Below, piece after piece: positions 1 to 64,000 of a DNA stretch of 64,000 nucleotides. The stretch is from positions 434,001 to 498,000 of the forward strand of contig JASTWF010000034.1 in the NCBI GenBank assembly GCA_030390025.1. The letters are read 5' to 3'. The stretch is from Squalus acanthias (lineage: Eukaryota). The notes beneath the pieces were generated by a model. The model saw nothing but the letters and a program-made list of their open reading frames with translations. It was not told the DNA's origin and did not search any database. A program made the translations under genes and the position numbers. How positions within the stretch are numbered: the stretch's first letter is position 1; each line of letters opens with the position of its first letter.

Positions 1-3000
1 ACTGGTCCTATCTCTTCAAAAGCCTGTGTGACTGGTCCTGTCTCTTCAAAAAGCCTGTGTGAATGTTCCTGTCTCTTCAAAAGCCTGTGTGACTGGACCT
101 GTCTCTATAAAAAGCCTGTGTGACTGGTCCTGGCTCTTTAGAAAGCCTGTGTGAATGTTCCTGTCTCTTTAGAAAGCCTGTGTGACTTGTCCTGGCTCTT
201 TAGAAAGCCTATGTGAGTGGTTCTGTCTCTTTAGAAAGCCAGCGTGACTGATCCTTGCTTTTTAAAAAGCCTGTGTGACTGGTCCTGTCTCTTTAAAAAG
301 CCTGTGTGACTGGTCCTGTCTCTTTAAAAGCCTGTGTGAAATATCCTGTCTCTTTAAAAAGCCTGTGTGACTGTTCCTGTCTCTTCAAAAAGCCTGTGTG
401 ACTGGTCTTGTCAATTTAGAAAGCCTGTGTGACTGGACCTGTCTCTTCAAAAAGCCCGTGTGACCGGTCCTGTCTCTTTAAAAAGCCTGTGTGAGTGGCC
501 CTGTCTCTTTAGAAAGCCTGTGTGAGTGGTCCTGTCTCTTTAGAAAGCCTGTGTGACTGGACCTGTCTCTTTAAAAAGCCTGTGTGAGTGGTTCTGTCAG
601 TTTAGAAAGCCTGTGTGACTGGTCCTGTCTCTTAAAAGCCTGTGTGACTGGTCCTGTCTCTTCAAAAAGCCTGTGTGACTGGTCCTGTCTCTTTAAAAGG
701 CCTGTGTGAATGGTCCTGTATCATTAGAAAGCCTGTGTGACTGATCCTGGCTCTTTAGAAAGCCTGTGTGACTGGTCCTGGCTCGTTAGAAAGCCTGTGT
801 GAATGATCGTGTCTCTTTAGAAAGCTTGTGTGACTGGTCCTGTCTCTTTAAAAAGCCTGTGTGACTGGTCCTGGCACTTTAGAAAGCCTGTGTGACTGGT
901 CCTGGGTCTTTAGAAAGCCTGTGTCAATGTTCCTGTCTCTTTAGAAAGCCTGTGTGACTGGTCCTGTCTCTTTAGAAAGCCTGTGTGAATGGTTCTGTCT
1001 TTTTAGAAAGCCTGCGTGACTGGGTCTGTCTCTTTAGAAAGCCTGTGTGAATGGTTCTGTCTTTTTAGAAAGCCTGCGTGACTGAGCCTTGCTCTTTAAA
1101 AAGACAGTGCGACTGGTCCTGTCTCTTTAAAAAGCCTGTGTAGTTGGTCCAGTCTCTCTAAAAAGCCTGTGTGACTGGTCCTGTCTCTTTAAAAAGCCTG
1201 TGTGACTGGTCCTGTCTCTTTAAAAAGCCTGTGTGACTGGTCCTGTCTCTCTAAAAAGCCTGTGTGACTGGTCCTGTCTCTTTAAAAAGCCTGTGTGACT
1301 GGTCCTGTCTCTTTAGAAAGCCTGTGTGACTGTCCTGTCTCTTTAAAAAGCCTGTGTGACTGATCCTGTCTCTTCAAAAAGCCTGTGTGACTGGTCCTGT
1401 CTCTTAAAAAGCCTGTGTGACTGGTCCTGTCTCTTTAAAAAGCTAGTGTGACTGTCCTGTCTCTTTAAAAAGCCTGTGTGAGTGGTCCTGTCTCTTTAGA
1501 AAGCCTGTGTGACTGGTCCTGTCTCTTTAAAAAGCCTGTGTGACTGGCCCTGTCTCTTTAGAAAGCCTGTGTGACTGGTCCTGTCTCTTTAGAAAGCCTG
1601 TGTGACTGGTCCTGTCTCTTTAAAAAGCCTGTGTGACTGGTCCTGTCTCTTCAAAAAGCCTGTGTGACTGTCCTGTCTCTTTGAAAAGCCTGTGTGACTG
1701 GTCCTGTCTCTTTAAAAAGCCTGTGTGACTGGTCCTGTCTCTTTAAAAAGCCTGTGTGACTGGTCCTGTTTCTTCAAAAAGCCTGTGTGACTCTTCCTGT
1801 CTCTTCGAAAAGCCCGTGTGACTGGTATGTCTCTTTAAAAAGCTTGTGTGACTGGTCCTGTCTCTTTGAAAAGCCTGTGTGAATGGTCCTGTCTCTTTGA
1901 AAAGCCTGTGTGACTGGTCCTGTCTCTTTAAAAAACCGTTGTGACTGGACCTGTCTCTTTAAAAAGCCGTTGTGACTGGTCCTGCCTCTTCACAAAGCCT
2001 GTGTGACAGGTCCTGTCTCTTTAAAAAGCCTGTGTGACTTTTCCTGTCTCTTCAAAAAGCCTGTGTGAGTGCCCCTGTCTCTTTAGAAAGCATGTGTGAC
2101 TGTTCCTGGCTCTTTAAAAAGACATGGTGAGTGGCCATGTCTCTTTAGAAAGCCTGCGTGACTAGTCATGTCTCTTTATAAAGCATTTGTGACTGATTCT
2201 GTCTGTTTAAAAAGCCTGTGTGAGTGGTCCTGTCAATTTAGAATGCCTGTGTGACTGGTCCTGTCTCTTCAAAAAGCCTGTGTGACTGGTCCTGTCTCTT
2301 TAAAAAGCCTGTGTGACTGGTCCTGTCTCTTTCAAAAGCCTGTGTGACTGGTCCTGTCTCTTTAAAAAGCCTGTGTGACTGGTCCTGTCTCTTTAAAAGC
2401 CTGTGTGACTGGTCCTGTCTCTTCAAAAAGCCTGTGTGACTGGTCCTGTCTCTTTAAAAAGCCTGTGTGACTGGTCCTGTCTCTTTAAAAGCCTGTGTGA
2501 CTGGTCCTGTCTCTTTAAAAAGCCTGTGTGACTGGTCCTGTCTCTTTAAAAAGCCTGTGTGACTGGTCCTGTCTCTTTAAAAGCCTGTGTGACTGGTCCT
2601 GTCTCTTTAAAAAGCCTGTGTGACTGGTCCTGTCTCTTTAAAAGCCTGTGTGACTGGTCCTGTCTCTTTAAAAAGCCTGTGTGACTGGTCCTGTCTCTTT
2701 AAAAGCCTGTGTGACTGGTCCTGTCTCTTTGAAAAGCCTGTGTGACTGGTCCTGTCTCTTTAAAAAGCCTGTGTGACTGGTCCTGTCTCTTTAAAAAGCC
2801 TGTGTGACTGGTCCTGTCTCTTCAAAAAGCCTGTGTGACTCTTCCTGTCTCTTTCGAAAGCCGTGTGACTGGTCCTGTCTCTTTAAAAGCTTGTGTGACT
2901 GGTCCTGTCTCTTTGAAAAGCCTGTGTGAATGGTCCTGTCTCTTTGAAAAGCCTGTGTGACTGGTCCTGTCTCTTGAAAAGCCGTTGTGACTGGACCTGT

Positions 3001-4680
3001 CTCTTAAAAAGCCGTGTGACTGGTCCTGCCTCTTCACAAAGGCTGTGTGACAGGTCCTGTCTCTTTAAAAGCCTGTGTGAGTGCCCCTGTCTCTTAAAAA
3101 GCATGTGTGACTGTTCCTGGCTCTTTAAAAGACAGTGTGAGTGGCCATGTCTCTTTAGAAAGCCTGCGTGACTAGTCATGTCTCTTTATAAAGCATTGTG
3201 ACGATTCCTGTCTGTTTAAAAGCCTGTGTGAGTGGTCCTGTCTCTTTAGAAAGCCTGTGTGACTGGTCCTGTCTCTTTAAAAAGCCTGTGTGACTGGTCC
3301 TGTCTCTTTAAAAAGCCTGTGTGACTGGTCCTGTCTCTTCAAAAAGCCTGTGTGACTGGTCCTGTCTCTTTAAAAAGCCTGTGTGACTGGTCCTGTCTCT
3401 TTAAAAGCCTGTGTGACTGGTCCTGTCTCTTCAAAAAGCCTGTGTGACTGTCCTGTCTCTTTAAAAGCCTGTGTGACTGGTCCTGTCTCTTTAAAAAGCC
3501 TGTGTGACTGGTCCTGTCTCTTTAAAAGCCTGTGTGACTGGTCCTGTCTCTTTAAAAGCCTGTGTGACTGGTCCTGTCTCTTTAAAAGCCTGTGTGACTG
3601 GTCCTGTCTCTTCAAAAAGCCTGTGTGACTGGTCCTGTCTCTTAAAAAGCCTGTGTGACTGGTCCTGTCTCTTAAAAAGCCTGTGTGACTGGTCCTGTCT
3701 CTTTAAAAAGCCTGTGTGAATGGTCCTGTCTCTTAAAAAGCCTGTGTGACTGGTCCTGTCTCTTCAAAAGCCTGTGTGACTCTTCCTGTCTCTTCGAAAA
3801 GCAAGTGTGACTGGTCCTGTCTCTTTGAAAAGCCTGTGTGACTGGTCCTGTCTCTTTGAAAAGCCTGTGTGACTGGTCCTGTCTCTTTGAAAAGCCTGTG
3901 TGAATGGTCCTGTCTCTTGGAAAAGCCTGTGTGAATGGTCCTGTCTCTTTAAAAAGCCTGTGTGACTGGTGCTGTCTCTTTCAAAAGCCTGTGTGAGTGG
4001 CCCTGTCTCTTTAGAAAGCCTGTGTGACTGGTCCTGTCTCTTTAAAAAGCCTGTGTGACTGGTCCTGGCTCTTTAAAAAGCCAGTGTGAGTGGCCCTGTC
4101 TCTTTAGAAAGCCTGCGTGACTGGTCCTGTCTCTTTAAAAGCCGTTGTGACTGGACCTGTCTCGTTAAAAAGCCGTTGTGACTGGTCCTGTCTCTTCAAA
4201 AAGCCTGTGTGAGTGGCCCTGTCTCTTCAAAAAGCCTGTGTGACTGGTCCTGTCTCTTTCAAAAGCCTGTGTGACTGGTCCTGTCTCTTTAAAAAGCCTG
4301 TGTGACTGATGCTGTCTCTTCAAAAGCCAGTGTCAGTGGTCCTGTCTCTTTAAAAAGCCTGTGTCAGTGGCCTTGTCTCTTTAAACAGCCTGTGTGACTG
4401 GTCCTGTCTCTTCAAAAAGACTGTGTGACTGATCTTGTCTCTTCAAAAAGCCTGTGTGACTGTTCCTGTCTCTTCAAAAAGCCTGTGTGACTGGTCCTGT
4501 CTCTTTGAAAAGCCTGTGTGACTGGTCCTGTCTCTTTAAAAAGCCTGTGTGACTGCTCCTGTCTCTTCAAAAAGCCTGTGTGTCTGGTCCTGTCTCTTCA
4601 AAAAGCCTGTGTGACTGGTCCTGTCTCTTTCAAAAGCCTGTGTGACAAGTCCAGTCTCTCTAAAAAGCCTTTGTGAATGT
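1..4680. repeat. 30-31 bp tandem satellite (AAAAGCCTGTGTGACTGGTCCTGTCTCTTT[A]), about 150 copies, runs off the left edge
   Basis: Unit visible continuously; the short ORFs here (KRQDQSHRL repeats) are translations of the repeat. Confidence 0.97.
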
Positions 4681-5189
4681 TTTTTGTCACTGCCTGTGGC
4701 TCCGGCCTCTTGTTTAGGTGTTCATCGCATGTTATACAATTAAGAGGAGTTGGAATGGATGTTTTTTTTTTAAACAGGGGACCATGGATTTTGGTGCCAC
4801 AGGGGTGTTGATGGTGCAGGATTACTGAGACTATTTCTTTGACACTGAAGTGACTTCACTGAGTTACGGAGAAAGCTTTGCTGGAAAAGTAGTGTGAAGA
4901 ATTGAAGCCCTAGGACTAGAAACCCGTCATTGACTGCAGTGGAACTGAATATCAGGCGCTGCGTGTAACGGGCGCCCGATCCGATACCACCCGTTTAACC
5001 CACGCCCGAGACACATTTCTCGGCTCCTGTCAGTAGACATCGGCAAATATCAAATGTCACAGTGTGCTGGTGAATTGGACTAAGACTTTTCCTCTCAAAG
5101 GCTCGGCTTGAAACCATTCAGAGACATTTGTTATCATCCGAGACAGATTGCTCGAGGGGTGGGGAGATATAAGAGTTGTATCTAAAATT

Positions 5190-5370
5190 AATTACAAGCA
5201 TTTCTGTCTCATCCGAAACTCTGCTGTCCGTGTCCTAACTCGCATCAAGTCCCGTTCATCCATCACCCCTGTGCTCGCTGACCTACATTGGCTCCCGGTC
5301 CGGCAATGCTTTGATTTTATAATTATCATCCCCGTGTTGAGCCCCAACACATTGCCAAGTGTCCAGTAAA
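5190..5370 (+). mobile_element. L2-type LINE ORF2 C-terminal fragment
   Basis: NSAVRVLTR..SRSSITPVLADLHWLPV motif typical of the L2 ORF2 C-terminus. Confidence 0.7.
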
Positions 5371-5579
5371 GGATTTGCATCCCGAAAATGCCATACGTCA
5401 CTTTGTTTAGTATTTAGTATTTTACCATAAGTATGTCTCATCCCCAGGGTCAAAGGTGAATTTCTACTATTTGCATCAAGGGGCACAGGGAGGGGTTAGA
5501 GTTCGGCTCGGACTGTCGCACAAAACACCATCATAACCAAGTTCCAACTTCATGTCACTCACCATCCAGGCTGGAACAA

Positions 5580-5965
5580 TTTTTTATTCATTCATGGGAT
5601 GTGGGCGTCGCTGGCAAGGCCACATTTATTGCCCATTCCTAATTGCCCTTGAGAAGGTGGTGGGGAGACACCTTATAAAACTAAATGGCTTGCTCGGCCA
5701 TTTCAGAGGGCAGTTAAAAGTTAATCACATTGCTCTGGGTCTGGAGTCACATTTCGGCCAGACTGGGTAAGGACGGCAGATTTCCTTCCCAGATAGGTTT
5801 TTATAAAAATCCTGTAGTTTCATGGTCACCATTCTTGATATTAGCTTTTCATTCCAGATTTGTTTAATTAATTGAATTTAAATTCCCCAGCTGGTGGGAC
5901 TTGAACTCTGGATCATTTGTCCAGTCATCTGGTTTACTAGTCCAGCAACATTACCACTATGCTTC
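5580..5965 (-). mobile_element. tRNA-derived SINE with LINE-derived 3' tail, nested in a LINE 3' fragment (about 5545-6125, +)
   Basis: Minus strand begins with A-box-like GCATAGTGGTAA and B-box-like GAGTTCAAGTCC; it ends ...GGCCTTGCCAGCGACGCCCACATCCCATGAATGAATAAAAAA, matching the LINE tail at about 14920-14972. Confidence 0.7.
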
Positions 5966-6124
5966 CGTACCCTTCAAATATATCGCCGTTCCTTCATCGT
6001 CACTGGGTCAAAAGCCTGAAATTCCTTCCATAATAGTATTGTGGGAGCACCTTCACCACAGGGGCTGCAGTGGCTCAATTTGAAGGCCGACCATTTTCTC
6101 ACGGGTAACTAGGGATGGGCAAGA

Positions 6125-8292
6125 ATACGGGAGGAGGCCATTTGGCCCATTGTGTCATCCGTGGTCGAAATAGAGCTCTGCACCCTAATCCCACTTTCCA
6201 GCTCTTGGTCCTTAGCCCTGTAGGTTACAGCACTTCAAGTGCATATCCAAGTACGTTTTAAACGTGATGAGGGTTTCTGCCTCGACCACACTTTCAGGCC
6301 GTGAGTTTCAGACCCCCACACCCCTCTGGGTGAAAACATTTCTCCCCATCACCCCTCTAATCCTTCTACCAATTAATTTAAATCTATGACCCCCGGTTAT
6401 TGACCTCCCTGTCAGGGCAAATAGTTCCTCCCTATCGACTCCAGCTAGGCCTCTCATAATTTTATACACCTCAATTAAATCTTCCCTCAGCCTCCTCTGT
6501 TCCAAAGTAAACAACCCCAGGCTATCCAATCTTTCCTCATAGCTAAAATTATCCAGTCCTGGCAACATCCACGTAAATCTCCGCTATAATGTCTCTCGTG
6601 CAATCACATCGTTCCTGTAATGTGGTGACCAGAACTTTACACAGTATTCTAGCAGTGGCCTAACTAGTGTTTTATACAGTTCTAACATAACCTCCCTGCT
6701 TTTATATCCTATGCCTCGGCTAATAAAGCAACGTATCCCACATGCCTACTTAACCACCCTATCTATATGTCCTGATATATTTATAGATATGTGGAAATGT
6801 ACTCCAAGTTCCCTCTGTTCCTACCATTTATTGTGTATGCCCTCTTTTTTAGTCCTCCACCAATCCATTACCTCACACTTCTCCGAATTGAAGTCCATTT
6901 GCCATTGTTCTGCCCACCGGACCAGTCCATTGATATCTTCTTGCAGTCTACAGCTTTCTTCCTCACTATCAACCACACGGCCAATTTTGTATCATGTGCA
7001 AACTTCTTCATCATGGCCCTAGCATTGAAGTCTAAATCATTAATATATACCACAAATAGCAGGGGACCTAGTACTGAGCCCTGTGGAACCCCACTGGAAA
7101 CAGCCTTCCATTCACAAAGAACACCCGTTGACCATTACCCTTTGCTTCCTGCCACTGAGCCAATTTTGGATCCAACTTGCCACTTTCCCTTGGATCCAAT
7201 GACCAACCTGTCATGTGGGACCTTGTCAAAGGCCTTTCTAATATCTATGTGCACTACATCAAATGCACTCCCCTCATCGACCCTCCTCATTACCTCCTCA
7301 AAAAATTCAATCCTGTGAGTCAGACACGACCTTCCCTTAATATTACCATGCTGACTGTCCTTGATTAATCTGTGCCTTTCTAAATGCCGATTAATACTGC
7401 CCCTCAGAATCTTTCAATATTTTTTTCCACCACCAAGGTTAGACTGACTGCCCTGTAATTACTCGGTCTATCCCTTTCTCCCTTTTGAAACAATGGTACA
7501 ACGTTAGCAGTCCTCCAGTCCTCTGGCATCACGCCTGTAGCCAGAGAGGATTGGAAAATGATGGTCTGAGCCTCCGCTATTTCCTCCTCTGCCTCTCGTA
7601 AAAGCCTGGGATACATTTCATCCGAGCCTCGTGATTTATCTAATTTCAAAGATGCTAAACACCTTAATGTTTCTTCTCTCACTATGTTTGTCTCATCTAA
7701 TATTCCACACTCCTCCTCCTTAACTACAATGTCTGTATCGTCTCACTCTTCTGTGAAGACAGACACAAAGTATTTATTAAGAACCATATCCACGTCTTCC
7801 GCCTCCACACACAGATTAACTTTTTGGTCTATAATAGGCCAGACTCTTTCCTTAGTTATCCTCTTGCTCTTGATGTATGTATAAAACATCTTTGGGTTTT
7901 CCTTGCCAATATTTTTTCATGCCCTCTGTTTGCTTTCCTAATTTCCTTTTTAATTTCACCCCTGTACTTTCTATACCCCTCTCGGCTTTCTGTAGTATTG
8001 AGCTCTCGGTATCTGACAAAAGCTTCCCTTTTTGTTCCCTTATCCTACCCTGTATTCCCCTTGACAACTAGGGGATTCTACATTTTGAAGTCCCATCCTT
8101 TATCTTTGTGGGAATATATTTGCTCTGAGCCCTCACTATCACCTCGTTGAATGCATCCCACAGCTCTGACACTGTTTTCCAATTAAGAAGCTGTTTCCAG
8201 TCCACTTTTGCTAAATCACATCTCAGCTTAGTAAAATGGACCTTTCCCCAATTGAAAACATTTACACCTGGTCTTTCTTTGTCCTTTTCCAT
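6125..8292 (-). mobile_element. CR1 LINE, 5'-truncated, decayed ORF2
   Basis: Fragments WRTANVVPLFQKG..PSNYRAVSLT, VYINDLD..KFAHDTKL, YEERLDSLGLFTLEQRRLREDLIEVYKIM. Confidence 0.92.
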
Positions 8293-8294
8293 TA

Positions 8295-8660
8295 GGGGAT
8301 ATTTAATATAGATGTTCCAGATTGTAACGGGTTTTGACAGAGTAAGTAAGTCGGTTTCCAGAGGCAGAATTGTGGATAACCACAGGAAACAAATTTAAAG
8401 TAATTGGCAAAAGAACCAGAGGAGAGATGAGAATTTTCTTTACGCAGTGAGATGTGATCTAGAATGCACTGACTGAGAACGTGGTGGAAGCAGATTCAAT
8501 AGTAAATTTCGAAAGGGAATGGGACAATTAGATGAAGGGGAACTTTTATGGGGCTCTGATTAAAGAGTAGGACTGTGAATTGATAATTCTTTCAAAGAGA
8601 CGGCACGGACACGATGGGCCGAATGCCCTCCGTCTGTGATGTACCGTTCAATGATTCTAT
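8295..8660 (+). mobile_element. CR1 3' end fragment
   Basis: CR1 3' UTR motif ACGATGGGCCGAATG followed by a short tail. Confidence 0.7.
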
Positions 8661-8864
8661 GAGCGTGAGACAGAGAGAGAGAGAGAAGAGGGAGAGAGAA
8701 GAGGGGGAGATAGAGAAAGGGAGAAAGAGTGAAATAAAAATAGAGACTGAAAGACAGGGAGAGGTACAGAGGGAAAGTAATTAACTTTAAAAGGGGAATT
8801 GGATAAATACCTGAAGGGAAACAATTTGCAGGACTATGGGAAAAGAGCAAGGGAATGGGAATAA

Positions 8865-9366
8865 TCTGAGGGGTGAGGCCATGGTGGGATTTGAACATGA
8901 GGAGAAGAATATTTAAATCGAGTTGTCGCCGGATCGGCAGCCAATGTTGGTCAGTGATCACCGGGGTGACGGGTGAACGGGACATGATGTGTGTTAGGAT
9001 ATGGGCAGCAGAGTTTTGGATGAGCTCTGGTTTATGGAGGCTTGTTACTGGGAGGCCGGCCAGGAGAGTATTGGAATAGTCGAGTCTGGATTTAACAAAG
9101 GCATGGATGAGGGTTTATGCAGTGGAAGGGCTGAGGTGGAGCGGAGATGGGTGAAATTTTGGCGGTGGTAGTCGGCAGGCCTGGTGATTCAGAAGATATA
9201 TGTGTTCAGAACTCAGCTCAGGGACAAAGAGATCGCAGAGGTTGCAAACAGCCTGGTTCAGCCTCAGACATTGACCAGGGAGGGGGCCTGAATCGGGAGA
9301 TAGAGAATGGAGTTTGTGACGAGGACCGAAGACAATGGCTTCGCTCTTCCCAAGATTTAAATGCAA
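8865..9366 (-). mobile_element. L2-type LINE fragment
   Basis: HLNLGKSEAIVFGP and RSPVTPVITDQHWLPIRRQLDLNILLLMFKS motifs. Confidence 0.75.
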
Positions 9367-9608
9367 AAAATAATAGCACAGTGAAACATGGTTTACAGAT
9401 CTAATGGCTGGATATAGAGAGTTACCAGGGACACCAACAGCAGCAACGAATGAAGAATAGTAATACAGTTAGCAAAGGTTTGCAGGGTTAATAGCTGGAT
9501 AGAGAGACTTACCTGGAACAACAACTGCAGCAAGGAGGGGAGAGTAAATGACAAGAACAGTAATACAGTAAAACATGGTTAACAGAATAGCTGGATAGAG
9601 AGACTTAC

Positions 9609-9831
9609 CAGGAACACCAACAGCAGCAAGGAGCGGATAGTAAATGTATTGAACAATCAGAAGTGCGAAATAGATCCGATCGTCTAATGATAGCCAATCA
9701 TAATATTCTGAAAGATAGTCAAACTCCCAGCTGAAACTCCTGCCCATTGTTGTAGCATTCCAATCTACTGTTCTCAGATTCTGATCCATTGTTGTAGCAT
9801 TCCAATCTACTGCTCTCAGATTCTGATCCAT
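9609..9831 (-). CDS. First coding exon (N-terminus + TM1) of a GPR139/GPR142-like class A GPCR
   Basis: ATG at 9831; MDQNLRAVDWNATT..IVQYIYYPLLAAVGVP is 74 codons + 1 nt, ending at a consensus G|GTAAGT donor (phase 1); N-glycosylation sequons; YYP.L..VGVP is the TM1 pattern of this family. Confidence 0.8.
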
Positions 9832-9866
9832 TGTTGTAACATTCCAATCTACTGTTCTCAGATTCC
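9745..9866 (-). repeat. 42-bp tandem repeat x3 at the receptor N-terminus (NLRTVDWNATTM[DQ])
   Basis: Three near-identical units AATCTGAGAACAGTAGATTGGAATGCTACAACAATGG on the minus strand. Confidence 0.9.
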
Positions 9867-9954
9867 GACTCCCTCTCTGTGGAGCAGCGCGCTGATCCCT
9901 GTTAGTGCCGGAGGTGATGCTCTCACTGACACTGTGGGATAACACATTGAAAGG

Positions 9955-10108
9955 AGTCCCTTATTAATAGAAGAGGGAAACACTGCACTGATACAATCAG
10001 AGTCCATGGAGACAGACATTAATTACAGTCACGAAACAAACATCTTCAGTTAACCCATGGAGACTGACATTAATTACAGTCACTGAACAAACAGCTTCAG
10101 TTAACCCC
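9955..10108 (-). promoter_or_regulatory. Candidate promoter of the GPCR exon: TATA-like TATTAATAA plus a 51-bp tandem duplication containing TAATTA
   Basis: CTATTAATAA at 9961-9970 (minus strand); two copies of CCATGGAGAC(A/T)GACATTAATTACAGTCAC..CTTCAGTTAACCC at 10004-10108. Confidence 0.4.
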
Positions 10109-10332
10109 TTTCAATCCAACACTTTTTGTACCACAGTAAAGTTGAACATTTACCTGGTCCGGATGGGATGTATGAGGGTTGCAGAGGGAAGGAATGGTGA
10201 AATAGCACAGGCTCTGGCCAGAATCTTTCAATTCTCCTCGGATATGGGAATGGTGCCAGAGGAGTAATACTAGAGGCGGAAGTGTAACCATATTAGATAG
10301 GGACAGACTAAAAGACTACGAAAAATTCCAAA

Positions 10333-13300
10333 ATGGTTTTAGAATGCATGTACGTAAACGCACAAAGTGTGGTGAATAAGTTTGGTGAGCAACAAGCACA
10401 ATTAGTCGTGTGGCAATATGATGTTGTGGCAATAACAGAAACGTGGCTTAAAAAGGATGAGAACTGGGCAATTAATGTTCAAGGGTACAAGGTGTTCAGA
10501 AAAGATAGGGAATGTAAAAAGGGAAGTGGGGTGGCAGTGCTGATGAAGGAAGACATTGTAGTGTTGGAAAGGGAGGATGTTCTTGAGGGGACAAGGGCAG
10601 AATCCATTTGGTTAGAGTTGAGGCGCAAAAAGGGTATGATCACGCTATTGGGGCTATTCTACAGACCTCCAAATAGTGAGAGGGAGGTAGAGGAGCAAAT
10701 CTGCAGGGAAATCACAGGGATAAGCAAGAGCTATAGAGTGGTGATATTGCGGGACTTTAATTACGCAAATATCGATTGGGATAATGCTAGGGTAAAGGGA
10801 AAGGAAGGGGAGGAATTTCTGAAATGTGTTCAGGAGAACTTCCTTGACCCGTATATTCCTGACCCAACTTGGAAGGAGGCATTGCTGGATCTGGTGCTGG
10901 GGAATGAGGTGGGCCAGGTCGACCAAGTGTCTGTGGAAGAACATTTGGATACGAGTGATCATCGTATCATAAGATTTAAATTAGCAATGGAGAGGAGCAA
11001 GGAACAATCTAGAGTGGAACTTCTAAACTGGAATAGGGCTAACTTCAAAAGGATGCGAAAGGATCTAGCCAGAGTAAAATGGAACCAAAGACTGACAGGA
11101 AAAACTGTAACGGAACAATGGGTGATCTTTAAGGAGGAGATGTTCTAAGTGCATGCTAGGTACATTCCAACAATTGGGAAGGGTAAGGGAACCAAATCAA
11201 GGGCTCCTTCAATGAAGAGGGAGATAGAGAAGACGATGAAACAAAAAAAAGAGAGTGTATGATGAATGTCAGGTGAATTCTTCAAGGGAGAACCAGAACA
11301 AATACAATAAGCTGAGAGGGGAAGTGAAGATGAAAATAAGATTGGCAAAGAGAGAATATGAGAGTAGAATGGCGGTTAACATAAAAGGGAACCCACAAAT
11401 CTTCTACCAGCATGTATACAGTAAGCGGGTAGTAGGAGGCGGGGTAGGGCCGATCAGGGACAAAGAAGGTGATATATGCATTGAGGCGCAAGGCAAGGCT
11501 AGAATACTCAATGAGTACTTTGTATCAGTGTTTAATAAGGAGGTGGATGCTGACAAAATATCAGTAGAAGTGGAAAATGCTGAAGCAATGGAAGGGGTGC
11601 AAATTGATAGACAGGATGTACTAGAAAGGTTGGTTATGCTTAGAGTGGATAAGTCGCCTGGTCCAGAAGGTTTGCATCCCAATTTGCTAAGGGAATTGGG
11701 AGATGAGATAGCGGAAGCTGTTGCCATAACTTTCCAATCTTCCATAGGATGGCGCCCGAGGATTGGAAAGTGGCAAATGTGGCACCATTGTTCAAGAAAG
11801 GGTGCAAGGACAATCCCAGTAACGGCAGGCCGGTCAGATTAAAATTAGTGGTGGGTAAAGTTTTCGAAACAATATTCAAGGAAAAAAGTTACGGGCACCT
11901 GGAGAGGTTATCTCATTGAAGCATACAAAATTATTACAGGGCTTGATACGGTGGATGCTGGGAGAATGTTTCCTTTGGCTGGGGAGTCTAGAACTAGGGG
12001 CCACAGCCTCAGAATAAAGGAGAGACCATTCAGGACTGAGATGAGAAGACATTTCTTCAAACAATGGGTGGTGAATCTTTGGAAGTCTCTACCCTAGAGG
12101 TCTGTGGAGGCTCAGTCATTGGGTATATTCAAAACAGAAGTCGATAGATTTCTGACTAGTGAGGGCATCAAGGGATATGGCAATAAGGCCGGGGAATGGA
12201 GTTGAGGCAGAAGTTCAGCCATGATCTTATTGAATGGTGGAGCAGGCTCGAAGGGCCGAATGGCCTACTCCTGCAGGAATGACATATGAGACGACATTGG
12301 GTCGATTGGGCTTATACACGCTGGAGTATAGAAGAATGAGAGGGGATCTCATCGAAACATATAAAATTCTGACAGCTCTGGACAAACGAGATGCAGAAAG
12401 AATGTTCCCGATGGTCGGAGAGTCCAGAACCAGGGGTAATAATCTAAGGATAAGGGGTAAGCCATTTAGGACAGAAATGAGGAAGAATTTCTTCACCCAG
12501 AGAGTGGTGAACCTGTGGAATTCTCTACCACAGAAGGTAGTTGAGGCTAAGTCATTAAATATATTCAAGAATGAGTTAGATATATTTCTTAAAGCTGAAG
12601 GTATCAAGGGATATGGGGAGAAGGCAGGTACAGGGTACTGAGTTTGGATGATCAGCCATGATCTCAGCGAATGGCGGAGCAGGCTCGAGGGGCCGAATGG
12701 CCTACTTCTGCTCCTATCTTCTATGTTTCTATTTCTTATGTTCTTATGCTTACGCTAATTATGGAGAACCAACATGGATTTGTAAAAGGTAGATCGTGTC
12801 TCACGAAACTAATTGAATTTTTTGATGAAGTAACAGGGAGGATTGATGAAGGGAATGCAATGGATGTTGCCTACATGGATTTTCGCAAGGCGTTTAACAA
12901 AGTATCACATAGAATGCTGGTTAACAAAATTGAGGCCCATGGAATAGGTTGGTCAGTGGCAGCTTGGATAAGGAATTGGCTTAAGGACAGAAAACAGCGA
13001 GTTGTGGTAAATGTCTGTTTTTCAGACTGGAGGATGGTAGACAGTGGCGTTCCCCGAGGGTCAGTGCTGGGGCCACTAATTTTGTTGATACATTTAAATG
13101 ACCTGGATATTGGAATACAAAGTAGAATTTCTAAATTTGCCGATGACACCAAACTTGGGGGTGTGGCAAACAGTGATGATACCAATTGACTGCAACAGGA
13201 CATAGAAAGTCTAGCAGAATTGGCAGAGAAGTGGCAGATGGAATTTAATACAGAGAAGTGAGGTGATGCATTTTGGCAAAAGGAACAGGGAGAGGCATTA

Positions 13301-14055
13301 TACACTTAATGGCACAATTTTAAAGAGTGTGCAGGGACAGAGGGACCTGGCGGTTAATGTGAATAGGTCCCTGAAGGTGGCGGGACATATTGAGAGAGTG
13401 GTTAACAAAGCATATGGGATCTTGGGTTTCATAAATAGAGGCAATGAGTACAAAAGTAGAGAAGTTATGCTGAATCTTTATAAAGCGCTGGTTCGGCCAC
13501 AACTGGAGTATTGCGTCCAGTTCTGGTCACCACACTTTAGGAAGGATGTGGAGTCCTTTGAGAGGGTGCAGAGGAGATTTACCAGAATGGTTCCGGGGAT
13601 GGGGGCTCTTAGCTACAAGGACAGGTTGGAGAATCTGGATTTGTTTTCATTAGAGCAAAGAAGGTTGAGGTGTGATTTGATAGAGGTGTACAAGATTATG
13701 ACAGGTTTGGATAGGCTAGACGGGGAAAGTCTGTTTCCACTAGTTGATGGTACAAGGACTAGGGGACACAGATGTATCTTTTTTTGGCAAGAGATACAGG
13801 AGGAATGTGAGAAAAAACTTTACGCAGCGAGTGGTGAGTACCTGGAACTCGCTGCCGATGGAAGTGGTGGAAGCAGAGACACTCAATGTTTTCAAGGGGA
13901 GACTGGATAGGCACTAGAGCGAAATAAACTTGCAGGGATATGGGGATAGAGCGGGGGAAATGAGAATGACTGGATTGCTCTGCAGAGAGCTGGCACGAAC
14001 TCGATGGGCCAACTGGCCTCCTTCTGTGCCGTTATGACTTTATGACTCTATGACC
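10333..14055 (+). mobile_element. CR1 LINE with near-complete decayed ORF2 (APE endonuclease + RT), interrupted at about 11905-12748
   Basis: EN motifs YVNAQS, ITETWL, FYRPPNS, DFNY, LLDLVL, SDH; RT motifs QHGFVKGRSC, SGVPRGSVLGP, KFADDTKL; 3' tail TATGACTTTATGACTCTATGAC. Confidence 0.95.
11905..12748 (+). mobile_element. Two tandem CR1 3' fragments nested inside the long CR1
   Basis: Two successive ORF2 C-terminus + 3' UTR segments (each ending GGGCCGAATGGCCTACT); the host frame breaks near HLER and resumes at LIMENQHGFVKG. Confidence 0.85.
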
Positions 14056-14975
14056 TTCCCTCCATCATATGTAGAAGTGGGGATGTTCGCTGATGATTGC
14101 TCAGTGTTCAGTTCCATTCGCAACTGCTCAGATAATGAAGCAGGTCATGCCCGCATGCAGCAAGACCTGGATGACATTCAAGTTTAGGCTGATAAGTGGC
14201 GAGAGAAAATCACACCACACAAGTGCCAGGCAATGACTATCTCCAACAAGTGCCATATCCCCTTGACATTCAATGCGATGATCATCACCAATTCCCCCAC
14301 CATCAGTATCCTGGGGGTCACCATTAACCAGAATCTTCACTGGACCAGCCACATAAATACTGTGGCTAAAAGAGCAGGTCAAGGCTGGGTATTCTGCGAC
14401 GAGTGTCTCACCTCCTGACTCCCCAAAGCCTTTCCACCATCTACAAGGCACAAGTCAGGAGTGTGATGGAATACTCTCCACTTGCCTGGATGAGTGCAGC
14501 TCCAACAACACTCAAGAAGCTCGGCATCATCCAGGACAAATCAGCCCGCTTGATTGGCACCCAATCCACCATATTAAAAATACACTCCTTCCACCACCGG
14601 CGCACCGTGGCTGCAGTGTGTACCATCTACAAAATGCACTGCAGCAACTCGCCAAAGCTTCTTTGGCAGCACTTCCCAAACCTGCGATCTTCCACCAAGA
14701 CAAGGGCAGCATGAGCATGGGAACACCAACACCTGTAAGATTCCCTCCAAGTCACATACGATCCTGACTTGGAAGTATATCGCCAATCCTACATCGTCGC
14801 TGGGTCAAAATCCTGCAACTCCCTCCCGAACAGCACTGTGGGAGCACCTTCACCACACGGGCTGCAGCGGTTCAAGGAGGCGGCTCACCACCACCTTCTG
14901 AAGGGCTATTAGGGATGGGCAATAAATGCTGGCCTTGCCAGCGGTGGCTACATTCCATGAATGAATAAAAAAGAA
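14055..14975 (+). mobile_element. Second non-LTR retrotransposon family (CR1/Jockey-group-like RT), 3' part
   Basis: MFADDC, IYKAQVRSVMEYSPLAWMSAA motifs; ends CATGAATGAATAAAAAA. Confidence 0.85.
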
Positions 14976-14994
14976 AAACAAGACAGATGACAGT

Positions 14995-16483
14995 TGAAAT
15001 TGCATAAATTCCATAGATTCTAGAATGGTTCCCGCGGATTGGAATATCGCAAATCTAACACCACTATTTAAGAAACGAGGGAGAGAGAAAACGGGGACTA
15101 CAGGCCAGTTATCCTGACATCAGTAGTTGGGAAAATGCTTGAATATATTATTAAGGACGCGGTAACAGGGCAGTTAGAAAATTATAATAGGATTGGGCAG
15201 AGTCTACACGGATCTATGAAAGCGAAATTGGGTTTGACGAATCTGTTAGAGTTTTTGGAGGTTGTAACGAGCAGAATAGATAAGGGGGAGCCAGTAGATG
15301 TGGTGGATTTAGATTTTCAGAAGGCATTCGATAAGGGCCACACACGAGGTTATTAAACAAAATTAGGGCTCATGGGATTAGGGGTAATATACTAGCATGG
15401 GTTGAGGATTGGTTAACGGACAGAAAACAGAGAGCAGCAATAAACGGGTCATTTTCGGGTTGGCAGGCTGTAACTAGTGGGGTACCGCAAGAATCAGTGC
15501 TTGGGCCTCAGCTATTCACAATCCGCATCAATGATTTGGATGAGGGGACCAAAAGTAATATATCCAAGTTTGCTGATGATACAAAGCTGGGTGGGAATGT
15601 AAGTTGTGAGAACGATGCAAGGAGGCTTCAAGGAGATACAGACAGGCTAAGTGAGTGGGCAAGAACATTGCAAATGGAATATAATGCGGAGAAATGTGAA
15701 GTTAGGAAAAATAGTAAAGCAGAGTATTTTTAAAATAGTGAGAGATTGGGAAATGTTGGTGTTCAGATGGACCTGGGTGTACTTGTACGTGAATCACTGA
15801 AATTTAACATGCAGGTACAGCAAGCAATTAGGAAAGCAAATGGTATGTTGGCCTTTATTACAAGAGGATTTGAGCATAAGAGTAAAGACATCTTACTGCA
15901 ATTATATAAGGCCCTGGTGAGACTACACATGGAGTATTGTGTACAATTTTGGTCACCTTACCTAAGGAAGGATATACTTGCCAAAGAGGGAGTGCAACGA
16001 AGGTTCATCAGACTGGGTTCTGGGATGGGGCGGGGGGTTTTCCTATATGGACAGATTGAGAAGATTCGGCCTATATTCTCTAGAGTTTAGCAGAATGAGA
16101 GGTGATCTCATTGTAACAAACAAAATTCTTCCAGGGTCCATGTTAGATGCAGGGAGGATGTTTCCACTGGCTGGGGAGTGTAGAACCAGGGGTCACACTC
16201 GCAGAATAAGGGGTCGGCCAGTTAGGTCTGAGATGAGGAGAAATTTCTTCAATCAGAGTGTGGGGAATCTTTGGAAATCTCTACCTCTGAGGGCTGTGAT
16301 TGTTGAGTATATTCAAGACAGAGATCGATAGTTTTTGGATATGAAGGGAATCAAGGGATATTGGGATAGTTCAGGAAAGTGGAGTTGAGCTAGAAGATCA
16401 GCCATGATCTTTTAGAATGGTGCAGCAGGCTCAATTGGCCGAATGGCCTACTGCTGTGGCTATTTCTTATCTTCCTATGTTCT
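14995..16483 (+). mobile_element. CR1 LINE, 5'-truncated, decayed
   Basis: DVVDLDFQKAFDK, KFADDTKLGG, LYKALVRLHMEYCVQFWSP; 3' UTR and tail. Confidence 0.93.
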
Positions 16484-16737
16484 AACTCTCACTATCTATC
16501 CCCATCATTCTCTTTACCTCTCTTTACCTCTGCCTCTCTCTCTCTCTCTCTATGGCTGTCTACGGCTCTCCCCTGGCTGTCTTTCTCTCTCTCTCTCTCT
16601 GTTTATATCTCTCTATGCCGACTCTCTTTATTTCTCTTTCTCTCTCTTTTTCATTGACTGTCTCTCTCACTCTATCTTTGCCCTCTCTCCCTCTCAATCT
16701 CCTCCTCAATGTCTCTCTCCCCCTCATTCTCCCTCTG

Positions 16738-18384
16738 TATACAGTGGAGTTCCCCAGGTTTCAGAAGCCGGAGCTTGAAGGAGGTATACAGTGGAGGTCC
16801 CCAGGGTTCAGTACAGGGGGGCTAGGAGAGAGGTTACAGTGGAGTTCCCCCAGGGTTTCAAGTACTGGGGGCCTGGAGAGAGGTATACAGTGGAGTTACC
16901 CAGGGTGCATTCAGACTGGAGAAGGAACAGTGGAATTCCCCATGTTCAGTAACTGTGTCTCGAGGGAGGTATACAGTGGAGCTGCCCAATTTTCAGTACA
17001 GGTTCCGCGAGGAGGTATACCAGTGAGAATTTTCCCAGGGTCATAATGGTGTTTGGGGGGTGGTATACAGTAGATTTCCCAGGGTTTAGAACAGGGGGCT
17101 GGAGGTAGGCAAACACTGGACATACCCAGGATGCTGTACTTGGGGCTGGAGGGAGGTATATGGTGGAGTTCCCCAGGGTTCAGTACTGGGGTCTGGAGGG
17201 AGGTATACAGTGGAGTTCCCCAGGGTTCAGTACTGGGGTCTGGAGGGAGGTATACAGTGGAGTTCCCCAGGGTTCAGTACTGGGGTCTGGAGGGAGGTAT
17301 ACAGTGGAGTTCCCCAGGGTTCAGTACTGGGGTCTGGAGGGAGGTATACAGTGGAGTTCCCCAGGGTTCAGTACTGGGGTCTGGAGGGAGGTATACAGTG
17401 GAGTTCCCCAGGGTTCAGTACTGGGTCTGGAGGGAGGTATACAGTGGAGTTCCCCAGGGTTCAGTACTGGGGTCTGGAGGGAGGTATACAGTGGAGTTCC
17501 CCAGGGTTCAGTACTGGTGTCTGGAGGGAGGTATACAGTGGAGTTCCCCAGGGTTCAGTACTGGGGTCTGGAGGGAGGTATACAGTGGAGTTCCCAGGGT
17601 TCAGTACTGGGGTCTGGAGGGAGGTATACAGTGGAGTTCCCCAGGGTTCAGTACTGGTGTCTGGAGGGAGGTATACAGTGGAGTTCCCCAGGGTTCAGTA
17701 CTGTGTCTGGAGGGAGGTATACAGTGGAGTTCCCCAGGGTTCAGTACTGGGGTCTGGAGGGAGGTATACAGTGGAGTTCCCCACGGTTCAGTACTGGGGG
17801 CTGGAGGGAGGTAAATAGTGGAGTCACCAGGGTTCAGTACTGGAGTCTGGAGGGAGGTATACAGTGTAATTCCCCAGGGTATCAGTACTGGGGCTGGAGA
17901 GTGGTATACAGTGGAGTTCCCAGGGTTCAGTACTGGGGTCTGGAGGGAGGTATACAGTGGAGTTGCCCCAGGTCAAGTACTGGGGCTGGAGGGAGGTATA
18001 CAGTGGAGTTCCCCAGGGTCGAGTACTGGTGCTGTGCGGGGAGGTATACACGTGGAGTTCCACAGGGATCATTACTGGGGGCTGGAGGGAGGTATACAGT
18101 GGAGTTCTCCAGGGATCAGAAGCCGGGGCTGGAGGGAGGTATACAGTGGAGTTTCCCAGGGTTCAGTACTGGTGTCTGGGGTGAGGTATCAGTGGAGTTC
18201 CCAGGGTTCAGAAGCGGGGCCTGGAGGGAGGTATACAGTGGAGTTCCCCTAGGTCAGTACTGGGGGTCTGGAGGGAGGTATACAGTGTAATTCCACAGGG
18301 TTCAGTACTGGGGGTCGGGAGGGAGGTACAACAGTGGAAGTTCCCAGGGTTCAGTACTGGTGTCTGGAGGAAGATATACAGTGG
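16738..18384 (+). repeat. 47-bp minisatellite derived from CR1 RT coding sequence, about 35 copies, runs into the gap
   Basis: Unit TGGAGGGAGGTATACAGTGGAGTTCCCCAGGGTTCAGTACTGGGGTC; translates as WREVYSGVPQGSVLG. Confidence 0.93.
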
Positions 18385-18584
18385 NNNNNNNNNNNNNNNN
18401 NNNNNNNNNNNNNNNNNNNNNNNNNNNNNNNNNNNNNNNNNNNNNNNNNNNNNNNNNNNNNNNNNNNNNNNNNNNNNNNNNNNNNNNNNNNNNNNNNNNN
18501 NNNNNNNNNNNNNNNNNNNNNNNNNNNNNNNNNNNNNNNNNNNNNNNNNNNNNNNNNNNNNNNNNNNNNNNNNNNNNNNNNNNN
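18385..18584. other. Assembly gap (200 N)
   Basis: Run of exactly 200 N. Confidence 0.99.
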
Positions 18585-18728
18585 TGTGTGGGGGAGGGGT
18601 GTGTGTGTGGGGAGGGGTGTGTGTGGGGGAGTGGTGTGTGTGTGGGGAGGGGTGTGTGTGGGGGAGGGGTGTGTGTGTGGGGAGGGGTGTGTGTGTGGGG
18701 GAGGGGTGTGTGTGTGTGGGGGAGGGGT
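18585..18728 (+). repeat. G-rich tandem repeat (GGGGAGGGGTGTGTGTGT)n, potential G-quadruplex
   Basis: Repeated GGGG tracts with short loops. Confidence 0.85.
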
Positions 18729-18732
18729 CTGT

Positions 18733-18958
18733 GTGCAAACTTGGAGATATTAAATCTAGTTCCCTTGTCTGGATCATTCATATATATTGTGAATAGCTGG
18801 TGTCCAAGGACCGATCCCTGCGGTACAACTCTAGTCACTGCCTGCCACTCGGAAAAAAGACCCGTTTATTCCAACGCTTTGCTTTCTGTCTGCCAACCAG
18901 TTCTCTATCGAAGTCAATACCTTGCCCCCAATCCCATGTGCCTTAACTTTACATGCTA
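18733..18958 (-). mobile_element. Inverted CR1 RT fragment
   Basis: Minus strand reads VPQGSVLGHQLFTIYMND..ISKFA; diverged reverse complement of about 19169-19395. Confidence 0.88.
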
Positions 18959-20328
18959 GAGTCCATTATAAAAGATGTAATAGCAGAGCACTTGGAAAAC
19001 AGTGACAGGATCGGTCAACGTCAACATGGATTTACAAAAGGTAAATCATGCCTGACTAATCTACTGGAATTTTTTGAGGATGTAACTGTTAGAATAGATA
19101 AGGGAGAGCCAGTGGATGTGGTGTATTTGGACTTTCAGAAGGCTTTCGATAAGGTCCCGCATAAGAGATTAGCGTGCAAAGTTAAAGCACATGGAATTGG
19201 GGGCAAGGTACTGATTTGGATAGAGAACTGGTTGGCAGACAGGAAGCAAAGAGTTGGAATAAACGGGTCTTTTTCCGAGTGGCAGGCAGAGACTAGTGGG
19301 GTACCGCAGGGATCGGTGCTGGGACCCCAGCTATTCACAATATATATTAATGATCTGGACGAGGGAAATAGATGTAATATCTCTAAGTTTGCAGACGACA
19401 CAAAGCTGGGTGGGGGTGTGTGCTGTGAGGAGGATGCAGAGAAACTCCAGTATGATTTGGAAAGGTTGGGTGATTGGGCAGATGCATGGCAGATGCAGTA
19501 TAATGTGGATAAATGCGAGGTTATCCACTTTGGTGGCAAAAACAGGAAGACAGATTATTATTTGAACGGCAATAGATTGGTAAAAGGGGAAGTGCAACGA
19601 GAGCTGGGAGTCCTTGTGCACCAGATGCTGAAGGTAAGCATTCAGGTGCAGCAGGCGGTTAAGAAGGCAAATGCTATTTTGGCCTTCATAGCGAGAGGAT
19701 TCGAGTACAGGAGCAAGGATGTTATGCTGCAGTTGCACAAGGCCTTGGTGAGACCACACCTCGAGTATTCTGTGCAGTTTTGGTCGCCTTATCTGAGGAA
19801 GGATGTTCTTGCCATGGAGGGAGTGCAGCGAAGATTTACTAGACTGATACCTGGGATTGCAGGAATGACGTATGAAGAGAGATTGGGTCGATTAGGCTTA
19901 TATTCGCTAGAGTTTAGAAGAATGAGAAGGGATCTCATTGAAACTTATAAAATTCTAACAGGACTTGACAGACTAGATGCAGGAAGGATGTTCCCGATGG
20001 TGGGGGAGTCCAGAACTAGGGTACACAGTCTAAGGATAAGGGGTAAGCCATTTAGGACTGAGATGAGGAGGAATTTCTTCACCAAGAGAGTGGTGAACCT
20101 GTGGAATTCTCTACCAGAGAAGGCAGTTGAAGCCAATTCATTCAATATATTCAAGAAAGAGATAGATATATTTCTTAAGGCTAAAGGGATGAAGGGATAT
20201 GGGGAGAAAGCAGGGACAGGGTACTGAATTTGGATGATCAACCATGATCTCATTAAATGGAGGAGCAGGCTCGAGGGGCCGAATGGCCTAATCCTGCTCC
20301 TATCTTCTATGCTATGCTTCTATGCTTC
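18953..20328 (+). mobile_element. Young 5'-truncated CR1 with an uninterrupted 424-aa RT/C-terminal ORF
   Basis: ORF 18953-20227 with QHGF, YLDFQKAFDKVPH, SGVPQGSVLGP, KFADDTKL; 3' UTR and (TTCTATGC) tail. Confidence 0.96.
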
Positions 20329-20360
20329 TTCATCCCAGAAGCTATCTTCTCAGTAAGGGG

Positions 20361-21960
20361 TTAGAATCGGTGTCTTATGAGCCATTCACGGACGGCCCTT
20401 GCAGTGGCAACATTGTGCGCCTCCCTCCCACGTTGGTGCTGCTGATCCTCCTCTTCATCATCCTTATCCTCCTCCTCTCCCTCTTCCTCCTCCTCCTCCT
20501 CCTCAGGTGGTGCACCAATCCCTGGTGGCAATGGCTGGGTCCTCATGATTGCAATGTTAGCAAGCATGCAGCACACAAAAATGAAGAGGGAGACTCGCTC
20601 GGGAGAGTACTGCAGGGCTCCCCCTTAGTGGTCCAGACACCGGAACCGTTGTTTCAAGACACCCGTCGTCTGCTCAATGAGGTTACTGGTGGCGCTATGG
20701 CTCTCATTGTATTGGAACTGAGCAGCAGTGTTGGGGTTACAGAGCGGTGTCATCAGCCAGGTGCAGAGTGGATAACTTTTGTCCCCGAGGAGCCATCCAC
20801 TAGGTTGATGCGGTGTTGGAAGATGTTGATGACACCGGTCTGGCGCAGGATAAAAGTATCGTGGCTGCTGCCAGAATATAGGGCAGTGACGGCGAGTATG
20901 AGCTGTCTGTGGTCACAGACATACGTCACATTCAGAGAGTGGAAGCCCTTGTGGTTTCGGAACACCTCTGCATTCTCACGAGTTGCCCGCAATGCCACAT
21001 GCATGTAGTCCATGATGCCCTGAACTATGGGGAAGCCCGCTATCCTCGCAAAACCACATGTGCGTTCACCCTGTTTGTCCCAGGTGATGGGGAGAGATGT
21101 ACTGGCGTCTCCTCTTCTACGAAGCATTTTTCACCTCCCGGATGCAACAATGAACAGGGAAACAGGAGATATTCACTGTATCCCCAGTAGAAGCCTGAAA
21201 GGAACTGCTGTCTGAGAAATTCAGAGCCACTGTCACCTTCACTGCCACCGACAGAGACGTCCTGGTCCTGAGCTGAGGCTGCAGATCTGGTTGCAGGTGG
21301 CGGCAGAGCTCAGTGACCACCTCCTTGCTGAAGCCCAGCCATTGGAAACACTGCTCCTCAGACAAATGGATATAGGAAGAGAATTGGTTCCTGAATACCC
21401 TGGGAGGGTAAGGTCTCCTGTGCAGAGGCCTGATGGCCCTCATCCTTCTGGCCACGTTTGCCACTCTCACTCCGCGCCCCTGCTGCCTCTGAAGGTGAAG
21501 CTGGACGACCAGGCCCCGAGTTAGTGCAGCCCCCATCGAAGCTTCTAAATATCGTCAGAAGGAAAGTGACATAAAAATGAATCTCCAAAGCGGTGCCCAG
21601 GACCCAAATCTCATTCGGTCAGCTTCGAATCTCTCCAGACGTCTCTTTCCCTCTCAACATGCGTGTACCAAAAATTGTGCCGACAAGAAAAGTCAGGAAG
21701 CGGCCGCCTTTAATTAGTGCTCCCCCAGCCCCTCCCGTCTTGAAAACGTTCCCCTCTACCTGTCGTTCCTAGAGGCAGGCACTAAGGCAGGGGATGCGAC
21801 TCAATATCCGGTCTGGGGCGCTACCGGGGCGTTGCATGCTCGACTGACGTCATGATCTGCAGGCGCAGGAGATCGTGGCGGTAGTGTTTATTGCCAGCGC
21901 AAAACAACTAGTCAATTTCTCGAGCGGTGCTAAATTAGCCGCGCTCAGGCACTAAAAATC
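20361..21960 (-). mobile_element. PIF/Harbinger DNA transposon remnant: frameshifted HARBI1-like DDE transposase (about 21536-20361) plus upstream subterminal region
   Basis: [55 protein letters not shown] and [16 protein letters not shown] across shifted frames; acidic C-terminal tail. Confidence 0.88.
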
Positions 21961-21962
21961 TA

Positions 21963-22850
21963 GGGGGAGAAATTCAGTATCGCCCCATTTGGGGCTCAAT
22001 TATCGGCCGGGCGCAAAAATCAGCGCCTGGCGCTAATTATCGCCTCTGATTGCAAACTTGGCTTGTATTGCCCCTGGAATTGATTGGAGCGCTAAATCAG
22101 GCTTTTCACAGCTGTATTAAGGTGCAAAGGCCGAGGAGCGAGGCGTTACCTCAGAACACTGGCGAAGCTCATTAGATGTCAATTAGGAATGGAACACAGA
22201 CACAATGGCGCCGGCCAGTTCTTAAAGGGGAAGGTTGATCTTGCTCTCCATCCACATCCTGCTCATTGCAGCCTTGATTCTCGGCCTGGAGAGACCTGTA
22301 CATCAAATCTGCTGGAAAGAACAACGGAGAGGCCCAGGGAAAGAGCTCAGAGTGCAGTCCCAACAGTTTCTTCTAAATCGATACAAGGAAGGGCAAATGA
22401 AAATGAACCTGCAAAGTGCTGCTCAGTACCCAAAACTCCTTCACACAGCGTTGAATCTCTCCAGAAGTCTCTCTCTCTCTCAGAATACGTGGTGCAAAAA
22501 TGTCACCAACAAAAATGCAGGAAGCGGTCGCCTTTAAATAGCGCTCCCCCAGTCCCTTCCTGACTGCAAAACGCTCCCCTCAACCTATCGTTGCTAGCAG
22601 CAGGCAGTCAGGCAGGGGGCGCCACACAATATCTCGTCCGGGGCGCTACTGGGCCGTTGCGCACGTGACTTATGTCAATATCTGCTGGTGCATGAGTTTG
22701 TGGCGGTAGTGTTTAGCGCCGCCGCAGAATGTCTAGTTAATTTCGTGAGCTGCACAAACATCGCCGCGCATGGGCGCTAGATGCTTTGTTCCCCATTGGT
22801 GCCCTCTTAAGGCACTAAGTGGAGGCGCTACCCAACCGACTTTCCTCCCA
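21963..22850. mobile_element. Non-autonomous Harbinger-related element (MITE-like)
   Basis: Imperfect terminal inverted repeats GGGGAGAAATTCAG / CCGACTTTCCTCCC; 22490-22780 is a diverged direct copy of 21660-21955. Confidence 0.55.
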
Positions 22851-23075
22851 CATGTTTAAATGTGTTTCCCACTTTGTCGTTCCCCATCCCATCCGCGCTG
22901 CTGTCAGCTATTGATTGTGAACATGATATCGTGTTAACAAGATTCAAATATTCTATATTCAACTCAGGCAAATTTTTATTGAAGGTGACTCTTTATTTAA
23001 CGAATTTCAGTCTGCTACCTACACTGAACATTGGTAACAGATCAGAAGAATGCTGTCTTGGTTTAGGAGACATTC

Positions 23076-23200
23076 ACCTCTGGCGAAAGATCATCGACCT
23101 GAAACGTTAACTCTGTTTCTCTCTCTCTCCACCAATGCTGCCTGACCGGCTGAGGATTTCCACCATTTTGTGTTTTCATTTCAGATTTCCAAAATCCGGA
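23076..23200 (+). mobile_element. Penelope-like solo pLTR fragment with a mutated hammerhead-like core
   Basis: Matches 57125-57225 (ATCGACCTGAAACGTTAACTCTGTTTCTCTC..GCTGCCTGACC..TTTCAG). Confidence 0.75.
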
Positions 23201-24512
23201 GAATGTTGTGTTTGTTTTCACCTAATGATCGGTATGGTTACTTACACCGACTCACAGGAACAAATCCTGGCAGATCACATCCACATCTTTAAATGACTGA
23301 AATAACCGCTAATCATTCAGTTCCAGTCAGTGTCTCCTTTCCACCCTCTCCAGTTCTGCATTAGTGGCACTGCTTCTGATGGTTAAAGTAGGATTACAAG
23401 GACAATTTACATTCTCACAAAATGTTCATTCAGACAGATTTCAATACATTTATTTCCAATCAATGTTTTAAATTTGTAATTGGATCCCATGGCCGTCTGT
23501 CACAGTTCAGTGGATCTCTCAGTGAGACCCAGAGTGATTCTCTATTGCCTCCTGCTGTACTTCAGGATAAACAATCCCAGCCGATTGTAACTGAAGTACT
23601 GAGGATAAGAAAATACTTTGATATCTTCTCCTCTAATATTTTCTGCACAAGTTGGAAAGAACAGGTGAAAAAGTACAAGGATAAATCTCTTCCATTTGTG
23701 TTCAGATACTTTACAACAGCCACCGGTGGCACTGTGCCTGTGGGATAAATCATCTGATTTCGATGCTGAGAAATGCATTTAGTGGTACATTACCTGGTCA
23801 ACCATCACTAATTCAGAGTCCATTATTTGCAATGTTACTTGGCAAATCTTCCTTTCAATGAGCTACAATTTGTGTATTTCAACAAACATGCAGAAAACAC
23901 AATCTTCAAAACATATCTGACAGGCCAGTTATCTTTATAACTGCAGTACACTTGTATTTATTATCTCAGCATTGTCATATTACATCCGTACATTTTACTT
24001 ACAATTGCCTGTAATTATTGCATGCCAAGGTTGCAGTTACTTATATTGCTGTTGCATTCATTTTCAGTTCTAAATAGAATGGATATTCTAACCAGGAGCA
24101 GGAATCCAAGCGGGATTTCCCGCTCACTAACACAGAAGCGAATTGCACCGCTCCAAATGCTGACTGATCCCGGGACACGAAGGCTTCCTGAGAGGCTCTG
24201 GTCCTTTATGTCCCTGGTACCTCGGACGGTGCTTTTGTCTGCTGGGCTAAATATAGATCGATTATTTAATCTCTCCTTGATCAAACATCTGTTACTTTCA
24301 TATTGTATTTATTCCCATTTCATTTATTGATTCCACAATATATTCCCGATTATTCTTACAATAAACCCTGTATTCAGCTCCACAGGCAATAGGATTAGAT
24401 TATATAATTGAATGTCGCTCGTGAGTTGCAGATTTCAACCTGAATACCATCAAACTGCTGCCTTTGCTCCCAGCCTGATGTATAATTTCCCTAGTTATTT
24501 CCGTTTTCACAG

Positions 24513-25414
24513 TGAACTTAGTGACAATTGTGATACTGTCTCGGGGAAAGTGCGGTCTCTCCAAATGTGTCACTCGCTACCTGGTGGCCATGGCATCAGC
24601 GGATCTACTGGTCGTTATCCTCGACCTGATATTGAGGCACATTCCGATTCTTTATAGTGAACAGTTTCATTTCCTGCGGGCCATCCCCGTGTGTAATATC
24701 CACGCCGTCCTGCTGTTCGCAGCCACAGACTGTTCTGTCTGGTTCACCGTCACTTTCACCTTTGATCGATTTGTGGCCATTTGTTGCCAGAAGCTGAAAA
24801 CTAAACTTTGCACCGAGAAAACGGCAGCTGTGGTTCTGGGAACAGTGACTGTGCTGAGCGGTTTAAAGAACATCACCTGGTATTTTATGTTCACAGATCG
24901 GTATTGGCTTCGGAACATCCCCTGGTTTTGTGTGGTCACAATGGATGTTGAATATTCACTGGTCTGGGGACCAATCGAGTTCCTTCATTATATTCTCACC
25001 CCGTGTGTCCCATTTGTGGTGATTGTGCTGCTCAATGTTGTCACCGTCAGACACATTTTAGTGTCCAGCAGAGCCTGCAGGAGACTCCGGGGTCCCAGCA
25101 GTGGGGAGAGTGCCAGAGACCCAGAGATGGAGAGCCGCAGGAAATCCATCATTTTACTGCTTATTATCTCCGGCAATTTCATCCTGTTATGGGCAGTGTT
25201 TATGGTGTATTCTATAAGCAGCCGGATGTGGAATTTGGTGTATGAGTCTGGAAAACTACCTTATTATGTAATGGAAGTGGGATTCATGCTGCAGCTGCTG
25301 AGTTGCTGCACAAACACTGGGATTTATGCCGTAACCCAGACTAAGTTCAGAGAGCAGTTGAAGAATGTGGGGAAATATCCCTTTACTCTGATTGTAAAAT
25401 ACATTAAAAGATGA
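24513..25414 (+). CDS. Terminal coding exon (end of TM1 to TM7 and C-tail) of a GPR139/GPR142-like class A GPCR
   Basis: Acceptor TTTCCGTTTTCACAG|TG (phase 1); open 300-codon frame with NLVTIVIL, YLVAMASADLL, IPVC, SVWFTVTFTFDRFVAICC, PWFC, LTPCVPF..LLN, SCCTNTGIY; stop TGA at 25412-25414; no own ATG/N-terminus. Confidence 0.92.
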
Positions 25415-25621
25415 GAAAAAGCAGAGACTTTGCAGCCTGAGAGTTCCCTGGGTCTGATATTCTGGTGAGCCGCTCTCCACAGTGCAGGGCCGGCGGGGCC
25501 GGTGTTCTGGGACATTAACATTGCAATGGGGCTGGAGTCACATATTAGCTAAGGTCGGCAGATTTCCTTCCCTAAAGGCCATTAGTGAACCAGATGGGTT
25601 TTTACGACAATCATAGTCTAG

Positions 25622-26020
25622 TCTACTCAATCTCTCCTCATAGGACAATCCCCCATCCCAGGAAACAGTCTGGTGAACATTCGCTGCACTCCCTCTATGG
25701 CAAGTATATCCATCCTTAGGTAAGGCGACCAAAACTGTACACAGTACTCCAGCTGTGGTCTCACCAGGGCCCTATATAATTGCAGTAAGATGTCTTTACT
25801 TTTATAATCAAATGCTCTTGTATTAAAGGCCAACATACCATTTGCTTTCCTAATTGCTTGCTGTACCTGCAGGTTAACGTTCAGTTATTCTTGCCGAAGG
25901 AAAGCCAGGTCCCTCTGAACACCAACATTTCCCAATCTCTCACCATTTCAAAAATACTCTGCTTTTCTATTTATCCTACCAAAGTGGATAACTTCACATT
26001 TCTCCACCTTATATTCCATC
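25622..26020 (-). mobile_element. CR1 RT C-terminal fragment (short SINE piece at about 25527-25612 adjacent)
   Basis: LYRALVRPQLEYCVQFWSPYLR motif. Confidence 0.88.
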
Positions 26021-26554
26021 CACATATTACGTCCACGTAAGTTATAAGAATATTAATCCGAATGCAACCAGACAATCAACAAATATAAAGTGCTGTAGTT
26101 CTTTAATTCGCAGTATTAAAAAGAACTGAACAAAATGGGTATCCGTATTTTCAACTTCAATCACTTACATTAATAAACGTTTACTCATATGTTGACGTAA
26201 AGATTTATAATTTACCAATTTCGCTTCGAATGTTTTTCTCTCAAACATTCTCCACAATATTATTGCCTGCTCTTATCACGATTAGTGTTGAATATTTTTT
26301 ATTACTTCGCAATTAAAAGCGGGAAAGAAACATAATTGTACTCACAATTTTTAGTCTCCTACATCAAACATTCAAACCAAATCGAATTTTACGTTATCAG
26401 TTTAATGAAAGTATGTTCTTTGTCTTTCTCAATAAACAGAGGGGTTTCTTATAAAGTAGCACCCTGCAATTTTTATATATAATTACATAACTCATGTTTC
26501 TATTAACACTCCACTAAATGTTTAAGAGGAAATCTATATTACATTATGTTTTTA

Positions 26555-27655
26555 ATTTATTTTTATTCGTTTTGTGCGATCAGGGCGTCGCTGACAATGC
26601 CAGCATTTATTGCACATCCCTAGTTGCCCTTGAGAAGGTGGTGGTGAGCCGCCTACTTGAACCGCTGCAGTCCGTGTGGTGAAAGTACTCCCACTGTGCT
26701 GTTAAGGAGGGAGTTCCAGGATTTGACCCAGCGACGATGAAAGATCGGCGATATGCTTCTGAGTCAGGATGGTGTGTGACTTGGAGGGGAACTTGAAGGT
26801 GGTGGTTTCCCCATGCGCCTGCTGTCCTTGTCCTTCTAGGTGGAAGAGGTTGCGGGTTTGGGAGGTGCTGACTAAGAAGCCTTGGCGAGTTGCTGCAGTG
26901 CACACTTCAGCCACGGTACGCTGGTAGTGGAGGGGGTGATTGTTTAAGGTGGTGGATGGTCTGCCAATCAAACGGGCTGCTTTGTCCAGGATGGCATCGA
27001 GCCTCTTGAGTGTTGTTGGAGCTGCACTCATCCAGGCAAGTGAAGAGTATTCCATCACACTCCTTACTTGTGCCTTTTAGATGGTGGAAAGGCTTTGGGG
27101 AGTCAGGAGGTGAGACACTCGTCGCAGAATTACTAGCCTCTGACCTGCTCTTGTTGCCATATTATTTATGTGGCTGGTCCAGTTAAGTTTCTGGTTAATG
27201 GTGACCCCCAGGATGTTGATAGTGGGGGATCCGGCGATGGTAATGACATTGAATATCAAGGGGAGGTGGTTAGACTCTCGCTTGTTGGAGATAGACATTG
27301 CCTGGCACTTCTGTGGCGCGAATGTCACCTGCCACATATAAGCCCAAGCCTGAACGTCGTCCAGGTCTTGTTGCAAACGAGCATAGACTGCTTCATTATC
27401 TGTGGAGTTGTGAATGGCGCTCAACACTGTGCAGTCATTAGCGAACATTCTCATTTCTGACCTTATGTTGCAGGGAAGGTCACTGATGAAGCAGCTGAAG
27501 ATGGTTTGGCCTAGGACACTGCCCTGAAGAAATCCTGCAGCGATGTCCTGGGGCTGTGATGATTGAGAGTAGACTGATGGGGCAGTAATTGGCCGGGTTC
27601 GATTTGTCCTGCTTTTTTGTGGACAGGACATACCTGGGCAGATTTCAACATTACC
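26555..27655 (-). mobile_element. Second non-LTR family, 3' part (same family as 14055-14975)
   Basis: QGSVLGQTIFSCFISDLP, MFANDC, MEYSSLAWMSAAPTTLK. Confidence 0.87.
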
Positions 27656-28469
27656 CCCGAATGCTGATGTAAAGTATCCCCTTCAATGCTGTCCTCAAAC
27701 AGACAACAAAAAACATAAAATAAAGTCTAATTCCAGACGGATCTCAAATCAGAAAGTGAATAAAGTGGTTAAACTTCCTAAGAAGGCGGCGAGGTTCACT
27801 CTGTCCAGCTTTGGCGATGAGTTGGGATCAGTTTTGGAGATTTATTTTCCTCCTTTTCTGCTGCCGTTCCCTCTGTCTCTCAGACTCTGAGATACAAACG
27901 GGAGCACAAACTTTTCCCCTCTCTCGCAACATGAGTTAAATAAGCCGGATAAACTATTTCAAAAAGGGGACGAGCCCTGGCAAAATTAAACTGGAACTTA
28001 CCACGAAACATTCAACATCACTTTCCCGTATCCTTTTCCGGCTTTAAACAATTTGCAGAATTAAAAAAAACCTCAAAGTTTTGTTTCAACGCGGGGCTAA
28101 AAAATGTTTGTTTTCGCCTCCTTCCAGCGGCCATTGTACCATTGTACACGCGCTGCGCCTCCACCTGTGGTGTTCCAAAGTGCGGCCGCCGCTCAGTTCC
28201 CGGGAACGGACTACATGCGTCTCCAGGGAAAAAGTACTATGGAATCCCGAGACAACACTCGCCGGCTTCCAAGGCTCCCTATCTCAGCAAATATTGCTTC
28301 AATTCTGATCGGCTCTGTGAGGTCACAAACGGCTCTGTGATGATTCGCGGGTCATTGGGTATTGGACCCCTCCGCCCACTCCAGCTCACAGCGCCGCCTG
28401 TGAATTTCAGTGCGCGGGACCTTACAGATCGCCGCGCACCCACGCACCTTACAGGGAACATTGCACACC

Positions 28470-28620
28470 TAATCAGGCAGCATCTGTGGAGAGACAAACA
28501 GAGTTAATGTTTCAGGTCGATGACCTTTCATCAGAACTGGCAAATGTTCCAAATGTAACAGATTTTAAGCAAGTACAGAGGCAGGGAAAGGGGGGATCGG
28601 AGGAAAGAACAAAAGGGAAT
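28470..28620 (-). mobile_element. Penelope-like solo pLTR with hammerhead-like core (28502-28538)
   Basis: Minus strand AGTT-CTGATGA-A-AGGTC-ATC-GACCT-GAAA-CATT-AACT; homologous to 57060-57200. Confidence 0.75.
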
Positions 28621-28748
28621 GACTGTGCTGTACCTGCCCTGGGTGTGTTTGGTGGGATTGGGTAGCGGGAGCTTTACTCATGCTGTACTTGCCTTGGGAG
28701 AATTTAATGGCACAGTGTAGAGGGAGATTCACCCTATGCCTAACAGGT

Positions 28749-29517
28749 GCTGCAAAATGAGAGATTACACAATGGTGAGGTGCAGAGGGATATGGGTGTC
28801 CTTGTACATGAATCACAAAAAGTTGGCAAGCAGGTACAGCAAGTAATTAGGAAGGCAAATGAAGTGTTGGCCTTTATTGCAAAGGGAATGGTGTATAAAA
28901 GTAGGGAAGTCTGGTTACAACTGTACAGGGCCTTGGTGAGACCACACCTGGAGTACTGCGTTCAGTTTTGGTCTCCTTATTTCAGGAAGGATACACTTAC
29001 ATGGGAGGCAGTTGAGAGAAGGTTCATGAGGTTGATTCCGGAGATGAAGGTGTTGTCTTAAGAAGAAAGTTTGAAGCAGGTTGGGCCTATACTCATTGGA
29101 GTTTAGAAGAAAGAGAGCGGAGCTTATTGAAACATATAAGATTCTGAAGGGGCTTGACAGGGTAGATGCAGAGAGCATGTTTCCGCTCATGGGGGAATTC
29201 AGAACTAGGGGACATAGTTTCAGAATAAGGGGACACCCATTTATATCGGAAATTAGGAGGAATTTCTTCTCTCAGAGGGTCGTGAATCTTTGGAATTCTC
29301 TTCCCCAGAGAACAGTGGAGGCTGGTTCATTGAATAGATCTAAGGTGGAGATAGACAGATTATTGAAAGGTAAGGGAATCAAGGGTAGCGGGAAGGGACG
29401 TGGAGTTGAGTTGAGGCCAAGATCAGATCAGCCATGATCTTATTGAATGGTTGAGCTGGCTCGAGGGGCCAAATGACGCACTCCTGCTGCGACGTCTTAT
29501 GTTCTTATGTTCTTATG
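28749..29517 (+). mobile_element. CR1 3' fragment inserted in a ~67-bp tandem repeat remnant
   Basis: LYRALVRPHLEYCVQFWSP, NFFSQRVVNLWNSLP; tail (TTCTTATG)n. Confidence 0.92.
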
Positions 29518-29631
29518 CACCTGCCATGGCAATGTTTGATGAGACAGTGTAGAATTAGCTTTTACCTGTACCTAATGCATGCTGTACCGGCTCTTGGAGT
29601 ATTTGATGGGTAGTGTAGAAGGTACATGAAT

Positions 29632-30262
29632 CTATTACATTACATAGAATTTACATCACAGAAACATGCTATTCGGCCCAACTGCTTCATGCCGGTGATT
29701 ATGCTCTGTACGAGCCTCCTCCCACCCTACTTAATCTCACATCCTTCTATTCCTCTCTCCTTCATGTACTGATACAGCTTTCCCTAAAATGCATCTATGT
29801 TATTTGACTCAACTACTCCATGTGGTAGCGAGTTCCACAGTGGAACTAAAGGACCTGAGAACCTGCAGCTCGTACCAGATTTCAGAAGAGCAAACCTCAC
29901 CAAAATGGCAGATGATTTGGAACGGGTAAATTGGCTAATGAGACCGATGTAGAATACGAAATTACGTAGTTACGAACATACGAATCAGGAGCAGGAGTAG
30001 GCCACTCGGGTCATCCAGCCTGCTCCGCCATTCAATAAGATCATGGCTGATCTGATTACTTCTCATTCCCGCCTACCCCCGATAACCTGACACTCTCTTG
30101 TTTATCAAGAATCTATCTACATCTCCTTAAAAATATTCAGAGACTTTGCTTCAACCGTCCTCTGAGGAAGAGAGTTCCAAAGATTCAGTACCCTCTGTGA
30201 GAAAAAAAATCTCCTCATCTCTGTCTTAAATGGGCAACCCCTTATCTTTAAACAGTGACTCC
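29632..30262 (-). mobile_element. Two CR1-type 3' end fragments (about 29632-29840 and 29970-30262)
   Basis: Reverse-complement CR1 3' UTR motifs (GGAGCAGGAGTAGGCCA; ATTCGGCCCA). Confidence 0.75.
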
Positions 30263-31383
30263 TATATAATAGTCACTTGCAATGCAATAGCACATTGCAA
30301 TGAAACATCGCTGCATTATAATAGTGCTTTAAAGTGGAATCTGCCTTTGCAATGGAATCTGACTTTGCAGTATAATATTGATTTGCAATGCAATAGCACA
30401 TTGCAATGGAATATCACTTTGCAATATAATAGTCATTTGCAATGCAATAGCACTTTGCAATGGAATATAGCTTTGCAATATAATCGTCATTTGCAATGCA
30501 ATAGAACATTGCAATGGGATATCACTTTGAAATATAATAGTAATTTGAAATGCAATAGCACATTGGAATGGAATATCACTTTGCAATATAATCGCCATTT
30601 GCAATGCAAAAGCACATTGCAATAGAATTTCGCTTTGCAATATAATAGTCATTTGCAATGCAATAGTACATTGCCATGGAATATCACTTTGCAATATTAT
30701 AGTCATTTGAAATACAATAGCATTTTGCAATGTAATATCACTTTGCAATATAATAGTCATGTCAATGCAATAGCACATTATAATGGAATATCGCTTTTCA
30801 ATATAATCTTCATTTGCAATGCAATAACACATTGCAATGGAATATAACTATGCAATATTAGTGTCATTTGCAATGCAAAAGCACATCGCAATGGAAAATC
30901 AAATTGCAATATAATCAGAATTTGCAATGCAATTGAACATTTCAATGCAATATCACTTTGCAATATAATAGTAATTTGTAATGCAATAGAACATGGCAAT
31001 GGAATATCACTTTGCAAAATAATAGTCATATGCAACGCAATAGCTCATTGCAATGGAATATCACTTTGCAATATAATAGTCATGTGCAATGCAATAGCAG
31101 ATTGCAATGGACAATCAATTTGCTATATAATAGTCATTTGCAATACAATAGCACATTGCAATAGAATATCACTTTGCAATAGAATAGTCATTTTTAATGC
31201 AATAGAAAATTGCAATGGAATATCAGTTTGCAATGTAATAGTCATTTGCAATGCAATAGCAAATTGCAATGGAATATCACTTTACAATGTAATAGTCATT
31301 TGCAATGCAATAGCATATTGCAATGTAATATCGCTGTGCAGTATAATCGTCATTTGCAATTCAATGGCACATTGCAATGTAAT
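30263..31383. repeat. 54-bp minisatellite built of three 18-bp TTGCAAT subunits, about 21 copies; last unit displaced to 32955-33000
   Basis: TTGCAATGCAATAGCACA-TTGCAATGGAATATCACT-TTGCAATATAATAGTCAT. Confidence 0.93.
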
Positions 31384-32954
31384 ACCTGATGGCCTGCATC
31401 CCACGGTCTTAAAATAATTGGCTGCAGAGATAGTGGATGCTTTGGTTGTAATCTACCAAAATTACCTGGATTCTGGAATGGGAGCAGTGGATTGGAAAAC
31501 TGCAAATGTAATGCCACTATTCAAGAGAGGAGGGGGGCAGAAAGCAGAAAGCTATAGGCCAGTTAGCCTAACATAGGTCTTTGGGAAAATGCTGGAATCC
31601 ATTATTAAGGGGGTAATAGCAGGACATTTAGAAAATCATAAGAGAATCAAGCAGAGTCAACCTGGTTTTATGAAAGTGAAATCGTGTTTGACAAATTTGC
31701 TGGAGTTCTTTGAGGATGTAACAAACAGGGTGGATAAAGAGGAACCCGTGGATGTAGTGTATTTGGATTTCTAGAAGGCATTTGATAAGGTGCCACATAA
31801 AAGGTTACTGCACAAGATAAGAGCGCATGGGGATGTGGGTAATATTTTTGCATGGATAGGGGATTGGCTAACTTACAGAAAACAGAGAGTCATGAACAAT
31901 GGGTCATTTTCCGGCTGGCAATCAGTAACTAGTGGGGTGCCACAGGGATCAGTGCAGGAGCCTCAACTATTTACAATCTTTATCAATTACTTGGATGAAG
32001 GGACCGAGTGTACTGTAGCCAAATTTGCTGATGATACAAAGATAGTTGGGTTGGCAAGTTCTGAGGAGGACGCAAAGAGTCTGCAAAGGGATATGGATAG
32101 GTTAAGTGAGTGGGCAAAAACTTGGCAGATGGAGTATAATGTGGCAAAATGTGAGGTTATCCACTTTGGAAGGAAGACTGAAAACGCAAATTATTATTTA
32201 AATGAAGTGAGACTACAAAATGCTGTGGTACAAAGGTATTTGGGGGTCCTAGTACATGAAGCACGTAAAGTTAGCATGCAGGTACAGCAAGTAATTAAGA
32301 AGGCTAATGGAATGTTGGCCTTTATTGCAAGGGGTATGGATTATATAAGTAGGGAAGTTTTGATGCAAATTTACAGGGCGCTGGTGAGACTGCACCTGGA
32401 GTACTGCGTACAGTTGTGGTCTCGATATTTAAGGAAGGATACACTTGCTTTGGGGGGCAGTACAGAGAAGGTTTGCTAGGTTAATTCCTAGGATGAAGGG
32501 GTTGATGTCTGACGAAAGTTTGAGCAGGTTGGGCCAATACTCATAGGCGCTTAGAAGAATGAGAGGTTATCTTATTGAAACATATAAGATTCTGAGGGGG
32601 ATTGGAAGTGTGGATGCTGAGAGGATGTTTCCCATAGTGGGGGTATCTAGAACTAGGGGGCATAGTTTCAGACGAAGGGGTCGCTGAATTAAGTCGGAGA
32701 TGAATTAAATTTCTTCTCTCAGAAGGTCGTGAATCTTTGGAATTCTCTACCCCAGAGAGCGGTGGAGGCGGAGTCATTGAATATATTCATGGCAGAGATT
32801 GACAGACATTTGAATGAGAAGGATGTCAAGGGGTATGGGGAGAAAGCGGGAAAATAGTGCTGAAGCCAAGATTGGATCAGCCATGATCTTATTGAATGGG
32901 GGAGCAGGCTCGAGGGGCCGATTGACCTACTCATGCTCCTGTTTCTTATGTTCT
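31384..32954 (+). mobile_element. CR1 LINE, 5'-truncated, inserted in the 54-bp array
   Basis: SGVPQGSVQEPQLF, KFADDTK, IYRALVRLHLEYCVQLWS; 3' UTR. Confidence 0.94.
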
Positions 32955-35224
32955 TTCACTTTGCAATATAATCGTCATTTGCAATGCAATAGCACATTGC
33001 TCTCTTTCAAATTCTTAGAATATCTGTTCTCAATTTGTCTCAGGATCTCTCTCAGGCCTATTATTCGAGAGAGAAATGTTAAAATTAAACAGAACCTGCT
33101 CCAAAGACACAACAGATGCCGAACTAGAATGTGTGCCAACATCTTCTGCCTCATCTGGTCTGGGAACGTTGGGTTTTGTATATTCCACCGTCTCCTGTGT
33201 TTGAAGTCTCTGACGTTGGCCAGACATTTTTTAAATATTTCCTTGTCTCGGGGTGTTTACAATAAACACCTTGCATCCTGTGTCGTTCAGAACAGGAAAA
33301 GCATGTCCCTTGCCAGTGTGCTTCCCTGGGCTATCCTTGGATTAGCATGATAATGGACAGGGCCCCGAGGGAGCAAAGCCAACATGTCAATGGCTCAAGC
33401 GGTGGAATCTGCCATCTGCTCACCTGGTGGGAGGGTCCCAGTCCCAATCCATGCTCCCTCCAGGAGATGGGACATCTCTTTCAGTCTGCTGTGTGTGTTT
33501 GTTGTGCAGTTTGCAATTTCTCTCTGTCTGAATCATTAACTCTTTAGATCCTCTGGTTTCTAATCGGGGTTTGTTCGTAATGGGATGTTGTTAAGAGATT
33601 TTCTGTGTAACCGAGAGAGCGAGATCTGGGCTCTTGCTGTGCTTTTTTTGCTTTGTTTCTTAACCAATCTCCTTCTATCTCTCTTCTCCCAATGACATTT
33701 ATTATATTTGCAAAGCTGTAACAAGATGCAGAGTGAGCGAGAGAGCTTTAAGATGAGGAATGCATTGGACAAGAGATTTCTCTGCATTGGCCAATCCGAG
33801 GCCTTCGCCCCGAGCTGCACCCATGGGCCCACGTGAGTTTGTGTCTGTTTATTACCCCGGGGTTATATTTCCTCCCGGGGACCCTGGGATTCTGGTGCCT
33901 CGGGTTAACTTGTTACTGTTGAGTTGTGGGCCTTGAGTTTTCAACAAGTTTAAAGCCTGGGTTAAAGAAGCCCCAGCCTTGCAATGTGTCAGAAACATGT
34001 TAACCCCTGGTGCGGGACCAAGAGGAAAGTAAATTCCTCAACGTGAACCTGTGCAAGTCTGGTTATAATTGCAGAATAATCCTGGTGTTTTGGGCAGTGC
34101 AATGATTTTGACGGTTAAATGAGATGCGCGGTGGCCAATTTTAATCAATTTTACTGGGGTTCTCAGTGTGGATTTATTACTGTGTCTATTTCACTCCAGC
34201 TTTCTCTCTCTCTCTCTATCTTTCTCTGTCTTTCTCCATCTTTCCCTTTTATGTGGCTCGATGTGAAATTTTGTTTTATAACACTCCTGTGAAGCGCCCT
34301 GGGGGGATTTACTATATTAAAGGTACTATACAAAGATAAGATGCTGTTGTTATCTCTCTCCAGCTTTCTCTCTTTCTAGATCTCTCTCTAGATCTCTCTC
34401 TCTAGCTTTCCCTTTCTCTCTCTCTAGCTTTCTCTCACTCTCTCTGTGTAGCTTTCTCTCTCTCTCTCTCTAGCTTTCTCTCTCTCTCTCTCTGTCTCTG
34501 TCTCTCTCTCTCTCTCTCTCTAGCTTTCTCTCTCTCTCTCTCTCTAGCTTTCTCTCTCTCTGGATTTCTCTCTTTATCTCTCTCTAGCTTTCTCTCTCTC
34601 TCTCTAGCTTTCTCTCTCTCTCTCTAGCTTTCTCTCTCTCTAGATTTCTCTCTTTATCTCTCTCTAGCTATCTCTCTCTCTAGCTTTCTCTCTCTCTAGC
34701 TTTCTCTGTCTCTTTGCAAAGCAACCGAATTTTTCCCCCTTAGAATCTAAAAAATGCCGCCCACAGCATTTGTCGTCATTTTAAATGACAGAAACCTTTC
34801 AGAGTACATTTCAATCAAGATTAAAGCTGAGATAGAGAGAAAGAAACAGAGAGAGCAGATGAGTGAATGAAAAAGAGGGACAGAGATGGGAACCTGTACA
34901 GGAACAGAGAGAGGGGGAGAGTGAACAAAAGAGAGGGAGAGAGAGAGATAGTGACAGGAGGCGTTTACAGCAGACGAAAGGAAGAGTGGGCGAGGATGGG
35001 GACGTAGTAGGTCCCATTCCCCGAATCGAGCTTTTTCACTGGGGCCAGTTCTTGGCCCCGCTTGTGCTGGGCCTGAGGTTTCTCTCTCTATTTGCTTCTG
35101 TATCAGTCACTACGCAGAGTTACACACCTTTATCTCTCTCTCCCTCTGTTGGTTTCTCTCTATCACAGGACACTCAGTTGCATGCCTATCTCTACCGCCT
35201 TCTGCTGGTGTCTCTCTGATGTCG

Positions 35225-35400
35225 TCGGGACAATATTTATCCCTCAACCAAAATCACTGAAACAGACCATCCGGTTTTTATCACACTGTTGCTTGTGGGA
35301 GCTTGCTGTTCTCAAATTGGCTGCCGTGTTTCCTATAGTAGAACAGTGAATACATTTCAAAAATGAGCTCATTGGCTGTAAAGCGCTCCTGAGGTTCTGA
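35225..35400 (+). mobile_element. Deu-domain SINE fragment (SacSINE1/AmnSINE1-like); paralogous copy at about 39075-39205
   Basis: TGTGGGAGCTTGCTGT..AAATTGGCTGCCG..TTTCC..CATTGGCTGTAAAGCGCT resembles the Deu domain as recalled. Confidence 0.6.
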
Positions 35401-37712
35401 AATTAAAGTCCTCAACATGACCCGACTACAGGCTTTTTATAATTCCTGAATAATGCTGGTGCTTTGGACAGTGTGATGATTTTATCGGTTAAGTGAAATG
35501 CGCGCTGGCCATTTTAATTCACTTTACTGGGGTTCTGAGTGTGGAGTTCTCTCTGTCTCTCCCTCTTTTCCCTCTGTCTCTCAATTTCGCTCCATTTTCC
35601 TTGTCTCTCAATTTCTCTATTTAACCCTAAAATACGTAAACAATGCCGCCCACAGCAAGAGGATTTGTCAATATTATAAATGGTGAGAAAGTAACATTTC
35701 AGAGTACAATTCAATCAGGACTAAATCCGAGATAGTGAGAAATAAAAGGGAGAGAGAGAGAGGGAGAGGCAGAGGCAGAGACGCAGAGAGTTGACTGGGA
35801 AAAACACCATTTTAATTCATTTAACTGAGGTTCTGAGTGTGGAGTTCTCTCTGTCTCTCTTTCTACATCTTTCCTTCTGTCTGTCTCTTTCTCTCCCTCT
35901 GTCTCTCTCTATTTTTCTCTCCATCTGTCTGTCTGTCTCTTTCTCTCCCTGTCTGTCTGTCTCTTTCTCTCCCTCTGTCTCTCTCTATTTTTCTCTCCAT
36001 CTGTCTGTCTGTCTCTTCTTCGCCCTCTGTCTGTCTGTCTCTCTCTCCCTCTGTCTCTCTCTCTCTTTCTATCTCTTTGTCTTTCTCTCTCTATTTCTCT
36101 TTCTCTCCCTGTCTGTCTGTCTCTCTCCCTCTCTCTCGCTCTTTCTCTCCCTCTGTCGATCTCTCTCTATCTCTCCCTCTGTCTGTATCTCTCTTTCTCA
36201 CCCTTTCCCTCTGTCGGTCTCTTTCAGCCTTAACTCTGTTTAAAAAATGACAGAAAGCAATGATATGTTTCATATTTCAAATTTTTTGTCTTTCAATACT
36301 CCTGTGCAGCGCCTAGGGACGTTTTAATATGTTAAAGGCGCTGTATAAATGCAAGTTGTTGATGACTCAATTTCTCTCCTCTTTCCCTCTGTCTCTCTTT
36401 CTCTCCACCTTTGACTGTCTCTCAATTTCTCTATTTAACCATTTAATACGTAAACAGTGCCGCCCACAGCAATTGGATTTGTCGTTATTTTAAATGGTGA
36501 GACAGAATAATTTCAGAGTACATTTCAATCACGATTAAATCCGAGATAGGGAGAAATAAAAGGGAGAGAGAGAGAGATACAGATGGAGAGACACAGAGAG
36601 TTTACTGGGATAAACACCATTCATTTAACTGTGGTTCTGAGTGTGGATTTCTCTGTCTCTCTCTTTCTTCATCTTCCCTTCTGTCCGTCTCTTTCTCGCC
36701 CTCTGTCTGTCTGTCTCTCTCTCCCTCTTTCTGTCTCTCTGCCTCATTCTGTCTGTCTCTCTCCCTCCCTCTGCATGTCTCTCTCCCTCCCTCAGTCTGT
36801 CTCTCTCTACCTCTCGCTCTGTCTGTCTCTCTCTATATCTCCCTCTGCCTGTCTCTCTCTTTCTCTCCCTCTGTCTGTCTCTCTCTGTCTGTATCACTTT
36901 TTTTACCCTCTCCCTCTATCTGTCTCTTTCAATCTTAACTATGTTTAAAAAATGACATACAGCAATGAGATATTTACCTTCTCTCCATCTTTGACTGCCT
37001 CTTAATTTCTCTATTCTACCCTTTAATAAGTGAAAATGCCGTCCACAAAAATTGGATTTGTCGTTGTTTTAAACGGTGAGCCAGAAATATGTCAGAGTAC
37101 ATTTCAATCAAAATTAAATCCAAGATAGGGAGAAATAAATGGGGGAGAAAGAAAGAGAGACAGAGGGAGACAGAAACAGAGAGAGAGAGAGAGAGAGAGA
37201 GGCAGAGGGAGAGACACAGAGAGAGTTGACTGGGATAAAACACAGGGAGAGACACAGGCTCTGGGGTTCTCCAGTGTGCAGTCACTTCCCAGCTCCCAGC
37301 CTCTGCAGAAAAACCCCTCTGTCACACCGTTCCAGAATGTAAAGATTCAAAAATAAATCCCGGGACGGTGATTTTAATAAGTGTCCCATAGGAATCAGCA
37401 GATTAATGCCAGTTTAAAGAGAGAGTTTCGAACTTTCTGGGGAGTGAGAGGATGTTCCCAGCCTTGGAATACACACCCCTGAGGGGGAGGAGGTTACAGC
37501 GGGCGCGATGGAGAGGGGGCGAGGAAGGGGAAGAAGTAGGTCCCATTCCCCACTTGCTCCTTCCAATCTCTCTGCGAGCTTGGGTGTGAGCTGTGGGTGG
37601 AATCACTGGGAACTGTTCTTGGCCCCGTTCCTGTGTGGGGTCTGTGGTTTCTCTCTCTATCTTCTTCTGTATCGCTTACTGCACATAGTTACCTACCTCT
37701 CTCTCTCTCTCC

Positions 37713-39000
37713 TAGTGTCTCTCTATCAGACACAGATTTACACACCTTTCTCTCTCTCTCCCTCTCCTGGTGTCTCTCTATCAGACACAGAGTTACACAC
37801 CTTTCTCTCCCTCTCTGTCTCCTGGTGTCTCTCTATCACTACACAGAGTTACACACCTTTCTCTCCCTCTCCCTCTCCTGGTGTCTCTCTATCAGACACA
37901 GAGTTACACACTTTTCTCTCCCTCTCCCTCTCCTGGTGTCTCTCTATCAGACACAGAGTTACACACCTTTCTCTCTCTCTCCCTCTCTCGGTGTCTCTCT
38001 ATCACTACACAGAGTTACACACCTTTCTCTCTCTCTCCCTCTCCTGGTGTCTCTCTATCACTACACAGAGTTACACACATTTCTCTCTCTCTCCCCCTCC
38101 TGGTGTCTCTCTATCACTACACAGAGTTACACACCTTTCTCTCCCTCTCTGTCTCCTGGTGTCTCTCTATCACTACACAGAGTTACACACCTTTCTCTCT
38201 CTCTCCCTCTCCTGTTGTCTCTCTATCACTACACAGAGTTACACACCTTTCTCTCTCTCTCCCTCTCCTGGTGTCTCTCTATCACTGCACAGAGTTACAC
38301 ACCTTTCTCTCTCTCTCCCTCTCCTGGTGTCTCTCTATCACTACACTGATTTACACAACTTTCTCTCTCTCTCCCCCTCCTGGTGTCTCTCTATCAGTAC
38401 ACAGAGTTACACACCTTTCTCTCCCTCTCTGTCTCCTGGTGTCTCTCTATCACTACACTGAGTTACACAACTTTCTCTCTCTCTCCCCCTCCTGGTGTCT
38501 CTCTATCACTACACAGAGTTACACACCTTTCTCTCCCTCTCTGTCTCCTGGTGTCTCTCTATCACTACACAGAGTTACACACCTTTCCCTCTCTCTCCCC
38601 CTCCTGGTGTCTCTCTATCACTACACTGAGTTACACAACTTTCTCTCTCTCTCCCCCTCCTGGTGTCTCTCTATCACTACACAGAGTTACACACCTTTCT
38701 CTCCCTCTCTGTCTCCTGGTGTCTCTCTATCACTACACAGAGTTACACACCTTTCTCTCTCTCTCCCTCTCCTGGTGTCTCTCTATCACTACACAGAGTT
38801 ACACACCTTTCTCTCTCTCTCCCTCTCCTGGTGTCTCTCTATCACTACACAGAGTTACACAACTTTCTCTCTCTCTCCCCCTCCTGGTGTCTCTCTATCA
38901 CTACACAGAGTTACACACCTTTCTCTCTCTCTCCCTCTCCTGGTGTCTCTCTATTACTACACAGAGTTACACACATTTCTCTCTCTCTCCCTCTGTTGGT
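37713..39000. repeat. 56-bp minisatellite, about 23 copies
   Basis: GGTGTCTCTCTATCACTACACAGAGTTACACACCTTTCTCTCTCTCTCCCTCTCCT. Confidence 0.95.
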
Positions 39001-40749
39001 GTGTCTCTGTCAGGGCACACTCAGTTGCATGCCTCTCGCTACCTCCCTCTGCTGGTGTCTCTCTCTGATGTCCTGAGGCCAACATTTATCTCTCAACCAA
39101 CATCACTGAAACCGATCATCTGGTTATTAACATATTGTTGTTTGTGGGAGTTTGCTGTGGACAGATTGGCTGCCGCGTTTGCTGTAGATCGCTCCTGAGT
39201 TTGTGAAATTAATGTCCTCCGTGTGAACCCGTGCAAAGGCCTGTTATCCCAGAATAATGCTGGTGTTTTGGGCGATGCGATGATTTTGTCGGTTAAATGA
39301 GATGCGCGGTGACCATTTTAATTCATTTCACTGGGGTTCTGAGTGTGGATTTATTACTGTGTATATTTCACTCCATCTTGCTCTGTGTCTCTCTCCATCT
39401 TTCTCTGTTATGTGGCTCGATGTGAAATTTTGTTTTATAACACTCCTGTGAAGCGTCCTGGGAGGTTTTACTACATTAAAGGCACTATACAAATACAAGT
39501 TGTGTTGTTGTCTCTCTCCAGCTTTCACCGTCTCCCTCTCTAAAACTTTAACTTCTAAAAAATGCAGCACACAGCAATGTGAGTTGTCGTCATTTCAAAT
39601 GGTAGACAGAAACATTTCAGAGTACATTTCAATCAAGATTAAAGCTGAGATAGAGAGAAAGAAATAGAGCGAGAGCAGATGATTGAAAGAAAGAGAAATA
39701 GGGACAGAGATGGGGACCTCGATAGGAACAGAGAGTGGGGGAGAGAAAATGAAAGCGAGGGAGAGAGAGATAGGGGCAGAAAGAGAGAGGGAGAGAGAGA
39801 GAGTGAGAGAGAGGGGGACACAGATGGAGGTGACTGTTAAATTCCAGAATTGCGAGATGCACTGTAACATTTAATGTACACACAGCACCAATCCTGAGCC
39901 GAGCGGGTACAGGGGGGCAGGGAGCGGGAGAGACACGGGGATCGCCAGTGTTTGTGTTTTTACAATGAGACAGAATCAGATGGCGAGATAGGCAGAGAGA
40001 AAGAAACGGAGAGGCAGAAAGTCAGTGGGAATAAAAGATAAAGAGAGAGAGGGAGGGAGAAAGAGAGACACAGAGGGAGAAAGAGAGAGAGAGAGAGAGA
40101 AGGAGATAGAGAAACAAAGGGAGAGAAGGAGACAGCGAGACAGGGAGAGAGAGAGAGTGAGACACTCACAAACACACAGAAACCGAGGAAGAGAGAGACA
40201 GGGCGAGAGAGACAGAGGGAGAGTGAAACAGGGAGAGAGAGACAGACAGACAGGAGGAGTTGACTGGGTTAAACACACAGGCTCTGGATAGGCTGGGGCT
40301 GTATTCTTTGGAATAGAGGAGTGTGAGGGAGATTAAATGGAGGTTAATAAAATTATGAGGGGCCGAGATACAGTGGATGGGAAGGACCTATTTCCTAAAA
40401 AGGGCTCCAAGAGTAAAGTGAAGTCCTCAACGGGAACCCGTGCTTGTTATAATTACAGAATAATGCTGGTGTTTTGGGCAGTGCGCTGATTTTGACGGTT
40501 AAGTGAGATGCGCGGTGGCCATTTTAATTCATTTTAATGAGGTTCTGAGTGTGGAGTTCTCTCTGTCTCTCCCTCTCTTCCCTCTGTCTCTCAATTTCTC
40601 TCCATTTTCCTTGTCTCTCAATTTCTCTACTTAACACTGTAAACAATGCTGCCCACAGCAATTGGATTTGTCGTTATTTCAACTGGTGAGACAGAAACAT
40701 TTCAGAGTACATTTCAATCGCCATTAAATCCGAGATAGGGAGAAATAAA

Positions 40750-42352
40750 GGGGCGCGAGAGAGCGAGCGAGGAACAGGAAGAGATATAGAGAAACCGGGA
40801 GAGAGAGAGAGAGGAACCAGGAGAGAGAGAGATAAACCGCGTGAGAGAGAGAGAGAGAGAGAGAAACTGGGAAAGATAGAGAGAGAGAAAACGGGAGAGA
40901 GAGAGACAGAGAGAACAGAAACCAGGAGAGTGAGAGAGAGAGAGAGAGAAACCAAGAGAGAGAGAGAGAAAGGAACAGGGAGAGAGAGACGCACACACAC
41001 ACAGAAACCAAGAGAGAGAGAGAAGCCGGGAGAGAGAGAGAGAGAGAGTAAGAGGGAACCCGGGAGAGAGAGAGAGAGATAGAAACCAGGAGACAGAGAG
41101 AGAAAGGAACAGGGAGAGGGAGAGACACACACACAGATAAACCATGAGAGAGAGAGAGAGAGAGAAACCGGGCGAGAAAGAGAGAGAAAGGAACAGGGAG
41201 AGAGAGACACAAACAGATAGAAAAACCATGAGAGAGAGAGAGAGAGAGAGAGACCGGCAGAGAGAGACACAGAGAGAGAAATCAGAAGAGAGAGAGAGAG
41301 AGAGAGAGAAACCAGAAGTGAGAGAGAGAGAGAGAGAACCCGGCAGAGAAAGAGAGATAGAAACCAGGAGACAGAGAGAGAAAGGAACAGGGAGAGAGAG
41401 ACACACACACACACAGAAACCATGAGAGAGAGAGAAACCGGGCGAGAGAGAGAGAGAAAGGAACAGGAAGAGAGAGACATACACAGAGAGAGAAACCATG
41501 AGAGAGAGGGATCGAGAGAGACAGGGAGGGAGAGAGAGAGAGAAATCAGAAGAGAGAGAGAAACCAGAAGTGAGAGAGAGAAAGGAACAGGAAGAGAGAG
41601 AGAGACGCACACACACAGAAACCAAGAGAGAGAGAGAGAAACCGGGAAAGAGAGAGACAGAGAGAGGAACCGGGAGAGAGAGACAGAGACAGAGAGAGAG
41701 AGAATAAGGAGAGAGAGAGACAAAGGAACAGGGAGAGAGAAAGACACAGAGATAGAGAGAGAAATCAGGAGAGAGAGAGAGAGAGAGAGAGATAAACCGG
41801 GAGAGAGAGAGCGAGATAGGAACAGGGAGAGAGAGAGAAAAACCGGGAGAGAGAGAGAGAGAGGAACCAGGAGGGAGAGAGAGATAACCCGCGTGAGAGA
41901 GAGAGAGAGAGAGAGAGAGAAACTGGGAAAGAGAGAGAGAGAGAGAAACCGGGAGAGAGAGAGACAGAGATAACAGAAACCAGGATAGTGAGAGAGAGAG
42001 ACAGAGAGAGAGAGAATCCAAGAGCGAGAGAGAGAAAGGAACAGCGAGAGAGAGACACACACACAGAGAGAAACCATGAGAGACACAGAGAGAGAAACCG
42101 GGCGAGAGAGAGAGAAAAAGGAACAAGGAGAGAGAGACACACACAGAGAGAGAAACCATGAGAGAGAGAGAGAGAGAGAGACCGGCAGAGAGAGAGAGAC
42201 AGAGAGATAAATCAGAAGAGAGAGCGAGAGAGAAATCAGAAGTGAGAGAGAGAGAGATCGAGAGAACCCGGGAGAGAGTGTGAGATAGAAACCAGGAGAC
42301 AGAGAGAGAAAGGAACAGGGAGAGAGAGAGACACACACAGAGAAACCAAGAG

Positions 42353-42389
<37 letters not shown>

Positions 42390-45300
42390 CAGGGAGAGAG
42401 AGAGACACAGAGAAACAAGGAGAGAAACTGGGAGAGAGAGAAACAGACAGAGAGAGAAACTGGGAGAGAGGGAGATAGAAACAGGGAGAGAGACAGAGAG
42501 AGAGAGAAACTGGGAGAGAGAGAGAGACAGAGAGTGAAACTGGGAGAGAGAGAGAACAACCGGGAGAAAGAGAGAGAGAGAGAGATAAACTGGGAGATAG
42601 AGAGACAGAGGGAGAGAGAAAAGCCGGGAGAGAGAGAAAAAAACTGGGAGAGAGAGAGAGATAAACTGGGAGAGAGAGAGAGACAGAGAGAGAAACTGGG
42701 AGACAGAGAAAAACTGGAAGAGAAAGAGAGAAACTGGGAGAGAGTGACAGAGAGAGAAAGAGAAAGAAACTAGGAGAGAGAGAGAGAGAAAATCTGGGAT
42801 AGAGAGAGAGAGAGAGAGAGAGACCCGTAGAGAGAGAGAGATAGACAGAGAGAAATAGAAACCGGGAGAAAGAGAGAGACACCTAGAGAGAAACCAGAAG
42901 AGAGTGTGAGAGAGAGAGAGAGAGAGAAGGAGTGAGAGAGAAAAAAGAACAGGGAGAGAGAGACACAGAGAGAGAGAGAAAAATCAGGAGGGAGAGAGAG
43001 AGATACACCGGGAGACAGAGACAGACAGAGAGAGAAACTGGGAGAGAGAAAAATAAAAACCGGGAGAAAGAGAGGGAGAGAAACTGTGAGAGAGAGAGAG
43101 AGAGAGACAGAGGGAGAGAGAGAAGCTGGGAGATAGAGCGAAAAAGTGGGAGAAAGAGAGAGAAATTGGGAGAGAGGGACAAATTGGGAGAGAGGGACAA
43201 ATTGGGAGAGAGAGAGAGAGACGGAGGGTAGAGAGAGAAACTGAGAGACGGAGAGAGAGACAGAGAGAGAAACTGGGAGAGAGACAGAAAGAGAGAAACT
43301 GGGGGAGCGAGAGAGAGAGAGAGACAGAGAGTGAAACTGGGAGAGAGAGAAACGGGGAGAAAGAGAGAGAGAGAGAGAAACTGGGAGAGAGAGAGAGACA
43401 GAGGGAGAGAGAGATGCTGGGAGAGAGAGACAAAAGCTGGGAGAGAGAAATTGGGAGAGAAAGAGAGAAATTGGGAGAGAGAGAGAGACAGAGGGAAGAG
43501 AGACAAACTGGGAGAGAGAGAGACACTGGGAGAGATAGGGAGAAACTGGGAGAGAGAGAGAGACAGAGAGAGAAAGGGGGAGAGAGAGAAACCGAGAGAG
43601 AGAGAGATAAAAGGAGAGAGACAGAGAGAGAAACTGGGAGAGAGAGAGAGATAAACCGGGAGAGAGAGAGCGAGAGAGGTACAGGGAGAGAGAGAGAGAA
43701 ACCGTGAGAGAGAGAGAGAGGAACCAGGAGGGAGAGAGAGATAACCCGCGTGTGTGTGAGAGAGAGAGAGAGAAACTGGGAAAGAGAGAGAGAGAGAAAA
43801 CGGGAGAGAGAGAGACAGAGAGAACAGAAACCAGGAGAGTGAGAGAGAGAGAGAGAAACCAAGAGAGAGAGAGAGAAAGGAACAGAGAGAGAGAGACGCA
43901 CACACACAGAAACCAAGAGAGAGAGAGAAACCGGGAGAGAGAGAGAGAGATATAAACCAGGAGAAAGAGAGAGAAAGGAACAGGGAGAGAGAGAGAGACA
44001 CACACAGAGATAAACCATGAGAGAGAGAGAGAGAAACCGGACGAGAAACAAAGAGAAAGGAACAGGGAGAGAGAGATACACAGAGAGAGAGAAACCATGA
44101 GAGAGAGAGAGAGAGGGACCGGCAGAGAGAGAGAGAGAGACAGAGATAGAAATCAGAAGAGAGAGAGAGAGAGAGAGAAACCACAAGAGAGAGAGAGAGA
44201 GAGAGAACCCGGGAGAGAGAGAGAGATAGAAACCAGGAGACAGAGAGAGAAAGGAACAGGGAGAGAGACACACACACACACAGAGAGAAACCATGAGAGA
44301 GAGAGAAACCGGGCGAGAGAGAGAGAGAGAAAGGAACAGGAAGAGAGAGACACACACAGAGAGAGAAACCATGAGAGAGAGGGATCGAGAGAGAGAGGGA
44401 GAGAGAGAGAGAGAAAGAGAAAGAAATCAGAAGAGAGAGAGAGAGAGAGATAATCCAGAAGTGAGAGAGAGAAAGGAACAGGGAGAGAGAGACACACACA
44501 GAGAAAGAAACCATGAGAGACACAGAGAGAGAAAGCGGGCGAGAGAGAGAGAAAAAGGAACAAGGAGAGGGAGAAACACACAGAGAGAGAAACCATGAGA
44601 GAGAGAGAGAGAGAGAGACCGGCAGAGAGAGAAGGAGAGACAGAGAGAGAAATCAGAAGAGAGAGCGAGAGAGAAACCAGAAGAGAGAGAGATAGAGAGA
44701 ACCCGGGAGAGAGAGTGAGATAGAAACCAGGAGGCAGAGAGAGAGAAAGGAACAGGGAGAGAGAGACACACACAGAGAAACCATGAGAGAAAGAGAGAGA
44801 AACCGGGCGAGAGAGAGAGAGAAAGGAACAGGGAGAGAGAGACACACAGAGTGAGAAACTGGGAGAGAGGGAGATAGAAACCGGGAGAGAGACAGAGAGA
44901 GAGAAACTGAGAGAGAGAGAGAGAGAGACAGAGAGTTAAACTGGGAGAGAGGGACAGTACAACCGGGAGAAAGAGAGAGAGAGAGAGATAAACTGGGACA
45001 GAGAGAGACAGAGGGAGAGAGAAAAGCCGGGAGAGAGAGAGAAACACTGGGAGAGAGAGAGATAAACTGGGAGAGAGAGAGAAACTGGGAGAGAGAGAAA
45101 CTGGGAGAAAGAAACTGGGAGAGAGAGAAACTTGGAGAGAGAAACTGGGAGAGGGAGGGAGACAGAGAGAGAACGGGCGAGAGAGAGTGAAACTGGGAGA
45201 GTGAGAGAGAGAGCGAAACCTAGAGAGATAAAGAGAGAGAGAGAGATAAAAGGAGAGAGAGACAGAGAGAGAAACTGCGAGAGAGAGAGAGAGAGAGACA

Positions 45301-46945
45301 GAGAGAGAAACTGGGAGACAGAGAAAAACTGGAAGAGAGAGAGAGAAACTGGGAGAGAGTGACACAGAGAGAAAGAGAAAGAAACTGGGAGAGAGAGAGA
45401 GAGAGAGAGAGAGAAACTGGGATAGAGAGAGAGAGAGAGAGAAACCCGGAGAGAGAGAGAGAGATAGACAGAGATAAATAGAAACCGGGAGAAAGAGAGA
45501 GACACCTAGTGAGAAAACAGAAGAGAGTGAGAGAGAGAGAGACAGAACGAGAGAGAGAGAAAAAAGAACAGGGAGAGAGAAACACAGAGAGAGAGAGAAA
45601 AATCAGGAGGGAGAGAGAGAGTGAGAAACCGAGAGAGAGAGAGAGACCAGGAGAGAGAGAGTGAGATAAACCGGGAGAGAGAGAGAGACCGAGAGAGAAA
45701 CTGGGAGAGAGAGACAGACAGAGAGAGAAACTGGGAGAGAGAAAAATAAAAACCGGGAGAACGAGAGAGAGAGAAACTGGGAGAGAGAGAGAGAGACAGA
45801 GGGAGAGAGAGAAGCTGGGAGATAGAGCGAAAAAGTGGGAGAAAGAGAGAGAAATTGGGAGAGAGGGAGAAATTGGGAGAGAGAGATAGAGACGGAGGGT
45901 AGAGAGAGAAACTGGGAGACAGAGAGACAGACAAAGAGAGAAACTGGGAGAGAGAGAGATAGAAACCGGGAGAGAGACAGAGAGAGAGAAACTGGGAGAG
46001 CGAGAGAGAGAGAGAAAGAGAGTGAAACTGGGAGAGAGAGAAACGGGGAGAAAGAGAGAGAGAGAGAGAGAAACTGGGAGAGAGAAAGACAGAGGGAGAG
46101 AGAGAAGCTGGGAGAGAGAGAGAAAAGCTGGGAGAGAGAAATTGGGAGAGAAAGAGAGAAATTGGGAGAGAGAGAGACTGATGGAAGAGAGACAAACTGG
46201 GAGAGAGAGAGAGACACTGGGAGAGATAGGGAAAAACTGGGAGAGAGAGAGAGACAGAGAGAGAAAGGGAGAGAGAGAGAGAGAAACCGAGAGAGAGAGA
46301 TAAAAGGAGAGAGAGAGACAGAGAGAGAAACTGGGAGAGAGAGTGAGATAAACCGGGAGAGAGAGAGCGAGAGAGGAACAGGGAGAGAGAGAGAGAAACC
46401 GGGAGAGAGAGAGAGAGAGAGAGAGAGGAACCAGGAGGGAGAGAGAGATAACCCGCGTGTGTGAGAGAGAGAGAGATAAACTGGGAAAGAGAGAGAGAGA
46501 GAAAACGGAAGAGAGAGAGAGAGACAGAGAGAACAGAAACCAGGAGAGTGAGAGAGAGAGAAACCAAGAGAGAGAGAGAGAAAGGAACAGGGAGAGAGAG
46601 ACGCACACACACAGAGAGACCAAGAGAGAGAGAGAAAGCGGGAGAGAGAGAGAGAGAGAGAGAGAACCCGGGAGAGAGAGAGATAAAAGGAGAGAGAGAG
46701 AGAGACAGAGAGAGAAACTGGGAGAGAGAGAGAGAGAGCGAGACCGGGAGAGAGAGAGAGAAACTGGGAGAGAGAGAGAGAGAAAGACAGAGAAAGAAAC
46801 TGGGAGAGAGAGAGAGAAACTGGGATAGAGGGAGAGAGAGACAGAAACCCGGAGAGAGAGAGACAGAGAGAGAGAGAAACCGGGAGAAAGAGCGAGACAT
46901 AGAGCGAGAAACCAGAAGAGAGTGAGAGAGAGAGAGAAACAAGGA
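40750..46945. repeat. Complex GA-rich satellite (AAACTGGG/AAACCGGG/AAGGAACAGG punctuating (GA)n) with internal block duplications
   Basis: Extreme purine skew; long S/L and R/E ORFs are artefacts. Confidence 0.95.
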
Positions 46946-46949
46946 AACC

Positions 46950-48368
46950 TAGAAACATAGAAACATAGAAGATAGGAGCAGGAGTAGGCCATTCGGCCCC
47001 TCGAGCCTGCTCCGCCATTCGATGAGATCATGGCTGATCATCCAAACTCAGTACCCTGTCCCTGCCTTCTCCCCATATCCCTTGACACCTTTAGCTTTAA
47101 GAAATATATCTAACTCATTCTTGAATATATTAATGACTTGGCCTCAACTACGTTCTGTGGTAGAGAATTCCACAGGTTCACCACTTTCTGGGTGAAGACA
47201 TTTTTCCTCATTTCTGTCCTAAATGGCTTACCCGTTATCCTTAGATTATGACCCCTGGTTCTGGACTCTCCGACCATCGGGAGCATTCTTCCTGCATCTA
47301 GTTTGTCCAGACCTGTCAGAATTTTATGTTTCGATGAGATCCCCTCTCATTCTTCTATACTCCAGCGAGTATAAGCCCAATCGACCCAATCTCTCCTCAT
47401 ATGTCATTCCTGCCATCCCAGGTATCAGCCTTGTAACATAAAACATAAACATAAACATAAAAGAGAGGAGCAGGAGTAGGCCATTCGGCCCCTCGAGCCT
47501 GTTCCGCCATTTAATGAGATCATGGCTGCTCATCCAAATTCAGTACCCTGTCCCTGCTTTCTCCCCATATCCCTTGATCACTTTAGCCTTAAGAAATATA
47601 TCTAACTCCTACTTGAATATATTTAATGAATTGGCCTCAACTGCCTTCTGTGGTAGAGAATTCCACAGGTTCACCACTCTCTGGGTAAAGAAATTCCTCC
47701 TCATCTCAGTCCTACATGGCTTACCCCTTATCCTTAGAATGTGACCCCTGGTTCTGGACTCCCCTGCCATCGGGAACATCCTTCCTGCATCTAGTCTGTC
47801 TAGTCCTGTTAGAATTTTATAAGTTTCAATGAAATCCCCTCTCATTCTTCTAAATTCTAGCGAATACAAGCCCAATCGACCCAATCTCTCTTCATACGTC
47901 ATTCCTGCCATCCCAGGTATCAGTCTGGTGAATCTTCGCTGCACTCCCTCCATGGCAAGAACATCCTTCCTCAGATAAGGCGACCAAAACTGCACACAAT
48001 ACTCAAGGTGTGGTCTCACCAAGGCCCTGTACAACTGCAGCAAGACCTCTTTGCTCCTGTACTCGAATCCTCTCGCTATGAAGGCCAACATACCATTTGC
48101 CTTCTTAACCGCCTGCTGCACCTGCATGCTTACCTTCAGCAACTGGTGCACAAGGACACCCAGGTCTCGTTGCACTTCCCCTTTTCCCAATCTATTGCCG
48201 TTCAGATAATAATCTGCCTTCCTGTTTTTGCCACCAAAGTGGATAACCTCGCATTTATCCACATTACACTGCATCTGCCATGCATCTGCCCAATCACCCA
48301 ACCTGTCTAAATCATCCTGGAGTTTCTCGGCATCCTCCTCACAGCACACGCCCACCCAGCTTTGTGTC
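46950..48368 (-). mobile_element. Two tandem young CR1 3' fragments (46950-47435 and 47436-48368)
   Basis: ORF 47609-48382 is nearly identical in protein to the 18953 element; tails (AGAAACAT)n and (AAACAT)n on the plus strand. Confidence 0.93.
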
Positions 48369-50619
48369 AGCAAGATGCACATCAGATGCTCCCAGCTAAT
48401 GTATAAACAGTGACATGAAGAGAAAAACTACACTAGCTCAACAATGTGCCTTAACCTCAGTCTTAAGAGCAGCTATACCAATTTCTTTCCGATTCCTACA
48501 GCAGCCACCTTTGACAGTGAGATTGATAATTTAATATGGAATTGCATTTACTATGAACTGGATTGTGCCAACCCAAATACTCAAGATCTTTACCCCAAAC
48601 AGCAGTCTGGGTTAGATTCAAGCCTCAGTCCCAGAGGTGAAAGGATCGTAACGTGTCCAGCTTTCCACCATCTTTTTTGAACTAATGTCTCTATTTCTTC
48701 CCATGTCAGTTTACAAGTACCTATTGCTGCTAATACCGATCAACCTACGTGGAGGTATGCAAAATAGGCTTCGGGTTACGAGTTCTTTTACACAATTTAT
48801 TTTTAACCTTTCCTTCCTATGGGGAAACGTCTAAGGGAAAGTGCAGCTGAAAGCCGGACATCCAAATAAGTATTGGGATTCACTCTGGGGAAATTACAGA
48901 TTTGAACCATGTCCTGCAGAGTGGGATTCCAGTGTGTTGCTTCACCATGTCTTTTTAAAACTGCTTTGCCTTTTTATTTTGTGCTGCCGAAGTAGCAAGT
49001 TAAGGTAATTTGTTTCCTTTTGTTTTTGAAAAAATGTAATGCAGTACAAGTATGTTGTTATTCAGTGACAATGGTAGATTTCTTTTTGGCTTTGTGGAAT
49101 TTAATGAAGATAAATATACTATTTTGCACAGACCGATATTCAGTGGAATCACCACTATTGTTGACAATTGCCTTCCATAACAGAGGCCACCACACATATT
49201 TTTCCAAGAAGCATCTCCCTTTTGTTGGACACCACAAGCATTTTAGGGAGGTTTGGTTCGTGCAAATAGAGTCAAAAGAAACACCGTGTAGTATTCTCCA
49301 ACTCTGGTAACTAAGAAGAAAACCTTAATGAAGGATCTTCCACTATTAATATTTTCTCTTGAAAAATGGCAGAACATCCTGTTAGAGAGTATCCCGATGG
49401 GAAGCAAAGGTGAGGAATTTGAGCACATGCAATACCAGAGAGTACAGGCTTTTTGTAGAATAGTATGGGATTTCAAAATGTGTAATTTTGATGCTTTGTA
49501 TGGTTAGATGGAGGTCTTGAGGAATGTTTTAAGACTTTGCAATAATGAGCAGAACTGGTCATTTGCAAGTGGAATCGGGTAGTCTGTAGAACCCTTTAAA
49601 TATCCCCCACAGAATAAGTACAGAAATTCACCCTTTTTTTTTACAGAACATACAATCTAACCTATTAACATCCATGTATCCCTTACTCCAGTAACTCATG
49701 CAGCTGCAATATGTATTATAGTCTGTCTCTGTCTTTCTCTTGCATTATTCAAACAGGCATGCACAGGTGTGGAATGTGTAGGAGCAACATTCCCCCTTTG
49801 GTCAGGAGAGTCTCTGTTGGAGGATATCATGTTTCATATCTTTAGCAAGTTGTGATAAAAGACAGGCAGGTTGGAGAAGAAAATTTCCTGCAGTTTGATG
49901 CAGAACTGCTTGTTTATTCCACACTTTCCTTTCACCCGGAAACAAATCTATTGGGTCCCTCTGGACATCCGTGATCACAGCAGGAAGAGGGGACAAGGTG
50001 ATTAGCTGATTGATGACATGTAGCAAGCTTGACCAAATACCAAGCTCAGCAGAGACTTTCTCCGGCTCAGTCCAAGTATTTTCCAGATTCCCAAATACAA
50101 AGTATGGATGGTGCGCTCCACAAGAAGTCCACCCGCCACAGACTAACCAAGAACCCCCAGCATTTGTTCCAGTTGATCTTTGGAAAGGAAACTGCTAAGT
50201 GCACCCACAAACACTTCCATATCCACTGTGCACCAACCAGATGCTTAATCACAAGCACTACATTTCTATCAAGCCCATGGACAGATATGAGCCATTTCTA
50301 TATACGTCAAAGAATAGCAGATTCCAATGTAGATGGTGTAAATGAATGCATACTGGAACAAAACAGCTAACAATTGCACAGTTTAAGAATATTTATTGGT
50401 AAACATGAATAAAGAAAATGATTTGGGTGTGATCATTAATCATTTATTGGAAATTTCCATTCAATAAGCTAACAGCTTCACAAGTATTGTGATTAACATT
50501 TCATCAACAGAGCTAATCAAATAGTATGATACATCTTGACTATATAAAAAGTTATTCTAACCTCTTGTATAGAACATGATGCTTTGGAGATGGTTCAGAG
50601 GAGAGCACTGAGGATAAAT

Positions 50620-51250
50620 TCAGAATTTATAGGGGGAGGTTGTAGGGCTGAAGGAGGTTACAGATATGGAGGGGTGAGGATATAGAGGGATTTAAACACA
50701 AGGATGATAATTTTAAATTTAAAACATTTGTGGACTGGGAGCCAACATGAATCAGAGGACAAGTGTGATGGGCAAGTGGGACTCGTGTTATGGAGGAACT
50801 GAAGTTTTTGGAGGGTGGGAATTTGGCTAGAAGAGCGTTGAGTAATCACATTTGGAGGTGACAAAGGAACATATAAGGGTTTCAGCAACAAATAGACTGA
50901 GGTAGGGGTGGGAATGTTACGGAGGCAGAAGTAGAGGATATGGAGATAGAAGTACAGTTTGGTGTCAAACAGGATGCTGCGGTTGTAAACTGTCTTGATC
51001 AGCCTGAGACAGTGGCTAGGAAGGGGAATGCAGTCAGTGGTAAGGGAATGGGACTGAGGGCAATAGGTTTGATCTACCCTGTGTTTAGTTGGAGGAAATT
51101 ATGGTTCATCTAAGACAGACGGCTTGCCTGGCATCCAAACAGCACAAAGGCAGTGGAAGGGTTGAGTGGAGCTGGAGAGGTAAAGTTGGGTGACATTGGC
51201 ACATGTGCAGAAGCTGATGCCATTTTTGATGGTTATGCTGAGCTGCTAAT
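50620..51250 (-). mobile_element. L2-type LINE fragment
   Basis: WLPVHKCFKFKIIILVFKSL..LTPPYL. Confidence 0.65.
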
Positions 51251-51257
51251 TGCCATA

Positions 51258-53260
51258 TTAAATCTTCGCTGAACTCCTTCCATGGCAAGAACATCCTTCC
51301 TCAGATAAGGCGACAAAAACTGCACACAGTACTCAAGGTGTGGTCTCACCAAGGCCCTGTAGAACTGCAAAAGGACATCCCTGTTCCTATACTCAAACCA
51401 TTTCACTATGAAGGCCAACATACCATTTGCCTTCTTCACCGCCTGCTGCACCTGCATGCTTACTTCCAGCAACTGGTGCACAAGGACACCCAGGTCTCGT
51501 TACACTTCCCCTTCTCCCAATCTATTGCCATTCAGATAATAGTCTGCCTTTCTGTTTTTGACACCAAAGTGGATAACCTCGCACTTATCCACGTTATATT
51601 GCATCTGCCACGCTTCTGCCCACTCACCCAACCTGTCCAAATCATCCTGGAGTTTCTCGGTATCCTCCTCGCAGCACACACTCCCACCCAGCTTTGTGTC
51701 ATCTGCAAACTTGGAGATATTACATTTAGTTCCCTTATCTAGATCATTAATTTATATTGTTAATAGCTGGGGTCCAAGGACCGATCCCTGCGGTACCCCA
51801 CTAGTCACTGCTTGCCACTCGGAAAAAGACCCATTAATTCCTACTCTCTGCTTTCTGTCCGCCAAACAGTTCTCTATCCAAGTCAATACCTTGCCCCCAA
51901 TCCCATGTGCCTTAACCTAGCACGCTAATCTCTTATGCGGGACCTTATCGAAAACCTTTTGAAAGTCCACATACACCACATCTACTGGTTCTCCCTTATC
52001 TATTTTCCCAGTTACATCCTCAAAAAATTCCAGTAGATTAGTCAAGCACGATTTACCTTTCGTGAATCCATGTTGAATTTGTCCGATCCTGTCAATGTTT
52101 TTCAACTGCTCAGCTATTACATCCTTTATAATGGACTCTAGCATTTTCCCCAATACCAATGTCAGGCTTACCGGTCTGTAATTCCCCGCTTTCTCTCTAC
52201 CACCCTTTTTGAATAGTGGGGTAACATTAGCTACCCTCCAATCCATGGGTACAGTTCCAGATTCCATCGAATGCTGGAAGATGACCAGCAATGCATCTAC
52301 TATTTCTTGGGCCACTTCATTAAGTACTCTAGGATGTAGATAATCAGGCCCTGGGGATTTATCGGCCTTCAATCCCGTCAATTTCCCTAACACCATTTCC
52401 CTGCAAATACTGATTTCTTTCAGTTCCTCCCTTTCATCAGACCGTATGTTCTCCAACATCTCTGGGAGGTTATTTGTGTCCTGCTTTGTGAAGACAAACC
52501 AAAATATGTATTAATTGGTCTGCCATTTCTTTGTTGCCCATTATAACTTCCCCCGCTTCTGACTGCAAGGGACCTACACTTGATTTCACTAATCTTTTTC
52601 TCTTCACATATCTATAAAAGCTCTTACAGTCAGTTTTTATGTTCCCTGCAAGCTTACTTTCATATTCTATTTTCCCCTTCTTAATTAATCGCTTTGTCCT
52701 CCTTTGCTGAATCCTAAACTGCTCCCAATCCTCAGGGCTACCGCTTTTTCTGGCCAATTTATATGCCCTCTCCTTGGATCTTATGGTATCCCTAATTGAC
52801 CTTGTAAGCCACGGTTGAGTCACCCTTTTTGTTTTATTCTTATGCCACACTGGGATGAACAAATTCTGTAGTTCATCCATGCAGTCTTTGAATGTTTGCC
52901 ATTGCCTATCCACCGTCAACCCCTTGAGTGACATTCCCCAATCAATCCTACCCAATTCGCGCCTCATACCATCGTAGTTTCCTTTATTTAAATTCAGGAC
53001 CCGAGTCTCTGATTCAACTACTTCACTCTGCATCCTAATGAAGAATTCTATCATATTATGATCACTCTGACCCAAGGGGCCTCGTACAACAAGATTGCTA
53101 ATTAATCCTTATCGTTACATAATACCCAGTCTAAGATGGCCTGATCTCTGGTTGGTTCCTCGACATATTGTTACAGAAAACCATCTCGTAAACATTCTAG
53201 GAATTCCTCCTCCACAGTATTTTTACTAATTTGATTAGCCGAATCTATATGTAAATTAAA
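51258..53260 (-). mobile_element. CR1 ORF2 internal fragment (end of endonuclease through RT)
   Basis: GQSDHNMIEF, KSPGPDYLHPRVL, DWRVANVTPLFKKG, QHGFTKGKSC, YRALVRPHLEYCVQF. Confidence 0.94.
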
Positions 53261-53317
53261 GGAGAGAGAGAGAAAGGAACAGGGAGAGAGAGAGACAGAG
53301 GTAGAAAGAGAAATCAG

Positions 53318-53349
<32 letters not shown>

Positions 53350-53980
53350 GAGAGAGAGAGAGAGAGAGACCTTGAGAGAGAGAGAGTAACCAGGAGAGAG
53401 AGAGAGATAAACCAGGAGAGAGAGAGAGACCGAGAGAGAAACTGGGAGAGAGAGAGACAGACAGAGAGAGAAACTGGGAGGGAGAGAGATAGAAACCGGG
53501 AGAGAGACAGAGGGAGAGAAACTGGGTGGGAGAGAGAGAGAGAGAGACAGAGAGTGAAACTGGGAGAGAGAGATAAACGGGGAGAAAGAGAGAGAGAGAG
53601 AAAGCGGGAGAGAGAGAGAGACAGAGAGAGAGAGAGATAGAGAGAGAGAGAAACTGGGAGAGAGAGAGAGAGAGAGACAGAGGGAGAGAGAGAAGCTGGG
53701 AAAGAGAGTGAAAAACTGGGAGAGAGAGAGAGAAAATGGGAGAGAGAGAGAGACATAGAGAAACAGGGAGAGAGAGAGAAACTGGGAGAGAGAGAGAAAA
53801 ACTGGGAGAGAGAGAAAAAAAACTGGGAGAGAAATAAACTGGGAGAGAGAGAGAGAGAGAAAGGGAGAGAAGAGAGATAAAAGGAGAGAGATAGAGAGAC
53901 AGAGAGAGAAACTGGGAGAGAGAGAGAGAGAAACTGGGAGACAGAGAGAGAGAAACCGGGAGAGAGATTGAGAGAGAGGG
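53261..53980. repeat. Continuation of the GA-rich satellite
   Basis: Same AAACTGGGAGAGAG punctuation as 40750-46945. Confidence 0.92.
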
Positions 53981-54636
53981 GTTGACTGGGTTAAACACAC
54001 AGGGAGAGACAGTGGCTCTGGGGGTCTCGAGTGTTTAGTCACTGCCCCGCTCCCAGCGTCTGCAGAAAAGCCCCTCTGTCACATCCTGCCAGAATGTCAA
54101 GATTCAGAAATCAATCCTAGGACGGCGATTTTAAGAAGTGTCCCAAAGGAATCAGCAGCTTAATCCCTTTTAAAAGAGAGGTTGGCACTTTCTGGGGAGT
54201 GCGGGGATGTTCCCAGCCTTGGAATACACGCCGCCGTTGCCATTTTAATGAGGTTCTGAGTGTGGCATTATTTCTGAGTCTCTCTGCACCTCTTTCTGTA
54301 TCTCTCTCTGATCCCACATTGCCCGGTTTAAAATATTGCCTCTATTGTTTGTTTCAGTTTCTCAGTCCCTCTCACTGATTCTGTATATTCTGTATATTAC
54401 TTTCAGTATATGTTACTCTCACCCTCTCTGTATCTTCGCCCGTTCTCTTCTGTTTAACTGAGGGAGTGAACAGAAGAGAAAGCGCAGGGGCTCGTGTGGG
54501 ATCAGTGTTTGATATTTTCACAAGTGCCAGAGGTAAAGGTTTTAAATCAGCGAAAAACAAAGGCCTGGTCAGAGCAGCGATGCCCTGGGCTATTAAGGGA
54601 TTAAAATATCAATGGTCAAGGCAGAATCAGAAAGGT

Positions 54637-57225
54637 ACACAAGCAAAATACTGCGCATGCTGGAAATCTGAAATAAAAACAGAAAATGCAGCAAATACTC
54701 AGCAGGTCAGGCAGCATCGGTGGGAAGGGCGGAGCTAGCAAATGCCTGACCCTCATCCCCTTACGCCGCATCTGAATGAATTTCGAGCTCCGCATGATGC
54801 TGAGCTCTTTTTCCGCTGCCTTCGCCTCCGTGCCCACTTCTTTGGACGGGAGTATTCCCCCGCACAGCTGACCCTTTCTCCCGTTTTCAGAATTCTCGTT
54901 CTACCTTAACCTCTCGAGATCTTTTCATTGCAAACTGCCGGCGTGACATCGGCCGTCTCTGCTCCCCTCATTCACTCCAACCTACCTCCCTCTGAACATC
55001 AGCACTCCATTCTCTCAGATCCAACTCCAACATTGTCACTGAATGTGCTGACAAGGGTGGTGCTGTGATTGTTTGGCGAACCGACCTCTACCAAGCGGTG
55101 GCTGAACGCCAACTCGCTGACACATCCTCGTACCTCCGCCTGGTCCATGACCCCTCTACCGAACATCAAGCCACCGTTTCCAAGACCGTCACTGAACTCA
55201 TCTCCTCTGGAGATCTTCCCTCCATGGCCGCCAACCTCATAGTGCCCCAACCACGCACAGCCCGCTTCTACCTCCTTCCCTAGATCCACAAACAGGACTG
55301 CCCTGCGAGACCCAACGTTTCAGCCTGTTTTTGCCACACGGAACTTATCTCTTCCTATCTCGACTCTATTTTTTCTCCCCTTGTCCAGTCTCTTCCCACC
55401 GACATCCGCAACTCTCCCGATGCCCTCAAACCAATTTAACATTTTCCAGTTTTCTGGCCCCAACCAATCCTTTTCACTATGGACGTCCAATCCCTCTACA
55501 CCTCTACCGCCCTCCAGGATGGCCTGAGGGCGCTCCGCTTCTTCCTTGAACACAGGCCCAACCAGTCCCCATCCACCACCATCCTCCTCCGCCTGGCTGA
55601 ACTTGTTCTCACATTGAACAACTTCTCCTTTGGCTCCACTCACTTCCTCCAAATTAAAGGTGTTGCTATGGGAACCCGCATGGGTCCTATCTATGCCTGC
55701 CTTTTCGTGGTATATGTGGAACATTCTTTGTTCCAGTCCTATTCAGGTCCCCACCCTTACCTTTTTTCCCGGTACTTTGATGACTGTATCGGTGCTGTTT
55801 CCTGCACTCGCTCAGAACTAGAAAATTTCATTCACTTTGCTTCCAATTTCCACCCTTCTCTCACCTTCACATGGTCCATCTCCGACTCTTCTCTTCCCTT
55901 CCTCAGCTTCTCCGTGTCCATCTCTGGGGATATGCTATTGACAAAGATTCACTACAAGCCCACTGACTCCCACAGCTACCTGGACTACACTTCCTCCCAC
56001 GCCGCTTCCTGTAAGGGCTCTATTCCATTTTCCCAGTTTCTCCATCTCCACCGCATCTGCTCTGACGATGGCACCGTCTATATTAGTGTTTCCAACATGC
56101 CTTCCTTTTTTCTCAACCGAGGATTCCCCTCTACTGTGGTTGACAAGGCCCTTGACCGTGTCCGTTCTATTTCCTGCACCTCTGCTCTCACCCATTCCCC
56201 TCCCTCCCGGAACTGCGATAGTATTCCCATTGTCCTCAAATTTCACCCCACCAGCCTCCACATTCAACGGATCATCCTCCGCCATTACCGCCACCTCCAG
56301 CGTGATCCCACCACCAAACACATCTTCCCCTCACCTCCCCTTTCAGCATTCCGAAGGGACCTCTCACTCCAGACACCCTGGTCCACTCCTCTATCACCCC
56401 CAACACTGCTTCCCCTTCGCCTGGCATCTTCCCGTGCAAGCGCAGGAGATGCAACACATACATTTGACATCCACCCTTCCCACTGTCCAGGGCCCCAAAT
56501 CCTCCTTCCAGGTGAAACAGCAATTTACTTGTGCTTCTTGCAATTTAGTATACTGTATTCGCTGCTCACGATGCAGTCTCCTCTACATTGGGGAGACCAA
56601 ACGCAGATTGGGTGACCGCTTTGCGGAACACCTCCATTCAATCCGTAAGTGTGACCCCAAGCTTCCGGTCGCCTGTCACTTTAATTCTTCGCTCCACTCC
56701 CACTCTGACCTCACTGTCCTCGGCCTCTTACACTGTTTAAATGAAGCTCAACGGAAGCTCGAGGAACAGCACCTTATCTTTCGATGAGGTACACTTCCAA
56801 CCTTCTGGACTCAACATAGAGTTCAACAATTTCAGAACATGAACTCTGCCCCAATCCTTTTTTGATTTACTCTCTTTTATGGCAGCTGTCTTTCCTTCTG
56901 CCAGTGCCATTTACGCTTCATCTGGAGCCATCTTTTGTTTCTTAACTTGTCCCATTAATATCTCCTTTTGCCTTGCACCATCTCTTTATCTCTCTTAATC
57001 TTTCTTAATCTCTCCTGCCTTCCATCATATCACAGACCTTCCTTTTTGTTCTTTCCTCCCCTCCCCCCTTTCCCTGTCCCGACACTTGCTTAAAAATCTT
57101 TTCCATCTCTAGCTTTTTCCAGTTCTGACGAAGGGGCATCGACCTGAAACGTTAACTCTGTTTCTCTCTCCACAGATGCTGCCTGACCTGCTGAGTATTT
57201 CCAGCATTTCCTGTTTTTATTTCAG
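54637..57225 (+). mobile_element. Penelope-like retroelement (RT + GIY-YIG endonuclease), decayed, with inverted 5' pLTR piece and 15-bp flanking direct repeat
   Basis: MDVQSLYT, QIKGVAMGTRMGP.YACLF, RYFDDC, IHYKPTDSHSYL; NLVYCIRCSRC..LYIGETKRRLGDRFAEH; about 54665-54720 is the reverse complement of about 57170-57225; CAGAATCAGAAAGGT at 54622-54636 and 57223-57237. Confidence 0.93.
57121..57157 (+). ncRNA. Minimal type I hammerhead-ribozyme-like motif in the Penelope pLTR
   Basis: AGTT-CTGACGA-AGGGGCATCGACCT-GAAA-CGTT-AACT: core boxes, AGTT/AACT stem I, palindromic AACGTT stem III. Confidence 0.6.
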
Positions 57226-57984
57226 AATCAGAAAGGTGTCCTGGTCAAACCATTCTGTTTAACGTGTCAGAGCAGTGCTGCCCTGGCCTATTAAGGGATT
57301 AACATATCAAAGGACAAGGCAGAATCAGAAAGGTGTGCTGGATTAACATGTCACTGGGCAGAAACCGGGCAGAGAGACACTTCCGAACGGCGGGAGGGAG
57401 CAGCTCCAGCCCACTCTACAAACTGCTGAGCTGGGAGCGGGGGAGGGTGGGGTGGGTCCCAGTCCCAATACCCACCCCCCTTTCTCCAGGGGAGGCGAAC
57501 AACCTCAAGCCTTGTTCCGCCTGTGTGTGTGTCTTCTCAACCCCGCTCGTCAATCTTGTTCCTCTTGACATTCTCTGAGTTTATAACTGGGATGGACCTG
57601 ATGCTGAGAGATTGTCGCTGGACCTGAGCGAGCGAGAGTGAAGGGGCCTGGGCTCTTGCTGTGTAGTTTATTTTTTATTTCATTGCTGGCTTTGTTTTAA
57701 TCAATTTCCATTTCTCTCTCTCCCCGAGTAGAATTTCAATGGAAGCTGCAAGGTGACGATGCAGAGAGAGAGAGAGTATTTTGGATGTGGAATCCTTGGG
57801 TAAGAGCTTCCTTCAGAGGGGAGTGACTGAGGCCCCTCAGCACCGGCTGTCCACAATGTGTCTGTTTAACACCCCGGGATTCATTTCCGTCGCTTGCTCC
57901 CCCAATCGCCAAATGCAAATTCTACATCTTTCTGCCCCTCCCTCTCTCTCTCTCCCACTGTGGAAAAGGCGCTTAAGATGACAT

Positions 57985-58480
57985 ACAATATACTTTCCTT
58001 TATTAGCCGAGGAATATGGAATACAAGAGCAGCGAAGTTATGCTACAACTGTATCAAACGCTAATTAGGCCACAGCTAGAGTACTGTGTACAGTTCTGGT
58101 CACATTACAGGAAAAATGTGATTGCAGTAGAGAGGGTACAGAGGAGAGTCACAGGGATGTTGCTGGGACTGGAGAATTTTAGCTATGAGGAAAGTTTGGA
58201 TAGGCTGGGTTTGCTTTCTTTCGAATAGGGGAGACTGAGGGAGATTAAGTATAGTTGTATAACATTATGATGGGCCGAGATAGAGTGGATGGGAAGGACT
58301 GATTTCCCTCAGCAGTGAATTCAATAACAAGGGGATATATATGCACTTGAAGTGCCGTAACCTCTGAGGCGACAGACCAAGAGCAGGAAAGTGGGATTAG
58401 GCTGGATAGCTTTATAAATCGGCCGGCACAGACACGATGGGCCAAATGTCCTCCTTCTGTGCCATAACCATGTATGATTC
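57985..58480 (+). mobile_element. CR1 3' fragment
   Basis: LYQTLIRPQLEYCVQFWS..YEESLDRLGL; 3' UTR ACGATGGGCCAAATG. Confidence 0.85.
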
Positions 58481-59023
58481 CCTATCTCTGTACCCAGTTC
58501 ACCATCTCTCTGTCCCTTACAGTCTGGGACCAGTGACAGAGACACACGCAGACCGTTCAGTTAGAAGCACCTGTCCCTGTAGACACATTAGGGGTTGAAT
58601 TTCCACAGGGAGTTCTATAGATCGCCCAATGTAAGCTGTATAGCCCACTATCCATCTCCCTTCCTCTCCAGTTACACCTCTGTATCTGTACATCTTTCTT
58701 TATATCTCTGCCTCTCCATCTCTTTCTCTGTATCTACATCACTCTGTCTTTCTCTATATCTCCAACTCTCTATTTCTGCATCCCTCTACCTAACTCTCTC
58801 TGCAACTCTCTCCCTCTCTCTTTGTCTATCTGCCTATCTCTTTCTACCCTCTTTCTTTTTTGAATCTCAGTTTCTCTGCCTTCTGGTCTCTGTTCCTCTC
58901 ACTGGTTCTGGCTCCCTGTCTGTCTCTGCTATTCCCTATCTAGCTCCGTCTCTCAGTTAGTTCTGTCCCGATGTGCTTCTCTCTTTCTGTCTCTCTGCTT
59001 TCTGCTCCTCAGTCCCTTTCACT

Positions 59024-59199
59024 GGGCTGGATGTTGACTTGATGCCACAGTGTGAATCCGGTGATAATGACCCGGGATCCCGCGTTACATCCCTCCCGAG
59101 GTTTATTTCCATCGATGTAAAAATAGGGAGAGATGTGAAACGAGCTGCTGGTTCACAATCACCCGGTTTGATCTATAGCACCAAGTCAAAATCTACCCC
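59024..59199. mobile_element. 176-bp MITE with about 22-bp terminal inverted repeats
   Basis: GGGCTGGATGTTGACTTGATGC vs reverse complement of the right end GGGGTAGATTTTGACTTGGTGC (18/22). Confidence 0.7.
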
Positions 59200-59565
59200 A
59201 ATGTTTCTTTCCCTCTCTATGTCTCTGCTCACTGACTGTCTCTGCCTCTCTCCTGTAAATGGAGTCCTTCGTCAACCAATGTTTCTGTGTCACTTCTCTG
59301 TTCAGGTGTAAGGGACACTCAGCTCAGGTTTTGATTCCCTGTACACTGATGGGGGTTCAGAGTGGGAACACTTTTCTGCACTAAGCGATGCGTCTAGAGT
59401 TGGGATTGTGCTGTGTGCAAAAGGTCTGGAATGCCAGTCAGCCTGTGCATGTCTCCATCTCTTGCTCCATGTCTGCCCCTCTGATCTCTAATCTTCGCCC
59501 TCCCCCCCCCCCCCCCACCACCACCCACCAGATCTCAATCTCTCTCCACCTGTATGCCCAGGCTT

Positions 59566-60136
59566 CTCAATCACTCTCCAATTAGGTTCCAGCCACTCAC
59601 TATAAAGCCACTGAGTGAGCGGCGACAGCCATTTTGCGCCAGGTGCAGATGGGGTGTGCAGCCATTTTGTGCTTGGTGCAGGGGGGCAGCCATTTTGTGT
59701 TTTGTACGGGGGCCAGCAATTTTGTGTTTGTTGCGGGTGCGGGGGGGGGGCAGCAATTTTGTGTTTTGTGCGGCGGCCAGCAATTTGTGTTTGGTGCGGG
59801 GGGACAGCAATGTTGTGTTTTGTGTAGGGGGCAGCCATTTTGTGTTTGGTGGGGGGGCAGCCTTTTTTCGCTTGGTGCAGGGGTGCAGCCATTTCGTCTT
59901 TCGTGCGGAGAGAGGGGAAGCCATTTTGTGCTCGGTGCAGGGGCAGCCATTTTGTGCTTGGTACGGTGGCCAGCCATTTTGTGTTTGTTGAAGAGGGCAG
60001 CCATTTTGTGCTTGGTATGGAGTGGCAGCCATTTTCTGCTTGGTGCGGGGGGAGTATTTTCCAGAGTTTGTGTTAGTCTGGACATGAATTTAGCCAAATT
60101 AAAGTGGGTCGTGAGTTGGAGCCACACCAGGTAAGT
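59566..60136 (+). promoter_or_regulatory. Candidate Pol II promoter/first exon: CCAAT, TATA, ~28-bp repeat array of YY1-type motifs, ATG and splice donor
   Basis: CCAAT 59578, TATAAAG 59601, about 15 units with 9 exact GCCATTTT (59628-60035), ATG 60084, CAG|GTAAGT 60128-60136. Confidence 0.55.
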
Positions 60137-60564
60137 GAGTTACACAAGGGACAAAATAGTGTTTCACCAGCTGGGAGGAAGGAGATAGACAGGACGGGGG
60201 TGGGGGGGGCGAGTGTAATTAAACATTGATGGAGATATATGAGCATCTTATACAGGGAGGCTGTGGAGTTTCACCAAGGGAGTGGAGGGAGGAGTTTCAC
60301 AGAGGGAGAGATATTCAGGGCGAAGTGCACAGGGAGCTGGGATAAATTATACAGGGGGTGAGGAGATGAACGAGGTGAATTATTCAAGTGGGTGGAATTC
60401 ACAGGGGGCTGAAACGGGGCATTTCAAAGGGGGGCAAATTGTAGGTGGAGATTAAACGGGGTTTGTCATGCGGGGAGCTTCACGAGGGTGTGTAGTATGC
60501 TGCGGTACTATGGGGGGGTGGGGAGTTTAATGAGGTGTAGTATACCAGGGGGCAGGTGGTAGAA

Positions 60565-61290
60565 GAATCACAGGGGTATAGTGTACAGGGGGCTGTCACG
60601 GGGTATATTATACAGGGTGGTGTCACAGGGGTGTAGTATACAGGGGGTGCCACAGGTTTATATTATACAGGGTTGTGTCACAGGTGTATATTATACAGGG
60701 GTGTGCCACAGGGGAATATTGTACAGGGTGTGTCACAGAGGTATAGTATACAGGGGGTGTCACAGGTGTTTAGTGTACAGGGGGTGTCACAGGGGTATAG
60801 TGTACAGGGTGGTGTCACGGGGGTATTGTATACAGGGGGTGTCACAGGGGTATAGTATACAGGGGGTATCACAGGGGTATAGTGTACAGGGGTTGTCACG
60901 GGGGTATATTATGCAGGGTATGTCACAGGGGTATTGCATACAGGGGCTGTCACAGGGGTATAGTATCCGGGGGGTGTCACAGGGGTATAGTATACGGGGG
61001 GTGTCACGGGGTATTGCATACAGTGAGGTGTCACGTGGTTATAGTATATAGGGTGTGTAACGGGAGTATAGTGTACTGGGGCGTGTCACGGGGGTATAAT
61101 ATATAGGTGGGTGTCACGGGGGTATAGTATACTGGGGGTGTCACGGGGGTATATTATACAGTGGGTGTCACGGGGGTATATTGTACAGGGGGTGTCACAG
61201 GGGCATAGTAAACAGAGGTATTATACAGTGGAGTGCAAGAGAGTATTACAGGGGCATTATACAGGGCGTAGTATACGGGAGAATTATACA
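60565..61290. repeat. 27-28 bp G-rich tandem repeat (GTCACAGGGGTATAGTATACAGGGGGT)
   Basis: About 25 diverged units. Confidence 0.9.
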
Positions 61291-61477
61291 GGGGGGATGA
61301 ACATAAACGGGGGTGAATTAGACAGCTGAGTGTTCGAATTAACAGGGAGGATTAAAAGGGGCTGTTCAGGGGGAGCGGGGGAGTTTGAGATGGGAGAATA
61401 AAACTGCGGAGGGCGATAAACGGCGTGGGATTGGCGTAACAGCTGGGGTGTGGTAAGACTCACAGGCAGGTAAACCA

Positions 61478-62015
61478 CGGGTTAGATACAGAGTAAAACT
61501 CACTCTACACTGCCCCATCAGATACTCCCAGGTCAGGTACAGCATGGGTTAGATAAAGAGTGAAGCTCACTCTACACTGTCCTATTGAACACTCCAAGCA
61601 CAGGTACAGCACGCGATAGATACAGAGTGAATCTTGCTCTTTACTGTCCCCATCAAACACTCCCAGAGCAGGTATAACACCAGTTAGATAAATAATAAAG
61701 CTTCCTCTACACTGTCCCATCGAACACTGCCAGGGCAGGTATAACACCAGTTAGATAAAGAGTAAAGCTCTGTCCACTCAGTCCCACCAAATACAGACAG
61801 GGCAGGTTTAACACCAGTTAGATAAAGAGTAAAGCTCTGTCTACTCAGTCCCACCAAATACAGACAGGGCAGGTTTAACACCAGTTAGATAAAGAGTAAA
61901 GCTCTGTCTACTCAGTCCCACCAAATACAGACAGGGCAGGTTTAACACCAGTTAGATAAAGGATAACATTCCCTCTACACTCTCCCATCAAACACTCCCA
62001 GGGCAGGTACAGGGG
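61478..62015. repeat. 66-67 bp tandem repeat (GTTAGATACAGAGTAAAGCT..CCCATCAAACACTCCCAGGGCAGGTACAGC)
   Basis: About 8 units; related units inverted at 28620-28748 and 29518-29630. Confidence 0.88.
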
Positions 62016-62371
62016 TTCGATTATTTAATGGCCATCAATATAAGTTGGTCACTAATAAAACCAACAAGGAATTCAGGAGAAACATCTTCACCCAGAGAGT
62101 GTGAGAATGTGGAGCTCGCGACCACATGGAGTATTTGAGGCGAATAACATCGTTGCATTTTAGGGCAAGCTGTAAAAGTACATGAGGGAGAAAGGAATAG
62201 AAGGATGTGAGATGAAGTAGGGTGGGAGGAGGTCGTGTGGAGCATAAACACCGGCATGGACCTGGTGGGCCGAATAGCCTGTGTCCGTGCTGTAAATACG
62301 ATGTAATGTAATAGATTAAAGTTCCTTCGACATTGCCCCATCAAATACACCCAGGGCAGGTACAGCATAGA

Positions 62372-62535
62372 CCTTCCCGTTTGTTCTTTCTTCCCATCCC
62401 ACCCTTTCCCTGCCTCTGTACTTGCTTAAAATCAGTTACAACTGCAACATGTTTCAGTTCTGATGTAAGGTCATCGATCTGAAACTCTAACTCTGTTTCT
62501 CCCTTCGCAGATGCTGCCTGACCTGCTGAGCAATG
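62372..62535 (+). mobile_element. Penelope-like solo pLTR (inverted paralogue of 28470-28620)
   Basis: AGTTCTGATGTAAGGTCATCGATCTGAAAC..CAGATGCTGCCTGACCTGCTGAG. Confidence 0.75.
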
Positions 62536-62762
62536 TTCCCTGTAAGGTGCGTGGATGCGTGGTGATCTGTAAGGTCCCGCGCACTGAAATTCACAGGCCG
62601 CGCAGTGAGCTGGAGCAGGCGGAGGAGCCCAATACCCAATAATCCATGAATCCTCACAGAGCTTTTTGTGACCTCAAAGAGCTGAGCTGAATTGGAACAA
62701 CATTTGCTGATATACGGAGCCCTGGAACCCGGCGAGCGTTGTCTAAGGATTCTTTCAGCACT

Positions 62763-62776
62763 GTTTCCATGGAGAC
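62763..62776. promoter_or_regulatory. RFX X-box-like palindrome in a CpG-rich patch
   Basis: GTTTCCATGGAGAC (reverse complement GTCTCCATGGAAAC) fits the GTYNCCATGGNAAC consensus. Confidence 0.4.
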
Positions 62777-64000
62777 GCGTGTTGTCCGTTCCCGGGGACT
62801 GAGCGGCGGCCGCAGGTTGGAACAACACAGGTGGAGGCGCAGCGCGTATACAATGGTACAATGGCCACTGGAAGGAGGCGAAAACAAACATTTTTTAGCA
62901 CCTCATTGAAACTAAAATATGAACATTTTTTTGATTTTTAATTCAGAAAATTGTTTAAACCCGCAAAGGGATATGGCAAAGTGATGCTGAATGTGTTGTG
63001 CTAAGTTCCAGTTCAATTTTGCCAGGGCTTGTCCCGTTTTTGAAACAGTTTATCAGGGTTATTTAAATCATGTTGCGAGAGAGGGAGAAAAGTTTGTGCC
63101 CCAGTTTGTACCTCAGGGTCTGAGAGACGGAGGGAACGGCAGCAGAAAAACAGGAAACAAAATCTCCAAAAGCTGATTCCAACTCATCGCCAAGTCTGGG
63201 GAGAGTTACCCTCACCGCCTTCTGAGGAAGTTTAACCACTTTATTCACTTTCTGATTTGAGCTCCGTTTGGAATCAGACTTTATTTTTATGTTTTTTGTT
63301 GTATGTTTCACGACTGCATTGAAGGGGGAAGGAGATACTTGGAGCAACTTCTTCTGTCAAAACTGCAATGAGACTTGAAATAATTTAAAGATTTTTAATG
63401 AACATTTTACAAAAAATGAGTATTAAAAACACGTTTTCCCCCTGAATATCGTATATGATTTTGGAAGATACTGAAGCAAAAGCCAATTTTCCCCTCACCT
63501 AAACAAGTTTCAAACAGGTCTTGAATTCCAAACGCTTTTAAAGATTCTCTGAAATGCTTAAAATGTTTTAAAATTGAAATTTCTCAATATTTGATTTGAG
63601 CGATCAAGTGAAGTTAACAGCTTTACACAAACATGCAACCATGGTGTTGAGGAGGGGGAGGGCAGGGGAGGATTTGTAGGAGTTACATATTAATTTTTTA
63701 TGACTTTTTAAAAATATACCATTAAGAAATTTAGGAAGAGAACCAAAAAAGGGGAAACACAAACCATTTTATTCTGTCTGTTTTCTATAGTCCTAACAAG
63801 TCACAGGAATAATGTAAATATAGATTTCCTCTTAAACATTTAGTGGAGTGTTAATAGAAACAAGAGTTATGTAATGATATATAAAAAATGCAGAAGCTAC
63901 TTTAGAAGAAACCATCCTTGTTTATTGAGAAAGACACAGACAGTGCTTTGATGAAACTGATAACTTACAATTCGATTTGGTTTGAATATCTGAAATAGGA

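Follow-up and report, generated by a model that had tools for sequence, protein, structure and literature searches.

Two receptor exons flanking a scaffold gap in Squalus acanthias very probably belong to two head-to-head genes

Two receptor exons lie on opposite strands of a 64,000-nucleotide stretch of the 3.7-Gb Squalus acanthias genome (the window; G000:C2671:434001-498000). They almost certainly represent two different, head-to-head members of a large two-exon GPR139-like receptor family, one of which (gene C) is complete while the other (gene D) is cut at a scaffold gap. A first-pass annotation had read them as two complementary halves of one receptor and offered three accounts: a mis-oriented contig at the gap, a real inversion that split the gene, or two divergently oriented members of a cluster. 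Only the last of these stood, supported by a separate minus-strand exon 2 left of the window; the one-receptor headline and the first two accounts were given up. Genes C and D are predicted gene models, and their splicing and expression are likewise predictions made from sequence.

Results

Features of the window. The minus-strand exon 1 and the plus-strand exon 2 were found as first described, with matching phases. The features of the window are as follows.

1..9608, minus strand: in-window part of the 35.7-kb intron of gene C, continuing left to gene C exon 2
1..4676, no strand: right end of a 31-bp satellite (21.7 kb; C2671:416929-438676; 702.6 copies)
9426..9550, minus strand: two tandem copies, both decayed, of the 3' end of exon 1 plus donor, at the start of the gene C intron
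9609..9831, minus strand: gene C exon 1, 223 nt (74 codons plus 1 base), ending in G before the donor GTAAGT
9950..10107, minus strand: family promoter-like region, a duplicated 51-bp unit with a conserved core motif and a TATA-like site
16737..18384, no strand: 47-bp satellite cut by the gap (35 copies; 1.65 kb)
18385..18584, no strand: scaffold gap, a 200-N run whose true length is not fixed by the N count
18585..18735, no strand: TG/G-rich microsatellite bordering the gap on its right, found in the gene D copy only
18736..24512, plus strand: 3' part of gene D intron 1 (96-97% identity to A-type paralog introns)
24513..25414, plus strand: gene D exon 2, 902 nt (299 codons plus stop), intact, CAG/AG acceptor

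The sequence directly before gene D exon 2 reads ...TTTTCACAG. The 200 N are presumably a fixed placeholder, and the repeats around the window exons are taken to be CR1 elements, judged by ORF motifs. Searches of the whole window by tblastn/blastn, by pattern, and with two profiles identified neither an exon 2 on the minus strand nor, on the plus strand, an exon 1 (of either type) or the core of the family promoter. The earlier statement that exon 1 is missing from the plus strand between the gap and 24513, and exon 2 from the minus strand of 1-9609, thus holds window-wide.

The region at 9950..10107 is a putative promoter. Within 9744-9865, the N-terminus is made of a 42-bp (14-codon) repeat with an N-glycosylation-type motif, present in one to five copies in paralogs. 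The decayed copies of the exon 1 end (88.9% over 36 nt and 91.7% over 24 nt) carry GT donors and occur in paralogs too, where they could serve as alternative donors.

In-frame joining is a family-wide property. Scripted joining of both window exons reproduced the reported 374-aa product, with VGVPVNLVTI across the joint. This in-frame fit is what any two family members give. Donor and acceptor phases were identical in 24/24 gap-free paralog pairs (phase-1 intron), whose introns ranged from 10.3 to 35.9 kb (median, 16.0 kb). When window exon 1 was combined with 26 paralogous exon 2s, a full 373- to 374-aa ORF resulted in 23 cases, 17 of the 26 gave an identical junction peptide, and the three that failed were broken exon 2s. 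Any exon 1 fits any exon 2 because the family keeps one phase-1 intron at the same site, and a splice phase match in this receptor family should be treated as uninformative on which exons belong together.

Window exon 1 has its own exon 2. The first-pass annotation had stated that a minus-strand exon 2 left of the window, plus a plus-strand exon 1 inside the gap, would make these two ordinary genes. The former was found: G000:C2671:407903-407002, 26 kb beyond the left edge of the window, is an intact minus-strand exon 2 (299 codons, AG acceptor). There is no N between it and window exon 1, the window gap being the only N run in 184001-760000. The resulting intron of gene C is gap-free and 35,705 bp long, of which 22,855 bp is tandem repeat, mostly the 31-bp satellite, and exon 2 falls outside the window because this satellite swells the intron. 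Introns of the family can therefore hide 20 kb of satellite. The intron is the second longest measured (C', 35.9 kb; others, 10.3 to 26.2 kb), which counts against the two-gene reading. The left neighbors of gene C are genes A (plus; 261316-276048) and B (minus; 331317-312775). Gene B is intact and is colinear with gene C across both exons and on to the 47-bp satellite upstream of them.

A second exon-1-like unit lies in the gene C intron at C2671:412408-412082, 4.2 kb from gene C exon 2. It could be the one used by gene C instead of window exon 1, and this also counts against the two-gene reading. Short exon-1-like units inside the intron, 4 to 14 kb from exon 2, were seen in 8/24 paralog pairs as well as in gene C and orphan E. 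They share the promoter core and a GT donor, and the first ATG is kept in 5/10 and is ATA in 5/10. These units may serve as alternative first exons, each with its own promoter, or may be degenerate remnants.

The two window exons group with different subfamilies. Separate trees were built from the 5' halves (exon 1 plus 1 kb of intron) and 3' halves (0.7 kb of intron plus exon 2) of 24 gap-free pairs. Three of the 27 paralog exon 2s were left out: C1923:545067, which is without its own exon 1, and C2705:97677 and C1241:678161, in which the exon 1 end is altered. In the 5' tree, the half containing window exon 1 was sister to that of C', a second copy of gene C on the same scaffold (support, 1.00), and the 5' halves of A-type genes formed a clade apart from it. 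In the 3' tree, the exon 2 left of the window was likewise sister to that of C' (0.99), and gene D exon 2 was sister to C1725b (0.99) and grouped with A-type genes. The exon 2 sequences of genes C and D differ from each other at ∼7% of positions. With an exon 2 of its own and a different subfamily from gene D, window exon 1 is not one half of a receptor completed by gene D exon 2.

Across the same 24 pairs, chosen as near relatives of one or other window exon rather than at random, likeness of the 5' intron to that of the window correlated negatively with exon 2 likeness to D (Spearman, -0.55; P = 0.005) and positively with exon 2 likeness to C (+0.42; P = 0.04); kinship among the pairs makes these P values loose. 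When 5' likeness was taken from the 139 coding nucleotides of exon 1 only, the correlations were weaker (C, +0.44; D, -0.32, P = 0.13). Likeness to the 3' intron end of gene C was correlated with neither of the 5' measures.

A second copy of gene C and the overlap of the contigs. C' (C2671, 650.7 to 696 kb) lies 244 kb away and is a gap-free copy of gene C of ∼98% identity with the same layout. Its exon 1 is 99.1% identical, its 35.9-kb intron carries the same 702.6 copies of the 31-bp satellite, and its exon 2 is frameshifted. C' (minus) also forms a gap-free head-to-head pair with gene F (plus). The 47-bp satellite occurs upstream of genes B and C', with 185 copies (8.7 kb) in the latter; the translation of its unit resembles part of the neighboring retroelement ORFs, which suggests an origin from a retroelement fragment.

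The best colinear chain between the contigs flanking the gap comprised 58.2 kb at 96.9% (C2671, 268.6 to 452.4 kb versus 452.7 to 696.4 kb). It starts at the right contig's first base outside repeats (A position 268624) and stops at the left contig's last such base (C' position 694489). The chain covers 86% of the unmasked bases of the A block, 97% of the C block, and 2% of the middle 66 kb, and duplicated blocks are also present outside it. This overlap fits either a real tandem duplication with its junction here, in which gene D would be truncated, or an end-to-end placement of two haplotypes.

The missing exon 1 of gene D. The search for partners beyond the window, suggested by the first-pass annotation, succeeded for one exon only: exon 2 was found for window exon 1, and an exon 1 for gene D was found neither in the window nor among the exon-1-only scaffold ends examined. 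In 11 A-type genes, exon 1 ends 6,979 to 8,065 bp upstream of the site matching the start of gene D homology. That homology stops ∼150 bp right of the gap, where it is replaced by the microsatellite, and this counts against the two-gene reading. The microsatellite is absent from the corresponding site in 14/14 A-type copies, and its edge could mark a real breakpoint. At least 13 loci matched the gene A mid-intron at 97% or more, a lower bound from 40 scored candidates of 8565, and all of them run past the gene D junction. Searches for exact patterns taken from the junction and the microsatellite gave no match elsewhere in the genome; a pattern designed for the left side that would be expected falls in a common repeat (1215 matches) and is uninformative on gene D.

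Two candidate locations of the missing exon and one mechanism for its loss were rejected. The start of C3707 begins in an A-type intron and carries exon 1 only, and it overlaps the gene D intron at 96.6%, identifying it as a paralog. The start of C1923 has the same overlap problem (91.8 to 95.8%). Recombination of the repeat copy upstream of C with the gene D intron, deleting exon 1, was also dismissed: the first 216 nt of gene D are 96.8 to 98.6% A-type and 89.7% to the C' flank. Because the C3707 and C1923 scaffolds begin inside such introns, the assembly does break there. In contigs from public runs covering 16500-26000 and 9300-10300, which are short and paralog-collapsed, no listed piece crossed the gap and no listed loose end carried an exon 1-exon 2 splice.

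By comparison with the paralogs, ∼7 kb of satellite on the left and 7 to 8 kb of intron plus exon 1 on the right would be missing at the gap; for a genuine join and a complete gene D, this would amount to at least 14 kb. The assembly would have broken between the 47-bp satellite and the G-rich microsatellite; satellites and simple repeats are named as causes of assembly gaps in an earlier report (PMC7757076). Gene D exon 1 likely lies in the sequence missing here. That it exists, unassembled or allelic, is judged somewhat more probable than that it is truly absent.

Discussion

Alternative explanations. A real inversion that broke up a single gene, so that its exon 1 now points away from its exon 2, would account for the phase fit, and many inverted repeat copies lie around the exons. 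It is nevertheless highly improbable, since on either side of exon 1 the colinearity with intact gene B and with C' runs on unbroken, and this exon has its intact partner at C2671:407903. The 5' halves nearest to exon 1 belong to genes outside the subfamily of D, and the single nearest paralog expected for both halves of a split gene was not found, that of exon 1 being C' and that of exon 2 being C1725b. A mis-oriented contig, whose flip would restore one gene, agrees with a strand change that coincides with the scaffold gap, but geometry rules it out almost entirely. No flip joins the window exons because both turn their 5' sides to the gap, where the intron sides would have to be. The left contig extends for at least 268 kb and the right for at least 307 kb without N; with the former flipped, exon 1 and the join would be separated by at least 259 kb containing genes A and B and the exon 2 of C, and with the latter flipped, exon 2 would lie upstream of exon 1. 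There may still be a mis-join or flip at the gap, yet it cannot make the two window exons one gene. Had the gene really been split, the finding would have exposed either a fault in the assembly or a receptor-disabling inversion; neither holds.

Within the two-gene reading, gene D could be a real 5'-truncated duplicate without exon 1, a tentative view given rather less than an even chance. At the microsatellite, a tandem block duplication or a deletion would have fused the satellite upstream of C with mid-intron sequence of A type. The end of A-type homology at a copy-specific microsatellite points this way. So does the finding that the last 184 kb of the left contig are repeated in order by the right contig from its first non-repeat base, as expected of a tandem duplication with its junction here. 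Gap-free cluster DNA also contains partial genes: C2671:518210 and C2671:1555210 each have exon 1 but no exon 2, and C1923:545067 is a supernumerary exon 2. However, gene D exon 2 and its acceptor are intact, its nearest relative is C1725b rather than neighboring gene A, among 27 exon 2 copies other than that of C that were retrieved together with their upstream sequence, 26 are preceded by a same-strand exon 1 of their own, and the assembly does break inside such introns. It is also conceivable, if unlikely, that the contigs are two divergent haplotypes of one cluster placed end to end. This false duplication would make D allelic to gene A and C' to gene C, and the head-to-head layout itself would be an assembly product. 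The colinear chain spanning the contig ends, the equal satellite copy number in C and C', and the recurrence of the last 40 nt left of the gap once, in C', are in line with it. A gap between duplicates on one scaffold is listed among the signs of false duplication in one report (PMC9516828), and colinear duplicates do flank the window gap. Against it stand a divergence of 2 to 4%, which is high for alleles, the unshared middle 66 kb, the other duplicated blocks beyond the chain, and a dozen further A-type copies whose closeness to D is about that of gene A. If the contigs beside the gap are overlapping haplotypes, copy counts for the family would be inflated.

Very improbable is an invertible receptor-choice switch, in which a single promoter and exon 1, lying between two oppositely oriented intact exon 2s, would serve both. 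The flanks of these exon 2s form a 3.1-kb inverted repeat (88%), and recombination between them would flip a 50-kb segment and move exon 1 from receptor C to receptor D. The switch requires both that gene D lacks exon 1 and that the flip occurs. If true, it would be a germline-polymorphic or somatic switch in a vertebrate GPCR cluster.

The receptor family. Two separate head-to-head genes would be in keeping with a family that grew by duplication of blocks tens of kilobases long in both orientations. Gene D exon 2 had at least 131 scored matches at 84 to 100% amino acid identity, from 4679 first-look candidates, and the 28 family members listed on the scaffold of the window comprise 15 on the plus and 13 on the minus strand. 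A recurring cassette consists of two back-to-back exon 1s ∼2.7 kb apart with putative closely spaced divergent promoters (C2705:46088/48794 and 111554/114251; C3470:40302/43135 and 94408/97157; C1923:14401/17057; C2671:1555210/1557866). In gap-free DNA 20 kb right of the window, an intact-looking plus-strand exon 1 with promoter lies at C2671:518210-518432. No plus-strand exon 2 follows until that of gene F, 225 kb on, and a 17.8-kb 79-bp satellite lies beyond this exon 1 at C2671:548760-566573. At C1923:544166-552639, tandem exon 2 copies 7.6 kb apart follow one long-type exon 1, representing a partial duplication or alternative last exons. The receptor family, and the second promoter-exon unit in many of its introns, are better targets for further study than the window locus.

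Comparison with known receptors and assemblies. The product of gene D exon 2 is assigned to the class A (rhodopsin-type) GPCRs by Pfam 7tm_1 (PF00001; 67 bits against a cutoff of 30.5; profile positions 2 to 260 of 260). Both exon 2 products had human GPR139 as their best PDB match (7vug-7vuj and 9m42; E values, 8e-10 for D and 2e-7 for C), and the receptor shares a likeness to this class A GPCR that includes a DRY-like FDRF motif. GPR139 is a conserved single-copy gene. Matches to it scored 33.6 to 41.7 bits over 281 residues (gene D, 41.7 bits), and the family has at least 131 copies here. Because this match is too low for the orthologue of a conserved single-copy gene and the copies are many, orthology fails, and genes C and D are predicted to encode class A GPCRs that are related to GPR139 but not its orthologues. 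A limited look at the literature on GPR139 expansion in sharks and cartilaginous fish returned nothing on this receptor family, which does not imply its absence from print.

Odorant, vomeronasal, and TAAR clusters are tandem multigene receptor clusters that undergo birth-and-death evolution. The family described here resembles them in its mixed orientation, block duplications, and partial and frameshifted copies, and differs in having its coding region in two exons separated by a 10- to 36-kb intron. In sequence layout, the window is also like the gap-associated partial genes and false duplications of vertebrate assemblies, as portrayed in two reports (PMC9516828; PMC7757076), with near-identical blocks flanking a gap whose edges are a satellite and a simple repeat.
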